A stretch of DNA of 64,000 nt from Desulfomicrobium sp. (GCA_040768745.1 JAXGMI010000001.1:224001-288000); one strand, 5' to 3'; shown: positions 1 to 64,000, numbered from the stretch's first letter. Notes: a model not told the origin generated them from the sequence alone. A program made the numbers and translations.

Positions 1-474
1 GGCTGGGAACGCATGTGCACGATCAGTTCTCCCAGCTCCTTGTCCTTGGGCAGACGGACCACCACCTGACAGTTGGACTTGGAGGAAAAGCCTCCAATCA
101 TGCCCACCAGAAGTTCCCAACTGCCCAGATGCGCCGTCGTGGCCACCACGGGCCGGGATGTCCGTGACATGCGGGCAAAGAGGTCGGGGTTTTCGAATTC
201 CGTTGACGCCTGCAGAAAACGCGGTCCCACCTGGCGGGTATGAAAAATTTCCAGGAACGCATCGGCGGTATTGGTGAAGCTGTCCCGCGCCAGCCGCCGA
301 GCCTCGCCCAAGGGCAGACCCAGGGCGTTCCTGCACGCAGGCTATGGTTTCCCGCCGCCTCCTGGGCAGGGCAACCCACAACAGACGGCCCAGGCCGGCG
401 CCGAGGGCATGGAGCTGAGCCAGACTGAGTCGCGTGCCAAGCGGCAGCAGGGCATTGTAGAAAAGATCGCGCAT
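1..474 (-). CDS. Lipid A biosynthesis lauroyl/lysophospholipid acyltransferase (LpxL/HtrB-like), frameshifted, runs off the window start
   Basis: Manual translation: MRDLFYNALLPLG...; after a frame change ...RPVVATTAHLGSWELLVGMIGG, which contains the H(L)GxWE acyltransferase motif. Confidence 0.75.
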   Translation of the reverse strand, partial: MRDLFYNALLPLGTRLSLAQLHALGAGLGRLLWVALPRRRRETIACVQERPGSALGRGSAAGAGQLHQYRRCVPGNFSYPPGGTAFSAGVNGIRKPRPLCPHVTDIPARGGHDGASGQLGTSGGHDWRLFLQVQLSGGGPSAQGQGAGRTDRAHAFPA

Positions 475-1111
475 CACATCCTCCCCAGGCTGTCCATGAC
501 CTGCTCTACATGCAGGCAGAGCCGGTCCAGCTCACCCGGATCGTCTCCGGACAGGGAGAGATGCATGGGGGTGCCGTATATGATGGTGCAGGTGGAAAAT
601 GGCCAGGGCAGCTGGAATTTGTCCCAGGCCCGATGGAAGATCTTGGCCCTCCCCATGACGGCCCGCACCGGAACAATGGGAGACCCGGCGTGGGAAGCCA
701 GAAAAATGGCGCCGGGCTTGACCTTGTGACGCGGACCGCGCGGGCCGTCCACAGTGAAGATGATTCCCACCCCTTTTCATCCATGACCCGTTTGGCAGCC
801 ACAAGGGCCCGCATCCCGCCTCGGGAACTGGACCCTCGTACCGTCAGGAAACCAAAACGGCGGAGCACCTCGGCCAGCAATTCCCCGTCCCGACTCTGGC
901 TGACCACGCAGGCCATGGATTCCCCCTCGTGGAAGGGAATGAGCGGAAAGATCTCGTCATGCCAGAGGATGACCACTGGGCGCTGGGCTCGCAAGCCCGG
1001 ATCCATGAAGACGTCGACATTGACCCGCCGCACACGCAGGGTCAGATGCCACAAGCGCACGGCCCAGGCCAAAACCGAGCCAAGCAATTTGGGTGAAACG
1101 GATAGGCGCAC
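474..1111 (-). CDS. DUF374 lysophospholipid acyltransferase family protein, one frameshift near 770
   Basis: WH...SQSRDGE...VRGSSSRGG (ORF 506-1111) continues as FTVDGPRGP...KPG...WDKFQLPWPF (ORF 474-770). Confidence 0.85.
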
Positions 1112-1233
1112 TCCCCCTCCTCGGGTTGGGGCAACGTATTTACTCTGTCAATCTTGAATGCGTAACTTTATAGATTTAAACTATTTGACCGGTGCATGGG
1201 AACGCGTACAGCAGAAAAAAAGGAGTTCGAACC

Positions 1234-1838
1234 ATGTCCATTCTCCTCAACTGTGAAGGCGAACCATGCCCCAATCCCGTGCTGCGCTGCAAGCGACTTC
1301 TGGAGGAACAATCCCCCCGGAGCCTGGAGGTGGTTGTGGACAACGACGCCGCCAAGGAAAACGTCGTCCGTTTCCTGAGCAGCAAGAACATGCGCATCGA
1401 TCACACACGGCGGGACGGAAATCTGTGGGTCATCACGGCCTCGCAAATCTCGGGCCCGGATCAGGATGCTGCTGAGCAGACAGGCGCCTGTCCGGCTTGC
1501 GCACCCAGGATTTTGGTCTTCCTGACTTCAGACGTCATCGGCCATGGAGACGCGACGCTGGGTGCGAAGCTGATGGGCAATTTCATCAACACCCTTCCCG
1601 AGTTGGGAAACGCCCTGTGGAGGATCATCATGGTCAACGGCGCGGTCAAGCTGGCCACAAAGAGCAGTCCTTGCATCGACAAGCTCAGGGAGCTGGAGGC
1701 TGCGGGCGTATCCATACTGGTCTGCGGTACCTGCCTGGATTTTTTGAACTCCTGAACCAGAAGGATGTCGGTCAGGTGACAAACATGCTGGATGTGGTCA
1801 CCAGCCAGCAGGTGGCAGACAAGATCATTGCCCTCTAG
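1234..1838 (+). CDS. yedF: Sulfurtransferase-like selenium metabolism protein YedF (TusA + DsrE domains), frameshift near 1745
   Basis: CPNPV TusA motif; LGAKLMGNF...NGAVKL...VCGTCLDF, then in another frame VGQVTNMLDVV. Confidence 0.85.
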
Positions 1839-1839
1839 T

Positions 1840-2304
1840 TCACCCCTGTGGACCTGGTGCCCGCTTCAGGTCCGCCTCCCCGCTCGCCAATGGCATCCCG
1901 GCCCCTTTCCAGGCCAGAATCCCCCCGCGCAGTTCAAAAATCCGCTGGAAGCCCAGGGAGTCAGCCAGAGCCAGGACATGCGAAGTGCGGTTTCCGCTGC
2001 GACAGTACACGAACAGGGTTGCCCCTCTATCCAGTGCCGCGAAGCGGTCCCGGAAATCCGGCGAGTAGTAGTTGAGCAGTACCGCGCCCTCGATATGCCC
2101 CTGGCTGAATTCCTCGGGCGTGCGTACGTCCAGGATCATGAATTCGGGATTACTCCGGTTCCTGTGCATGAGCTCGGCGGCAGCAGCCGGCTCCAGCAGG
2201 CGGGGATCCCGGGACGGGCACGCAGCGAGGAGCACCAGCATGACCCATGCCCCGGCCATGGCCGCGAGGGGCATGGCTGACCTGTGGCAGACAGCAGCCA
2301 TCAT
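1840..2304 (-). CDS. Rhodanese-like domain lipoprotein
   Basis: LAAC lipobox; DVRTPEEF..GHIEGA; YCRSGNR. Confidence 0.88.
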   Translation of the reverse strand: MMAAVCHRSAMPLAAMAGAWVMLVLLAACPSRDPRLLEPAAAAELMHRNRSNPEFMILDVRTPEEFSQGHIEGAVLLNYYSPDFRDRFAALDRGATLFVYCRSGNRTSHVLALADSLGFQRIFELRGGILAWKGAGMPLASGEADLKRAPGPQG

Positions 2305-3095
2305 GTGATACGCTCCGGCGCCGCAAAGATGGAAAACCTGTTCTGGCGGGCAAAGCCAATCAGGGTCAGATTCAGGTCATGGGCCAGAAGCACGGCCTGA
2401 TGGGTCGGGGCGCCGAGGGAAACAAGCACTGGGATACCAGCCCTTCTGGTCTTGTGCACGATCTCCGAAGAAATACGGCCAGACGTGACCAGCAGAGTCC
2501 GCTCCAGGTCCACTCCCATTGCCAAAGCCCTGCCCACGACCTTGTCCGCGGCGTTGTGCCGGCCGACGTCGTCCCGGATAAGCTCGGGATCCGCACCATC
2601 CACGCTCAACGCCACGGTGTGCACGCCTCCTGTGGCGTGGTGCAGATCCGAATGGCGGCGGAACCAGTTGGCCAACTCCTGCACGCGGACCCCGGCAATG
2701 GCAAAGCCGGCGGACAGAGGGCTTCGCCCGGCAAGCTCCAAGGGGCTGGAGAACATGACCCCCTTGCCGCAGCCGGACGTGAATGTCCGCCGGAACAACT
2801 GGCTTGGCTCCACCTTGTGTCCAAGGCGAGCATACACCACCCAATGCGCCTCATCCACTTCACACCCAAGAAAATCACCGGACCGCTGCATCAGGCCGGA
2901 GGTGAAAAGAAATCCGCGGGCCAGATCATCCAGATGTTCTGGCGTGCCCATTAGGGTCGCAATCTCCAGCCCGTCCACCATGATGGTCACCGGGACTTCC
3001 GTTGCCACCACATCGGTCTCCATCCGGGGGCCTTCAGCCGTGACCTTGACGATATCCATTCGCACCAGGGGTTCCAAAGGCTGTGGGTCAGCCAT
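2301..3095 (-). CDS. fdhD: Formate dehydrogenase accessory sulfurtransferase FdhD
   Basis: SGCGK, TGGVH, DVGRHNAADK, SGRISSEIV, APT..AV motifs. Confidence 0.93.
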   Translation of the reverse strand: MADPQPLEPLVRMDIVKVTAEGPRMETDVVATEVPVTIMVDGLEIATLMGTPEHLDDLARGFLFTSGLMQRSGDFLGCEVDEAHWVVYARLGHKVEPSQLFRRTFTSGCGKGVMFSSPLELAGRSPLSAGFAIAGVRVQELANWFRRHSDLHHATGGVHTVALSVDGADPELIRDDVGRHNAADKVVGRALAMGVDLERTLLVTSGRISSEIVHKTRRAGIPVLVSLGAPTHQAVLLAHDLNLTLIGFARQNRFSIFAAPERIT

Positions 3096-3269
3096 GCAGC
3101 ACGCTCCTTCATTGTCGCTTCACATTCCCTCTGCCGGAAAGAAAGGTGGCCATTTCATGGCCTCGAGACCGGCACCGGGCCACCCGTTTCCATGCCTTGC
3201 AGGCACTTGGGTTCATTCCTAGTTACAGACACAGGCCTGTCAAGCAAAGAGAGCCGTACCCCCTGCCGT

Positions 3270-3287
3270 TTGTGACATTCTTCACGA
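3270..3287. promoter_or_regulatory. Putative Rex (or CRP/FNR-type) operator upstream of cytochrome c3
   Basis: TTGTGACATTCTTCACGA matches 12/14 of TTGTGAA-N4-TTCACAA. Confidence 0.5.
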
Positions 3288-3398
3288 TTACATTCTTGCC
3301 CTCCAGCGCCAAAGGGGATATTGGGTCGTGCTGCGAAGGGAATTATCCGGCCCTCCTGCGGGAGGACCGGAACAAGGTCATACACCAAGGAGGAAGAG

Positions 3399-3805
3399 AT
3401 GAATCGTATTGCTGCCCTGGTTCTGATTGGGTTGATGATGGTCTTGGGTGGTGCTGCCGTGGCCCTGGCCGGGAACCTCGAAATTCCCCAAAGCGTCACG
3501 CTGAGTCCAAAGCAGTTTCAAGGCTACACCCCCAAGAAAGGGGACGTCACGTTCAACCATGCCTCACACATGCACATTGCTTGCGCGGACTGTCATCACA
3601 CCGTTCCTGACACCTACACCTTCGAGGGCTGCATGACCGAAGGCTGCCACGATGACATTCAAAACAGGGCTGAAGTCAATTCCGTGTTCCGGACCTTCCA
3701 CACCACCAAAGACACAACCAAGAGCTGTGTGGGCTGTCACCGCAACCTCAAGAAACAAGGCCAGGGCGACGCTCCCTGGCCTGCAACAGTTGCCACGTAA
3801 AATGA
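3399..3805 (+). CDS. Periplasmic tetrahaem cytochrome c3, frameshift near 3777
   Basis: Signal peptide; VTFNHASH; CADCHH, CMTEGCH, CVGCH; fourth motif ACNSCHVK* in a shifted frame. Confidence 0.9.
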
Positions 3806-3874
3806 CGTGCACGCCCCCGGAAGCCCGGGGCTGCTCCGTCCTTTTGCCGGCCATCGGTATTTTTCCCCGGATGT

Positions 3875-4561
3875 TCAGGCCGGATACACATCCGTTGACC
3901 GCAAACGAACCGGCACCTGCTCCAGGTCCCAATTCCCCGCCTCGATCTGCTCCCTGAAGGCCTGAGTGCGATAGGTGGTTCTGCGCAGAATGGGGCGTTG
4001 GTGGCTGGACAGCCACTGATGGCGGACCCTGACGTATTCGCTGACCCACCTCTCCTCGGATCCCCCCAGGGACGGTGGGCTTTCTTCAAACCGTTGCCGC
4101 AGAAACCACAAGATCCCCCCGCTGTGGATGAAGGAATCGTACACCACAAGCAAAGACAGGGCCTTGGCCAATCCATGGTCGTCAGCCCAACTCAGGGCGG
4201 GAAGAAAATAGGCCTCCTCGAAAAATTGATCCTGGATGGACCGCATGACCGGATCACCCCTGCCCGCGGCTCGGAGCGCTGCCCTGAATTCCCCATCGTA
4301 GGTCAGGGCATCGCTTCCCACCCGCGGGGCATAGGGAGCAAGGACTGCGCTGTAGATGCCCCCGGCCGCTATATACATCCCCACCAGCTTGCGCAGATTG
4401 CCGTACTCCGTTGTCTGGGCCCGGCCGTATGAAAGCTGACGCATGCGGTGCGGACCATCGGCCTGAATGGATATGGCACCATAATCGCCTTCAGGGCGAC
4501 CTGTCTCCATGGCGTTGATCAGCCGCTCCACAAGACTGCGCTGTTTCTCTGACAAATACAT
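3875..4561 (-). CDS. GH46 chitosanase / lysozyme-like glycoside hydrolase
   Basis: INAMETG..YG..DG..QLSYGRAQTTEYGNL; QDQFF..YF.PA; VYDSFIHSG. Confidence 0.75.
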   Translation of the reverse strand: MYLSEKQRSLVERLINAMETGRPEGDYGAISIQADGPHRMRQLSYGRAQTTEYGNLRKLVGMYIAAGGIYSAVLAPYAPRVGSDALTYDGEFRAALRAAGRGDPVMRSIQDQFFEEAYFLPALSWADDHGLAKALSLLVVYDSFIHSGGILWFLRQRFEESPPSLGGSEERWVSEYVRVRHQWLSSHQRPILRRTTYRTQAFREQIEAGNWDLEQVPVRLRSTDVYPA

Positions 4562-4715
4562 TTCCCCACCTCGTTCTGTGCGGGATTGGCAGGCGCCTGC
4601 ACCACATTCATACAAATCAAAAGATTATCGAAAATTGATTCTTGAAATGCCCTGCAAAATATGGGAGGAACGCTGCATTCTTACGTCACCCTAGCCGCCC
4701 TGCTCAACCCCAAAT

Positions 4716-5279
4716 GTGGTGCGTCATGAATCAACCCGGCAGGCCTATGCAAAAAAGAACACGAAGATTTCCTTGCGCACGCAAGAAACAACCCTGACCA
4801 AGCTGAGAATCATCAGCCGCATCGAGGGCAAGACCATCTCCTCCCTCATTGAGAACGTGCTCACCGAGCACGTCCTTCAACCGGAAAATCCCTTGCCCCT
4901 GTCAGAGGAAAAACGGAGTTCTCCCCGCAAGAAATGCTCCATCCCGGTCGTCATTTCCCTGGCCAACAACACTGCGCCGACATACTGCAACGGCGTCATT
5001 GTCAATTTTTCGCCCTTCGCCATGCAGATCATCCTTTCGGATCAGGCATCTGGCCACCTTCAGTTAGGCGCCGAGCTCCACGCACTCTTCACCCTGCCCA
5101 CAAGCGCCATGCCGCTGCTCCTTTCCGGCGTCGTTTCCAGGATCGATCATGCCCCTGGTGAATGCATGATCACTTCCGGCATTCGTGGAAGTGAGCGGCA
5201 TGAATTGGATTGCATCAATAAATTTGTCAGGGACAAGGCGCCATCGAAATCCGGAACAGGCCACCTTGTATATTCGTGA
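4716..5279 (+). CDS. PilZ-domain protein with an N-terminal ribbon-helix-helix-like region
   Basis: KISLRT...ISSLIENVL (RHH-like); RSSPR RxxxR motif followed by a beta-rich domain. Confidence 0.65.
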   Translation: MVRHESTRQAYAKKNTKISLRTQETTLTKLRIISRIEGKTISSLIENVLTEHVLQPENPLPLSEEKRSSPRKKCSIPVVISLANNTAPTYCNGVIVNFSPFAMQIILSDQASGHLQLGAELHALFTLPTSAMPLLLSGVVSRIDHAPGECMITSGIRGSERHELDCINKFVRDKAPSKSGTGHLVYS

Positions 5280-5320
5280 CTTTCTGCGTCCGTTAACATT
5301 TTTGCAGAAGGCGTAGCGCC

Positions 5321-5998
5321 ATGGAACGTAAAAATCTCCTGAAACGGCGGGTTCTCCGGGATGATGTGGCCGAGTATCTCATGCAAGCCATCCTGGCGGG
5401 CAGCCTCAACCCCGGCGACAAAATCGTGGAATCGAAATTGGCCCGGGAGCTCTCCATCAGCCAGGGGGCTGTGCGTGAGGCGATCCGGGACCTCATCGCC
5501 CAGGGCGTGCTTGAAACCGAGCCGTACAAAGGCACCCGCATCCGCACCCTCTCCCGGGCACAGCTTGACGACTACTACGACGTGCGGACGGAAATTGAGT
5601 CCATTGCCGTCCGCTGGAGCATCGTCAAACATCAATCACGCTATCTTGATCTGGCGCATCTCAAGTCCTGCGTGGACAACATGGCCATCTGCGTCCAGAA
5701 CAACGATACCACGAACATGCGCAAACACGACATGGCCTTCCATCAGGCCATCGTTCTGGCTGCGCACAGCGAGTCTCTGGCCAAGGCCTGGAATTCTCTG
5801 GGCAATTATTACTGGAGCTATATCGCGGTTCACTACGACCATGCCGCCTCCCTGCTGCCGGCCCAGGTCGAAAAGCACCGCACCATGTACGAGGCCATCG
5901 CCGCGGCAGACATCAGCGCCTATGCCCAATGCGTGCGCGGCCATTACTTCGATGCGGACACCCTGTTCCCGACGGAGGGCGAGGGTTCAGCACCGTAG
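5321..5998 (+). CDS. GntR/FCD family transcriptional regulator
   Basis: LNPGDKIVESKLARELSISQGAVREA; D..FH..I FCD motif. Confidence 0.92.
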   Translation: MERKNLLKRRVLRDDVAEYLMQAILAGSLNPGDKIVESKLARELSISQGAVREAIRDLIAQGVLETEPYKGTRIRTLSRAQLDDYYDVRTEIESIAVRWSIVKHQSRYLDLAHLKSCVDNMAICVQNNDTTNMRKHDMAFHQAIVLAAHSESLAKAWNSLGNYYWSYIAVHYDHAASLLPAQVEKHRTMYEAIAAADISAYAQCVRGHYFDADTLFPTEGEGSAP

Positions 5999-6059
5999 AC
6001 GCGGACAAAAAATGCTTGCCAAAGCTCCGGGGCTTGCATAATGACGCATTTCACGCCGT

Positions 6060-6146
6060 GCCGAAGTGGTGGAATTGGTAGACACGCTAGGTTCAGGGTC
6101 TAGTGGGGGTTCCCCCATGGGAGTTCGAGTCTCCCCTTCGGCACCA
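6060..6146 (+). tRNA. tRNA-Leu(CAG)
   Basis: Cloverleaf with anticodon loop TTCAGGG, long variable arm, GTTCGAGT T-loop, CCA end. Confidence 0.95.
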
Positions 6147-6156
6147 ACTGATCCTA

Positions 6157-6196
6157 AAAGGATGTTAGCTAACTGGCTAGCATCCTTTCTTTTTTC
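6157..6196 (+). terminator. Intrinsic terminator after the tRNA
   Basis: AAAGGATGTTAGC...GCTAGCATCCTTT hairpin followed by a T-run. Confidence 0.7.
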
Positions 6197-6256
6197 TGCC
6201 TTTCAGAATCAAATAAGGATGCCGGAAAAGCTCAGAAAATAGGTTGACTGTCCAAC

Positions 6257-7130
6257 TTGATACAATTCATTTGTAAAATTGGGCGGTACGTTATGGGCTA
6301 TGGGCATTATCTGGTGCGGGTTCAGACCACATATCATTTCCGGTACACTCTCCCCTCTTGGGCCATTGGCAACCCTAAGCCTATTCAGCTAAAGCGGTCA
6401 CTGGCAATTCATGACGCAAAGGCCGCTAAGAAGCTCTCAAGGCATCTGGCGAGCCAACTAGAGCTATTTCTGATAACTTCATCCTTGGGGATTGTTGATA
6501 TGAATCAAGACGAGAGGAAGCGGGTTCTATTCCGATTTCTGGAGCAAGAAATATCTGATTGGAAGTCAGTCCATGCCAATGGCCCAAGGCTCACAAGGGA
6601 ACAGCATGAAGAGCGCGTCAAGGCTGCTCAGGATTCAAGGAAAGACGTTCTATGGGATATTCAAAGCTCAAATCTCAAGCCCTCACTTGAGAAGGTCACA
6701 ACGCTTTATCGGCAACTTGGAATGATGGATGAAGCAGACAAAAATGATGCCTATGATTACGCACTAACAGAAGCATTGTTTCATCAGTTTGTGGAGATGA
6801 CGCTTTCAGGAAATCCTGAAATGGCTCAAAGGTTAATTGACAGGAATCGACCTGTTGAGCCTGTTCTACCTGTCCAGCAATCAATCCAAGAAAAGCCAGA
6901 TGAGCCTTTAATATCAATTCTTATTCAAGACTATCTTAAAGAACACAAAGAAATATGGGCACAAAAGACCTATGTAAGCTATAAGTCAGATTTGAATTTA
7001 TTTTTGAGTAATATAAAAGATAAGCCAATCAACAAATATACGAAACAAGATTTCTTGCAATTCAGAGAAACATTGAAATCGCTTCCAGCTAGAAATAAGA
7101 AAGGTAATAAAGCAATAACTGCACGATCCT
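6257..7130 (+). pseudogene. Tyrosine integrase N-terminal part (DUF6538-like + core-binding); catalytic domain lost at an IS3 junction
   Basis: TYHFRYTLP...LKRSL; YLKEH..WAQKTY..Y...L..F...KDKPI core-binding helices; the frame runs into the IS end. Confidence 0.75.
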
Positions 7131-7131
7131 C

Positions 7132-8506
7132 TGGGATAGGGTTTTCTTGGACACCAAATTGGGAGTAGAGAGACTCCCCATGAGGTGATTCATGAGCAAA
7201 CAAAGCGACAAGGATATTTCAGCCGTCTCCCCGGTGGAGGGAGGCCGTAGGCCGACTGGAACCGGGGAGACGAAGGCAACTCCCAAGCGATTCTGGGCAC
7301 AGCACAAGACCGAGGCCGTCCTCCGGCTTCTGCGTGGTGAAGACATCGAAACGCTCAGTCGGGAACTCGGCGTGACGGCTGCCACGCTCTCACAATGGAG
7401 AGATGCCTTTCTGGCCGGTGGCGCGGATAGTCTCAAAAAACGCTCTCCGGCGGAGGAGGCCGAATACAAGCGCCTCAATGAGAAAATCGGCGAGCAGACC
7501 ATGGAGATAGAACTGCTCCGCGAGAAGATCCGAATGATGGAGGCAAAAGACCCTTTGGGGTTGCGGAGGTCGAGGAAATGAGCCGGTCCACCTCGCCCTC
7601 CACTGGTCAGACGTATGGGCTGGTGCTGGTTTGCCGGGTCTGGAATCTCCCCAGGTCCACGCATTATGCACGCAAGGTTGCGAATGAGGGCACACCAAGC
7701 CGCCGAGGCCCTATTGGCTTCCACAGTGATGGGGAGTTGTTCGGGCACATCGTGGCATGCATCCAGAACTCCCCTTTTACTGGTGAAGGCTATCGGAAAG
7801 TGTGGGCCAGGTTGCGTTTTGAGGGCATCAGAACGTCCCCCTGCGAACGCTTCGGATCATGAGAGAGAACAACCTGCTCGCAGTGCGCAAGCCCGGCAGG
7901 CCGCATGGCCCCAAGGCGCATGACGGGACGATCAAGACTGCCCGGGTGGACGAGATGTGGGGCACGGACATGACCACGACGATGACCATGCAGGAAGGCA
8001 ACGCTTCGATCTTCCTGGCCGTGGACCACTGCTCTCTGGAGTGTGTCGGCATCCACGCCGCTAAGTACGGGACGCGCTTTGAAGCCCTGGAGCCGATTCG
8101 CCAAGGTGTGCGCCACAGCTTTGGAGCCTTTGGACCCGCCGTGGCAGAGGGCCTGACCCTGCGACATGACAATGGTAGCCAGTACGTTTCCAGTGTGTTT
8201 CAAGAGGAGGTTTCCTTCCTGGGCATCCGGAGTTCGCCTGCTTTCGTCAGAGAACCCCAAGGCAACGGCATCGCCGAGAGGTTCGTGCGCACGCTCAAGG
8301 AAAACCTGCTCTGGGTTCGGCGGTTCGATACGGTCGAGGAACTCCGACTTGCCCTCTTGGAGTTCAAGGAGACGTACAACCGGGAATGGATCATTGGACG
8401 CCACGGCTACAAGACTCCGGCAGCGGTGCGGGCCATCCAGAAAGAGGCCGTGAACGTTGCGGCTTGATTAACCAAAAACGTGTCCAAAAAACCGTAGACC
8501 GATACA
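7132..8506 (+). mobile_element. IS3-family element (orfA 7192-7581; orfB 7578-8467 with a frameshift near 7840)
   Basis: HTH orfA; rve DDE motifs WGTD, HDNGSQY, NGIAERF; imperfect IRs GGTTTTCTTGGACAC / GTGTCCAAAAAACC, right end ...ACA; left boundary approximate. Confidence 0.88.
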
Positions 8507-8598
8507 CCTGATCTAGCCTTCTGGGAGGCGTTTGATAGTGGCCCGGCAATGGAATGGCCTACAGGTTATCAACTTCCAGACGATGACGAACCGCCTAT

Positions 8599-8659
8599 TT
8601 ATGGACCGGGGGATGAAGAGGCTATCGAAAGGCATATGGCGATCCTTGAGGCGGCTTAA
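8599..8659 (+). repeat. ~61-bp direct repeat, copy 1 (copy 2 at 16518-16578)
   Basis: TTATGGACCGGGGGATGAAGAGGCTATCGAAAGGCATATGGCGATCCTTGAGGCGGCTTAA; 3 mismatches to copy 2. Confidence 0.92.
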
Positions 8660-9321
8660 ATGTCTTGACGTTGGGCATTGAATGAGATCATTTTTGTGGG
8701 GCAATTCAACTAAAGGCAAAAGCCGGTTTTTCAAGCTGGATCTAATTATCCACTTGATGAATCTAGACGAAATAGAACATTCCCATACTAAACAATTTCT
8801 GAAACGGCATATTTGCGACGATTAATATGGAGGACAAGATGAAGTTGTACAAACGTATTGTCTCAAATAATATCAAAGAGTCGTAAGCGCTCAGACATCC
8901 GCATTTTCCACGGGCGTCCCTGACCTGCGATAGAAGCAGGAGTCTTTACTTTTTGCGAGGCTTGGGCTTGGGAAGGCTTGGGAGAAGGGATTTGTCCACG
9001 TGCTGCGGCATGAGCGCCCGCATGTCTTCCGTGGTCCGTGCTGCGGGGAAGCGTTCGAAGAGGAATTTCAGGTAGGCTTGGGGCTCGATCTCGTTGGCCT
9101 TGGCGGTTTCCACCAGGGAAAAGAGCATGGCGCTGGCGTCCGCACCCTTGGGGACTCCGGCAAAGAGCCAGTTCTTCCGGCCCAGGGCCACGGGGCGGAT
9201 GGCGTTCTCGGCCGTGTTGTTGTCGGGCGTGAGCAATCCGCAGTCCACGTAGCGCACGGCCCGGCTCCACTGGTTTCGGGCGTAGGTCATGGCCTGTCCG
9301 AGCAGGCTTTTGGGCGGGACG

Positions 9322-12300
9322 CCCAAGTTTGACAGCAATATCGAGCTTATTTGTTTAAAATTAGGATATTATCGCTTCGGCGCTAGTTGGAGTTTACACT
9401 ACATTTCCTTTTTCTCCACGGGTCGGGATCGGAGGGGCGCCCAGGGTGCGCAAGATCTTCTTCTGCGCTTCCGTGGGGCGACTAGGGGTCATCAGCTTCT
9501 GTTCTCCGACCATGATCTCCCCCATCTTGATCTGACGCAGAAGGCGGATGGCTGTCGGCACAGACACTGCCATTCCTTTGAGCTTGTTGCGCATCCAGCG
9601 CTCTAACTGCAATGCGATCACGCAGACAAACACATGTGCCCTGATTCGCTCCTCAGTCCAGTGATACACAGGGCGTAGTTCCAAGGTGCTTTTGAGCGCT
9701 CTCCATCCCCGTTCAATTTCAGCAAGCTCTTTGTAATGTTTGATAATGTCTGCGCATGGTGCATCCATGTCGGTTGTTTCGAGGTAAGCGCTCACCTGTC
9801 CGCATCTATCCATAAATTTTTCATGTGAGATAATGGGCCTCCAATTCAAGGAGGTCTTCATGAAATCTCAATTTGCACAGAATCACGCGGCACGCTGGAT
9901 GGCGCATGTCCGGCAATGGCGGGAGAGTGGCCTCGGCAAGACCCGATACTGTCGCGAAAATGGTTTGGCTTTGAGCACGTTCCAATACTGGATAACAAAG
10001 TCCCGATCATCTTCTGGTGGCGAATCCACCTCAATTCCTGCTCTTGTGGCGTTGCCGCTTACGTTCGCCTCGAAAGCCCCGTCCATTGGCCTGCTGGTCG
10101 GTAAGCGTTACGCTCTCGATATCCCGGCTGACTTCGACGAAGCCACGCTGACCAAGCTGCTGACCGTGCTGGAAGCCCGATGCTGAGGGTGCCCGCGGCC
10201 AAGGTCTATCTCGCCCCCGGTACCACGGACATGCGCGCCGGCATCGACAGACTGAGCATGACGGCCCAGGGCATTCTCGATCTGGACCCCTTTTCCGGAC
10301 ACCTCTTTGTCTTCTGCAACCGCAGGCGCGACGCCATCAAGGTGCTGTACTGGGATCGCAACGGCTTCTGCCTCTGGCACAAGCGCCTGGAGAAGCATCG
10401 ATTCTGCTGGCCCGAGCGGGCGTCAGAGGTCATGAATATCACCCCGCAACAGCTTGGCTGGCTCCTCGATGGACTCACGCTCACGCCGCAAGGAGCACAT
10501 CAGCGGTTGTACTACAGATCGGTTCTATAGTGACAAATATCTTGCTATTTCAAGATATTATTGCTAAATATTCTTGCATGGGAGACATCGAGAACCTTCC
10601 CGATGACATCGGGCAACTCAAGCATCTGGTCTGGGATTACTACCAGCAAAACCGCCATCTCCAGGATCGCGTGGCCCTGTTGCAGGCCGCCCTGTATGCT
10701 CCCAAGTCCGAGAAATCCAAAGACCTCTACCAAGGCATCCTACCTCTGCCCTTGGTTAGGATCGCAGAGGCGAAGCCTGCGGAAATGCCCGTCGTCGAAG
10801 TCCCGGCCCACACCAGAGCCAAGCGGGGACGCAAGCCTCTGCCGGATCACCTGCCGCGCATCGAAGTCGTTCACGATCTGCCCGAAGACCAGAAACTCTG
10901 CTCTTGCGGAGCCTGCCTGAAGCGCATCGGCGAAGAAGTCTCCGAAAAGCTCGATTACGTCCCGGCCGTCATGCGGGTAGAACGCCATATCCGCCCGAAG
11001 TACGCCTGTCCGGCCTGCGACGGAGAGGAGGGTATGCCGGTGGTGCGTATCGCACCCATGCCGCCGCAGATCATCCCCAAGGGCATCGCCACGCCGAGCC
11101 TCTTGGCCCAGGTCATTACCGCCAAGTTCGTCGATGCCATGCCGTTCTACCGCCAGACCAAGCAGTTTGCCCGCTTGGGCGTGGACATCCCGCGTCATTC
11201 CATGTCCGGATGGGCCATGGCCGTGGCCAAGGCGCTGGAGCCGCTCCATGAACTGTTCCAGGCGGAAATCCGCTCCGGCCCGGTCATCAACATGGACGAA
11301 ACCACACTGCAAGTACTCAACGAACCAGGGCGATCCGATACTTCCACATCGTATCTGTGGCTCTTCCGTGGCGGCAATCCAGATCGGCCGACCGTGGTCT
11401 ATTGCTACGACCCGACCAGGTCGGGCTCTGTCCCCAAGGAGTATCTGGGCGAGTACAAGGGCTACATCCAGACCGACGGCTACTCCGGGTACCAGGCTCT
11501 CGGCGAATCGGACGGCATCATCCATGTCGGTTGCATGGCCCACATCCGTCGTAAGTTCATGGACGTCCAGAAAGCGACCTCAAAGAAGATCACGCACGGG
11601 ACGGCCAAGGAAATCCTGGATCTCATCGGTCTGCTCTACAAGGTCGAGCACAATATCAAAGAACTGGAGCCGGAGGAAAAGGTACCAATGCGCTTGGAGC
11701 AAGCAGTTCCCATCCTCAACGCAATACGGGCCATCCTCGACGAGCGCATCGACCACGTCCCGCCCAAAAGCCTGCTCGGACAGGCCATGACCTACGCCCG
11801 CAACCAGTGGAGCCGGGCCGTGCGCTACGTGGACTGCGGATTGCTCACGCCCGACAACAACACGGCCGAGAACGCCATCCGCCCCGTGGCCCTGGGCCGG
11901 AAGAACTGGCTCTTTGCCGGAGTCCCCAAGGGCGCTGACGCCAGCGCCATGCTCTTTTCCCTGGTGGAAACCGCCAAGGCCAACGAGATCGAGCCCCAAG
12001 CCTACCTGAAATTCCTCTTCGAACGCTTCCCGCAGCACGGACCACGGAAGACATGCGGGCGCTCATGCCGCAGCACGTGGACAAATCCCTTCTCCCAAGC
12101 CTTCCCAAGCCCAAGCCTCGCAAAAAGTAAGACTTCTGCTCATATCACACATCACAGGCACGTCCCAGGAAGATGCGGATGCCTGAGCGCTTACGTTTCG
12201 AGAAGCAAGACGCCATCGATCTTTTCCTCCCAAGCCCTGCGTTTCCTGTGGGCCTTGACGATGACCTGATCCTGAGTGAGCGCAACTTGGAACAATGAGA

Positions 12301-13616
12301 GCAAGCCCTTGTCACGCAGGTAATCCCTGATGCGGTCGTATTGACCCTGTGGGCTTGGTTTGCGTCCCTTGCCTGACCTTGGGGCGAGTATTTCCCGGAT
12401 CTTGGCATCGGCCTTGGCAAGGCGCTCCTGGCGGTTCGCCTTGGTTTCGGCTGCGATCTTCGGAGAATAGGCCATAACGAACCGGACCCCGCTGCGAACT
12501 TCCTCGACAATCTCCTCGTCCTGCCCATTAAACGAGATCTTAAGACGCAACGCCTCGATCACGCTCCGCGCCTCCTCTCCACGACGCAATGGATGCGCCA
12601 CGATGAAGCCGAATTCCTCGGCCAGCAACGTCTCGAGATTTTGGTCCGAGAGCATTCCCCTGTCCCCGACAAACACCACGCTGCGTAGCTTGAAGCGAGT
12701 CTTCAGATCCTTCACCACCTCAACCACAGTGGTCTTATCCACGGTGTTCCCCGGAAAGACATGGTGGCAAAGCGGTATGCCGTCCTTGCCCATGACCACG
12801 CCGATGGTGATTTGGCGCCGATCAAACCGGCCATCGCGACTGTATCCGAAGCGCCGAATGTCATCCTCCACCAACGATCGATCCCCGTCGAACCATGTGG
12901 AAGTGATGTCATAGAAGAGCAGGTCGCCTTCCCAATGCGCCTTGGGCATGAAGCGCTTGGCTATCAAGGGCTCCAAAGCTTCCTTCGCATCCAGCAATCT
13001 ATCCATGGCGCGCAGGAGATGGTGATAGGCCGGGCGGTGTTGCTCAAATCCAGAAAGCCAGACGCCATCGAGCCAATCCAGTAGCGCCAGTTTGGAGCAC
13101 GGATCGCAGAGTCGATTGACGATCAGCAACTTGATCAGTTCAGCATAATCCATCCCGGCCCCGGTCTTTACTCCTGCACGGGCCAGGGCTTTGGAGAGTC
13201 CCAGGATTTCCCAGAGATGTTTGACCGCGTGAACATGTCCGAAATCACGTGCAAACGTGAGGAGCGGCGGTCCAGTCTGAACCGGGTCTCGACCGAGAGC
13301 TTTCTGGAAGCCAGCGATGAGTCTCTCGACCTGGTCTTCGCCCAAACTCTCGATAGTGCCGAGATGAGCCAGGATGCGTGTGCGCGGAGATCCGCCTTTC
13401 TCGGGATCACGGAAAGATTCCGCGATCTGAAGATGGCGGTAGACTTTGTCGCCTCGTTTCTGCTTGGCTATTCGTACAAACATAAACTACGAGTAGCATT
13501 ATTATTCATGAATAGCAATGTTTATGTCTATTTTGTACGTACTACAAATTGGGCATTAAAAAACAATATAAGTCATAACTTCGAGGTGTTAGCCTCAGGC
13601 CGCTGTCAAACTTGGG
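9322..13616 (-). mobile_element. IS1634-family element inserted in the outer IS66 tnpC; its transposase (13483-12195 + 9783-9394) is itself interrupted
   Basis: 15-bp IR CCCAAGTTTGACAGC; 6-bp TSD GGGACG (9316-9321, 13617-13622); YDITS, GYSRD, VGDRG, IERGWR.LK..LELRPVYH motifs. Confidence 0.92.
9784..12194 (+). mobile_element. IS66-family element, inner copy (tnpA 9833-10186, tnpB 10180-10530, tnpC ~10578-12129)
   Basis: GTAAGCGCTCA termini; 8-bp TSD GTTTCGAG (9776-9783, 12195-12202); DMRAGIDRL, DET, TDGY, DNNTAENAIR. Confidence 0.95.
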
Positions 13617-15793
13617 GGGACGTGGTCGATGCGCTCGTCGAGGATGGCCCGTATTGCGTTGAGGATGGGAACTGCTTGCTCCAAGCGCATTGGTACCTTT
13701 TCCTCCGGCTCCAGTTCTTTGATATTGTGCTCGACCTTGTAGAGCAGACCGATGAGATCCAGGATTTCCTTGGCCGTCCCGTGCGTGATCTTCTTTGAGG
13801 TCGCTTTCTGGACGTCCATGAACTTACGACGGATGTGGGCCATGCAACCGACATGGATGATGCCGTCCGATTCGCCGAGAGCCTGGTACCCGGAGTAGCC
13901 GTCGGTCTGGATGTAGCCCTTGTACTCGCCCAGATACTCCTTGGGGACAGAGCCCGACCTGGTCGGGTCGTAGCAATAGACCACGGTCGGCCGATCTGGA
14001 TTGCCGCCACGGAAGAGCCACAGATACGATGTGGAAGTATCGGATCGCCCTGGTTCGTTGAGTACTTGCAGTGTGGTTTCGTCCATGTTGATGACCGGGC
14101 CGGAGCGGATTTCCGCCTGGAACAGTTCATGGAGCGGCTCCAGCGCCTTGGCCACGGCCATGGCCCATCCGGACATGGAATGACGCGGGATGTCCACGCC
14201 CAAGCGGGCAAACTGCTTGGTCTGGCGGTAGAACGGCATGGCATCGACGAACTTGGCGGTAATGACCTGGGCCAAGAGGCTCGGCGTGGCGATGCCCTTG
14301 GGGATGATCTGCGGCGGCATGGGTGCGATACGCACCACCGGCATACCCTCCTCTCCGTCGCAGGCCGGACAGGCGTACTTCGGGCGGATATGGCGTTCTA
14401 CCCGCATGACGGCCGGGACGTAATCGAGCTTTTCGGAGACTTCTTCGCCGATGCGCTTCAGGCAGGCTCCGCAAGAGCAGAGTTTCTGGTCTTCGGGCAG
14501 ATCGTGAACGACTTCGATGCGCGGCAGGTGATCCGGCAGAGGCTTGCGTCCCCGCTTGGCTCTGGTGTGGGCCGGGACTTCGACGACGGGCATTTCCGCA
14601 GGCTTCGCCTCTGCGATCCTAACCAAGGGCAGAGGTAGGATGCCTTGGTAGAGGTCTTTGGATTTCTCGGACTTGGGAGCATACAGGGCGGCCTGCAACA
14701 GGGCCACGCGATCCTGGAGATGGCGGTTTTGCTGGTAGTAATCCCAGACCAGATGCTTGAGTTGCCCGATGTCATCGGGAAGGTTCTCGATGTCTCCCAT
14801 GCAAGAATATTTAGCAATAATATCTTGAAATAGCAAGATATTTGTCACTATAGAACCGATCTGTAGTACAACCGCTGATGTGCTCCTTGCGGCGTGAGCG
14901 TGAGTCCATCGAGGAGCCAGCCAAGCTGTTGCGGGGTGATATTCATGACCTCTGACGCCCGCTCGGGCCAGCAGAATCGATGCTTCTCCAGGCGCTTGTG
15001 CCAGAGGCAGAAGCCGTTGCGATCCCAGTACAGCACCTTGATGGCGTCGCGCCTGCGGTTGCAGAAGACAAAGAGGTGTCCGGAAAAGGGGTCCAGATCG
15101 AGAATGCCCTGGGCCGTCATGCTCAGTCTGTCGATGCCGGCGCGCATGTCCGTGGTACCGGGGGCGAGATAGACCTTGGCCGCGGGCACCCTCAGCATCG
15201 GGCTTCCAGCACGGTCAGCAGCTTGGTCAGCGTGGCTTCGTCGAAGTCAGCCGGGATATCGAGAGCGTAACGCTTACCGACCAGCAGGCCAATGGACGGG
15301 GCTTTCGAGGCGAACGTAAGCGGCAACGCCACAAGAGCAGGAATTGAGGTGGATTCGCCACCAGAAGATGATCGGGACTTTGTTATCCAGTATTGGAACG
15401 TGCTCAAAGCCAAACCATTTTCGCGACAGTATCGGGTCTTGCCGAGGCCACTCTCCCGCCATTGCCGGACATGCGCCATCCAGCGTGCCGCGTGATTCTG
15501 TGCAAATTGAGATTTCATGAAGACCTCCTTGAATTGGAGGCCCATTATCTCACATGAAAAATTTATGGATAGATGCGGACAGGTGAGCGCTTACAAAGAG
15601 TCAGATGTTTATGAAATTATCGACGAGTCTTCATCTGTTGATGAATTAAAAAAGCAAGCCGTCTATTATGCGAGAAATCTAGGGGAAACAGAACACGCAT
15701 GGACTTATGGTATAGATTCTTCTGGTAAATCTTGTGCGCCTTTTGAACTAGAGGTAAATGATAGTTTATACTTTGTAATTAAAGATTACTGAA

Positions 15794-16336
15794 GTGCACA
15801 CTATGGACGCGAATAAGGTACTTATCCCTATTCCTAATCAATATAAAAATTTGCGCGACAATTTGAGGCTTTATGGATATGAACTTGTAGCTTTTTCAGA
15901 TAGATATGATTTATATCTAGATAAAGTTACCGACTGCGGCACTACATCAAGAGACCGCCTAAGATATTTAAAACAACATAACCTTTTTGGTATATTTAGA
16001 ATTTTATCAATAGATGCAACTACTCATACCATTATTATTGACAAACCTTTGTTCTTGAAGGGCAATAGAATTCCATATTGTTTTGCTGAAAATGAAGTTT
16101 TATTCAAAGTTTCTTCATTTATTGAGCATATAAAGCCATTAAAAGCAAGAGATTTAATACCAGATAATTTTGTATCTGCATTTTTTGCTATAGTCGGAGC
16201 GCCTGTTGTAATCCCAATGGCTTTATTTTTTGGAGGAAAGTCTATTGTTGATAGATCATTAATGTCATTTAGGGAAAATAAATTTTGCAAAAATATAGAT
16301 AAAATTCCAGATATTCCGCAATTCAAGTCAAATTAA
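15794..16336 (+). CDS. AT-rich hypothetical protein with one C-terminal hydrophobic segment
   Basis: 180-aa ORF, low GC, FVSAFFAIVGAPVVIPMALFF. Confidence 0.6.
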   Translation: MHTMDANKVLIPIPNQYKNLRDNLRLYGYELVAFSDRYDLYLDKVTDCGTTSRDRLRYLKQHNLFGIFRILSIDATTHTIIIDKPLFLKGNRIPYCFAENEVLFKVSSFIEHIKPLKARDLIPDNFVSAFFAIVGAPVVIPMALFFGGKSIVDRSLMSFRENKFCKNIDKIPDIPQFKSN

Positions 16337-16517
16337 AAAGCCCCAACCGAATCCGGGGCAGAAGAAGGAAGAACTATCGTGTCAGCCCGCCGAATTTTCT
16401 TTAGTAATCATGCCTAAACTTGTCACCCTCATTGAGCTTGGCAACGCCTTCCGAGCTGAGTGGAAATATTTCGTGTAAATGGTCAGTTGTCGATAATCGA
16501 CCCCGGAAAACGGGGGT

Positions 16518-16578
16518 TTATGGTCCGGGGGATGAAGAGGCTATCGAAAGGCATATGGCGATCCTTGAGGCAGCTTGA
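16518..16578 (+). repeat. ~61-bp direct repeat, copy 2
   Basis: TTATGGTCCGGGGGATG...GAGGCAGCTTGA. Confidence 0.92.
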
Positions 16579-16732
16579 TAACCATGCTTTGAAGGTGTAT
16601 CTTCAAAGCCAAGTTGGTTAGATTTTGGTGTAGAGAGTCTTTGGACAATTGGCTGTGCCAACCTGAGTTTTTCCTTTAAATATTAGTTAGCTAATGTGTC
16701 ACGGGGGCGAGTCTCCCCTTCCACCAAACGAG

Positions 16733-16777
16733 AAAAAACGAAGGTCCCATTTTTTTCAATGGGACCTTCGTTTTTTG
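16733..16777. terminator. Bidirectional intrinsic terminator (probably the original tRNA terminator)
   Basis: AAAAAACGAAGGTCCCATT...AATGGGACCTTCGTTTTTT immediately after the att copy. Confidence 0.8.
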
Positions 16778-16799
16778 CTTTCATGTCCTGCAGACCTGC

Positions 16800-17453
16800 T
16801 TATCCGAGTATGCGCATCAACTCCATGGGGTGGGCAATGGTCTCCCTGGCCCCGGCCATGCGCAGCTCCTCCCCGGTCCGGAACCCCCACAACACGCCTA
16901 TGGGATACATGCCCGCATTGACTGCGGTGAACATGTCCACGTCCGTGTCGCCCAGATAGAGGACCTCTTCCGGCAATACCCCGAGATACCGGAGCAACTG
17001 CCGAGGGGCGGTCGGGTCGGGCTTGACCGGAACTCCCAGCTGCTGGCCTAGAATCAGCCCGAACGGCCATCCTGACAGGAACTCGTGCACACATAGCTCG
17101 GCAAAGGCCTGAGGCTTGTTGGTCAATACAGCCAAGGCCAGATTCCTGGAACACAGAGCATCCAGCAGACCAGATATCCCCTCATAGAGCCTGGTTTTTG
17201 TTTTCCAGTTGGCCCCGTATTCGCTCAGAAAGGCTTCCAGACTGCGACGCCTGATGGATCCCTCCTGTGCCTCGGCAGGCAGGGCGCGGGCCACGAGCTG
17301 GCCTGCCCCGCTGCCCACGAAACGGCGGTAGGATTCCACGGGATGCGTCGGAAAACCTTGCCGTTCCAGCACCCTGTTCATGGCCTCCGCCAGATCCTCC
17401 AAGGTATCCAACAGGGTGCCGTCCATATCGAAAACAACTGCCTTGCAGCGCAT
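16800..17453 (-). CDS. HAD-family hydrolase (phosphoglycolate phosphatase-like)
   Basis: FDMDGTLLDT, LTNK, KPDP, LGDTDVD. Confidence 0.92.
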   Translation of the reverse strand: MRCKAVVFDMDGTLLDTLEDLAEAMNRVLERQGFPTHPVESYRRFVGSGAGQLVARALPAEAQEGSIRRRSLEAFLSEYGANWKTKTRLYEGISGLLDALCSRNLALAVLTNKPQAFAELCVHEFLSGWPFGLILGQQLGVPVKPDPTAPRQLLRYLGVLPEEVLYLGDTDVDMFTAVNAGMYPIGVLWGFRTGEELRMAGARETIAHPMELMRILG

Positions 17454-17729
17454 GTTCGTTTCCCTCCGCCATTTCCGATTGGTGAACACATTGGGGCGAC
17501 CCGCATTCCCAGAGCCGCAAAGTTCGTCCTTCGGCTGCGTGCATCCCCACCGCTCGGGATGCGCAGACAAAACGCGTGCTGCGCATCGGAAATGGGATAC
17601 CGTTGATGATCAGTGCAGGCCAGGGCTGCCATGTCCACAAGAGAGGGGGAGGCCTGGCCGCAACCGGACCGCAGAAAAAAAGCGGGCCACTGCGGACCCG
17701 CCCTTCATGCGTCGGAATTTGCGGCCTGT

Positions 17730-18437
17730 CTACCCGCCCAGATAGGCCTTGATGACCCGTTCGTCCTTCAGGAGTTCCTCGCCCGTACCCTGCAGCACGA
17801 TGCTCCCTGTCTCCAGCACGTAGGCATGATGGGCCACTTTCAGGGCCGCAAAGGCGTTCTGTTCCACCAGAAGGACCGTCTTCCCCTGCTCCTCGTTGAT
17901 GAGCCGGATGATCTTGAACACGTCGTTGACCAGCAGGGGCGCCAGGCCCAGGGACGGTTCGTCCAGCATGACCACGTCAGGGGAGCTCATCAGTGCCCGG
18001 GCCACGGCCAGCATCTGCTGTTCACCGCCGGACAGGGTCCCGCCCTTCTGATTCTGGCGTTCGCGCAGGCGGGGGAAGAGATCAAAGGCCCACTCCTTGT
18101 CCCGCTCGATGCCGTCCCTGTCGGAACGGCTGTAGGCGCCCAGGTACAGGTTCTCGGTCACGCTCAGATGCGGAAAGATGCGCCTGCCCTCGGGAGACAT
18201 GACGATGCCGGCCTTGACGATCTCCACCGGATCGAGGCTGGTGATATCCCGGTCCTTGTAGGTGATGGTCCCTTTTTTGTGTTTGATGAGCCCGGAAATG
18301 GCCCGCAGCGTGCTGCTCTTGCCCGCTCCGTTGGCCCCGATGAGGGTCACGATCCGGCCCCTGGGCGCTTCCAGGGAAATGCCTTTGAGGGCATGGATGC
18401 CCCCGTAATAGACGTGCAAGTCGTGGATCTTAAGCAT
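17730..18437 (-). CDS. livF: Branched-chain amino acid ABC transporter ATPase
   Basis: GANGAGKS, LSGGEQQM, LDEPSLGLAP. Confidence 0.92.
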   Translation of the reverse strand: MLKIHDLHVYYGGIHALKGISLEAPRGRIVTLIGANGAGKSSTLRAISGLIKHKKGTITYKDRDITSLDPVEIVKAGIVMSPEGRRIFPHLSVTENLYLGAYSRSDRDGIERDKEWAFDLFPRLRERQNQKGGTLSGGEQQMLAVARALMSSPDVVMLDEPSLGLAPLLVNDVFKIIRLINEEQGKTVLLVEQNAFAALKVAHHAYVLETGSIVLQGTGEELLKDERVIKAYLGG

Positions 18438-19209
18438 GCTGAACGTACTCCTCACCCAGATAGGCTTCAATGACCTTGGGATTGGACTGGATGGCCGAGG
18501 GCGAGCCCTCGGCGATGGTCACCCCGTAATCCAGGACCCAGATATGCTCGCACACGCCCATGACCACCTTCATGTCGTGCTCGATCAGGAGAATGGTCAG
18601 GTCGAAACGGGAGCGGATGGTGCGGATGAATTCCATGAGCTCCAACGATTCCTGCGGGTTCATGCCTGCAGCCGGCTCGTCCAGGAGCAGGAAGTGTGGC
18701 TGGGTGGCCAGGGCGCGGGCGATCTCCAACCGGCGCTGGGCCCCGTAAGGCAGGCTGTTGGCCTTTTCCCCGGCAATGTCTGCCAGGCCCACCACGTCCA
18801 GCAACTCCATGCCCCGGGTCCGGATGGCCCTTTCCTCGCTGAAAGAGGCCGGAAGCATGAGCACCGATTGGACCCAGCCGGTCTTCTGGCGCACGAAATT
18901 GCCGATCATGACGTTTTCCAGGGCCGTTTCGTTGCCGAAGAGGCGGATGTTCTGAAAGGTGCGCGCGATGCCGGCCCGGCAGACCTGATGCGGCGACTTG
19001 CCCGTCAGCTCCCGGCCCTGAAAAAAGACCTGCCCTTCCGTGGGCCGATAAAACCCCGTGATCATGTTGAAACAGGTGGTCTTGCCCGCCCCGTTGGGAC
19101 CGATCAGGCCCGTGATGCTCCCCTGGGGGATGCTGGCGCTGAACTCCGACACGGCGGTCAGTCCGCCGAAGCGCATGGTCAGGTTCCTGGTCTCCAGAAT
19201 CGTGCTCAT
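18430..19209 (-). CDS. livG: Branched-chain amino acid ABC transporter ATPase
   Basis: GPNGAGKT, LPYGAQRRLE, LDEPAAGMN, IEHDM. Confidence 0.92.
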   Translation of the reverse strand: MSTILETRNLTMRFGGLTAVSEFSASIPQGSITGLIGPNGAGKTTCFNMITGFYRPTEGQVFFQGRELTGKSPHQVCRAGIARTFQNIRLFGNETALENVMIGNFVRQKTGWVQSVLMLPASFSEERAIRTRGMELLDVVGLADIAGEKANSLPYGAQRRLEIARALATQPHFLLLDEPAAGMNPQESLELMEFIRTIRSRFDLTILLIEHDMKVVMGVCEHIWVLDYGVTIAEGSPSAIQSNPKVIEAYLGEEYVQHA

Positions 19210-20237
19210 GCCCCACCTCGCTTCATCAATTTGGCCAACCCGGCCCAGGTGATCTCCCGCATGCCCATGATGCCCTCGCGGCGAAAGAGAATGACCAGGA
19301 TCAGCACCAGGGAAAAGACCACCATGCGCATGCCCGGAATGCCCGGCATGGTCCATTCGCCGATGGTCACGGGGTTCTCCACGAACCTGAGCCATTCGAG
19401 CACCACCGTGATGCCGATGCCGGCCAGGATGGACCCGGTGATGGACCCCAGGCCGCCGGTGACCACGATCATGAGCACGTTGAAGGTCAGGGTGAAGAGG
19501 AACATCTTGGGATCGATGGTGGTCAGCAGACTGGCCAGGAGGGCTCCCCCCACTCCGGCGAAGAAGGCGCCAATGGTGAAGGACAGGAGCTTGATGCGGA
19601 AGACATTGATGCCCATGGCCTTTGCTGCGGTCTCGTCGTCGCGGATGGCCTTGAAGACGTTGCCCGTGTTGCTGCCCAGGATGCGGATGACGAAATACAG
19701 GGTCAACAGGCACCAGCCATAGTTCCACCACAGGTTGGCGTGATCCGGGATGCCCTTGAAACCGAGGGCCCCGTTGGTGACGCGGGGGATGTTGTTGGCG
19801 ATGACCCGCACGATCTCGGCGAATCCCAGGGTGGCGATGCCCAGGTAGTCGTCGCCCAGACGCAACAGCGGCGCGCCGATGACAAGGCCGAAGAGGGCGG
19901 CCACCACGCCGCCCGCCACCACGGCCACCAGGAAGGGCGCGTGGGAGTCCTGCACCCAGGGGTAGGCCTCCTGCAGGATGAAGAGAGTCATCTTCTGGTC
20001 CGGGGTCATGATCAGGATGGAGCAGACATAGGCCCCGATGGCCATGAAGCCGGCATGCCCCAGACTGAACATGCCCGTGAACCCGTAAATGAGGTTCAGG
20101 GACAGGGCCAGGATGATGTTCACGGCGATGAGGTTCAGGATCTGGATCTTGTAGCCGTCCAGGGAGCCCTGGGCCCACCACAGAAAAAGGCCCAGGCAGG
20201 CCACCAGGGCCAGGTTCAGAAATATGGTGCCTTTCAT
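19206..20237 (-). CDS. livM: Branched-chain amino acid ABC transporter permease
   Basis: SLGHAGFMAIGAY, DYLGIATLGFAE. Confidence 0.92.
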   Translation of the reverse strand: MKGTIFLNLALVACLGLFLWWAQGSLDGYKIQILNLIAVNIILALSLNLIYGFTGMFSLGHAGFMAIGAYVCSILIMTPDQKMTLFILQEAYPWVQDSHAPFLVAVVAGGVVAALFGLVIGAPLLRLGDDYLGIATLGFAEIVRVIANNIPRVTNGALGFKGIPDHANLWWNYGWCLLTLYFVIRILGSNTGNVFKAIRDDETAAKAMGINVFRIKLLSFTIGAFFAGVGGALLASLLTTIDPKMFLFTLTFNVLMIVVTGGLGSITGSILAGIGITVVLEWLRFVENPVTIGEWTMPGIPGMRMVVFSLVLILVILFRREGIMGMREITWAGLAKLMKRGGA

Positions 20238-21130
20238 CAGACCTTGTCCTCCGTCTTGACGCCCAGAAGGCCGGTCGGCTTCACGAGCAGGATGCCGATG
20301 AGCAGGATGAAGGCGAAGGCATCGCGGTATCCCGCCAGGTCAGGAAAAAATGCCACGGTCATGATCTCGATGAATCCCAGGGCCAATCCACCGATGACCG
20401 CGCCCTGGATGGAGCCGATCCCCCCGAACACGGCCGCGATGAAGGCCTTGAACCCGGGGATGGCGCCCATGATGGGCTGCAGCTGCGGATACCGGAGGGC
20501 CCACATGATGCCGCTGGCCGCTGCCAGGGCCGAACCGATGCCAAAGGTCAGGGCGATGACCTTGTTCACCGAAACCCCCATCAGGTAGCTGGTCTCGATG
20601 TCCTTGCTGATGGCCCGCATGCCCAGACCCGCCTTGGTGTGGTAGACGATGTAGACCAGGCCGAGCATGAGCAGGAAGGACAGGACCGGCACGAACAGGG
20701 TCAGGGGCAGCACGCGCACGTCCCCCCACAGCATGGGGTTTTCCAGCCAGGCCGGACGGTAGACCTCCCGGGGGATGGCCTGAAAGAAGACGATGGCCAC
20801 GTTCTGCAGGAAAAACGAGACGCCGATGGCGCTGATCAGGGCCGAGATGCGCGGAGCGTCGCGCAGGGGGCGGTAAGCGATGCGGTCCACCAGCACGCCG
20901 ATGCCGGCCACCAGGATGATGGAGGCGACCATGGCCACGATCCAGGGCAGGTGGAAGAGGGTGATGCCCCAGAACACCAGGTAGGCCCCGAGCATGAATA
21001 TTTCGCTGTGCGCGAAATTGATCAGCCGCAGGATGCCGTAGACCATGGTGTAGCCGATGGCGATGAGGGCGTAGAGGCTGCCAAGGGTCAGGCTGTTCAG
21101 GAAATGCTGGATGAATGTAGCCAGGTTCAT
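20237..21130 (-). CDS. livH: Branched-chain amino acid ABC transporter permease
   Basis: GSLYALIAIGYTMVYGILRLINFAH. Confidence 0.93.
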   Translation of the reverse strand: MNLATFIQHFLNSLTLGSLYALIAIGYTMVYGILRLINFAHSEIFMLGAYLVFWGITLFHLPWIVAMVASIILVAGIGVLVDRIAYRPLRDAPRISALISAIGVSFFLQNVAIVFFQAIPREVYRPAWLENPMLWGDVRVLPLTLFVPVLSFLLMLGLVYIVYHTKAGLGMRAISKDIETSYLMGVSVNKVIALTFGIGSALAAASGIMWALRYPQLQPIMGAIPGFKAFIAAVFGGIGSIQGAVIGGLALGFIEIMTVAFFPDLAGYRDAFAFILLIGILLVKPTGLLGVKTEDKV

Positions 21131-21202
21131 GGAAGATCCTTGTCGGAAACGGGCGGCGGGAATACCCGCCGCCCGTGCGCCCGGGGCGCATGCTCTCAGG
21201 GA

Positions 21203-22342
21203 TTAGAGTTCAGGGACGATGCTGCCCACGTAGGTCTTCTTGCCGCCCTTGATCATGACCAGGCCGACGGGCTTTTCGGCGTCGTGGGTCTCGTTGATGG
21301 TCGTGGTGCCGGTCACGCCGACAAATCCCTTGGTTGCGGCCAGGGCGTCGCGGATGGCCTGGGGTTCGGCCTTGCCGGCGCGCTTGATGGCGTCCATGAT
21401 GATCATGTAGGCGTCATAGCCCAGGGCTGCATTGACGTTGGGATCCTTCTTGGGATTGGCCTTCTTCCACTCTTCCGTGAACTTCTTGGCCACGGGGTTC
21501 ATGTCGGGCATGGACGGATCGTAGGGGAAGGTGGTGTGCATGAAGCCTTCCACTGCGTTGCCGCCGATGGCGGTGATCTCCGGGTTGTCCATGGCGTCGC
21601 CGCCCATGATCTTGAAGGTGGCGCCCAGTTCCTTGGCCTGCTTCATGATGATGGCGCCTTCGGCGAAATAGGAGGGAATGAAGAGCACGTCGGGCTTCTT
21701 GCTCATGATTTCCTGCAGCTGGGCCGTGAAGTCCTGATCGCCTGACTGGTAGTTCAGGGTGGACACTATTTCGCCGCCCAGCTTGGCGAAGGACTTTTTG
21801 AAGAAGCTGGCCAGGCCCACGGAATAGTCGTTGGCCACGTCAATCAGCAGAGCGGCCTTTTTCAGTCCCAGGTCCTTGAACGCGTAGGTAGCGGCGCCGG
21901 CGCCCTGGAAGGGGTCGATGAAGCACACGCGGAAGATGTACTTCTTGCCCTGCGTCACCAGGGGGTTGGTGCAGCTGGTGCCGACCTGGGGGATGCCGGC
22001 CTTTTCGGACACTTCGCCCCCGGCCATGGCCAGGGACGAACCGTACGTGCCGATGATGGCCTGCGCTTTTTCCTTTTCGATCAGACGCTTGACCGCGTTT
22101 GCCGCCTCGACCTTGTCGGACTTGTTGTCAACGACAAAGAGTTCGACCTTCTTGCCCAGAATCTGGCCCATTTCCTTGTGGGCCATCTGTACGCCTTCCA
22201 GTTCCAGCTGGCCGCCAAAGGCATTCTGTCCGGTCAGGGGCAGAAACACGCCGATGCGGACGGTATCATCGGCGGCCACGGACATGCCGGCAAAGCCGCA
22301 GACCATGGCCATCACCATGCACAGGACAACAAGTCGTTTCAT
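21203..22342 (-). CDS. Branched-chain amino acid ABC transporter substrate-binding protein (LivK/LivJ family)
   Basis: Signal peptide; IGVFLPLTG; FRVCFIDPFQG; DFTAQL. Confidence 0.92.
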   Translation of the reverse strand: MKRLVVLCMVMAMVCGFAGMSVAADDTVRIGVFLPLTGQNAFGGQLELEGVQMAHKEMGQILGKKVELFVVDNKSDKVEAANAVKRLIEKEKAQAIIGTYGSSLAMAGGEVSEKAGIPQVGTSCTNPLVTQGKKYIFRVCFIDPFQGAGAATYAFKDLGLKKAALLIDVANDYSVGLASFFKKSFAKLGGEIVSTLNYQSGDQDFTAQLQEIMSKKPDVLFIPSYFAEGAIIMKQAKELGATFKIMGGDAMDNPEITAIGGNAVEGFMHTTFPYDPSMPDMNPVAKKFTEEWKKANPKKDPNVNAALGYDAYMIIMDAIKRAGKAEPQAIRDALAATKGFVGVTGTTTINETHDAEKPVGLVMIKGGKKTYVGSIVPEL

Positions 22343-22510
22343 CAAAAACTCCTCCTCAATGAACGTTGAATGCCGGAGACATGACTGGTCTCCGGTCGGT
22401 GCGCGAACCTGGGCCCATCCCGGGGCGCGCGACCATTGCCAAAAGCCGGAACATCCGGCCTTGTCCACTTCCGATCCGGCGCTGGTGCCCTGACGGGCGT
22501 ATCCTGCACC

Positions 22511-23278
22511 CTACCAGGAAACCACCGCGGAAATTTTTTTGGCCAGTTCCACCAGGGATCCCGCAAAACGCCCTTCGAACTCTTCCATGGAATAGCGGTC
22601 AGTGGAGGAATCGAAGCTTACCCCCCCCACCACTTTGCCCGTACGCAGGCTGAAAAGCGGAGCGCCTATGGCGATCAGCCCGGGGACGAACTCCTCCCGG
22701 TTCCTGGCATAGCCGCGCTCCACAGCCCCGCGCAGGTCGGCCAGGAGTTCCTGGCGGGACACGATGGTCTTGTCGGTTTTGGGCTTCAGTTCCAGCCGGT
22801 CCACGAGCCCATGCAGTCCGGTCGGGTCCATGAAGGCCATGGCCGCCTTGCCTGCGGCCAGGTAGTAGAGTTCCGAGCCGTAGCTGAAGGATCGAAAGGC
22901 CTTGGTATCCTGGGACTCGCGACGATAGATGAGATAGATGGAATCACCGGAGAGGATGCCCACGTCCACATGCAGGCCATGCCGTTCGTGTGCGGCATCG
23001 ACCTGGATCTTGACGGCCCGTTCCAGCTCGCTTTTTTCAAGAATGGAGTGGGCCAGGGCCAGCATGCGCACGCCCAGTCGGTACAGTCCGGTGCGGTCGT
23101 CGCGTTTCAAGAAACCCAGCTCGCAGAAGGTGTTGACGTAGCGATAGACAGACGTCTTGTTGATGCCGGTGCGGCGGGAAATCTGGGACAGGGTGCATCC
23201 GACATCGTCGTCGCCGAACATGTCCAGAATCCCGAGGCCCTTGGCCAGTGTTTCGGAACTGTTGTCCTTTCCTGCCAT
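22511..23278 (-). CDS. IclR family transcriptional regulator
   Basis: LSQISRRTGINKTSVYR HTH; AAGKA; RGYA..EE...G...IGAP. Confidence 0.92.
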   Translation of the reverse strand: MAGKDNSSETLAKGLGILDMFGDDDVGCTLSQISRRTGINKTSVYRYVNTFCELGFLKRDDRTGLYRLGVRMLALAHSILEKSELERAVKIQVDAAHERHGLHVDVGILSGDSIYLIYRRESQDTKAFRSFSYGSELYYLAAGKAAMAFMDPTGLHGLVDRLELKPKTDKTIVSRQELLADLRGAVERGYARNREEFVPGLIAIGAPLFSLRTGKVVGGVSFDSSTDRYSMEEFEGRFAGSLVELAKKISAVVSW

Positions 23279-23568
23279 GCCGCTTCCGCGTGAAGGTTGT
23301 GTCGCGGGCACCTTTTCTCACGATAGAGAATCGAGCGTTCCGCTGAGAGAACTCATGACATGTATCGGGAAACGGCTATTCCAAAAGAAAGGACATTGTC
23401 AATCAGCAGGCCGGCGGGAATTGAGTCTCTGTGCAGGGGGGCAGCCGCGATGGCGCAGGCGTGTCGTGTGGACCCGCACGCCCTGCTGCGGATCCGGACC
23501 AGACAGTCGCCTGCCGGCAAGACCCAACGCTGGGAATGAACAAAAAAATCATGCTGCACGGGCAGGGA

Positions 23569-24072
23569 TCAGGCCAGGGCGGCCAGCACGCGCTCGAAGC
23601 GTTGTTCATTGACCACGCTGCCCCATCGGGATCCCCGCTGTTCCGCAACGAGCCTGAAGCCGTGCTTTTCGTAGAGATGCCGGGCTGTCTCCAGCCCCTC
23701 GAAGGTCCACAGGTAGATCCTCGGGTATCCCCTGTCCTGGCAGAACCCCACGGCCCTCTCCAGAAGCTGGCCGCCTGTGCCTTTTCCGCGCTGGGCATCG
23801 GACATGATGAACCATCGCAGATGGGCGCCCCCGGTTTCGGCATGGATCCCGTCGATGGCGATGCATCCTTCGACGCGGCCATCCGCCGAAGCAGTCCAGA
23901 ACCCGTCCCGGCTCTCGTCGCAGCGCTTCAGAAACTCAGCCAGATCGGTCGCAACCTTGGCTTCGAAGAACAGGCCGAAACCCCAGTGCGCACCATAGTA
24001 GGCGCCATGAAGTTCAACCGCCCTGCCCAGGGATCCGGGGACATACCCTTTGTCTATGCGTATTCGTGACAC
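23569..24072 (-). CDS. GNAT N-acetyltransferase
   Basis: LRWF...QRGKGTG; LWTF..L..ARHLYEKHGF. Confidence 0.88.
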   Translation of the reverse strand: MSRIRIDKGYVPGSLGRAVELHGAYYGAHWGFGLFFEAKVATDLAEFLKRCDESRDGFWTASADGRVEGCIAIDGIHAETGGAHLRWFIMSDAQRGKGTGGQLLERAVGFCQDRGYPRIYLWTFEGLETARHLYEKHGFRLVAEQRGSRWGSVVNEQRFERVLAALA

Positions 24073-24107
24073 GGTGCTTCCACCTCCTGGTCCCTGGGCC
24101 GGACGAA

Positions 24108-24518
24108 TTAATACTCAAGCATGCGGGGCAGGGACTTGGCCTGCTCTATCCATTTGACCACTTCGGACTCGGTGGGAACCCGGCGGGTGAGCTTCTTTGC
24201 GGCGTTGGCCTCGGCCAGGGCCGTGGTCAGATTCGCGGCGTTTCTGCGGGCCAGGGCCGGTACGGTGTCGACGCCGGCTGCTTCGAGCAGCTCCGAGTAT
24301 TCCGAACCGACACCGCTGATGCGGTAGAGGTCAACCATGTTCGCGAATTTGAGTATCTGCGCCTTGGTGAGCCCGGATTTCTCCGCCAGCGCCTTCCTGT
24401 CCCTGGGCGTGCGGCAACTGGCCAGAAGCGCATCCGTGTCCTTGACGCCAGCCTCGCGGAGTTTTTTTCCGGTGGCGGGACCAATCCCTTCCACATCTTC
24501 TATCTTGTAGTTGGCCAT
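24108..24518 (-). CDS. DUF4332 (helix-hairpin-helix) protein
   Basis: IEDVEGIGP; DLYRISGVGSEYSELLEAAGVDTV; WIEQAK. Confidence 0.88.
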   Translation of the reverse strand: MANYKIEDVEGIGPATGKKLREAGVKDTDALLASCRTPRDRKALAEKSGLTKAQILKFANMVDLYRISGVGSEYSELLEAAGVDTVPALARRNAANLTTALAEANAAKKLTRRVPTESEVVKWIEQAKSLPRMLEY

Positions 24519-24568
24519 GGTGTTCCTCCTTGTTGTTTGTCCATCATGTCCGGACCTGTCGCCCTGGA

Positions 24569-25336
24569 TCACTCGTCCACGATCCAGATGTAGTCTCCCA
24601 CCCGGGAGCGTTCCGTCATGGGCGCATCCTCGAGCATGAAGCCGAAGGTCATGACCGCGATCTTCAGCTCCGGATGATTCTTGTGCAGCTGATACGGTAT
24701 GCCAAGATGGTGATCTGAGTGAAAACGGCCGCAACAGAAAAGAATCCGGCGGCCCAGGTACGGTTCGAGAGACGCCGCCATGACTGCGTCCTTGAGCACC
24801 TGGGCCTTGAAGAGCCCGTCCACGCTCTTGTTCATCATGGGCCCCGCAGGATGCATTCCGCCCACGATGTCCTTGAAACGTTCGTAATACTCCTCGGAAT
24901 CAACGTGGATGACCGGGGGCAGGAAGACACTGTCCTCGGCCAGGACCTCCGCCGAGATCTCGCCCGCCTTGGCCACGGCCGAGGCGGCCCGGCGCGGGAT
25001 GTTGGCAGCCACCACGGGTATGGACCGCGTTCTGGCGAATTCGACCAGCGGCCTGTACTGTTCGCTGTAGCCGGGCCAAGGCCGCGACGAATCCAGAAAC
25101 GTCTTTTCGGAAATGACGCCTGCCAGGTAATCGTCGAGGACGGGCTGCACATCGCGTTCGAACATTTCCAGGGCCAGAACGATTCCCGGGTCTTTGTCCC
25201 AGAGCCCCTTGAGCACTTCCAGTTCGGCTTCCTGACATTCCCTATGGTCATGGGACTCGCCGACAAAGGTGATGTCGTAGTCCGTGATCTGTGAGAAGAA
25301 AGGCTCCAGATCGAACATGAATCCCCTGTTGTTCAT
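24569..25336 (-). CDS. ChaN-family (haem-uptake, DUF399) protein
   Basis: VGESHD, LALEMFERD.Q, AQ..KD..MA, GRFHS. Confidence 0.85.
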   Translation of the reverse strand: MNNRGFMFDLEPFFSQITDYDITFVGESHDHRECQEAELEVLKGLWDKDPGIVLALEMFERDVQPVLDDYLAGVISEKTFLDSSRPWPGYSEQYRPLVEFARTRSIPVVAANIPRRAASAVAKAGEISAEVLAEDSVFLPPVIHVDSEEYYERFKDIVGGMHPAGPMMNKSVDGLFKAQVLKDAVMAASLEPYLGRRILFCCGRFHSDHHLGIPYQLHKNHPELKIAVMTFGFMLEDAPMTERSRVGDYIWIVDE

Positions 25337-25451
25337 GACAGAATACAACGCAACCTCCTGGTATCGATGAATGTTTGTATTCTTCCCGCATCCGGCGCGG
25401 TCATGGGCGGCGCATCCCGGGATGCGCCGCCCATGACCATCACGGTGCTTC

Positions 25452-26267
25452 CTACGCCGACTGCATCCCGACCATCTGTTCGATGCGGCGGGCCACCTCC
25501 GGGGGGAGACCCAGGTCGGCAGCGAGTCTGTCCATGTAGGCCTTCTCGGCCGCGGTATCGACCTCAATGGCCATGAGGGACGCCCCGTAGACCTGCGCCG
25601 CCAGTTCCGGCTGGCCCTGCGCCGCGGAAACCAGGCTCTCGGTTTCGGCCGGCTTCTGCATCTGCATGATCACGTAGCGCTGGGCCTCGGCATCGGCCCC
25701 GGCTTCCTGCAGCTTGCCCACGATGCGCTGGACCTCCCGTTCGTCGATCTGCCCGTCCGCCTTGGCCGCGTTGATCATCGCCCGCAGCACGAGTTCGGTC
25801 TGTTTCTCCAGTTCCTGCTTGTCAGCCTCTGTCCGGGGTTCCTGCAGGCCCAGGGGCACCTGCCCTGTGCCCTGCCCGCTGCCCTGCAGGGCCTTGTAGG
25901 CCATCATCCCCAGCAGGGCCATGACCCCGCCGCCCAGGGCGCCGCCCAGGGACTTGCCGCCGCCGCCCAGAAGCGATCCGGCCAGGGCTCCCAATCCCCC
26001 GATGGCCAGGTTCTGCTTGCCGCCCACGGCCTGTCCGGCCTGGTCCAGGACCTCTCCGAGCATACCCCCCAGGTCCTTGCCGCCGCTGCCCAGGACGCTG
26101 GTCAGGATGTCACCCAGACCCCCGCCCTGTTGTCCGCCGAGCAGGCCGCCCAGAGCTTCCAGAAGTCCACCCCCTCCACCGCCGCCCATGGCGTTCTGCA
26201 GGCGCTGATTGGTTGAAGGGGCCATACCCGACTGCACCATGGCTCCCAAAAGATCGCTGATATTCAT
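25452..26267 (-). CDS. DUF533 / TerB-like protein
   Basis: Gly-rich N-terminus; RAMINAAKADGQID; EKAYM..LA..LGL. Confidence 0.88.
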   Translation of the reverse strand: MNISDLLGAMVQSGMAPSTNQRLQNAMGGGGGGGLLEALGGLLGGQQGGGLGDILTSVLGSGGKDLGGMLGEVLDQAGQAVGGKQNLAIGGLGALAGSLLGGGGKSLGGALGGGVMALLGMMAYKALQGSGQGTGQVPLGLQEPRTEADKQELEKQTELVLRAMINAAKADGQIDEREVQRIVGKLQEAGADAEAQRYVIMQMQKPAETESLVSAAQGQPELAAQVYGASLMAIEVDTAAEKAYMDRLAADLGLPPEVARRIEQMVGMQSA

Positions 26268-26510
26268 GATGGTTGTTCTCCTCGTGTTATGATGTTCAGA
26301 AAATCGCGGTTCCATCTGTCCACCCCGGCGTGCCGTCGTGTCCAGACCTGGCCTGACCGCAAAACTTCAGCCACTGGAATGCACAAAACTCATTCCGGAC
26401 CGTACGCAGCCCTCTTTTCCTTGACGGCAGATCCGAAGATCCATCCCCTGCGCCCTCACTTTTATCACTCCAGGGAAACAAACAGAAAACATATGGTTTT
26501 GTGTTATATA

Positions 26511-29500
26511 CTCGACTTTCGGGGTTAGCCATTAGCAGCTAATAGCCTTTGTTCATTGAAAATATAATCGAAATTGCGCCCCAAACTACGCATTCCTTCT
26601 TGGAAAGCCTCAAGCAGTATGCGTTCTGCCTGGCTCTGATCTTCGCCAAGTTTCTTCAGATTTTCCAGGGTGATGCCTAGGATTTGGCACAGTGCCTTGG
26701 CGAGAGTGCAGTCCTCGGCCTCCTCGCAGCAACGATGGAACAGCAGGCCGAGGGTTCTTGGATCTTCCGTTCTGCGTTTCTCGATGCTGAGGAAGATGTA
26801 TCTGGTCATCACGATGGTCGTGTGGGCGATGAGGGCATCGAAGTCCCGGCTTTGGCAGCCTTTCTCCAGTTCCAGATGCTGCTTGGCCGTGCGGAAGAAT
26901 ACTTCGATGTCCCAACGCTTGCCGTAAATGCGGACCACGTCTTCATCGGCAATGGTGAGGTCAGTGGTAAGCAAGGCCAGCCAGTCTTTCTTGTGCTTGT
27001 TTCGCACGAAGACGAGTTTGGCCTTGAGGCCATCCTTTAACTCGACTTGGGCGTTGGCCAGGATCTTGGCTCTGCCTCTGCTTTTGCGGATCTGGCTGTA
27101 AATCTGCGTCACGTCCATCTTCTGTCCTTCGAAGATGTAGTGGACCTTGGCCGTGCGTTTGACCATGCAGATGACGGGGATGTGCTTGCACACATCGGAG
27201 ATCAGGGTGGGCATGGCGAACCAACTGTCCATGAGCAGGTACTTGGCCTTGATGCCGGCCTTCAGCGCACGCACAATCATGGGCTCAACCAGTTCTGTCG
27301 ATTTGGTCACAGCCTCCTGGCGCCGCCGTGCGCCGCATGATCTCTTATCAAGGTCTTTGGAAACTTCTTGGTATCGTTGCTTTTTGTCCGCAGAAGAGCG
27401 CAGCGCAAAGTCCAGAGGTAAAAGGGTTGATCCATCGGACCAGGCCAGCGTGAGCAACTTGAAGCCTTTGAGGAATCGCCCGGTCGTATGGTCGTGAACT
27501 TTTGCCAACAGTTCAACCCTGAATCCGTGAATAAGTATTGCCAACGTTGTTGGCTCGCAATTTCAACCATATTTTTCGAAAATCCAGGAGACTTTCGACC
27601 TGAAAATTTTCAACTGAAGGACAATTGTCGCTTCGCAAGCTCCGAGAGCCGACTTTTTGCAGTTTTCAGACGCACTACTCCTAGGAATGCAGCCTAATGA
27701 CCATCTCGTTACGCCGTCTTGAGACGACAGAACAGGTCAGAGACCACCTTGAACCATGGCTCCGGACAGGAGACATGCAGGATTACCTTGCGTGCATGGC
27801 GGGTGATCCGGGCGCAAATGCTCATCATGCTCCGCATGACCGTCTTGGTTCTTCGACGGTTGGCTTTTTTCAGCCCCAGCATCCGAGCCACAACCAAGTC
27901 CACGGAGGCTACCCGAAGCATGTTGTAGACCAGCATGCCCAAGCGCAGGAAGGCGGCATTCACGGCAAACTTGCCCGACGGCAGGCGTTCCATGTCCATC
28001 TCGGTCTTGAATTCCCCGTGATGCTGCTCGCTGGTGCCCCGCTTGCGATACAGTTTCAAAGCCTGGTCGGCATCAAATTCCAGGTTGGTCCACAAAACGC
28101 AGACGCGGACCTCTGGAATCATCATGAACACACCGTCCTTGCTCAACACTTCCGTGACCTCGAAAATCTGGCGGACCGCCCTTTTCTTCTTGCCGATCTC
28201 GCGCATCACGAAGCCCCGGTAGATCCGGCCTTTTTCTCGGGACGTTGCGAAATTCTCTACCTTCTGCGCATGCTCCTTGGCCGTGGCGAGCCAGCCGGTC
28301 ACCGGTTCCCTGCGCAGATTGTGCTTGATGATGAAGCCGGTGCGCGACTGAGTGCACAGAGTCTCCAGACGCTCCTTGCTGTCAAATCCGCTGTCGGCGA
28401 CCACGAGAACGTTCGCTTCCACCATGGACTTGGCGTACCCGAGGCTCTCCAGGATGAACTCATCCGTGCCCTCGCAACTGGAATGGCTCGACCCGGGGCG
28501 AAGCTTGCCGTTGACCATCCAGCCGCCACCAAGATGAGCAAAGATCGGAGCGAAGCCGAATCTCTTGTCGTACGTCGCGCTGGCACCTTCCTTCTCGGTG
28601 TCGGCGTTATCGAAAATGCTGACGTCGATATCAAGGCGCACCCAGTGCTCTTTCTTGTTGTCGTCCCTGGTCATTTCAATGAGCTCTGGCTGCATTCCGG
28701 TCTTCTTCCACAGTTCGACCGAGCAGCGGGGCAACTGGGCATCCAGGTCAGTTTCCAAGGCGATCCGCTGAAACCGTTGCCGCAAAATCTCGGCGGAAGG
28801 AACGCGTCCAAGGCCAAGGCTGGTCGCGAAGAAATCGTCGCCGTAGTACTCACGAACATGGTCGAAATCCGTTTTGCCTTGGCACATGAGGCCGGCCAAT
28901 GTGCGGAAAATTTCACGCTCCTTGATCTGCGGAGCTTTTCCAGGCCCAAGACGGTCGACCAGTGTATCCAGGCCGCAAACTCTGGCCATCTCGCCGATCA
29001 GAGCCAGGCCGACATGGCCAATGTTGTTTCCTTCGTTTCGCTTGATATCGGTGATGAGCATTGCAGACTCCTGTCGCACCCAATGGGTGCAAAAATTCTT
29101 TCAGGAAAAGCAAGCTCAATATGCCGGTATCATTGATTTATTTCAAGCAGGAAATGCTTCAAAACTGTATAATCAATGCAACTTTTTCACGGATTTAGGT
29201 TCAACCTTCTTCGATCTGGGACGCTCAATGGTGGAATCATCAAGAATAAGCACGGATTCGCGATCTTTGCTGGTCAACCCGTCTATGAATTCATGAACGC
29301 CAAAGGCCAGTTTGAGCAAGAATCTTCTCCAACCGAAATTGCTTGAGCGCATAAACTCATAGATGGCATCTTTTCCGACATCGCTTTTAGGATTGATGAC
29401 GATGCTTCGATAGATATTCTTTCCGATGAACGGAAGAACAAAGATGTTCAGAAGAATAGTCAAAGCAGAATATCCTCTTGCTTTCTTGATACTTGAATTT

Positions 29501-29743
29501 CGCGCAATGGTCGCAATTCCGAACTGACTGAAAAACGAATCGATTCTGCTCTCACACTCGTTTTTAATGAGTTGCAAATCGATGGCATTGTTTGTAGTTT
29601 GCATGCGGGGATTCCTTTTTTTGTGTTCTGTTGTGTGGTAACAAAAGAACTACTACAGAAGGAGGATCCCCTCAATCAAAATATTCAATTATTCTCGATA
29701 GATTTCTGTTTCGGCGACTTTACTAACAACCCCGAAAGTCGAG
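26511..29743 (-). mobile_element. IS4-like DDE element; transposase (29604-29200 + 27517-26525) interrupted by IS1380
   Basis: IR CTCGACTTTCGGGGTT; TSD TTATATA (26504-26510, 29744-29750); ILDDS, LMDSWF, YGKRWDIEVFFR..K. Confidence 0.88.
27518..29199 (-). mobile_element. IS1380-family element (transposase 27709-29079)
   Basis: IRs CCTGAATCCGTGAA / TTCACGGATTTAGG; TSD TTCAAC; LDID, LRPG..HS, DSGFD, YRKRGTSEQ..GEFK. Confidence 0.9.
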
Positions 29744-29880
29744 TTATATACTCTTCTACAGGAAAAATCCCGTCAAGCCAAGGAGGTGCGGCAGCGCCGA
29801 GGAGCGACCAACTTGCATGCCAGCATACCCCCGGCAAGCGCCACATTCAACCATTGCCGTGGCCATGCCCGATCCGTATC

Positions 29881-30042
29881 ATGGGTGCGCCCCGGTTTCA
29901 TGATTTCCGGCCATCCGGACCAGCGTACCCGCTGAGGACTCCCATGGCAGAAGACACCATCCCTCTCTCCGCCATCCCGGCCGGGACCTTCATGGCCCGG
30001 GTCGGCGGGAATCCCGTGACCGGCACCGCGAGGAGGACCTGA
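29881..30042 (+). pseudogene. Possible umuD (S24) remnant overlapping the umuC start
   Basis: AEDTI...[11 protein letters not shown] resembles UmuD 'AED...P..TF..RV.G'; stop overlaps the umuC ATG; only ~53 aa. Confidence 0.4.
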
Positions 30043-31331
30043 TGCACCCGAACCAGAGCCGGGAATTCTACGCCATGGTGGACTGCAACAACTTCTACGT
30101 ATCCTGCGAGCGCGTCTTCGACCCCGCGCTGGAAGGCAGACCCGTGGTCGTGCTGTCCAACAACGACGGCTGCGTCATCGCCAGATCCAACGAGGCCAAG
30201 GCCCTGGGCATCTCCATGGGCGAACCGGCCTTCAGGCGCCAGGAATTCTTCACCGGCAACCAGGTGCGGGTCTTTTCGTCCAACTACGCCCTGTACGGGG
30301 ACATGTCCGCCCGGGTCATGCGCATTCTGGAAGGGTTCTCGCCCGAAATGGAGCGGTATTCCATCGACGAAGCGTTTCTGCGCCTCCCCTCGGTCGGCGG
30401 GGACGACCTCCTGGATCTGGCCAGGGAGATCCGGCGCACCGTGGGCGCATGGACCGGCATCCCGGTCTGTGTGGGCCTGGCTCGGACCAAGACCCTGGCC
30501 AAGATCGCCAACAGACTGGCCAAGAAGACGCCCGAGAGCGGCGGGGTCTGGCTGCTGGACGATCCGGAGGGCATCGAAGCCCAGCTGGCCAGGATCGGGG
30601 TGGGGGATGTGTGGGGCATCGGCCGGCGGTATGCCCGGTTTCTGCAGGCCAAGGGCGTGGACACGGCCCTGAAACTGAAGCAGATGCCCCGGGACTGGGT
30701 GAGGAGGCACCTGACCATCGCCGGACTGCATACCGTGCTGGAACTGGAGCAAATCCCCTGCATCCCGTTCGGGGAAAATCCCGCCCCAGCCAGGAGCCTG
30801 GTCTGCTCCCGGTCCTTCGGGACGCGCGTGTCGGACCTGGACAGCCTGGAGGAGGCCCTGTCCTCCCACGTGCAGCGGGCGGCGGAAAAGCTCAGGGCCA
30901 GAAAACTTCTGGCCGGGGCCGTGCAGGTCTTCCTGGAGACCAACAGGTTCCAGCCCGGCCCGCAGTACAATGGCAGCGCCTGCCAGGCCCTGCAGGCCCC
31001 TACGGCCTATACCCCCGTCCTGCACGCCCTGGCCCTGCGCGTCCTGCGCGGCATCTACCGCCAGGGATACAGGTACCAGAAGGTGGGGGTCCTGCTCGCC
31101 GGCCTAGTCCAGGAGGGCAACCGGCACCTCTCCTTCATGGAACCGGTCGGGGAGAGGAAGGCGGCCCAGGAGGCGCTCATGGCGGTCCTGGACAAAGTCA
31201 ACGCCTCCTATGGGCGGGGGACCCTGACCCTGGGCGCATCGCGAACAGGGCCCAAGCCGTGGCACATGCGGCAGGAGCGGCGTTCACCCCGGTACACGAC
31301 GGCCTGGGCGGAACTGCCCGTGGTCAGATGA
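30042..31331 (+). CDS. umuC: Y-family DNA polymerase V subunit UmuC-like
   Basis: [37 protein letters not shown] (DUF4113). Confidence 0.92.
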
Positions 31332-31442
31332 GAACTGCGCCGCACAAACCCCTGTCCGGAAACGCATCCCTGCAATCCCGCGGCAGCATGGAGGAACATG
31401 TTCGTTCCCATGCCCCCGCCAAACCTCTTGAGAAGGTTGAAC

Positions 31443-34130
31443 ATGTGGTTTCTGCAATCAAAGACGGACGTGCTTGAAAAACTCGGCGTCGATCCGGACA
31501 GGGGCCTTTCCGGCGCGGAAGCCGCTGCCAGGCTTTCCGCATACGGCCCCAACAGGCTCAAAAAGGAGAAGAAGAAAACCATCCTGCAGATGTTCGTGGC
31601 CCAGTTGCAGGACTGGCTCATCTATGTCCTCCTGGCTGCGGTGGTCGTCACCCTGGCCATGGGCGAATACATGGATGCAGGCATCATCATCCTGGTCGTA
31701 ATCCTCAACGCGACCCTGGGCGTGACCCAGGGAGTCAAGGCCGGCAACGCCATCGAGGCCCTGCAGAAGATGTCCTCGCCCAGAGCCCTCGCACGCCGCG
31801 ACGGGGTGATCACGGAGGTGGATTCCGAGGATGTGGTCCCCGGGGACATCCTCGTCCTTGATGCCGGCAGGTTCATCGCCGCCGACATCCGGTTGATCGA
31901 GTCGGCCAATCTGCAGCTCGAGGAGTCGGCCCTGACCGGCGAGTCCGTGCCGGCCAGCAAGGACGCCTCGGCACTGCCCCCTGATCCGAAAACACCCCTG
32001 GCCGACCGGAAAAACTGCGCGTTCATGTCGACCTACGTCACCTACGGGCGGGGGGTTGGCGTTGTCGTGGCGACGGGAATGCAGACCGAGGTGGGCAGGA
32101 TCGCCAGAAACATCGCCACCAAGGAGACAAAGACCCCCCTGGAGATCAGGCTCGATGAACTGGGCAAAATCCTGGGCAAGCTGGCCATCGGCGTGTGCGT
32201 CTTTCTTTTCGTCATCGCCCTGTTCCAGGGCCGGGGTCTGGCCGAGATGTTCCTGACCTCCGTGTCCCTGGCCGTCGCCTCCATTCCCGAGGGGCTGGCG
32301 GCCATTGTCGCCGTGGTGCTGTCCATCGGCGTGACCAACATGTCCAGGCGCAACGCCATCGTCAAACGGCTCGTGGCCGTGGAAACCCTCGGATCGGTCA
32401 ACATCATCTGTTCCGACAAAACCGGCACCCTGACCCAGAACAAGATGGCCGTCACGCACTCTTTCACCCTGGACAACCCATCCTGCGTGGCAGTGGATGG
32501 GGAGGATGGCCACGCTGCGGACGCGCGGTTTCTGGCCAGGGTCATGGTCCTCTGCTCCGATGCGACCTATGTCGATGGAACGGGCACAGGCGATCCCACG
32601 GAAATAGCCCTGCTGGCCTTCGGGGACGCCCTTGGCCTCGACCGCAGCGCGGTGCATGCCGGAAGCACGCGGGTGGGTGAATTCTCCTTTGACTCCGAGC
32701 GCAAACTCATGTCCACCCTCAACCACGAAAACGAGGGGTACGTGGTCTATGCCAAAGGCGCCATCGACAACCTCCTGAAAATCTGCACGCATGTCCGGAT
32801 CCAGGGCCGGGCCGTGCCTCTGTCCGCCGAGCACGTCAGCCGGTTCACTGGAGCCGCCGAAGGCATGGCCGGCAATGCCCTGCGCACCCTCGGCGCGGCC
32901 TACAAGCCGGCAGAGGAGCTGATCCCCCCGTCTGAAATGGAAAAAGACCTGATCCTGGTCGGTCTCGTGGGCATGATCGACAGGCCCAGGCTCGAGGTGC
33001 AGCCTGCGATCCAGAAGGCCAGGCAGGCCGGGGTCACGACCCTGATGATCACCGGGGACCACAAAACCACCGCCTTCGCCATCGGCCGCGAACTGGGCAT
33101 CGCCGAGGACATGACGCAGACCCTCACGGGCCAGGAAATGGACGACATAGGGGATGAGGATTTCAAGGACCGGATCGCCGGCTACCGCATATTCGCCCGC
33201 GTTTCGCCGGAGCACAAGGTCAGGATCGTCAAGGCATTGCAGTCCCGCGGGTATGTCGTGTCCATGACCGGCGACGGGGTCAACGACGCCCCGTCCCTGA
33301 GTTCGGCCGACATCGGCATCGCCATGGGCGTCACGGGCACCGACGTGGCCAAGAGCGCGGCGGACATGATCCTCGCGGACGACAATTTCGCGACCATCGT
33401 TTCGGCCATTGAACAGGGCCGAAACATCTACAGCAACATCAAGAAGTCCGTCACCTTCCTCATCACCTGCAACCTGGGGGAAGTGGTGGCCATGTTTTTC
33501 AGCCTTCTGGCGGGCTGGAATGCCCCCCTGATCGCCACCCAGATTCTGTGGATCAACCTGCTGACGGACTCCCTGCCGGCCATTGCCCTGGGCATGGACC
33601 CAGGCGACCCGGACATCATGCGTGAGAAGCCGCGCGACCCCGGGGAAAGCTTCTTTGCCGGGGGGGCCGGCCGGAGGGCCGCACTGGGAGGGCTGTCCAT
33701 CGGGGCACTGACCATGTTCGCCTTCTGGTTCGGCCATTACGAACATGGATTCAGCCCTGGCCAGGACAGTGTGCCCCTGCACGTGGTGGAGTACGCACGG
33801 ACCATGGCCTTCATGGTGCTTGTGGCGTGCCAGCTCTACTATTCCCTGGCCTTCAGGAACAGCAGGAAATCGGTTTTCGCCATCGGGATTTTTTCCAACC
33901 AGTACCTGATCTGGTCCATCGTGCTCGGGATCCTGCTCCAGTCCCTGCTGCTGTGCATTCCGGGCATGCGCGAGGCGTTCAACCTGCAGATGCTGGACCT
34001 GCAGGGATGGGGCATGGCACTTGTCCTCGGCTTCCTTCCCCTGGCCGGAAGCGAGGTGTACAAGCTCCTGGCCAATGCGCGGATCGGAAAAGACAGGGGA
34101 ACGGGAGGGGTGTCGCCGACCGCCTCCTAA
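31443..34130 (+). CDS. Cation (Ca2+-type) P-type ATPase
   Basis: TGES, PEGL, DKTGTLT, TGDGVNDAP. Confidence 0.95.
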   Translation: MWFLQSKTDVLEKLGVDPDRGLSGAEAAARLSAYGPNRLKKEKKKTILQMFVAQLQDWLIYVLLAAVVVTLAMGEYMDAGIIILVVILNATLGVTQGVKAGNAIEALQKMSSPRALARRDGVITEVDSEDVVPGDILVLDAGRFIAADIRLIESANLQLEESALTGESVPASKDASALPPDPKTPLADRKNCAFMSTYVTYGRGVGVVVATGMQTEVGRIARNIATKETKTPLEIRLDELGKILGKLAIGVCVFLFVIALFQGRGLAEMFLTSVSLAVASIPEGLAAIVAVVLSIGVTNMSRRNAIVKRLVAVETLGSVNIICSDKTGTLTQNKMAVTHSFTLDNPSCVAVDGEDGHAADARFLARVMVLCSDATYVDGTGTGDPTEIALLAFGDALGLDRSAVHAGSTRVGEFSFDSERKLMSTLNHENEGYVVYAKGAIDNLLKICTHVRIQGRAVPLSAEHVSRFTGAAEGMAGNALRTLGAAYKPAEELIPPSEMEKDLILVGLVGMIDRPRLEVQPAIQKARQAGVTTLMITGDHKTTAFAIGRELGIAEDMTQTLTGQEMDDIGDEDFKDRIAGYRIFARVSPEHKVRIVKALQSRGYVVSMTGDGVNDAPSLSSADIGIAMGVTGTDVAKSAADMILADDNFATIVSAIEQGRNIYSNIKKSVTFLITCNLGEVVAMFFSLLAGWNAPLIATQILWINLLTDSLPAIALGMDPGDPDIMREKPRDPGESFFAGGAGRRAALGGLSIGALTMFAFWFGHYEHGFSPGQDSVPLHVVEYARTMAFMVLVACQLYYSLAFRNSRKSVFAIGIFSNQYLIWSIVLGILLQSLLLCIPGMREAFNLQMLDLQGWGMALVLGFLPLAGSEVYKLLANARIGKDRGTGGVSPTAS

Positions 34131-35950
34131 ACGTCCAGGGGACAGCGCGCAGCCCTGGCCAAGCCTTCGTCCCCGGACCCGCGGGGGGGATCCGAGAGGC
34201 GGCCCTTGATGGCCTCCAGCTCGTCGATGTTCTCGAAGAACAGGTCCACGATCCTGGGGTCGAACATCCCCCCGCGCTCCTGGCGGATGAATTCGAGCAC
34301 CTCGTCCCTGGGCCAGGCCCCCTTGTACACCCGGCCCAGGGACAGAGCGTCATACACGTCGGCCAGGGCGCAGATCCGGGCCAGGATGCTGATCTCCTCC
34401 CCCTTCAGCCCGCAGGGATAGCCCGTCCCATCCCACCGCTCATGATGCTGGAGGGCTATGGTCCGCGCAAAGGACATGAGCCTCCTGTCCGACGTGTGCA
34501 GGAGGCGCTGCCCGATGAGGGTGTGGTGCTTGATTTTCTCGAATTCATCGAAGGACAGCTTGCCCGGCTTGTGCAGGATCGCATCGGGAATCCCGATCTT
34601 GCCGATGTCGTGCATGGGCGATGCGGCCTCCAGAAGGATGACGTCCTCCGCGGCAAGGCCGTACTTCCGGCCGAGCAGCGCGGAATACGCGGCCACCCTG
34701 CGCACATGGTTGGCCGTGTCCTGCGAGCGGGTCTCGATGACCTCGCCCAGAATGGTCAGGAGTTCCACCTGGGTGTCGATCATCTCCTGGTTCAGGGCCA
34801 TGATTTCCATGTTTCCGCGATGGATCTTCCGCTGCTTGAGCACGTTCATGACCAGGAGGACGATGATCACGCCCAGGATGCCGATGACCACCAGGGCTGA
34901 TAGGATGGCCGAGCGGTGGGCCTCGAAATAGGACAGGGGCCGGTTCAGCAGGACCGCGTTCCCGGGCAGGCTGGTCAGGGGGATGCCGAAGCGCTGCAGC
35001 GCGACGTAATCGTAGGTGTGCTGGTTCACCCCCTGCAGCCTGTCATACGTTGCCGGAGGGTTGCCGCCGGCCAGGCGCTCCAGCAGGATCTGCGCCGCCT
35101 TCTGCCCATGCCCGAAGGCGCTGGCCACGCATCCCCCCACGGCGCCTGAATCGAGCTGGAAGTCCCAGGCCACGTAGACCGGCACGGGCGAACTGGCGCT
35201 CACGGCCCGAGGGATCTCGTCGGCTTCGAACACGAGCCCCGCCGCGTCCTGGAAATAGACCAGCAGATAGATGAGTTCGCCTTTGGAACGCCCCCGGGCG
35301 AACTGGATGAGCTCCTCCCTGGCCATGGGCGGGACGATTTCCACTTCCACCTGGCTGGCCACAGGATAGAGCTGGGAGATGAAGTCGCTGAGGATGGACT
35401 TGCCGCTCAGGGTGCCGTCGACCATGACAAAAATTTTCCGCGTGCCCGGGTTCTGCTTCAGGGCCGCCTGCAGCGTCTCCTGATGGGCCAGCCTCTCCAC
35501 GACGATGTTCGTGTCCAGCGCCTCGGCCGGAATCGACTTCAGGTCGTTGATGCCGCAGGCCACCATGGGCGTGCCCGGAAAAAGTTCCGCCCAGTGCCGG
35601 GCCATCAGATCCAGGGCGTGGTCGTCCGTGAGGATGATGCCGTCGAAGCGCTCCCCCGCGTACTTCTGGCGGTAGATGCCGAGCAGCTGGCGGATGTACT
35701 CGGGGGAATGATGGCGCTTGGCGTCCATGTACTCCACGCGGTATCTGCCCTGCACTTCCGGCCCCTGCAGGACCGAGACGATCCCGGCGTGCAGGTCCCT
35801 GGTCCAGGAAAAGTCCGGGGCATAGGAGTGGACCACCAGCACACGCGGTCCCGGCATGTCCCCGGCCGCCGCACCCAGGTGGGCCGCGACCAGCAGCGCC
35901 AGGAGCGCGAGGGCAGAGGAAACGCGGTGAAGACCTGCGGAGGGGTTCAT
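34127..35950 (-). CDS. HD-GYP phosphodiesterase with a periplasmic ABC-substrate-binding-like sensor
   Basis: Signal peptide, HSY..FSWT, TM helix, HDIGK, HHERWDGTGYP. Confidence 0.9.
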   Translation of the reverse strand: MNPSAGLHRVSSALALLALLVAAHLGAAAGDMPGPRVLVVHSYAPDFSWTRDLHAGIVSVLQGPEVQGRYRVEYMDAKRHHSPEYIRQLLGIYRQKYAGERFDGIILTDDHALDLMARHWAELFPGTPMVACGINDLKSIPAEALDTNIVVERLAHQETLQAALKQNPGTRKIFVMVDGTLSGKSILSDFISQLYPVASQVEVEIVPPMAREELIQFARGRSKGELIYLLVYFQDAAGLVFEADEIPRAVSASSPVPVYVAWDFQLDSGAVGGCVASAFGHGQKAAQILLERLAGGNPPATYDRLQGVNQHTYDYVALQRFGIPLTSLPGNAVLLNRPLSYFEAHRSAILSALVVIGILGVIIVLLVMNVLKQRKIHRGNMEIMALNQEMIDTQVELLTILGEVIETRSQDTANHVRRVAAYSALLGRKYGLAAEDVILLEAASPMHDIGKIGIPDAILHKPGKLSFDEFEKIKHHTLIGQRLLHTSDRRLMSFARTIALQHHERWDGTGYPCGLKGEEISILARICALADVYDALSLGRVYKGAWPRDEVLEFIRQERGGMFDPRIVDLFFENIDELEAIKGRLSDPPRGSGDEGLARAARCPLDV

Positions 35951-36199
35951 GATTCCCCATAGCACGGCTCGTCCTTGCGGGGCAAGGACATGCTGGACCG
36001 GAAGGCCCCCGCCCACGGCCGGGTGCGGGGTCGGCTCCCCGTGCATCCGTTCCCGGGCCAGGCGGGTCTTCCTGGTTGCCGACCTGAGCCTCGGCCCCGT
36101 ATGCTCAATCCAGCCCCGGCGCCCGTGGCCCGGCGCTGAACAGGGCCAGCCATGTGCGGCGAGGAAGGTGACCATGCATCCACTGTCCGGCGGAAACCC

Positions 36200-36973
36200 A
36201 TGATTATGCGGCCAGCCACCCTTTTTTTCCACGACGGGCTCGCGGATCTGCTCGACCGGCGCCACTGCCACCGGGACGCCCCGGGCCTGGTGCTCTATCC
36301 GGTCACGCGCAGGGCCTCCATCAAGGACATCATCGAGGCCCTGGGGCCCCCGCACACCGAGGTGGGCGACATCAAGGCGGACGGTCTGCCCGTGGGTTTC
36401 GGGCACCTCCTGCAGCCTGGGCAGGAGGTGCATGTCCGGCCTGTCTACCCGCCCCTGGACGTGCTGCGGCCCTCCCCCCTGCGGCCCTCCCCCCTGCCGC
36501 GCCTGGCCTTCTTGGCCGACGCCAACGTGGGCCGGTTGGCCACCCTGCTGCGCGCCCTGGGCTTCGACACTGCCTACGACCGGAATCTGGACGACGCGCA
36601 GGTGGCCGGACTGGCCGAAACCCAGGGCCGCGTGGTGCTGACCAGGGACCGCAGCCTGCTCAAGCGCAGGGCCATCGACTACGGATACCTGATCCGTCCG
36701 GACGACCCGCAGGACCAGCTGCTGGCGGTGTTGCGCTTCTTCGGACTGCGCCCGCCCTTCCCCGCCTTTACCCGCTGCCCCTGCTGCAACGCCCGCCTCG
36801 ATCCGGTCCCCAAGGCAGACATCATTGACCGGTTGCTCCCCCTGACCAGGCTCCACTACGCCGAATTCCGTCTCTGCCCCCAGTGCGACAAGATCTACTG
36901 GCCCGGCTCCCACCGGGATCACATGCAGGCCCGCATCGAGGACTTGGCCCGCCGGCTGGACGGGCAGGAATGA
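36200..36973 (+). CDS. Mut7-C ubiquitin + Mut7-C RNase (PIN) domain protein
   Basis: SIKDIIEALGPPHTEV; DANVGRLA..LR.LGFD; LTRDR; RCPCCN...CPQCDKIYWPGSH. Confidence 0.9.
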   Translation: MIMRPATLFFHDGLADLLDRRHCHRDAPGLVLYPVTRRASIKDIIEALGPPHTEVGDIKADGLPVGFGHLLQPGQEVHVRPVYPPLDVLRPSPLRPSPLPRLAFLADANVGRLATLLRALGFDTAYDRNLDDAQVAGLAETQGRVVLTRDRSLLKRRAIDYGYLIRPDDPQDQLLAVLRFFGLRPPFPAFTRCPCCNARLDPVPKADIIDRLLPLTRLHYAEFRLCPQCDKIYWPGSHRDHMQARIEDLARRLDGQE

Positions 36974-37144
36974 GCCCGTGACCCGTCCATGCCTCCCTGC
37001 CCCCATGGCCATGGGTCAGGCATGCCGGTACCGGAGCATTGCCCTGCCCGGCAAAAAAACATAGGTCAGAAGGGTCTCGCCACGCGCTCCACGGGCCTGC
37101 GGGTTTCCGGACCACGCGGGGCAAAACAGATCAGGAGTAACTGC

Positions 37145-39079
37145 ATGCACCGGATGCTTCGCCTGGACATGACCACACGGCAGATCACCGAAACGCCCCT
37201 CCCCCGGGAGGAACTGCTCCTTGGCGGACGGGCCCTGACTTCGCGGGTTGTCTTCCAGGAAGTCCCCCCCACCTGCCACCCCCTGGGCCCGCGGAACAAG
37301 CTTGTCTTCGCGGCCGGCCCGCTGGCCGGGACCCTGGTCTCCAGCGCCAACCGCCTCTCCATCGGCGGGAAAAGCCCTCTGACCGGCGGCATCAAGGAGA
37401 GCAACGCCGGCGGCATGGTGGCCTACAAGCTGGCCCGGCTCGGCATCCGCGCCCTGGTCATCGAGGGGAAGCCCCCTGCGCCGGGGCCCTGGCAGGTGCT
37501 CGTCCTGGACGCACAGGGCGCGCGGTTGGAGCAGGCACCCGCAGGCTTTGCCGGGGCGGGGGTGTACCGCAAGGCCCACATCCTGGCCGCCCGGCACGGC
37601 AGGCACGCGGCCCTGGCCCTGGTGGGACCGGCCGCGGAACAGATGCTCCTGGCCGCCGGCATCGCCTGCACCGACCCGGAAGGCAACCCGGCCCGGTACA
37701 GCGGACGCGGGGGCCTGGGTGCGGTGCTGGCGTCCAAGGGCATCCTGGGCCTCATCGTCGACGATTCCTCCGTGCCCCGGGAGGCGTTGGCGGATGCACC
37801 GGCCTTTGCCAGCGGGCTCAAAAGGATCGCCGCCCTGGTCAACGGCACGCCCCAGACGGCCGAAGTGTTCCGCAAGTATGGCACCGCGGCCATGATGGTC
37901 ACCACCAACACCCTGGGCGCCCTGCCCACGCGCAATTTTTCCCGCGGCACCTTCGAGGGCGCCTCGGCCATCGACGGCAACGCCCTTTACGAAACCATTG
38001 TGGCCAGGGGCGGCCAAGGCGACCCGAGCCATGCCTGCATGCGCGGCTGCCTGATCCGCTGCTCCAACGTGTTCGCCGACAAGGACGGCAAGGCCGTGGT
38101 ATCCCCGATGGAATACGAGAACCTCGGCATGCTGGGCTCCAACTGCGGCATCGGCGATCTGGACGACATCGCCCGCCTCAACCATGCCTGCAACGACATG
38201 GGGGTGGACACCATCGACACCGGCGCGGCCCTGGCCGTGGCCATGGAGGCGGGCCTCGCCCCCTTCGGGGATGCCGCCTTCGCGGAAAAGGCCATCACCG
38301 GCATCGCCCGGGGCGAGGTGCTCTCTAAGCTCATCGGCAGCGGGGCGGAAATCACCGGCAAGGTCCTCGGCCAGTACCGTGTGCCCACCGCCAAGGGGCA
38401 GTCCCTGGCGGCCTACGACCCCCGCGGCATCAAAGGCACGGGCGCCACCTACGCCACCTCGCCCATGGGCGCTGATCACACGGCCGGAAACACCCCCAGG
38501 GCGCAGATCAGGCACAACGACAAGACCGGGCAGGTGGAGCTGTCCGCAAACGCCCAGGCCGGGGCCGCCCTGTATGACGCCCTTGGCCTGTGCGTCATGC
38601 TCATGGGCGCCATCAAGGACCCCGCCCTTTTCATGGACCTCGTCAATGCCCGGTTCGGCACGGCCTTCACTCTGGAAGAGGCCAGGCTCATGGCGGCCCG
38701 GACCCTGGAGCAGGAGCGGGCCTTCAACCGCAACGCCGGCCTGGGGGAAAGCGCCGACCGGATCGCCGAGTTCTTCTATGTGGAGGAAAACCCGGATTCC
38801 CGGTCAATCTTCGACCTCACGCACGCCGACCTGACCCCCATCACCCGGGGCTCCCTGATCCCCGTCACGGTTGAAAGCAGGCTGGTGTGGCGCAAGGAGC
38901 CGCCCCGCCAGGTGCTGATCCCGCAGGGCACCCTTGTACGGGATTTTCTGGCCACCCTCGGCGAGCCGGAACTGCGGGACCATGCCCTGGTGGCCATGGG
39001 CACGGCGGTGTGCGCCCCGGACCGGACCATCCTGCCCGGAGACGCCCTCATCCTGCTCTCGGTGGTCAGCGGGGGATGA
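37145..39079 (+). CDS. Aldehyde:ferredoxin oxidoreductase with a C-terminal MoaD/ThiS-like domain
   Basis: [41 protein letters not shown]; ~75-aa tail ending VVSGG*. Confidence 0.9.
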
Positions 39080-39147
39080 GTCCGCCCGCGTCCTTGCCAG
39101 GCCCATGGGAAACACTCCGCACCGCAGACACACACGGGAGGAAAGCG

Positions 39148-39911
39148 ATGGATAAGAAAATCAAGATCATGCCTTGCCTGGACATGCGCAACGGGCGCGT
39201 CGTCAAGGGGGTCCATTTCGTGGACATCCGGGACGCCGGGGACCCGGTGGAATGCGCGCGGGCCTACTGTCAGGCCGGCGCGGACGAACTGGCCCTGCTG
39301 TGGACATAACGGCCACGGTGGAGGGCAGGGCCACCATGCTCGACATCGTCAAACGCGTGGCCCAGGTCACCACTGTGCCCTTCACGGTGGGCGGGGGTAT
39401 CTCCGACCTGCAGTCGGCCGAGCTGGTCCTCGCCGCCGGGGCGGACAAGGTGTCGACCAGCAGCGCCGCCTTCCGCAAGCCCGGACTGATCGGGGAAATG
39501 GTCAAAAAGCTGGGGTCCGCGAGGGTGACAGTGGCCATTGACGTGGACCAGAACGCGGCCATGCCCTCGGGGTACGAGGTCTACATCGACGGGGGACGCA
39601 CGGCCACCGGCGTCGACGCCGTGGAGTGGGCCAGGCGCGTGGACGGGTGCGGCGTGCCGGTCATCCTGCCCACGAGCAAGGCCGGCGACGGGGCCAGGAC
39701 AGGGTATGACCTGCCGGTGATCAGGGCCATGCGAAACGCGGTTTCAGCCGAGGTGGTGGCCTCGGGCGGGGCCGGCGAACTGGACCATTTCTACCAGGCC
39801 GTGGAGGCAGGCGCGACCATCCTGCTGGCTGCGTCCGTGTTCCATTTCGGCATGATCGGCATTGGCCAGCTGAAGGACTACCTGCGCAACCGGGGCGTGG
39901 CGGTTTCCTGA
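39148..39911 (+). CDS. hisF: Imidazole glycerol phosphate synthase cyclase HisF-like, frameshift near 39300
   Basis: PCLD...VVKGV.F; GADEL; DITAT; GGGI; ASGGAG; LAASVFH. Confidence 0.85.
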
Positions 39912-40031
39912 GGTTTCAGGGAGCCGGGACGCCCTGCCTCCGTCCAGAGGGCCAGGCCGGCAGACGGGTTGGAAGCGAGGGCAGGAAACGCTTTCCGGCC
40001 AACGAGCCGGTTTCCCTCCGGGTTTCTGCGG

Positions 40032-40682
40032 TTATCTGGAAGCCGCCACACGGGCGCCCAGCTCGAAGGCGCGCCTGCAGTCCTGGGGGAATACTTCGGC
40101 GTGACGACGGAACTTCGCATCCCGGTCGAACATCTCCGATTCATACTTGTCATAGTCGCCGTATTGGAGCGTATCCGTGCACAGCAGCAGCTCGCACGGG
40201 CCGAAGCATTTTTCAAGAGCACCCCTGGTGATGCTGAAATGGCGGTCATACCCCCATTCAAGGAGAATGTCGTTGCTGACGTTCATGGTATAGATCAAGG
40301 CGGTGTTGATGCGTCTCGGAAAAAGGGATTTCCTGTCTTTCGCGTACCTGTTGTACGGGAAACAGAGGCGTTCTATCAGGGCGCGGGTCGCGGCCGACTC
40401 GGCCCCGTAATAGACAGGCGTTCCTACGATCAGGGCGTCGGCGTTTCTGACCAGGTCGAGTACGGGAGTCAGATCGTCCTGCACCGCGCAGACCCCATCC
40501 TCCTTGCGGCTGATTTTTTTGCATGAAAAGCAGCTGATGCAACCGGAGAAATTCAGGTCGTAGAGATGGACCAGTCTTGTGTCGGCGCCTGCAGACACGG
40601 CCCCGGCCAACGCATGGTCCAGCAAGGTGACCGTGTTCCATTTTTCTTTTCTCGGACTGCCGTTGAAGGCTATGACGTTCAT
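40032..40682 (-). CDS. Flavodoxin-family iron-sulfur flavoprotein / NADPH-dependent FMN reductase
   Basis: NGSPRK..NT; CISCFSC...C..QDD; GTPVYY. Confidence 0.9.
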   Translation of the reverse strand: MNVIAFNGSPRKEKWNTVTLLDHALAGAVSAGADTRLVHLYDLNFSGCISCFSCKKISRKEDGVCAVQDDLTPVLDLVRNADALIVGTPVYYGAESAATRALIERLCFPYNRYAKDRKSLFPRRINTALIYTMNVSNDILLEWGYDRHFSITRGALEKCFGPCELLLCTDTLQYGDYDKYESEMFDRDAKFRRHAEVFPQDCRRAFELGARVAASR

Positions 40683-40933
40683 GCTGCACCTTCTCTCGGA
40701 TATCTTTGTGTTTGTTTCTCTCCCGTGAGTAGACAAGAACGTCCCTGCCTGCAACTGCACCCAAAAGGTCGCCCCCTGCCTGCGGCCATGCTTCCAGCGC
40801 GTGTCGGGGCAGGCCTTGCCAGAGGCAGGAAGGAACGGGATTCCCGGGCCAAGATTCGGGTAGATCATATTGGTAGCAATATGACGCACAGAATCGTCAA
40901 CGGAAGACTTGGTTCCATTTCCCTTGCAAGACC

Positions 40934-41413
40934 TTAGGTGTCGGCACGGCGCAATTGCTTACGCATGTATATGCGGGCCAAGCCGGATTCGACCCTGCGC
41001 GCGTATTCGACGTATCCAGCGCGCTCGTAGAGGGCAATGTTCGATGCCATCAGTTCGTGCGTGTACAGATGGATCTCGGCATGACCTCTGGCCTTGGCCT
41101 GGTCCTCGGCGAGGGCAAGAAGAACTCGACCGATCCCGCGACCCGATGCTCTCGGGTGGACGGCGACGGTCTCCAGCAGAAACCCTTCCGCGTCTTGCGC
41201 AAGAACGAGGAGGCCAACAATCCGGCCATCCTGTTCAGCCACAAACACGATTTCGTTGCCGATGATCGTCCGATAGTCATCGAGCATCGGGCCAGGTTTC
41301 CTTCCGATGACGGGAATCCATTTCTCGAAGGCCGCATCAACGCACTCCGCAACATGGTGCGCGTCGGCAATCGTGGCGTGACGGACGGTGAAGGAACAGG
41401 ATGTGGTGTGCAT
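40934..41413 (-). CDS. GNAT N-acetyltransferase
   Basis: VAVHP...GRGIG; LYTHELMASNIALYER.GY. Confidence 0.88.
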   Translation of the reverse strand: MHTTSCSFTVRHATIADAHHVAECVDAAFEKWIPVIGRKPGPMLDDYRTIIGNEIVFVAEQDGRIVGLLVLAQDAEGFLLETVAVHPRASGRGIGRVLLALAEDQAKARGHAEIHLYTHELMASNIALYERAGYVEYARRVESGLARIYMRKQLRRADT

Positions 41414-41701
41414 GGTCTTGTGTCGTTGATGTGTCGATGTCTGGCCGGTGCTGCGATTCTACAGAAGTGCCCCAAATGCACAAAAGGAAATGCGCCAGGG
41501 TCTGCTTGATCCTCGACTGACCTGCCCGGCGTATTTCAGGTGGGTGCATGATCTGTTGCGGGTTTCCGTTGTTTTTTGACGGAAAGACGGCACGCAAGCT
41601 CTTCAATGCGGCCGGGGGCAGCCCCGGAAATGGAAACACCATCGTCAACGGAAGGCTCCCCCCCTTGAACCTTGTCCGGAAAGGCAGGGTGTTCTTCGGG
41701 A

Positions 41702-41977
41702 CTAGGTCCCCTTTTTTTCAGGTTCGAGAGGCCTTCGTTTTTCAACCTCCCTGAGCAGCTTTCTCTCCTCGGCATCATCCGCCCCAGACGGGATATACCC
41801 CTTGATCATATCCAGCAGCACGTCAAAGGGATCGAGTTCTGCCCCACAGATGCTGCAGCAAACCGTGCGGTATACCGTGTAGGCTATGACCTCTTTGTGT
41901 TCGCATCCTGTTCGTTTTTCCGGACCAGCCGCTCTGGGCCGTTTCCTGGAAGTGTCGAGTTGTATTATTTTGGCCAT
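41702..41977 (-). CDS. Small Zn-ribbon-like hypothetical protein
   Basis: CEH...CSICGAELDPFD; GGAGG SD upstream. Confidence 0.6.
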   Translation of the reverse strand: MAKIIQLDTSRKRPRAAGPEKRTGCEHKEVIAYTVYRTVCCSICGAELDPFDVLLDMIKGYIPSGADDAEERKLLREVEKRRPLEPEKKGT

Positions 41978-42306
41978 CGAGTTCCCTCCCTCCCAGCCAG
42001 CGAGACCCAAGGAAAAGTGGAGTTTCGCAGGTCATCACGACATGGGGAAATCGCTGTCTGATCCAGGCTGGAACTGGCCACCCCTGGTTCCAAACAGGAT
42101 GCACATGTTGCCATGCTTGTGTCTGTACAGTCCGGTCATGAGCAGGACGGGAGGGGCATCAATACCGTCTTTGACAAACCAGCCTGCTTCGAACGCGGAG
42201 TGTCGTGGACGTGTCGGTGTCTGGCTGGTGCTCCGATTCTAAAGAAGCTCCCCAAAACCCATAAGAAAATTCGTCAGTTATCAAATAATGCTGAATTATT
42301 TTTAAG

Positions 42307-42580
42307 GGTCATGACTAGAACAGCGGGTTTGTCCTGATGATTTTGAGCAGGACTTTGTAGATGTTCTGGCCCCTATTGTTAAATCGAAATTCGCATTCTT
42401 TCAAATGCAGGAAAAAGGTTGCCTTGCTGACACCTCTGAACTTGGCAAGGCGAGTTTTCGAGTAGCCCCAAAAGCTCTCTATGCCATTGATATGGCTACG
42501 CTCATTGGCAAATTCATTGTCTCCGTGGTTAACCCTGAAATGCTTCTGGTACCCTACATCTACCAGGCCGTTATAGCCAC
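42307..42580 (-). pseudogene. IS1595-family transposase C-terminal remnant
   Basis: GYNGLVD.GY..H.RVNH...HINGIESFW...LKECEFRFN. Confidence 0.85.
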
Positions 42581-42603
42581 CCTTCGCCTTCTTGTTCGGG
42601 ATG

Positions 42604-42645
42604 AAAAGAACCACCTGCCTCCGCTTGGGGGCAGGCGGTTCTTTT
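42604..42645. terminator. Intrinsic terminator
   Basis: AAAAGAACCACCTGCC...GGCAGGCGGTTCTTTT. Confidence 0.7.
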
Positions 42646-43442
42646 CATGGCTGGCGCAGGTGCTCCAGGATGAGGGCCGCCGCCCCGGCGTAGTCGCCGT
42701 CGAAATGGTGGGAGCCGGGCAGGGACCGGATCGTGGCCTCTTCGGGTGACAGATCCGCGCACAGGGAGGACGTTTCGTCGCGGCCCTGGACGCAGAGCAG
42801 GTGCACGGGCTGGATCCGGCGCACCTCGGGCAGCAGGGCGATGTCCCGGGCGGCCTCGTCGTCGTGGATCCAGTCGGAGACGTGGAACTCCAACTCCACG
42901 CTCCGGCTCGGGGCCAGCAGGGCGACCTGCCGGACCGTGCGGCGGAGGTCCGGCGGCAGGTTGGCGATCATGGGCGGCAGGGCGTCGGCCCCCAGGGAGA
43001 AGCCGACCAGGGAGAAGTCCTTCCCGCCCCAGGCCGCCAGGTAGTGGCGCATGATCCTGGCCAGGTCGGCCCCGGCGTCCTCGGGCGTGCGCCTGGTCCA
43101 GAAATATTTCATGGAGTCGAGGCCGATGACGCCGATGCCGTTCTTGGCCAGGATGGCCGCGATGTCCTTGTCGATGCCGGCCCAGCCGCCGTCGCCGGTG
43201 ACGAGGATGGCCAGGGTGCCTGTGGCCGGGTCCGAGGGGCGGACCTCGACCAGCGGCAGATCCCCCACTCCGCCGGGCCGGACCAGGGAAGGCTCCGGCC
43301 GCCTGGAGGCCGCCGCTTTCAGAGCCAGCGCCAGCCGGCCCCGCCACAGGGCCGGATCGGCGTACCCGTCAGCCCCCGGCAGGACGTGCAGCCCCACGCC
43401 GCGCATGCCCTGCACGAAGCCCCACACGTCGCCGGCGGCCAT
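42645..43442 (-). pseudogene. AcvB/VirJ aminoacyl-PG hydrolase, N-terminally truncated
   Basis: GDGGWAGIDK, DSMKYFW, GFSLGAD, LPGSHHFDGDY. Confidence 0.8.
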
Positions 43443-43444
43443 GA

Positions 43445-45459
43445 AAGGGTCCGCCTCGGCCTGATGGCCGGGTAGCCCTCGGGCGGGACGACCTCGAACG
43501 TGCAGCCGTTCTTCTCCAGGTTGTTCTTCTTGTACCGCAGCCCCTGGCGGGACGCGCCGTTCAGGTGGAAGGACGGCAGGTCGACCAGGGCCTCCTCGCC
43601 GATCTTGAGGAGGTTCAGGCCCGTGTCCCAGAACAGGGGCAGGCGGCTCTGGGGGATGCCGTAGAACACGGGGCGGCCGCAGTGCCGGTCGCAGGCCTCA
43701 CGGAACTGCCAGATGAGTTCCGGGGCGTCCTCCTCGCGGCCCACGGGCGGGCCCATGGTCACCCAGGTTCGCCCCATGACGCCGAACATGAGGAAGGACT
43801 CGCGGCTCTGCGCGATCATGAACATCTTGTCGCCCAGCAGGGCCAGGTTCGCCCTGGTGTGCGGGCACGTGGCCGCGATCTCGCGGACCAGGGCCTCCTC
43901 CTCGGGGGTGACCGGGGCCGGGCGGTAGGGGGCCGGGGCCATGAGGCGCATGACCGCCAGGCACAGCCCGGCCGCCCCCGCGCCGACCCAGGCGCGGACC
44001 ACGTTGGGGATGGAGCCGTCGGTGGTGAAGTTCACCCAGAACTCGCCGGACTGTCCGGCGTGCCGGTAGGAATAGAGGGCCAGGCCGGTGGTGGCCGCCA
44101 GGACCAGGGCCATGGCCGCGATCCAGCCCGGCGTGAAGCGGTCCGAGAACAGGCTCGAGGACGCGAGAACCGCCTGCGGTTGGGCAGCACCAGGAGCAGG
44201 ACGCAACCCAGGATCAGGGCCTCCTCGTAGTCGCCGCCGCGCAGCAGGGCGGCCAGCATGCCCAGGGCCAGCATGACGACCGTCAGGTGGAAGGCCACGT
44301 CCAGGCGGCGCTGGATGCCGCGGGACAGGAAGAGCAGGAACATGCCCACGATGCTGCCCATCATGTGGGAGCCCCCGACCACAGGGCCGGGCAGGTGGCT
44401 GGTCACCAAGAGTAGGCGCGAGGCCAGGGCCGGGGTGGCGCCGGACAGCAGCAGCACCGCGCCGGCGGTGAAGGTCAGCACGGCCAGGGTCTGCGGCACC
44501 AGGGTCGCGCTCCAGCGGATGCCGGCGTGGACCAGCAGGCGCAGCACCGGCACGGTCTCGAACAGCTCCCGGACGGCCAGGGTCAGGGCGGCCAGGACCA
44601 GGGGCAGGAGGTAGTAGATGAAGCGGTAGGCCAGGAGGGCGGCGAAGAGCTGCCCGTTGTCCCCGTCCGGGGTCAGGAGCATGAAGGCCGTCTCGAAGAC
44701 CCCCACCCCTCCCGGCGCCTGGCTCATGACCCCGGCCAGCTGGGCCAGCATGAAGCGGATGAAGAAGGTCGTCAGGCCCGGATCGTCGGGCAGGAGGGCG
44801 TAGAGGATGAGGCCCGAGAGACCTCAGTCCAGCACGGAGAAGGCGACCTGCACAAGGGCCGTTTGCGTCCCCGGGGCCGGGATGTGGAAGCCGAGGATGG
44901 AGACCGGCTCGCGCCAGCGGGTGGAGGCCAGGACATAGAGCACGGGGATGGCGGCCAGGCCGGCGCCCAGGATGTCGCTGCCCAGGGCCAGGGTGCCGGC
45001 CGCCTCGGGGCTGAGGAGCAGGGCCAGGCCCCCCAGGCCCACCAGCCCCAGCCAGAGGCTGACGGTGGTGAAGATGGTGATGCGACCCACGTCGGCCGGG
45101 GTCAGACCCCAGGCGGAGTAGAGGCGGAACTTGATGGAGCTTCCGGACAGGAAGGAGAAGCCCAGGGTGTTGGCGAAGGCGTTGCCGATGAAGGACGAGA
45201 TGGCGATGCGCTTCAGGGGTTGCGGCACCCCGGCGTAGCGGCAGGCGAAATGCTCGTAGCCGGCCAGCACGGCGTAGTTGAGCACGGCCAGGGCCAGGGC
45301 CAGCAGCACGCTGCGGCCGGGCATGCCCGCCAGGGCGGCCTGGATCTGGCCGATGCTGACATGGCTGAGCTCCTGGCCCAGGAAGCGCGTGGCCGCGGCG
45401 ATGAGCATCACGGAGAGGACCGGACCCCAGAACGAGACGGAACGAAAACGCATGAACAA
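43445..45459 (-). pseudogene. mprF: MprF/LpiA aminoacyl-PG flippase-synthase, frameshifted and C-terminally truncated
   Basis: PGGVGVFE, YRFIYYLLP, LALLGDK, KIGEEALVDL; stops before the catalytic C-terminus. Confidence 0.82.
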
Positions 45460-46035
45460 CGCTCCAGTGCGTCATCCGGCGTGAACGTCGGCGGATGGCG
45501 CCGGTATGTGCGAGATCTCTCGGGGATGAGAAGGGTCGATCCATTCCCGGGCCCGGGGGCTGGGGTCATGGGGGAGCTCGTTGCGCGCTCCCTCGGGGAT
45601 CGGGGGAAGTGCCCGACCCAGGGCATGCCCACATACGGACAGTCGGGGGATCTGTAAATGGGCGTCTTGAGGGCCGCCCGCCTTGACTGCGCGGGGCCCC
45701 GCGGGCCAGCATCCGGGAGACCCGGATCCGCTCCTGGCCCACTCGAAGTCCTGCTCCAGTTCGCGGGCCAGAAAATAGGGTCACGTCTTCCGTTGACGAA
45801 TCGCAGATCACGGGCAGGCGGGTGTGCGGCGCGAAAAGGCCCAGCAGCGATCAAATCGCGGCTGGGCCTTGTGCTTGTGGGAGGCGAGACTCGAACATAA
45901 CGTCAACATTTTGTATTTACTTACTTTTCGAGCATTGCAAACGGGCACATGTATGCAAAATATACAAAAAATGCATATTTTTGAAATAAAACATGAATCA
46001 GGAAATTTTCGCCCGAAAATCGAAAAACTCAATGA

Positions 46036-46340
46036 ATGAGAATCTCACTTTGAGACACGAATCCAGGGTGGCGAGTGTCAGACGTGAAGGCCTGGCCGAG
46101 GTTGTGGACGGGGTGACGTCTGACGGGCGGGCGGGCTGGCCACGGGCATGGATTCGTGCTATGGCCGCGGCCATGACCTTGACCATCATCCTCGCGCTCG
46201 CTGCCGTTGTCGCTGTGAGCCTCAAAATTCACCATTCTCAGGCGCCTGTGTCCTGTCCATGGTGCGGTGCCCTGCAGTCGCGTTCCGCTCGTCGCTGTGC
46301 GGTTTGTGGCGGGGCCATGGGCCGGGCCTCCCGCGTATAA
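46036..46340 (+). CDS. Small membrane protein with a C-terminal Zn ribbon
   Basis: One TM helix followed by CPWCG...CAVCG. Confidence 0.55.
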
Positions 46341-46371
46341 AAAAAGAAACCCCGCCGGAGCGGGGTTCTTA
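46339..46371. terminator. Bidirectional terminator between convergent cargo genes
   Basis: AAAAAAGAAACCCCGCCGGAGCGGGGTTCTT. Confidence 0.7.
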
Positions 46372-46490
46372 TGGTTTGTATGCGGATCAGATTCTAATCG
46401 TGCACTTCGTGAATCTTGACATCTTTCATTCCCTGTTCGGCCAGTACATTCATATTAATCAGCGGTAAAACTATACTCCCGAATCCAGCA

Positions 46491-46988
46491 CTAGAAAGAA
46501 ATCCTGTTATAGCACTTCGCAATACATTTTGCTTCGCGGTTAGGTTTGAAAATTTTTTCAGGTACTGGAATTGAGCTACAGAATACTTTAATTGGCTTAC
46601 CTTGGATTTGTTCATATCCGCGCAACCACTTGTCACGAATGAAATTTTTTTGTTCCGAAGAATATTTTCGTCCCCGTATTTCATCAAGTAATCGATTGTA
46701 AACAGGTACGACCTCAGGGTGCAGGACATCGAAAAAGTTTTCCTCATTTAACCTGATAAAAGCATAAATCACAATACATGATTTGTCTTCATCCGAATTA
46801 TAGCTACCTGATTGGAGACTTTTTCTATACCATTTTTTGGCTTCGTCCTGCCCTTCAGGTTGTCGATGAAAAAAATAAACACCTTCCCCCCAAAGAGCAA
46901 ATGAACCGAGCCGAAAGCCAGACCTACTGATGCTTTCAGCCCTGCTTGCGGTTGTTCCATGGGCACCTTCAAGTTCAAGCATTGCCAT
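46491..46988 (-). CDS. ADP-ribosyltransferase-fold (PARP/HYE-like) protein, AT-rich cargo
   Basis: AHGTT...I...GF...WGEGVYFF...A..W; the C-terminus may extend to 46394 if there is a frameshift. Confidence 0.6.
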   Translation of the reverse strand: MAMLELEGAHGTTASRAESISRSGFRLGSFALWGEGVYFFHRQPEGQDEAKKWYRKSLQSGSYNSDEDKSCIVIYAFIRLNEENFFDVLHPEVVPVYNRLLDEIRGRKYSSEQKNFIRDKWLRGYEQIQGKPIKVFCSSIPVPEKIFKPNREAKCIAKCYNRISF

Positions 46989-47333
46989 CCCGGCGGCGCT
47001 ATATCTATTTTGAAAAAAATGTAACCCCCTTGACTTCTGAAAAATCAAAAAATTGTCAGAAATCCAAAATCGCATTATCTTAAGTGCTCACGGAAGGGTC
47101 ACGCGCAACTTGCACCCCCTAGAAAAAATCGCCCGCGGGTGGAAACAGAGAAACCACCTCACGGCCCAGACTTCTAATCAGTACACCCCATAATCAAAAA
47201 ACCCGCCCCGGACGGCTCTCATCCGAGGCGGGCTCAAACCTCCACGCTTTGCTCCAAGCGCCGCGCCTTGGTTTGATGGTCCGGAGTAAACGGACATTCC
47301 AGCGCAGAACTGCAGGCCCGCGCAGGAAATTTC

Positions 47334-47801
47334 TTAGTCCACAATGACCGACGCGCCCACGCCGTAGCGAAGATCAGACAGCACGTAGTAGGCCTGGGTC
47401 AGGTTCAGCGCGTTGCTGGCCGCCGTCTTCACGGTCACGCAGTCGAACCCGCCGGCCACGTCCAGCGCGCTGGCGTCGATCTCGAACGCAACGAGCTTGT
47501 GCTTCAGGGTCGCCGAAGTCGTGAACTCCACGTCATCCGTCTGACGCACCCAAGCGTCACTCGTGGCCGCGTCGGCGACCAGGTAAATCGGCACGTCCAC
47601 GGCTAGGGGCTTGGAGCCGGTGCCGTCCACCTTCGTGGCCTGCTCGATCGTGATGGCCACGGGGTCGGCGTGACCCTGGGCGATGTCGACAACCACGGTC
47701 ACATGCCCGGCCTTTTTCAAGCTCACATAGTCGCCGGTGATGGCCGCCCCCGCTTGGGGGGCGATGGCCTCGACGATCTTCACTTTTTCAATCAGGTTCA
47801 T
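47334..47801 (-). CDS. Capsid cement/decoration-like protein
   Basis: Immediately follows the capsid gene, has an SD, beta-strand-rich 155 aa. Confidence 0.55.
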   Translation of the reverse strand: MNLIEKVKIVEAIAPQAGAAITGDYVSLKKAGHVTVVVDIAQGHADPVAITIEQATKVDGTGSKPLAVDVPIYLVADAATSDAWVRQTDDVEFTTSATLKHKLVAFEIDASALDVAGGFDCVTVKTAASNALNLTQAYYVLSDLRYGVGASVIVD

Positions 47802-47810
47802 GGCGTCCTC

Positions 47811-49094
47811 CTACTCGGTCCTTGCGGCCAGCATCACGAACGGAGAGAGCGTGTTGCTGCCGTTCAAGGGCGTGATGGGCTTATCGTGAAGCGGCTGGCC
47901 ATTGTTCCGCATGATGAACCGGAAGGCGGTTTCATCGGTCAGGAACTTCACATGGATGCTTTCCGCTTCCTCTACTCCGCCCTTGGTGATGAGCAGATAT
48001 TCCGACCAGTCGGCCAACACGATGTCACCGAGGCTGCCCAAGGTCGCGCAGAACTCCACCGGCACAATCGGCAAGCTGAACAGGGCGCCGAAGGGGTTGC
48101 CCCGGAAGTCGGGCGTATAGACGGGCTTGTCACCAATGGTCATGAGCGGGAACTGGGTCAGACAGTCCTGATTCACGAACCAGGCCGCGCTGCGCAGGTT
48201 GCCCCTGAAGCGGCCCATCATCTTCACCACGTTGGTCGCGTTGATGGTTCCCGCGGTCTGGCTGGTTTCCTTGGCCACGGTCACGGGAAGATCTGATTTC
48301 GTAACACCGAGGCACTGCCCCGCGCCGTTGCCTTCCCAGATTTCCTTATCCAGGCGGAAGGAAAGCTGCTGCCGAAGCACGCGCTTCGTATAGGCGGCCA
48401 TGGCGGGCGCGTCCCGGAGCATCCGGTTCGTGACGTAGACCAGACCGTAGAGGTCCTCGAGGCGCAATTCGCGCTCGTTCAACTTCGCCTTGCCACCGTC
48501 CTGCATCGTGTCGGCTTCGCCCTTTCTGTAGACGCTCACGCCGTTGATTTTGCCGTCGCTGCGGTCACGATCATCGGCCGCCAGGTAGGAATAGCTGTCC
48601 GCGTTCGGGCCGATGGGCTGGATGGAGCACCGGGAGGAAAAAACGCCAGTCTGGATGGCCGTTGTGGCGATGTCGGCGGCCTTGTCGGTCTCCACCAAAT
48701 AGCCACCCTCGGAAGGGGTGCCGGTGTTGCCGCCGGCAGCGTTCACGACCTGCTGGTAGCGCTCACGGGCCCGGGGAGCGCCGCGCCCGTCCAGGGTCAT
48801 CTCCATCACGTCCATCATCTGTTCGCCAAGGTTCTTGTAGGTCGCGGGCTGCCGGGTGATACTGACGTCACCATAAAAACCGTTGGCTTGGTTGGCCACG
48901 GCCAGGGCGTCGGCGGGGTCGGAGAGACCGTTCAACCGGCGATAGTTGGCCGCCTGCTGGGCTAACTTGTTTGCCTCATCCATGAGGGCGTCAAAGCGGG
49001 TCTGGTCGCCGGGGGTGAAGTCGTCTTTTTCCTGCAGGGCGCGGGCTTTGTCGAGGACCTGTTCCTGTCGCGCTAAAATCGTTTCAAGATGCAT
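47811..49094 (-). CDS. HK97-fold major capsid protein with an N-terminal delta (scaffold) domain
   Basis: Coiled-coil N-terminus; GGYLV; GEA; VTNRMLRD; GNGAGQCLG; DWSEY; DETAFRF..R.NG. Confidence 0.88.
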   Translation of the reverse strand: MHLETILARQEQVLDKARALQEKDDFTPGDQTRFDALMDEANKLAQQAANYRRLNGLSDPADALAVANQANGFYGDVSITRQPATYKNLGEQMMDVMEMTLDGRGAPRARERYQQVVNAAGGNTGTPSEGGYLVETDKAADIATTAIQTGVFSSRCSIQPIGPNADSYSYLAADDRDRSDGKINGVSVYRKGEADTMQDGGKAKLNERELRLEDLYGLVYVTNRMLRDAPAMAAYTKRVLRQQLSFRLDKEIWEGNGAGQCLGVTKSDLPVTVAKETSQTAGTINATNVVKMMGRFRGNLRSAAWFVNQDCLTQFPLMTIGDKPVYTPDFRGNPFGALFSLPIVPVEFCATLGSLGDIVLADWSEYLLITKGGVEEAESIHVKFLTDETAFRFIMRNNGQPLHDKPITPLNGSNTLSPFVMLAARTE

Positions 49095-49120
49095 TTTGGA
49101 CTCCTTTGATGTGAGGTGCG

Positions 49121-49807
49121 TTAAATTTTCGCTTGAAGGGCCGCGAGCTGCAGGGCGCGTTCGCGTCGTTCCCTGTCCTGACCAGATGCCTGTCCGGGCG
49201 TGAAAATCCTGTCCACGAATCCATGACGCTTTGCCTCTTCGGCCGTGAACCACGTCTCGGCGTCCATCCACGCGCGAATCTGCTTCTCATCCTTCCCGGT
49301 CCTGGCCCGGTAGGTCTGCACGATGTTGCCCGTGGTCTGGCGAAGCAGGGCCGCATAATCCAGCATCTCTAATTCACCGCCAGCGCAGACGCCCCACGCG
49401 TTGTGGATCATGAACGCGCCACCGGACGCCATTTCCACCTCGTTGGCAGCGATGGCCAGGCCCGTAGCTGCCGACGCGCAGAGCCCGTCAATATGGGCGA
49501 TGACATTGGCAGGATGCTGCGCAATGGCCGTGCGGATCGTCTCTGCGTCGAACACGGAACCGCCCGGAGAGTTGATGCGCAAATGGATGGTCTTGGCCTT
49601 GATGGCGGCGAACTCGGGAACCCATGTCTTGGGGTCAATGCCGTACCACGAGCCGATGGCGTCGTAGACGTAGACCGTGGCCGCACCTCGGGCCGCGTCG
49701 AAGACGGGAGCGGGGCTTGTCAGGACGGGCTTGCCGGCCTTCTGCCTGGCCAGTGCCTCGGACTCGGCCCGGGCCAGCAACTCACGCGCGGATAGCCGGG
49801 CGCTCAT
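49121..49807 (-). CDS. ClpP-like head maturation protease
   Basis: RINSPGGSVF, DGLCASAA, FMIHNAW, ETWFTAEEA..GFVD. Confidence 0.9.
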   Translation of the reverse strand: MSARLSARELLARAESEALARQKAGKPVLTSPAPVFDAARGAATVYVYDAIGSWYGIDPKTWVPEFAAIKAKTIHLRINSPGGSVFDAETIRTAIAQHPANVIAHIDGLCASAATGLAIAANEVEMASGGAFMIHNAWGVCAGGELEMLDYAALLRQTTGNIVQTYRARTGKDEKQIRAWMDAETWFTAEEAKRHGFVDRIFTPGQASGQDRERRERALQLAALQAKI

Positions 49808-50028
49808 CGGGGGCCGCCTTGCGGGAGGCTATTCCCGCGCAGGTTGTGTTCCGTCAGGGCGCGGGCCAGGTCCGCCTCGGTCAACTGCCCGCGCTCCACC
49901 ATGAGCAGGAGAGCTTCGAGCAATTCACCCTGTGGCAGGCCAGCCTTGGCGGCCTCAACCTTCAGGCGCTTGGCCGTGTCCTGGCTCAGTCTGATTGTGT
50001 GTCTCGTTTTTTCCATTTCGGTCTCCAT
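49804..50028 (-). CDS. Small RHH-like DNA-binding protein
   Basis: TRHTIRLSQDTAKRLKVEAA..G...GELLE. Confidence 0.55.
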   Translation of the reverse strand: METEMEKTRHTIRLSQDTAKRLKVEAAKAGLPQGELLEALLLMVERGQLTEADLARALTEHNLRGNSLPQGGPR

Positions 50029-50139
50029 GGGCAGACAATGCCGCCTAGTCAGACAAAAAAACCCCTCGAACCTGTTCGCGGGGTCTCCGGTCGCACCTAT
50101 CAAAAAAATCTATGCGAACCATGGCCCAAATCAGCCCTG

Positions 50140-50212
50140 ATTTTGACGACACGAAAAAAAGAGAGGGCACGCCGGTCTTGGGCGGAAGGACGCCAAGATT
50201 CGCACTCCCCGG
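50140..50212 (-). other. cos-like packaging signal
   Basis: Minus strand GGGGAGTGCGAATC...AGACCGGCGTGCCCTCTCTTTTTTTCGTGTCGTCAAAAT resembles the layout of HK97-type cos regions (judged from memory). Confidence 0.45.
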
Positions 50213-50219
50213 GCCTGGG

Positions 50220-50714
50220 TCAGGCCTGCGCGCCGCGCTGGAAGGCCAGCCGCACGCCCCTAACGTGCCGCTCCGTCACCGCGCACGCCCGGGCAATCTC
50301 CGCGTCCTTGCGCCCGGCCTTGAGCATGTCCTCAATGACCCGCCGCCCTACCTTGGCCTTCAGCCTGGGCCTGGATAACCCGAGGTCGCGCTTGACCTCG
50401 GCCACGAACCGCGCCGAAACGCCGACCTCGGCCGCGACCTCACGGATAGACGCGCCAGCCTCCAGCAGTTCGGCCACGCGGACCTTGCGGGGCTCCGGGC
50501 GGATGGCCACCGTGGGCAAGAGAATATCGAACCCGCCGTAGGCCTCGGAGAGGGCTGCAGCAGGCCCGGCGCCTATCAACTCCACCAGGGCCGGATGCGG
50601 CGCTCGCGCGCGGATGTACAGGGGCCGGGATGTCTTTTCCCTGAGCAGGATTGCGGCCGCTTCCTCGCCAACGGTTTCAACCAGCCTTGCGGCCGGCACC
50701 CAAACAGCGCCCAT
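50220..50714 (-). CDS. Mor-like / double-HTH transcriptional regulator
   Basis: VGEEAA..L....LYI, IG...A.ALSEAYGG; two HTHs (SIREVAAEVGVSARFV, DAEIARACAVTERHV). Confidence 0.6.
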   Translation of the reverse strand: MGAVWVPAARLVETVGEEAAAILLREKTSRPLYIRARAPHPALVELIGAGPAAALSEAYGGFDILLPTVAIRPEPRKVRVAELLEAGASIREVAAEVGVSARFVAEVKRDLGLSRPRLKAKVGRRVIEDMLKAGRKDAEIARACAVTERHVRGVRLAFQRGAQA

Positions 50715-50715
50715 C

Positions 50716-51081
50716 TCACGCCTCCACCATGTTGCAGATTGACCAGGCAATCCCGGCCACGGATGGCGACCACCAGCACGCACCCTTCCCATGGTGCCGG
50801 CGCATGTCCGCCACCCACGCCTCGGCCTCGGTCCTGCTCATGGCCGGGAACGCCGCCGCGTGGGCCTGCAGGACGCCCCGGCACCTCTCCGCATGGTAGA
50901 GAGCCACCCGCAGCGCCCGCGCCTTCCTGGGGCACCAGGGGAGGCTTGCCAGGGGCAGCACCCACCCGCCGACTACTCGGAAGTGGATCTCGTTTTCCCT
51001 GGCCAGGGCCGCCAGGAAGGACAACTTCAAAAGCGTGCCCTTGTCGTCGGGGAGAGGTATTTGGGTAAAGGGGTCTGTCAT
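50716..51081 (-). CDS. Hypothetical satellite protein
   Basis: Coupled ORF in the operon. Confidence 0.5.
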   Translation of the reverse strand: MTDPFTQIPLPDDKGTLLKLSFLAALARENEIHFRVVGGWVLPLASLPWCPRKARALRVALYHAERCRGVLQAHAAAFPAMSRTEAEAWVADMRRHHGKGACWWSPSVAGIAWSICNMVEA

Positions 51082-51443
51082 CGTCTCGCCCATTCATGCC
51101 AAGCGCCGGGCACTGGAGCGCCAGCCCGTGGACGTGGTTTCCGCCTGCCCCATTGATAATCGCCCGTGTCGCCCTCGATGCGGAACGTGGTCAGCGTGCG
51201 CAAGGCTACGGCCTCAACCGCGTTGAAAACCGGGTCGCAGGGTTCCGGCGTGATGTGACACTCAATTTCGGCAACGGATGCGTTCGAGTCATACCAGACG
51301 GCTGAAACGTATTTCGCCACGCCTTGCGTTTTCGCCAAGTCGGCAAAGTCGATCATCTCTCTGATCTCGTTCAGCCGACCGTGGCGGGTAAGTAGCGTGA
51401 TTCCGTGCACGAGTAGCGCGCCTTCGACTTCGAATTTTTCCAT
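51078..51443 (-). CDS. Hypothetical satellite protein
   Basis: 121-aa ORF with an AGGA SD; stop overlaps the next ATG. Confidence 0.55.
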   Translation of the reverse strand: MEKFEVEGALLVHGITLLTRHGRLNEIREMIDFADLAKTQGVAKYVSAVWYDSNASVAEIECHITPEPCDPVFNAVEAVALRTLTTFRIEGDTGDYQWGRRKPRPRAGAPVPGAWHEWARR

Positions 51444-51546
51444 GTTCCTTCTCCTATCATGCCGGTGCGGTCACGCCGCCCGTGAAGGTTTTCGCCATGG
51501 AGGGAGAGATTTTTTCTTTTTCTTCCCCTGGCCAGTTGCCCCGACG

Positions 51547-51659
51547 CGAAGCGAAGAACGAAGACCCCCCTATAGGGGGGTTCTTCGCCTTCTTCGGTTC
51601 TTCGGTCTCTCGCGTGCGAAGATTCTTCGAAGATTCTTCGGTTTTCTTCGCTTCTTCGG
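51547..51659. repeat. Iteron array plus palindrome; putative satellite replication origin
   Basis: CCCCCCTATAGGGGGG (51565-51580), seven TTCTTCG copies on its right and inverted CGAAG(AA) copies on its left. Confidence 0.75.
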
Positions 51660-53930
51660 TCACTCAGACCACCCACGTCTTGCGCGGATTGCCTCACCGA
51701 TAATGGCGGCCTGTGTTTTCGCACCTGGGCCGCCGAACTGAAAGAGTCCGTCGGCGGTCTCGCAAATGAGAAGGCTTTTCTTGAGGCCGATCACCGCGTC
51801 GTTGAAGGCCGCCCTCGTTGCATTCGTTCCCTTTGGGTTCGGATGGTTTTCTTGATGATGTTCCCGCCAGGTTCCCCGGTCGATGCCGATGAACGCGCCG
51901 GAGTCGTCAAGGAAGCCTCTCTCCATGGCGGCTTGGCGGAACCTCTCGAAGCGTTCGCGGTTCACTGGCGTGATGGTCGGAGTCTTCACTTTTTCCTTGG
52001 CCCCCTCGCTGTCCGCCTCTGGGTCTGGGTAGACGACGCAGCTTGTCACCGGATCGCCATCTGCATCTTGGCCAAGTTCGACAACCTCCCGCCGGAAGTG
52101 CTTCACTATGTCGTCGCGTCCGTCTTTCACCTTTCTGGTGTTCCAGGAAAAAAGCAGTTCAGACTTGTTCGCCTCCTCCACTTCAAGGACCATATCCACG
52201 CCCGCAAACATGGAGTAGTGCCCACGGAAGCCCTTGTCCGTGTTCTTGCCGGGATGCCCCACAAAACAAACAGACCCTTCCACGGCCTGGGCAATCCGCG
52301 TTGCACTGGCCAGGATCAGGCCGTAATCGACGGACCCGTTCTCCTCCAGGCCAGGGGCCGCCCGGTTCAGCGTGTCCACGATAACCACCGCGCCGGGCCC
52401 GACCTCTTCAAGGACAAATGCAATCAGGTCGTCCGTGTCTTCCTTTGTCCGTATGTCCATGGGGTCGGGAGAAAACACGACGCCAGGGTAGCGCCGGTTG
52501 TGATATTGCGCCCATGCCTGCACTCGCCGCTTGTATCCGTGCTGCCCTTCCAGGCAGGCATAGACTACCTGCTTTTGCTTGGTGCGGAATCCGAACCACT
52601 CTCGGCCCTCTTGGATGTCCGCCGCCATATCCACCATGAGGAAGCTCTTCCCGACGGCGGAAAGTCCGTACACAATACCCACGCTCCTCTCCGCCATGAT
52701 GTTTTTTATGATCCATTCAACGTCCGACAGGGCCATGAGGTCATCATATCGCAGCGCTTTGCGTTTGGACTTTTTCGCCGCCAGGGCCGCCTCGATGCAC
52801 CGATATACCGCGTCCAGGCCATGAGCCGGAGCGCTGGCCAGGTCGTTGAAGTCCTTGTCGTCGTATTTCCGGTCTGGCCCGAAGTCGGGCACGGCCAAGG
52901 AGCCGTTCACCGCCTGCGCGGCTTCGACCGCCTTCGGGTCCGGTTCGCCCGTGGCCTTCACCAGGTCGGCCAAGATGATGATGCGCGCCCCCGGGTATTG
53001 CGCCCGGATGGCCTTGGCCACGGTCGGCATGTTGGAGTTGGATGAGGTCATGAAGGCGGCCGTATTGTGCCCGCGCAGCGCGGCCAGGGTGGCCAAAGTC
53101 GTGGTCCCGCCTTCACCGACAACTACCATGTCCGGCACTCCCTGGAAGCCGTCCAGCCGTCCATGGGCGCCCGTTTTTGTCCCTCTCCCGGCAAGCGCCG
53201 CCTTGCGCCCGGACTCGTCAACCAATTCCACGGTGCAGGGTCCTGTCCCGTCGAACCTCTCCAGGGGGATGACCAGCACGCGCCCGGCCAGTGGTTCGCC
53301 GTCGGCTTGGGGGGGGTACCCAAGGATGCGCTGCAACTCGGCCGCGTCGATCTCCAACATGGACGGGGCAGGGTATACGCCTTTCCTCACCAGGTATGGA
53401 TGGTCGGGCCGCGCCGGTTGCGCCGTCGCGATGATGGCCGCCGACCACGCCCGCGCCTGGGCCTGGACGCGCTCGGCCTCTTCTGCGTTCTTCCTGGCCG
53501 CCTCTTCCCTGGACCGCCGCCTGACCTCCACTTCCTCGGGGCTCATCTCCCGCGCCGGCACTGTGTCGGACCAGCCGTATTCCTGGGCCAACTTGAAGAG
53601 CGTTCCAGCCGTGATGCCGCGGCCCTGGCCAAAAGATCGCCACGTTTCCCGCGCCGATGATTCGCGGTAACTCGAACCTGACCGGCTCCAGTCGTCCCAG
53701 ATGGCAAAGCCGTCCTCGCCAAGTTCGTTCTGGATGGCCTGCCCAATGCGCACCCATGTATCCCGGTCGCAATCCGGGTCCAGCACGGCCAGGGCGCTTT
53801 CGATCCTGGGGCGCTGGTCAAGTTCGCGTTGCGCCGCCGGGAGCGGTCGCCGCTGTTCGCCAGCGTTGTTGAGGTCAATCACGGCCGCACCCTCGCAACT
53901 TCTGTTGACAACCACCGCAGGACGTGGCAT
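51660..53930 (-). CDS. Primase-helicase (PriCT-2 + Toprim + AAA_25); start uncertain
   Basis: WVRIG.A....WDDWS...W.SF...GTLF; HPYL.RKG; GEG..T; D..DFND; GLSAVGKS; VDTLNR. Confidence 0.88.
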   Translation of the reverse strand: MPRPAVVVNRSCEGAAVIDLNNAGEQRRPLPAAQRELDQRPRIESALAVLDPDCDRDTWVRIGQAIQNELGEDGFAIWDDWSRSGSSYRESSARETWRSFGQGRGITAGTLFKLAQEYGWSDTVPAREMSPEEVEVRRRSREEAARKNAEEAERVQAQARAWSAAIIATAQPARPDHPYLVRKGVYPAPSMLEIDAAELQRILGYPPQADGEPLAGRVLVIPLERFDGTGPCTVELVDESGRKAALAGRGTKTGAHGRLDGFQGVPDMVVVGEGGTTTLATLAALRGHNTAAFMTSSNSNMPTVAKAIRAQYPGARIIILADLVKATGEPDPKAVEAAQAVNGSLAVPDFGPDRKYDDKDFNDLASAPAHGLDAVYRCIEAALAAKKSKRKALRYDDLMALSDVEWIIKNIMAERSVGIVYGLSAVGKSFLMVDMAADIQEGREWFGFRTKQKQVVYACLEGQHGYKRRVQAWAQYHNRRYPGVVFSPDPMDIRTKEDTDDLIAFVLEEVGPGAVVIVDTLNRAAPGLEENGSVDYGLILASATRIAQAVEGSVCFVGHPGKNTDKGFRGHYSMFAGVDMVLEVEEANKSELLFSWNTRKVKDGRDDIVKHFRREVVELGQDADGDPVTSCVVYPDPEADSEGAKEKVKTPTITPVNRERFERFRQAAMERGFLDDSGAFIGIDRGTWREHHQENHPNPKGTNATRAAFNDAVIGLKKSLLICETADGLFQFGGPGAKTQAAIIGEAIRARRGWSE

Positions 53931-54043
53931 GGAGACGTTGCCCTCCTTCCAGGGGCAAAACTCCTTGTTTGGTTGCCTTTCATCCTTCTTTGAGCCCCCG
54001 GCGTGCGATGCCTCGGGGGTTTCTCTTTTTTTGTGGTCATGGC

Positions 54044-54505
54044 TCATACCTCGCGATGGGCAAACAGCACCCACTTTCCGCCGACCATTATTTCGACCTT
54101 GGAGAAGTGCTCCACGCTGATCGGCGCATAGCTGCACCACCAGTTCCTGTGGCTCGCACCAAGGTCTTGAGCCACTTTTTCAAGTGCCCGCGCCCAAGCA
54201 GGGGTGACGCCGCCTTTTTGGCGATGTTTCTTCCACGGCACTAGACGGACATCTCCTCGTTCCAGTGCAGCCGGATTTAAGCAAAAATGCACTGGCTGAT
54301 ACGCGCTTTCTTCCAGTTCCTGCACGGTCGCCTTGGGATACGCGGTCCACTCAAGATTGGGGTCAGAGGATAGCCATAGGGCTGGACGCTCGCCCAACGG
54401 CACGCCTATTGTGGCAAGTCGGAGTTCACCAGAGTCGAAGATAGACTGTAGGTGTCCGGCCTTGCTGTAGTGCCAGAGAGTATCTGGCGATGTTGGCTTT
54501 TTCAT
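54044..54505 (-). CDS. ART-fold-like hypothetical protein
   Basis: LWHYS...L.SI..SG.L...PALWLS...E.TA. Confidence 0.5.
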   Translation of the reverse strand: MKKPTSPDTLWHYSKAGHLQSIFDSGELRLATIGVPLGERPALWLSSDPNLEWTAYPKATVQELEESAYQPVHFCLNPAALERGDVRLVPWKKHRQKGGVTPAWARALEKVAQDLGASHRNWWCSYAPISVEHFSKVEIMVGGKWVLFAHREV

Positions 54506-54518
54506 GGCTGCACCCGCC

Positions 54519-54752
54519 TCACGCCCGACTTTCGGCGTCGAGACGATCAATCAAAGAGTAAATCTCGGACAGTTTCCACGCGGTCGTCCGCGGGCTCAAT
54601 TTGATGCCACGCGGGTAGCGTCCGTCACGCACGCCGTCCCACCAAGTGGACTTTTTTACGGGGATGATCTTCAAGACTTCGGGGAGACGCACAAGGCGGT
54701 CTTGCTGGACGGGGGCCTGGATCTGTTCGGCCTGGGTCTTTTTCGCTTCCAT
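54519..54752 (-). CDS. alpA: AlpA-family regulator/excisionase
   Basis: RLVRLPEVL..IPVKKSTWW.GV..GRYP..IKLSPRTTAW..SEI. Confidence 0.92.
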   Translation of the reverse strand: MEAKKTQAEQIQAPVQQDRLVRLPEVLKIIPVKKSTWWDGVRDGRYPRGIKLSPRTTAWKLSEIYSLIDRLDAESRA

Positions 54753-54886
54753 GGTTCACCTCGGAAAGTAAAATGGACGTCCGGGCCAGGATTAGCCGCG
54801 AACGTCCATTGAAAACGAAAAAAAACGCGCTGTTTCAAAGATATTCGGAAGTTATTTTTTGCTCGAATATCTTTTGCCTTTTATTC

Positions 54887-55624
54887 CTATGTGTTATCCT
54901 CTAAAAGAATTTTTTGAACCTGCTTGAACGCCTTGCAAGCATCGTCCCTGGAAACATCTTCGCCAGTCGCCACCGACATGGTTATTGCCAGCACATTAAA
55001 AAAACCATCCGTCCATTGTGGAATGGAGAATCCGCGGGTGCTCATAGCGAACAGGACGCCGCGCAGGGCCTCCCACTTCCTGGACGCCTTCCTAGAGGCC
55101 TTGGCCGCGTAGGTCGGGATAGCCGCCTCACGGGCAAGCGTGCGATGCTGAACCACTTGGCGCAGGATGCCCTGCAACGCCTCGGCGCCCTCGAACTGCC
55201 CGTCGATAGCCGGGTCCAGGTTGACTTCCCGGAGTAGGGCCTCCAGCCGCGTGGCCGTCTCGCTCACCTCGGAAATAAGATTCTCCCGGTAGTCCACGGC
55301 ATGCTGTTCGGCGTCAAAGTCCCTACAGGCGCGCACCACGTCCTCGACGAACGCCCAAATGGGCGTGTTGAGCAGGTTATCCACCTTGGCGAAGTGCTCA
55401 AAAACGCTTTGCATCCTGGGGTCCGTCCCGATGCGATGGACAACCGCCGCCCTGTGGGTCAGCGCCTCCAAGGATCTGTTTTCGGCGTCAACGCGTCGAT
55501 GCGCCCCGGCCTCACGCGCCTGGGCCATACGTCGCAGGCACGCCGCGCGCTCATCCTCGATGGCGGTCCGCTCACGCTCCAGGACGCCACGCACATAGGA
55601 GTCAACATATTCGGGGAGGTTCAC
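54887..55624 (-). CDS. Hypothetical helical satellite protein
   Basis: 245-aa ORF between int and alpA. Confidence 0.6.
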   Translation of the reverse strand: MNLPEYVDSYVRGVLERERTAIEDERAACLRRMAQAREAGAHRRVDAENRSLEALTHRAAVVHRIGTDPRMQSVFEHFAKVDNLLNTPIWAFVEDVVRACRDFDAEQHAVDYRENLISEVSETATRLEALLREVNLDPAIDGQFEGAEALQGILRQVVQHRTLAREAAIPTYAAKASRKASRKWEALRGVLFAMSTRGFSIPQWTDGFFNVLAITMSVATGEDVSRDDACKAFKQVQKILLEDNT

Positions 55625-55686
55625 GGTTCACCTGCTGGCGAAGATCCAGGACCGGACAGTGCGCCCGGCCCTGAAGGTGGAAGGGA

Positions 55687-55929
55687 CTACTTGCTCGTCG
55701 CCATGGCCACGGCCTCAATGGCCGCGATGCGGTCGGCAATTTCGCGCGTGGCCTCGTCAAGTATCCGCGCCGCCGTCTCGCGCTCATCGCGGTTCAGTTC
55801 GGTCTCGCGGATGAGCTTTGCCACGAGTTGGGCCTTCATGGATGCCTCGCCGATTGCGCCCAATTCGCGTTCAATACGGTCGTACAGATTGCCTTCGGTC
55901 GCCTGGGTCTGTAGTTCTGTCGTAGCCAT
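55687..55929 (-). CDS. Small coiled-coil hypothetical protein
   Basis: GGAGGT SD; 80 aa. Confidence 0.6.
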   Translation of the reverse strand: MATTELQTQATEGNLYDRIERELGAIGEASMKAQLVAKLIRETELNRDERETAARILDEATREIADRIAAIEAVAMATSK

Positions 55930-56031
55930 TTGATACCTCCAGTGTATCATGGGGTTAGGCCGGCGGGGAGTGCCAGCTCCTCGCTTGGCCGAATTTCGGC
56001 TTTGCCCACCATGGGCATGAGCCGAGAAGAT

Positions 56032-57234
56032 TTATTTCTCTCCAGCAACGAGGTGCAAGGGGATGACCTTCGCCCCGTCCCTCAGTTTGTCGAGAAAGTC
56101 GGCCCACGCCTGCATCATCTTCCTGCGCTCGGGCAGGTACTGCGCGAAGTTGTAGGCCGCCCGTACTCCGTCCCGTTCCGCGTGCGCGAGCTGCCGCTCG
56201 ATGGCGTCACGATTCCACCCCTGCTCGTTCAAAAGCGTGCTGGCCATGGATCTGAACCCGTGGGCGCACTGCTGTTGCCGCGTGTCGTATCCCAGATAGC
56301 GCAGTGCCGCGTTGATCGTATTTTCCGACATGGGCCGGGCCGACACCCTGCCTGGGAACAGGTATTTGCCGCCGCCGGTCAGGGGGCGCAGATCCTCGAT
56401 GATGGCAATGGCCTGCTTCGCCAATGGCACGATGTGCTGCACCTTCATCTTCATCTTCTCGGCCGGTATCCGCCATTCCCTGCCCTTGATGTCGACTTCC
56501 GCCCATTCCGCGTGGCGCAGTTCGCCAGGTCGAACGAACAGGAGCGGAGACAGTCGCAGCGCACACCGGACCACATGAGAGCCCTGGTAGCCCTCGATGG
56601 CCCGGAGAAGTTGCGCGATGTCTTTGGGATCTGTCAGACTGGCGTGATGCTTGTGGCGCACTGGTGTGAGAGCACCTTTCAGGTCGGCGGAGTTGTCCCG
56701 CTCGGCCCTGCCGGTCGCCACGGCGTAGCGGAACACCTGGCCAATGACTTGGTGCATCCTGTGGGCAAGGTCGGTTGCACCCCTGTTCTCCATGATCCTG
56801 AGAACGCGCAGGATGTCTTGCGGCTGGATGGAGTTGATGGGCTTGTCACCGAGAAAGGGGAAGATGTCTTTTTCAAGACGGCGAAGGATCTTCGCGCGGT
56901 GGACTTCGCCCCACTTCACTTGATGCTTTTCATGCCACTCACGGGCCAGGGGCTCGAAAGCATCGCCGGTGGGCGTGTCCAGTTCAGCACGGGGGTGAAT
57001 GCCCTGGGCAACGAGCTTGTTGTACTCCAAGCAGGTCGCGCGGGCGTCGGCCAGGGAAATTTCGGGGTAGGGGCCGATGGAGAGCAGGATGGTTTTGCCC
57101 TTCATCATTTTGCGATAGCGCCAGAGCTTTGAGCCGTTCTTCTTGACCGCGAGATATAGCCCGTTGTGGTCAACGATGAGTAGGTCTTTTTCCTTCGCCC
57201 TGGCGTTCCTGATCTTGGTATCAGTCAACGGCAT
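56032..57234 (-). CDS. P4-like tyrosine integrase
   Basis: PLTDTKIRNA...GLYL..IGPYPEISL; RPGEL; HGFR; QLAH; AY. Confidence 0.95.
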   Translation of the reverse strand: MPLTDTKIRNARAKEKDLLIVDHNGLYLAVKKNGSKLWRYRKMMKGKTILLSIGPYPEISLADARATCLEYNKLVAQGIHPRAELDTPTGDAFEPLAREWHEKHQVKWGEVHRAKILRRLEKDIFPFLGDKPINSIQPQDILRVLRIMENRGATDLAHRMHQVIGQVFRYAVATGRAERDNSADLKGALTPVRHKHHASLTDPKDIAQLLRAIEGYQGSHVVRCALRLSPLLFVRPGELRHAEWAEVDIKGREWRIPAEKMKMKVQHIVPLAKQAIAIIEDLRPLTGGGKYLFPGRVSARPMSENTINAALRYLGYDTRQQQCAHGFRSMASTLLNEQGWNRDAIERQLAHAERDGVRAAYNFAQYLPERRKMMQAWADFLDKLRDGAKVIPLHLVAGEK

Positions 57235-57473
57235 CTTGCATACGCTCCGTGGCTCAAAATGATTCACGGGAAGGCCCGTCACTTCTGGATTTCGGAGATT
57301 TCTTGCATACGAAACACGTCGTCCGCGCCCCGTATACAAGCCGGGTATGCAAAAAATAGATGGATGTCAAAGGACCAAACGGGCAAAAGGGACTTCCTCG
57401 GACTATGCGCCCTCAGACTATCCCTTGATTTTATTGCCCTTTTTTACAGAATGGATTCTGTTGGACTTTTGTA

Positions 57474-57560
57474 TGGTGCCGGAGGCGAGACTCGAACTCG
57501 CAAGGGGTTGCCCCCGGTGGATTTTGAGTCCACTGCGTCTACCAATTCCACCACTCCGGC
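57474..57560 (-). tRNA. tRNA-Leu(CAA)
   Basis: Cloverleaf; anticodon loop CTCAAAA; long variable arm; CCA end. Confidence 0.95.
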
Positions 57561-57717
57561 GTGAGGAGTCGCTTGTATGGAACCGTGCCGGCAAAGTCAA
57601 TGGGAATCTGGCCCGGCGGAGGCCCCCGCGGCGCAGGACCGCGCGATCCCGCTTTGACCCCTGCGCGGACTTGTGGCACGACATCCCGGCACACGAACCA
57701 CAGCCCCGGGAGTCGTC

Positions 57718-57927
57718 ATGCTCAACGAAAAATTCCTGAACGAATTCGAAGAATACCTTACCTCCGGCCAACTGGAGGAGGATTACGGCTATTCGGCCGA
57801 GGACCGTAAGGTGGAGATCCTGGAATACCTCGAGCGCTTCATGGACCTCGCCGAGGAGGTGGACAAGGTCGCCACCCGGCTACTCATGCCCCACCTCGCC
57901 GAGACCTTTCCCGCCAAGGACAAATAG
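57718..57927 (+). CDS. Small acidic hypothetical protein
   Basis: 69 aa, host-like codon usage, GGAG SD. Confidence 0.7.
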   Translation: MLNEKFLNEFEEYLTSGQLEEDYGYSAEDRKVEILEYLERFMDLAEEVDKVATRLLMPHLAETFPAKDK

Positions 57928-58545
57928 CCACAAGAAGCGTTTCCTGCCCGCCACGGCATAGTCCCGGGCCAGCTCGAGGCCATAGCCGTCCACCTCTCCG
58001 GCGGGCAGGGCCTCGTTGCTCATGACCAGCACCCTCCCGCCGGGACCCAGGAGCCCCCGCACCTCCTCCAGCAGGGCACGCCAGGGCTTGAACGCCCTGC
58101 TGACAATGAGGTCGGCCCGCCGCCTGGCCGGGGGCAGGGCCTCCATGCGGCAGCACAGCACCCTGGTCCGGGGCAGCTTCATGACCATCACCGCCTGTTC
58201 CATGAAAATGGCCCGCTTCTGGCGGGGCTCCACCAGGAAGTAGTCGCCCGACCTCCAGAAGACCCGCAGGGGGATGCCGGGCAGGCCCGCTCCGGCCCCC
58301 AGGTCCAGCGTCTCGCCGGGCTGGGCGGGCAAGCCGGCCAGCAGGTCGGCCAGATGCCAGGAGTCCTGGACCAGGGTCTCCAGCATCTGCTGCCAGGAGG
58401 TCGGCCCCACCAGGTTCATGCGGGCGTTCCACTTGACCAGGAGCCCCAGGTAGGCGCTCAGCAGCCCTGCCTCGTCGGCTGCGAGGACCCGGCCGAGGTT
58501 GCGGGCCAGCAGGGAGACCGCGGCCGCTGTGGGGGAGTGGTTCAT
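57880..58545 (-). CDS. rsmG: 16S rRNA m7G527 methyltransferase RsmG
   Basis: KWNARMNLV, DLGAGAGLPGIPL, VSRAF. Confidence 0.9.
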   Translation of the reverse strand: MNHSPTAAAVSLLARNLGRVLAADEAGLLSAYLGLLVKWNARMNLVGPTSWQQMLETLVQDSWHLADLLAGLPAQPGETLDLGAGAGLPGIPLRVFWRSGDYFLVEPRQKRAIFMEQAVMVMKLPRTRVLCCRMEALPPARRRADLIVSRAFKPWRALLEEVRGLLGPGGRVLVMSNEALPAGEVDGYGLELARDYAVAGRKRFLWLFVLGGKGLGEVGHE

Positions 58546-58630
58546 GAGAGTTCCTTGGGGCGGGTGATTACCCCTTTACCTGCACCGGTGCTGCGGATAC
58601 AAGCAGCGCAGTCTGTTGATCGGAGGATTC

Positions 58631-59572
58631 ATGCACGACGACCTGAGCATCATCTTTCCCGGCCAGGGTTCCCAGGAACCCGGCATGGGGCGCGACCTGG
58701 CCGAGCACTGGCCCGGGGCCATGGAGCTGTGGAAGAAAGCCGAACGCCTGAGCGGCCTTCCGCTTCGGGAGATATACTGGGACGGGGACGAAAAGGCCAT
58801 GGCCGCGACCCGGAATCTGCAGCCGGCCCTGACCGTTGTCAACATGGGCCTGTGGGGCTTCCTGAACGCGCAGCTGCGGCCCGCCGGCGTGGCCGGTCAC
58901 AGCCTGGGGGAATTCGCGGCCCTCTGCGCGGCCGCGGTCCTGTCCGTGGACCAGACCCTGGAACTCGTCTGCCTGCGCGGCAGGCTGATGGACGAGGCCG
59001 CCAGCCAGGACGGCCGCATGGCCGCCATCCTCAAGCTCGAGCAGGGGCAGGTGGAAAGCCTGATCGCGACGGCGGCAGACCAGACCGGGCAGGCCATCCG
59101 CATCGCCAATTTCAACACCCCGGCCCAGTTCGTCGTCAGTGGCCACGCCCAGGCCGTGGACCACGTCTGCGCGGGGGTCAAGCCCCTGAAGGGCCGGGCC
59201 GTGGTCCTGCCGGTCAGCAACGCGTTCCATTCCCCCTCCATGAACGAGGCCGGGGCCGAGCTGGCCCGATACATGGACAGGATGGATTGGCGGGACCCCC
59301 GGATCCCGGTCTACCTGAACGTCACGGCCCGGCCGGAACCGTCCGGCCCGGCCATGCGGGACATCATGAAACAGCAGATGACCTCCTCGGTGCACTGGAT
59401 CCAGACCATCCAGAACCAGTTCGCCGACGGGATGCGCACCTTCCTGGAACTCGGCCCCAGGGGCGTCCTGTCGCGCATGGTCGGCCAGATCCTGGGGGAC
59501 CGGGACGGGGTGCGGGTCGCCTCCGTCGGCACCCTGGAGCAGGCGGCCAAGGTGGAGGAACTCCTGTCATGA
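58631..59572 (+). CDS. fabD: ACP S-malonyltransferase
   Basis: FPGQGSQ, GHSLGE, SNAFHS, ELGP. Confidence 0.95.
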   Translation: MHDDLSIIFPGQGSQEPGMGRDLAEHWPGAMELWKKAERLSGLPLREIYWDGDEKAMAATRNLQPALTVVNMGLWGFLNAQLRPAGVAGHSLGEFAALCAAAVLSVDQTLELVCLRGRLMDEAASQDGRMAAILKLEQGQVESLIATAADQTGQAIRIANFNTPAQFVVSGHAQAVDHVCAGVKPLKGRAVVLPVSNAFHSPSMNEAGAELARYMDRMDWRDPRIPVYLNVTARPEPSGPAMRDIMKQQMTSSVHWIQTIQNQFADGMRTFLELGPRGVLSRMVGQILGDRDGVRVASVGTLEQAAKVEELLS

Positions 59573-61224
59573 AAGCCAGAACCTTCGTTCTCGAAAAGCT
59601 GGGCGCCCTGCTGGCGTCCAGGGGGCTGGAGCTCCCGGCCAAGACCACCGTCGAGACCCCCAAAAGTGGGCAGCACGGGGACATGGCCACCAACATCGCC
59701 CTGGTCCTGCCCCGGGAGAAGGGGCAGAACCCCCGGGCCGTGGCCGAGGAGATCAGGACCGGACTCGCGGCCATGTGCCCCGAGGTGGAGCGCATCGAAA
59801 TCGCCGGCCCGGGCTTCATCAACTTCACCTTCACCCCTGCCTTCTGGCAATCCGTGGCCCTGGAGGCCCTGGCCCAGGGGCCCGACTTCGGCCGGGTCGA
59901 TGTCGGCAAGGGACGCCGGGTGCAGGTCGAGTACGTCTCGGCCAACCCCACCGGACCCCTGCACATCGGCCATGGCCGCGGCGCGGCCGTGGGCGACAGC
60001 CTGACCCGCATCCTGCGCTTCACCGGCCACGAGGTGGAGACCGAGTACTACCTGAACGACGCCGGCCGGCAGATGCGCCTGCTGGGCCTGGCCGTGTGGG
60101 TCCGCTACCAGCAGGCCTGCGGCCTGGACATCCCCTTTCCCGAGGACTGCTACCGGGGCGAGTACATCAAGGACATCTCCGCCGCCCTGCTGGCCGAGCG
60201 GGGCAGGACCCTCCTGGACCTGCCCGAGGACGAGGCCCTGGACCTCTGCTACGAGCGGGGCATGCGGGACATCCTGGGCGGGATCCAGGAGGACCTCCGG
60301 AATTTCCGGGTCGAACACCAGCACTGGTTCTCGGAAAAGAGCCTGGTGGACGGCGGGCAGGTGACCGCCACCCTGAACCGCCTGCTGGACCAGGGCCGGG
60401 CCTACGAGAAGGACGGGGCCCTGTGGTTCAGGTCCACGGACTACGGCGACGACAAGGACCGGGTCCTGCGCAAGTCAGACGGCCTGCTGACCTATTTCGC
60501 CTCGGACATCGCCTACCACGACAACAAGATCGCCCGCGGCTTCGACATGATGGTGGACATCTGGGGCGCGGACCATCACGGCTACGTGCCGCGCATGAAG
60601 GCGGCCATGGAGGCCCTGGGCAAGGACCGCGAGTCCCTGCAGGTCATCCTGGTCCAGCTCGTGAACCTGATCCAGGGCGGGGAGCAGATCGCCATGTCCA
60701 CCCGGGCCGGCAAGTTCGAGACCCTGGCCGACGTCTGCGCCGAGGTCGGGGTGGATGCGGCCCGCTTCATCTTCCTGTCCCGCAAGAGCGACGCCCACCT
60801 GGATTTCGACCTGGACGCGGTCAAGCAGCAGTCCATGGAAAACCCTGTCTACTACGTGCAGTACGCCCACGCCCGCATCTGCTCCCTGATGCGCAAGGCC
60901 CGGGAGCAGGGCGTCAGCCTGCCCGCCCCGGGCATGGGCCTCATGGCCCTCCTGAACACGCCCGAGGACAAGGCCCTGTGCACGTGCCTGGACGCATTCG
61001 CCGACACGGTGGAGCTGGCCACGCGGACCCTTTCGCCGCACCATGTCAGCTACTACCTGCAGGAACTGGCCGGCCTCCTGCACCGCTACTACACGGTGCA
61101 CCACATCCTGTCCGGGGAAAACCAGGACCTGCTGCTGGCCCGCATCCTGCTCTTCTCGGCCGTGGCCGGGGTGCTCAGAACGGGCCTCGACCTCCTGGGA
61201 GTCGCCGCCCCCGAGCGCATGTAA
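59569..61224 (+). CDS. argS: Arginine--tRNA ligase
   Basis: SANPTGPLHIGH, GADHHGY, MSTRAG, YVQYAHAR. Confidence 0.97.
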   Translation: MKARTFVLEKLGALLASRGLELPAKTTVETPKSGQHGDMATNIALVLPREKGQNPRAVAEEIRTGLAAMCPEVERIEIAGPGFINFTFTPAFWQSVALEALAQGPDFGRVDVGKGRRVQVEYVSANPTGPLHIGHGRGAAVGDSLTRILRFTGHEVETEYYLNDAGRQMRLLGLAVWVRYQQACGLDIPFPEDCYRGEYIKDISAALLAERGRTLLDLPEDEALDLCYERGMRDILGGIQEDLRNFRVEHQHWFSEKSLVDGGQVTATLNRLLDQGRAYEKDGALWFRSTDYGDDKDRVLRKSDGLLTYFASDIAYHDNKIARGFDMMVDIWGADHHGYVPRMKAAMEALGKDRESLQVILVQLVNLIQGGEQIAMSTRAGKFETLADVCAEVGVDAARFIFLSRKSDAHLDFDLDAVKQQSMENPVYYVQYAHARICSLMRKAREQGVSLPAPGMGLMALLNTPEDKALCTCLDAFADTVELATRTLSPHHVSYYLQELAGLLHRYYTVHHILSGENQDLLLARILLFSAVAGVLRTGLDLLGVAAPERM

Positions 61225-61250
61225 CCCCTTCGTACGGGACGCGTGAAGCC

Positions 61251-61937
61251 ATGGTCACCCGCAAGTCGCACACCACCAAGAACGAGAAGAGCAGATTCAG
61301 CTTCCACCTCGGGCTGTCCGGCTTTTTGTCGCTGGCCGTGCTGGTCGTCATCGGCATGGCCTGGTCCTTCATCCTCGGTGTCATCGTGGGCCGGGGGCAC
61401 CAGCCTGAAAAGATGGCCCTGGAGATGGCCCAGAAGGTCCTGCCCGAGAACATTCCCCTCCTGACCGAGAAGAACGAGGAGGTGCTCAAGGCCGAGGAAC
61501 TGGAATTCTTCGACAAGCTGAAGCAGGGCCCCAGCTCCGTGGCGGCGGCCCCGCCCGCCCCGGCCAGGCCGGCACAGCCGCCCAAGCCCCAGGCCGCCCC
61601 GCCCGCGGCCAAGCCCGTCGCGGCCCAGGCTGCGGCGCCGGCAGCCGCCCCGCCCGCCCCCGCGCCTGCCCCGCTGGCCACTGCCAAGGACGAGGTTTTC
61701 GTCTTCAATTATCAGGTGGCGGCCCTGGCCTCCATGGACCAGGCCCAGACCTTCCTGAAGAAGCTCGAACCCGGCGGGTTCAAGACCTCGGTGGTCACCG
61801 CCTCCCACGAGGGCAAGACCTGGTACCGGATCTACGTCCACCATCAGGGTACGGTGGAATCGGCCACCGCCCTCAAGGAAAAACTCAAAGGGAGCGGGAT
61901 CAACAATGTCCTGCTGCGCTCCCGCACCCCCCTCTAA
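61251..61937 (+). CDS. SPOR-domain (FtsN-like) protein
   Basis: TM helix, Pro/Ala-rich linker, QVAAL...WYRI; follows argS. Confidence 0.85.
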   Translation: MVTRKSHTTKNEKSRFSFHLGLSGFLSLAVLVVIGMAWSFILGVIVGRGHQPEKMALEMAQKVLPENIPLLTEKNEEVLKAEELEFFDKLKQGPSSVAAAPPAPARPAQPPKPQAAPPAAKPVAAQAAAPAAAPPAPAPAPLATAKDEVFVFNYQVAALASMDQAQTFLKKLEPGGFKTSVVTASHEGKTWYRIYVHHQGTVESATALKEKLKGSGINNVLLRSRTPL

Positions 61938-61969
61938 GCCTGGGGCCAGCCCCTTGACGGAGACCGCCC

Positions 61970-62851
61970 ATGCAGCGCGAATTCTTTGACCTCGGCCCGG
62001 CCCAGGGCAGAAACATCCTGGTCCTGTCCGTGCCCTACGAGGGAACGGTCAGCTTCGGCACCGGCACCCGCCTCGGGCCCGAGGCCCTGTACCGGGCCAG
62101 CGTGCAGATCGAGTCCTACGATGCGGAACTGGACCTGGACCTGGCCGATCTGGCCCACTTCACCTCCCTTCCCCCCCTGCACCTGCCGGTTAGCGGCCCG
62201 GAAGGGGTGCACCGGGCGGTCAGAGAGAGTCTGCAGGACCTCGACCCCGCCCGGGATTTCGTGCTGACCCTTGGGGGTGACCACTCCGTGCCCCTGCCCC
62301 TGTTCGAGTTCTACCAGGCCGCGCATCCGGACATGGCGATCCTGCACATCGACGCCCACGCGGACATGCGCCCCTCCTACGAGGACAGCCCCTATTCCCA
62401 TGCCTGCATCATGGCCCAGGCCCGCCAGATGGGCATCCCCCTGGCCCAGGTCGGCATCCGCTCCCTGTGCCGGGAGCAGCGCCAGTTCATGCTCGCCCAG
62501 AGCCCTGCGGAACTGCTGACCCTCTTCGCCTGGAACCTGCCCGTCCCCGCCGAGGCGGCCGCACAGGTCCGGGCGTTCCTGGGCCGGCGGCCCCTGTACA
62601 TCTCCTTCGACGTGGACGGCATGGACCCGGGCGTCATCCCCGGCACGGGCACCCCGGAGCCGGGCGGCATCCCCTTTGCCTGGATGGCCCGCTTCTGGGC
62701 AGAGCTGTGGGCCCGCGGCGACGGACCGGAACTCCTCGGCATGGACCTGTGCGAACTGGCCCCCGTGCACGGCTCCCAGGTATCCGAAACCGCGGCGGTC
62801 AAGCTCCTGCAGCGCATCCTTGTCGCCTGGCTCGGATCCAGCCCGGCATGA
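61970..62851 (+). CDS. speB: Agmatinase
   Basis: GGDHS, DAHAD, SFDVDGMDP, GTGTPEPGG. Confidence 0.9.
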   Translation: MQREFFDLGPAQGRNILVLSVPYEGTVSFGTGTRLGPEALYRASVQIESYDAELDLDLADLAHFTSLPPLHLPVSGPEGVHRAVRESLQDLDPARDFVLTLGGDHSVPLPLFEFYQAAHPDMAILHIDAHADMRPSYEDSPYSHACIMAQARQMGIPLAQVGIRSLCREQRQFMLAQSPAELLTLFAWNLPVPAEAAAQVRAFLGRRPLYISFDVDGMDPGVIPGTGTPEPGGIPFAWMARFWAELWARGDGPELLGMDLCELAPVHGSQVSETAAVKLLQRILVAWLGSSPA

Positions 62852-64000
62852 GCGGGCTGCTGGCGGTCCGCATCGAGAAACTGCTCTGGCGCGGCCGGGG
62901 GCTGGCCCGCCTGGACTCCGGGCAGGTGGTCATGGTCGGGCCCGGCGTACTCCCCGGGGAAGAGGTGACCGCCCGGGTCTCCAAACAGGCCAGGGACTAC
63001 CTGCAGGCCGAGGCCGTGGACATCCTGGCCCCCTCCCCCCTGCGCACAGCCCACCCCTGCCCCCACTCCCCCGAGTGCGGCGGCTCGCGCTTCGGCATGG
63101 TCTCACCACTGGACGGCATCCGGCTCAAGGCCGACATGCTCCGCGACGCCCTGCCACGCGCCCTGGGCCGCGACCACGCCTCCCGCCTGCCCGAGCCGCG
63201 GATCCTGCCCAGTCCCGAGGACTGGCGCTACCGCTGGCGGGGACAGATCCATGTCCAAGACGGCCGGCCCCACGCCATGGCCCACGCCTCCAACGACCTC
63301 GTCCCCCTGACGGACTGCCTGCTCCTGGCCCAACCCCTGGCCCAGGCCATGCCGGCCCTGGCCGCCGGCCTGCCCGACGGCCGCTTCACCATCGCGGCCA
63401 GCCCGGACAGCGGCCAGGCCCTGAGTGAGCTGGACCAGGGCCTGCTCCCCTTTTCCCTGCCCGACTTCGGCCTGACCCTGCACCTCCCTCCAAGCACCTT
63501 CTTCCAGGCCAACTGGGTCCTCAATCAGGTCCTGGTCCGCGTGGTCGTCGGGGCGGTCTCCGGGTACGGCCGCATTGCCGACCTCTTCTCCGGGGCCGGC
63601 AACTTCGCCCTGCCCCTGGCCAGCACCGGGGCGAAGGTCCTGGCCGTGGAGGGCTCGGCTTCGGCCGTAAACACGGGCGCGGATAACGCCAGGCGGCTCG
63701 GCCTGACCTCGGTCCGCTTCCAGGGAGGGGACCTGTCCAGACCCGCGGCCTGGCGGCAGGTCGGAGAATTCTCCCCTGACGCAGCGGTCCTGGACCCGCC
63801 GCGCACCGGGGCCAAAGGCATCGGCCAGACCCTGCTGGGCATGAGGTCCCTGCGTCGCCTGGCCTGGGTGTCCTGCGACGTGGTCAATACCCTCCGCGAT
63901 GCCCGTCCCCTGCTCGACGCGGGGTGGCGCGTGTCCGACATGGCCCTGTTCGACATGTTCCCGGGCACCTGGCACATGGAGGTGCTGCTGATCCTGGACC
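62848..64000 (+). CDS. TRAM-domain 23S rRNA (uracil-5)-methyltransferase RlmD-like, runs off the window end
   Basis: CPH..ECGG, FFQAN, DLFSGAGNF, LDPPRTG, VSCD, DMFPGTWHME. Confidence 0.88.
   Translation, partial: MSGLLAVRIEKLLWRGRGLARLDSGQVVMVGPGVLPGEEVTARVSKQARDYLQAEAVDILAPSPLRTAHPCPHSPECGGSRFGMVSPLDGIRLKADMLRDALPRALGRDHASRLPEPRILPSPEDWRYRWRGQIHVQDGRPHAMAHASNDLVPLTDCLLLAQPLAQAMPALAAGLPDGRFTIAASPDSGQALSELDQGLLPFSLPDFGLTLHLPPSTFFQANWVLNQVLVRVVVGAVSGYGRIADLFSGAGNFALPLASTGAKVLAVEGSASAVNTGADNARRLGLTSVRFQGGDLSRPAAWRQVGEFSPDAAVLDPPRTGAKGIGQTLLGMRSLRRLAWVSCDVVNTLRDARPLLDAGWRVSDMALFDMFPGTWHMEVLLILD

Follow-up and report, generated by a model that had tools for sequence, protein, structure and literature searches.

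Organization of the element and its integration site

The analysed window, a stretch of 64,000 nucleotides of Desulfomicrobium sp. DNA whose positions are counted from its first letter, contains an island of 11,618 bp flanked by 17-bp direct repeats at a tRNA-Leu gene, one copy lying within that gene. An exact-repeat search across the 3.09-Mb genome returned these two copies in total, which confirmed the 11.6-kb element with a tRNA-Leu att repeat proposed earlier from the sequence alone. The features of the integration site, of the integration, regulation and replication genes, and of the distal end were the following:

57474..57560, minus: tRNA-Leu(CAA), the integration target (ARAGORN)
57481..57497, no strand: 17-bp att core, tRNA side (exact repeat; identical core in the sister locus L012)
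56032..57234, minus: tyrosine integrase, 400 aa (PF22022/PF13356/PF00589)
55687..55929, minus: 80-aa helical ORF (no match in Pfam, PHROGs, PADLOC or NCBIfam)
54887..55624, minus: 245-aa ORF, the longest with no assigned function (no match in the same four collections)
54519..54752, minus: AlpA regulator/excisionase (PF05930, E 4e-10)
54044..54505, minus: ART-fold-like ORF, 153 aa, a lead only (structure-cluster comparison)
51660..53930, minus: primase-helicase, 756 aa (PriCT_2, Toprim and AAA_25; Pfam, PHROGs)
51450..51660, minus: putative replication origin (seven CGAAGAA repeats and a hairpin)
51078..51443, minus: 121-aa ORF (phrog_29216, no function given, E 6e-5)
50716..51093, minus: 125-aa ORF (common to L010 and L011, 60-63% identity)
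46491..46985, minus: PARP-like cargo ORF of low GC content (0.40; no PADLOC match)
46158..46340, plus: small ORF of membrane/Zn-ribbon type (present as well towards the end of L014 and L124)
45880..45896, no strand: 17-bp att core, distal side (exact repeat)

The integrase was 90% identical to that of the sister L012, which is inserted at the same tRNA, and the segment beside the distal att (45880-46066) showed 86-89% identity to L010 and L012. The putative origin is in the place that matches Gram-negative PICIs, where the origin follows pri (PMC6092414). The PARP-like ORF fills the slot of the tape-measure gene in L010 and L012, and the two ART-like ORFs of the element could not be aligned to each other; for the 153-aa ORF, the nearest named Atlas clusters were PARP/Arr (0.92/0.90), and models of DUF952 and Tpt1 gave TM values of 0.52-0.55. 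PADLOC found nothing credible among the 10 ORFs scanned. The genes listed in the sequence-only reading were all recovered on the minus strand; its claim of full co-orientation failed at the plus-strand ORF, and its feature list had omitted this ORF, the PARP-like cargo ORF, the cos-like site and the dyad described below.

Near-identical copies of the element were present in 17 sequencing runs at at least half of the words, and 10 of these 17 may be its source; in RNA runs the shares were small. In the four runs analysed as contigs only, depth was flat over the element and no attP joint was seen. In run X14, one weak contig, of depth 2 and with 30 nt on its shorter side, joined 45879 to 57474, resembling an empty site.

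The head operon and its upstream region

Downstream of the replication genes, the element carries a head operon preceded by a putative packaging site and a putative activator site:

50220..50714, minus: Mor-like late transcriptional activator with an extra HTH, 164 aa (phrog_836, E 1.5e-13)
50137..50214, minus: cos-like packaging site, helper type (alignment model from family loci)
50063..50082, minus: dyad CCCRYGAA-N4-TTCRRGGG, putative late-activator site (pattern match, one mismatch allowed)
49804..50016, minus: ribbon-helix-helix (RHH) protein, 70 aa (PF01402)
49121..49807, minus: ClpP-type prohead protease, 228 aa (NF045542, 171 bits against a cut-off of 120)
47811..49094, minus: HK97-fold major capsid protein (MCP) with an N-terminal delta-like domain, 427 aa (TIGR01554, PF05065)
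47334..47801, minus: jelly-roll capsid decoration/cement protein, 155 aa (gene position and predicted structure)
47199..47235, minus: terminator closing the head operon (surrounding region conserved in sisters)

The RHH stop codon overlaps the ClpP start (ATGA), a clean coupling common to the portal-less members of the family, and the RHH protein is a probable regulator of the head operon. A role as an Rpp-like redirector of TerS was considered and rejected, since RppC is a winged-HTH protein, which is another fold, and the RHH gene is also found in members with their own TerS. In ClpP, residues S112, H135 and E184, which we take to be the catalytic triad, were invariant in all 13 sequences. 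The MCP was 62-67% identical overall to the candidate helper lineage, with 72-74% identity in the mature part and 36-38% in residues 1-84; the same 84 residues were 89% identical between phages L025 and L031. A deletion of two residues, presumably located in an A-domain loop, was found in nine of the 10 satellite MCPs and in none of the 11 phages aligned. The AlphaFold model of the MCP, built from a 14-row alignment, had a pLDDT of 45.8 and was confident only for about residues 1-55.

A homologue of the decoration gene lies after the MCP gene in related full phages. The model of the decoration protein (pLDDT 88) matched YomS (Z 12.5), XepA (Z 11.9), a 135-aa chain of the phage 7-7-1 capsid (Z 9.3, rmsd 3.0, 115 residues aligned) and BPP-1 chain H (Z 7.2), and Foldseek returned mixed jelly-roll matches. 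The decoration protein of 7-7-1 has a length of 135 aa. Since neither YomS nor XepA is an established capsid cement, the name 'cement' rests on the gene position and the 7-7-1 match. Sequence searches of the PDB with the MCP and decoration alignments gave no match. The dN/dS values were 0.19-0.29 for ClpP and 0.22-0.29 for the MCP, and 0.19-0.33 across ClpP, MCP and decoration, indicating purifying selection on the head genes.

The cos-like site lies between the Mor-like gene and RHH or TerS in all nine satellites aligned; the model was built from these same nine, and it independently matched the full phage L031 (E 4e-15), a candidate helper in which a phrog_836 gene also lies upstream of the cos-like site. 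In L016, L005 and L019, the site directly precedes TerS. This position, together with the layout of HK97-type cos regions, suggests that 50137-50214 is a cos. The variant of the element differs from that of L031, and when phages were searched for exactly this variant, only two unrelated chance matches were returned; for the other variant, one of the four matches (L115) was also unrelated. The dyad was found upstream of RHH in the element and in 11 other family loci (one mismatch allowed). In the phages L031 and L121 it comes immediately after cos, and in five phages it falls inside TerL, towards the 3' end and about 250 nt ahead of the portal gene. A coding vestige of TerS was sought between cos and RHH, and none was found. 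The same genome has an island without a capsid gene at G000:C2:402837-415149, and this island carries a related cos-like site.

Genes that the element lacks

In searches with Pfam, PHROGs and tblastn, the element showed neither a portal nor a terminase gene, and no gene for a connector or a tail. When 349 packaging, neck and tail proteins of related loci were used as tblastn queries, a single match of 28 aa (E 0.004) was obtained, inside the primase gene. It came from the 55 TerL queries and is spurious, and there is no space for a TerL gene; the 68 portal queries, the 34 TerS queries and the 51, 40 and 18 queries for head-tail connector/adaptor and HNH proteins gave no match, and no fragment of a portal, TerL or tape-measure gene was detected with the related proteins. 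None of the 19 ORFs scanned matched the P4-like markers Psu, Sid, Delta and Ash in Pfam or PHROGs. The earlier statement that no ORF of unassigned function is long enough for a portal or TerL held, the longest being 245 aa and the largest intergenic gap 611 bp, and the possibility raised with it, that the small ORFs are TerS or connector proteins, was excluded by the lack of matches with the packaging and neck queries. The proposal that the satellite would borrow portal, terminase and tail is supported by the absence of these genes from an intact element, and to this list we add the neck.

A family with graded gene content and its donor phage lineage

Ten members of a Desulfomicrobium satellite family share the capsid gene, which was carried by six of 25 Desulfomicrobium genomes, in five of the six within satellites. 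A portal gene is present in three of the 10, exactly between RHH and ClpP, with dN/dS of 0.10-0.13 in one branch; the other seven, at several insertion sites, are portal-less. The tape-measure gene was found in five of the 10 and TerS in one or two, just upstream of RHH where present (family loci with TerS: L004, L119, L120 and L123), and TerL, HNH and connectors were absent from every relative examined. L023 has no ClpP-MCP block, and L120 and L124 carry an unrelated MCP and no protease.

Duplicates (L002, L027, L035, L037, L040, L096-L098, L100-L103) and distant homologues were dropped before the trees were built, and L007 was left out of the MCP tree, which had 30 rows, as a duplicate. The 10 satellite MCPs formed one group (support 86/95; 97/99 without L004) within a clade (100/100) to which the phages L031, L025 and L018 also belong, the last on a contig that continues into a full phage head operon. 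The three satellite portals (support 100) and nine of the 10 satellite ClpPs (support 99) were placed beside these same phages. The decoration tree did not group the satellites (two changes) and the tape-measure tree was unresolved, so a single capture is unsupported for those two genes. Parsimony by itself would, on the MCP tree, favour one portal gain over several losses. The placement of the satellite proteins indicates an HK97-like cos siphophage lineage as the donor of the capsid gene. The sequence-only reading had named portal or terminase genes in relatives as a sign that the element is a deletion derivative; the portal of three relatives and the TerS of some bear this out in part, and TerL, HNH and connectors do not. 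As no relative has any of these last three, and with dN/dS at 0.2-0.3, the element appears to be a reduced but selected form and not a broken cf-PICI.

The complete elements measured 11,618, 11,603 and 10,419 bp, and L014 about 9.8 kb with a weaker boundary; their gene content differs. These lengths are 0.24-0.30 of the 38-44-kb phage contigs, and PICIs usually have about one third of the helper length (PMC6092414). Assembly of the relative L032 gave a closed circle; the identifier of L032 shares the IMG dataset number with phage L031. A search with helper-lineage proteins found no cognate helper in this genome, nor did a search run without a positive control in the five other satellite-bearing genomes. 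A prophage resident at G000:C2:~30-79 kb has a portal, but its head module is unrelated and the prophage gave no helper-lineage matches; it was rejected as the cognate helper and might still act as an inducer. Given the lack of a resident cognate helper, mitomycin C induction in this strain will probably fail.

Proposed life cycle and alternative explanations

The sequence shows integration at tRNA-Leu, an own primase-helicase and putative origin, a cos-like site and dyad of the helper lineage, and an intact captured RHH-ClpP-MCP-decoration operon. We propose, with a probability of about one half, that the element is a capsid-encoding cos-type Desulfomicrobium PICI, parasitic on HK97-like siphophages of the L031/L025/L042 lineage, that builds a small head on the helper portal, to be filled by the helper terminase. 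Infection by a phage of this type would lead to excision and replication of the element, and a Mor-like activator, its own or that of the helper, would act from the dyad to turn on the head operon. The MCP would then form a small shell, probably T=4 and chiefly of satellite subunits, around the helper portal; ClpP would cleave off the delta domain, which has diverged, and the shell would be stabilised by the decoration protein. The helper HNH, TerS and TerL would cut at the shared cos, packaging one 11.6-kb unit, and neck, tail and lysis would be supplied by the helper. Portal, TerS and tape measure, kept by relatives, would have been lost in this lineage because the helper copies serve. A bolder version, offered tentatively, is that the T=4 shell is built purely from satellite products, with its own MCP, protease and decoration, takes up a foreign portal and receives its DNA through a foreign terminase. 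The family, whose members have or lack portal, TerS, tape measure and decoration and never have TerL, would represent still existing steps that go back to a single capture of the late operon of a helper, with cos and the TerL-embedded late promoter; if true, this would show directly how capsid-forming and capsid-hijacking satellites interconvert. Small heads made with a satellite capsid gene have a precedent in SaPIbov5 Ccm (PMC8569155) and possibly a second in PmCI172 (PMC6092414). The divergence of MCP residues 1-84 from the helper while the protease was retained was counted for an own head; counted against it were the flat depth and missing attP joint in the four runs, the precedent of EcCICFT073, the gene states of L023, L120 and L124, the fact that Ccm forms no shells of its own, the differing cos variant, and the consideration that three copies of 11.6 kb would also approximately fill a helper head.

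The satellite MCP might instead be unable to form a shell by itself and co-assemble with the helper MCP, for example at the pentamers in the manner of Ccm, giving small mixed heads in which ClpP serves only for the diverged delta domain. The identity of the mature parts makes this plausible, one phi12 mutation for Ccm resistance falls in the loop to which we assigned the two-residue deletion, and no protease has been pinned to Ccm cleavage in SaPIbov5; we consider it unlikely, since Ccm is only 24% identical to the helper capsid protein and has a shorter delta domain (PMC8569155), whereas the MCP here is full length and comes with protease, decoration and, in three relatives, portal, resembling a shell-building kit. 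It is likewise improbable that concatemers are packaged into helper-sized heads via the shared cos, with head genes that interfere, supplement or act as decoys and are dispensable for transfer. EcCICFT073 itself is the precedent (PMC6092414), and the loss or replacement of the ClpP-MCP genes in L023, L120 and L124 and the capsid-less island in the same host agree with it; against it stand the purifying selection on three linked head genes across a diverged family, the clustering of complete elements at 10-11.6 kb, and the constraint on the portal in one branch. Decay of a portal-bearing satellite, cf-PICI or prophage to a remnant that no longer makes particles would account for the portal, TerS and tape measure of relatives, the missing cognate helpers, and the absence of a replication sign in the four contig-only runs. 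This we regard as very unlikely, as all the core genes are intact with dN/dS of 0.2-0.3, the RHH-ClpP coupling is clean, the portal-less state is that of the majority at several insertion sites, fragments of the lost genes and relatives with TerL or connectors were not found, and near-identical copies recur among the runs.

Comparison with known satellites

The PICI criteria of the SatelliteFinder model (PMC10085698) were applied by hand. The element has the integrase, AlpA, primase-replicase and capsid genes and no TerS, that is, four of the five core genes, and it is free of portal, head-tail connector, tail and holin genes, whose presence is an exclusion criterion. Judged by these genes, it fits the published PICI definition as type B, which requires four of five core genes and counts the capsid as one; a protease is found in PICI now and then (PMC10085698). 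Of the cf-PICI genes, capsid and maturation protease are present, and TerL, portal, connector/adaptor and HNH are not. The new intermediate type of satellite that had been proposed is not supported, since the PICI model already includes the capsid, and a protease with capsid and no portal (phiRv1) and a capsid with decoration (EcCICFT073) have been published.

In the available parts of the sources, the Mycobacterium tuberculosis complex elements phiRv1 and phiBN42_1 have, like the element here, genes for integrase, excisionase and primase as well as for prohead protease and capsid, and a portal is not listed (PMC12268328, PMC3986857), and phiRv1-like elements are classed as PICI (PMC10085698). 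As far as those parts go, phiRv1 differs in its phylum, its serine integrase and terminase gene, the lack of a listed decoration gene, and the lack of a described donor phage lineage or graded family (PMC12268328, PMC3986857); particles were never shown for phiRv1, according to the part available (PMC12268328). SaPIbov5 likewise uses the helper cos, portal, terminase and tail, and has an HK97-fold capsid homologue with a delta domain, although its Ccm occupies pentamers only, does not form shells, and no protease was identified (PMC8569155). The cf-PICI EcCIEDL933 has its own capsid and maturation protease, HNH-type helpers and the same left half, but cf-PICIs package on their own and have genes for portal, TerS, TerL, HNH and head-tail connectors (bioRxiv 10.1101/2022.09.08.507074). 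Tail-related genes are carried by EPIPs, including a tape measure as in five of the 10 relatives here (PMC12822802), and, in the part of that source available, by PLEs with chimeric tails (PMC12987554); in contrast, the element has no tape-measure gene, and hosts and gene sets are unrelated (PMC12822802, PMC12987554).

A close likeness is to EcCICFT073 and the Gram-negative PICIs, with a tRNA att, an int-alpA-pri-ori series that runs in a single direction, genes for capsid and decoration, a helper-type cos and about 11 kb (PMC10085698, PMC6092414), and no portal, TerL, connector or tail. Unlike them, the element has a ClpP prohead protease, a Mor-like activator and RHH, and no TerS or recognised Rpp, and its helper would be of the HK97/HNH type and not lambda-type, within a lineage that the MCP identity makes identifiable. 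In EcCICFT073, capsid and decoration were dispensable in the reported tests and the packaged DNA had the size of phage DNA (PMC6092414). With PICI capsid genes so far dispensable there and pentamer-only in SaPIbov5, this family, with its own protease and an MCP of about 73% mature identity to a candidate helper, is a clean test of their role. Among the papers listed for prophages and satellites of Desulfomicrobium, none is evidently about such elements, and the family extends satellites to the sulfate reducers of digesters and sludge. Set beside the known systems, its novel aspect is that the captured phage genes, the same ones throughout, are retained in varying combinations among relatives, which offers natural variants that have or lack portal, TerS, decoration and tape measure.

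Boundaries and gene content of the satellite

The satellite in the window, W, comprises 11,618 bp between two 17-bp repeats, which are the only copies in the whole host genome. Its features, by window position, were:

45880-45896, first repeat copy
46491-46985, PARP-like cargo ORF, overlapped at the 3' end by a second open frame (46394-46747); possibly a frameshifted longer gene
50063-50082, dyad 5' of the ribbon-helix-helix (RHH) gene
50206 and 50243, positions where all 4 read runs differ from the window; the cos-like region contains one of the two
57481-57497, second repeat copy, within tRNA-Leu(CAA)

The gene list of the sequence-only reading was borne out by Pfam, PHROGs and NCBIfam, and its claim that W lacks a portal and a large terminase (TerL) also stood. 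Neither the longest gene of unassigned function (245 aa) nor the widest gap (611 bp) could hold a portal of 410 aa or a TerL of 560 aa. When 349 small terminase (TerS), TerL, HNH, portal, neck and tail proteins of related loci were compared with W, the one match (28 aa, E 0.004) fell within the primase gene. The same proteins gave no match in the host genome at E 1e-5. In the ClpP-type protease, S112, H135 and E184 were invariant in 13/13 sequences.

The last gene encodes a 155-aa protein with a predicted jelly-roll fold (pLDDT 88), whose best structural matches were YomS (Z 12.5) and XepA (Z 11.9). Next came a chain of 135 aa from the phage 7-7-1 capsid (Z 9.3) and chain H of BPP-1 (Z 7.2); the 7-7-1 decoration protein is reported to have 135 aa (PMC12796354). 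Related full phages have a homologue of this gene after their capsid gene, and, from the fold matches and this position, the protein likely serves in decoration.

A satellite family with a graded set of phage genes

The major capsid protein (MCP) of W had matches in 12 of 401 order-level genomes (at E 1e-40) and in 6 of 25 genomes of the genus, and its RHH protein in 7/401, from two samples; the titled records with family-type loci are Desulfomicrobium. Family loci were drawn from searches giving 7, 78 and 15 loci, plus further genome regions. Ten distinct satellites carry this MCP (W, L004, L010-L015, L024 and L032), on the common scaffold int...alpA-pri...Mor-cos-[TerS]-RHH-[portal]-ClpP-MCP-[decoration]-[tape measure]. 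TerL, HNH and connectors were found in 0/10, with L004, L010, L011, L013 and L024 incomplete. A portal was present in three, in the RHH-ClpP interval of L015 and L032 and immediately 5' of ClpP in truncated L024; the gene order without portal or TerL expected in relatives held for TerL and for most satellites as to the portal, but not for these three. TerS was found in L004 and, inferred across two contigs, in L013/L123, and the decoration gene in W, L010 and L011. Five satellites (L004, L010, L011, L012, L024) have a complete tape measure of 745-829 aa; in W its slot, as seen in L010 and L012, is occupied instead by the low-GC PARP-like ORF. These tape measures are related to the ones in phage L025 (864 aa) and phage L031 (at least 1631 aa), and could alter tail length or evade superinfection exclusion by the helper.

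Other family loci depart further. In L023, a 9,171-bp element at tmRNA, ClpP-MCP was lost through an in-frame deletion, seen at 10945-11271, which joins the N-terminus of ClpP to the C-terminus of the decoration protein. L119 is a truncated TerS-RHH-ClpP locus, and L122 is almost identical to a part of W. L120 (873-2048) and L124 (692-1870) have an unrelated major head protein of ~391 aa and no protease behind the same cos-RHH scaffold, which points to capsid-gene swapping inside the family.

Origin of the head module

The same module is carried by full HK97-like phages with HNH-TerS-TerL-portal-ClpP-MCP-decoration-neck-tail. An MCP tree of 30 rows put all ten satellites on one side of a branch with support 86/95 (not starred), or 97/99 without L004; phages L031, L025 and L018 join them in an enclosing clade supported at 100/100. 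In FastTree analyses, the three satellite portals (support 100) and 9/10 satellite ClpPs (support 99) adjoined the same phages. In L015, portal and ClpP still overlap by 11 nt as they do in the phages, and portal-bearing satellites retain a phage-like ClpP N-terminus; in portal-less ones ClpP is directly coupled to the RHH stop. Synonymous distances to L025 were 1.56 for portal, 1.50 for ClpP, 1.31 for MCP and 0.68 for decoration, rough values near saturation. From the tree placement, the junctions and these distances, similar for portal, ClpP and MCP and lower for decoration, we read the module as acquired in a single old capture, with genes lost repeatedly thereafter; the portal may instead have been regained later in one branch, the course that simple parsimony favours. 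The ClpP and MCP trees disagree, which indicates recombination. All head genes are under purifying selection, with dN/dS of 0.19-0.33 for head genes in W comparisons, 0.10-0.13 for portal and 0.14-0.20 for tape measure.

Cos-like site and dyad

A 78-nt element in the Mor-RHH interval was conserved in nine aligned satellites, and the profile built from them independently matched phage L031 (E 4e-15) and sites immediately 5' of TerS in L016, L005 and L019. From its position and the layout of HK97-type cos regions, we take it as a putative cos. The variant common to W, L010 and L011 had no phage match in IMG/VR. Satellite L032 (10,542 nt, a closed circle of 10,419 bp with portal-ClpP-MCP) has the same IMG dataset number as full phage L031 and a near-identical cos-like core; the two are a candidate satellite-helper pair.

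In W, and likewise in 11 further loci of the family, the dyad stands 5' of RHH; in phages L031 and L121 it comes after cos. It recurs within TerL, about 250 nt 5' of portal, in 5 phages, a copy confounded because the same bases code a conserved peptide. A match of about 30 nt to the TerL-internal context in satellite L014 hints that a putative TerL-embedded late promoter was kept. Phage L031 encodes a late activator that falls in one PHROG with the Mor-like gene of W, and the gene for it lies 5' of the phage's cos-like site.

Further elements were seen in the host genome (contigs C1 and C2) and the window:

C2 402837-415149, capsid-less 12.3-kb island at tRNA-Arg with a 40-bp repeat, integrase and cargo resembling type I restriction-modification genes (names by eye); it also has a related cos-like site
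C2 417675-417747, another cos-like site just beyond this island
C1 1416232-1424822, element whose integrase, primase-like gene and small genes are common with the family, no head genes
C1 1587646-1595221 and 1895745-1896959, two more integrase elements
C2 ~30000-79200, resident prophage of ~49 kb lying at tmRNA; it has a portal gene, a serine recombinase, a capsid-like gene of 286 aa and genes resembling those of contractile tails (names except portal by eye); head module unrelated to that of W
Window 6060-30000, low-GC region after tRNA-Leu(CAG), rich in fragments of insertion sequences and holding an integrase-like ORF
Window 10530-14848, inverted duplicate transposase pair among these fragments

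Proposed mechanism

The sequence shows an integration site, replicon genes, an intact protease, a capsid, a cos-like site and dyad common with phages, and no packaging, neck or tail genes. Infection by a helper would induce excision and replication of W, and its head operon would be switched on via the dyad. The satellite MCP would then assemble a small head that starts from the portal of the helper, the satellite ClpP would cut the satellite delta-like domain (36-38% identical to those of helpers; mature part 72-74%), and the helper terminase would package one unit. The sizes fit this scheme (elements of 11,618, 11,603 and 10,419 bp vs 38-44-kb phage contigs). No cognate TerL was found in the host genome or in 5/5 other satellite hosts, suggesting that the helper must arrive by infection.

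Against this mechanism, reads showed flat depth over W and no attP in 4/4 runs. Relatives without this head count against the small-head proposal, as does the EcCICFT073 result, in which capsid and decoration deletion did not restore lambda plaques and left transfer unchanged, and packaged DNA was phage-sized (PMC6092414). The same source describes PmCI172, which has an MCP and forms small heads.

Comparison with known satellites

With 4/5 core genes and none of the forbidden ones, W is a type B PICI by the SatelliteFinder criteria presented in PMC10085698. That source mentions proteases as occasional in PICIs and classes phiRv1-like elements among them. For phiRv1, integrase, excisionase, primase, terminase, prohead protease and capsid are listed, with no particles shown (PMC12268328), and phiBN42_1 is described as similar (PMC3986857). 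cf-PICIs are stated to require portal, TerL, HNH and connectors (10.1101/2022.09.08.507074). SaPIbov5 Ccm is reported to form the pentamers of mixed T=4 shells (PMC8569155), EPIPs to have satellite tape measures (PMC12822802) and PLEs chimeric tails (PMC12987554); VEIMEs are described without capsid genes (PMC9618062), and RppC as a winged-HTH protein (PMC6739421). Distant integrase elements with an MCP and no portal found were also seen in Desulfovibrionales and Alphaproteobacteria (L020, L021, L107, L109), with a peptidase-like gene 3' of MCP in two; L107 and L109, from Alphaproteobacteria, have a protease-like gene.

The sequence-only reading stands as to the element and its gene content, and its interpretation is supported in part, W not being a categorically new type: by gene content W belongs to the PICI class and is not a cf-PICI, and it probably works like a capsid-remodelling cos PICI. 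The literature searched held no description of this Desulfomicrobium family. Its new features are the group of hosts, the donor/helper lineage identified here, a cos-like site and dyad common with phages, and a series of members that keep graded sets of phage genes.
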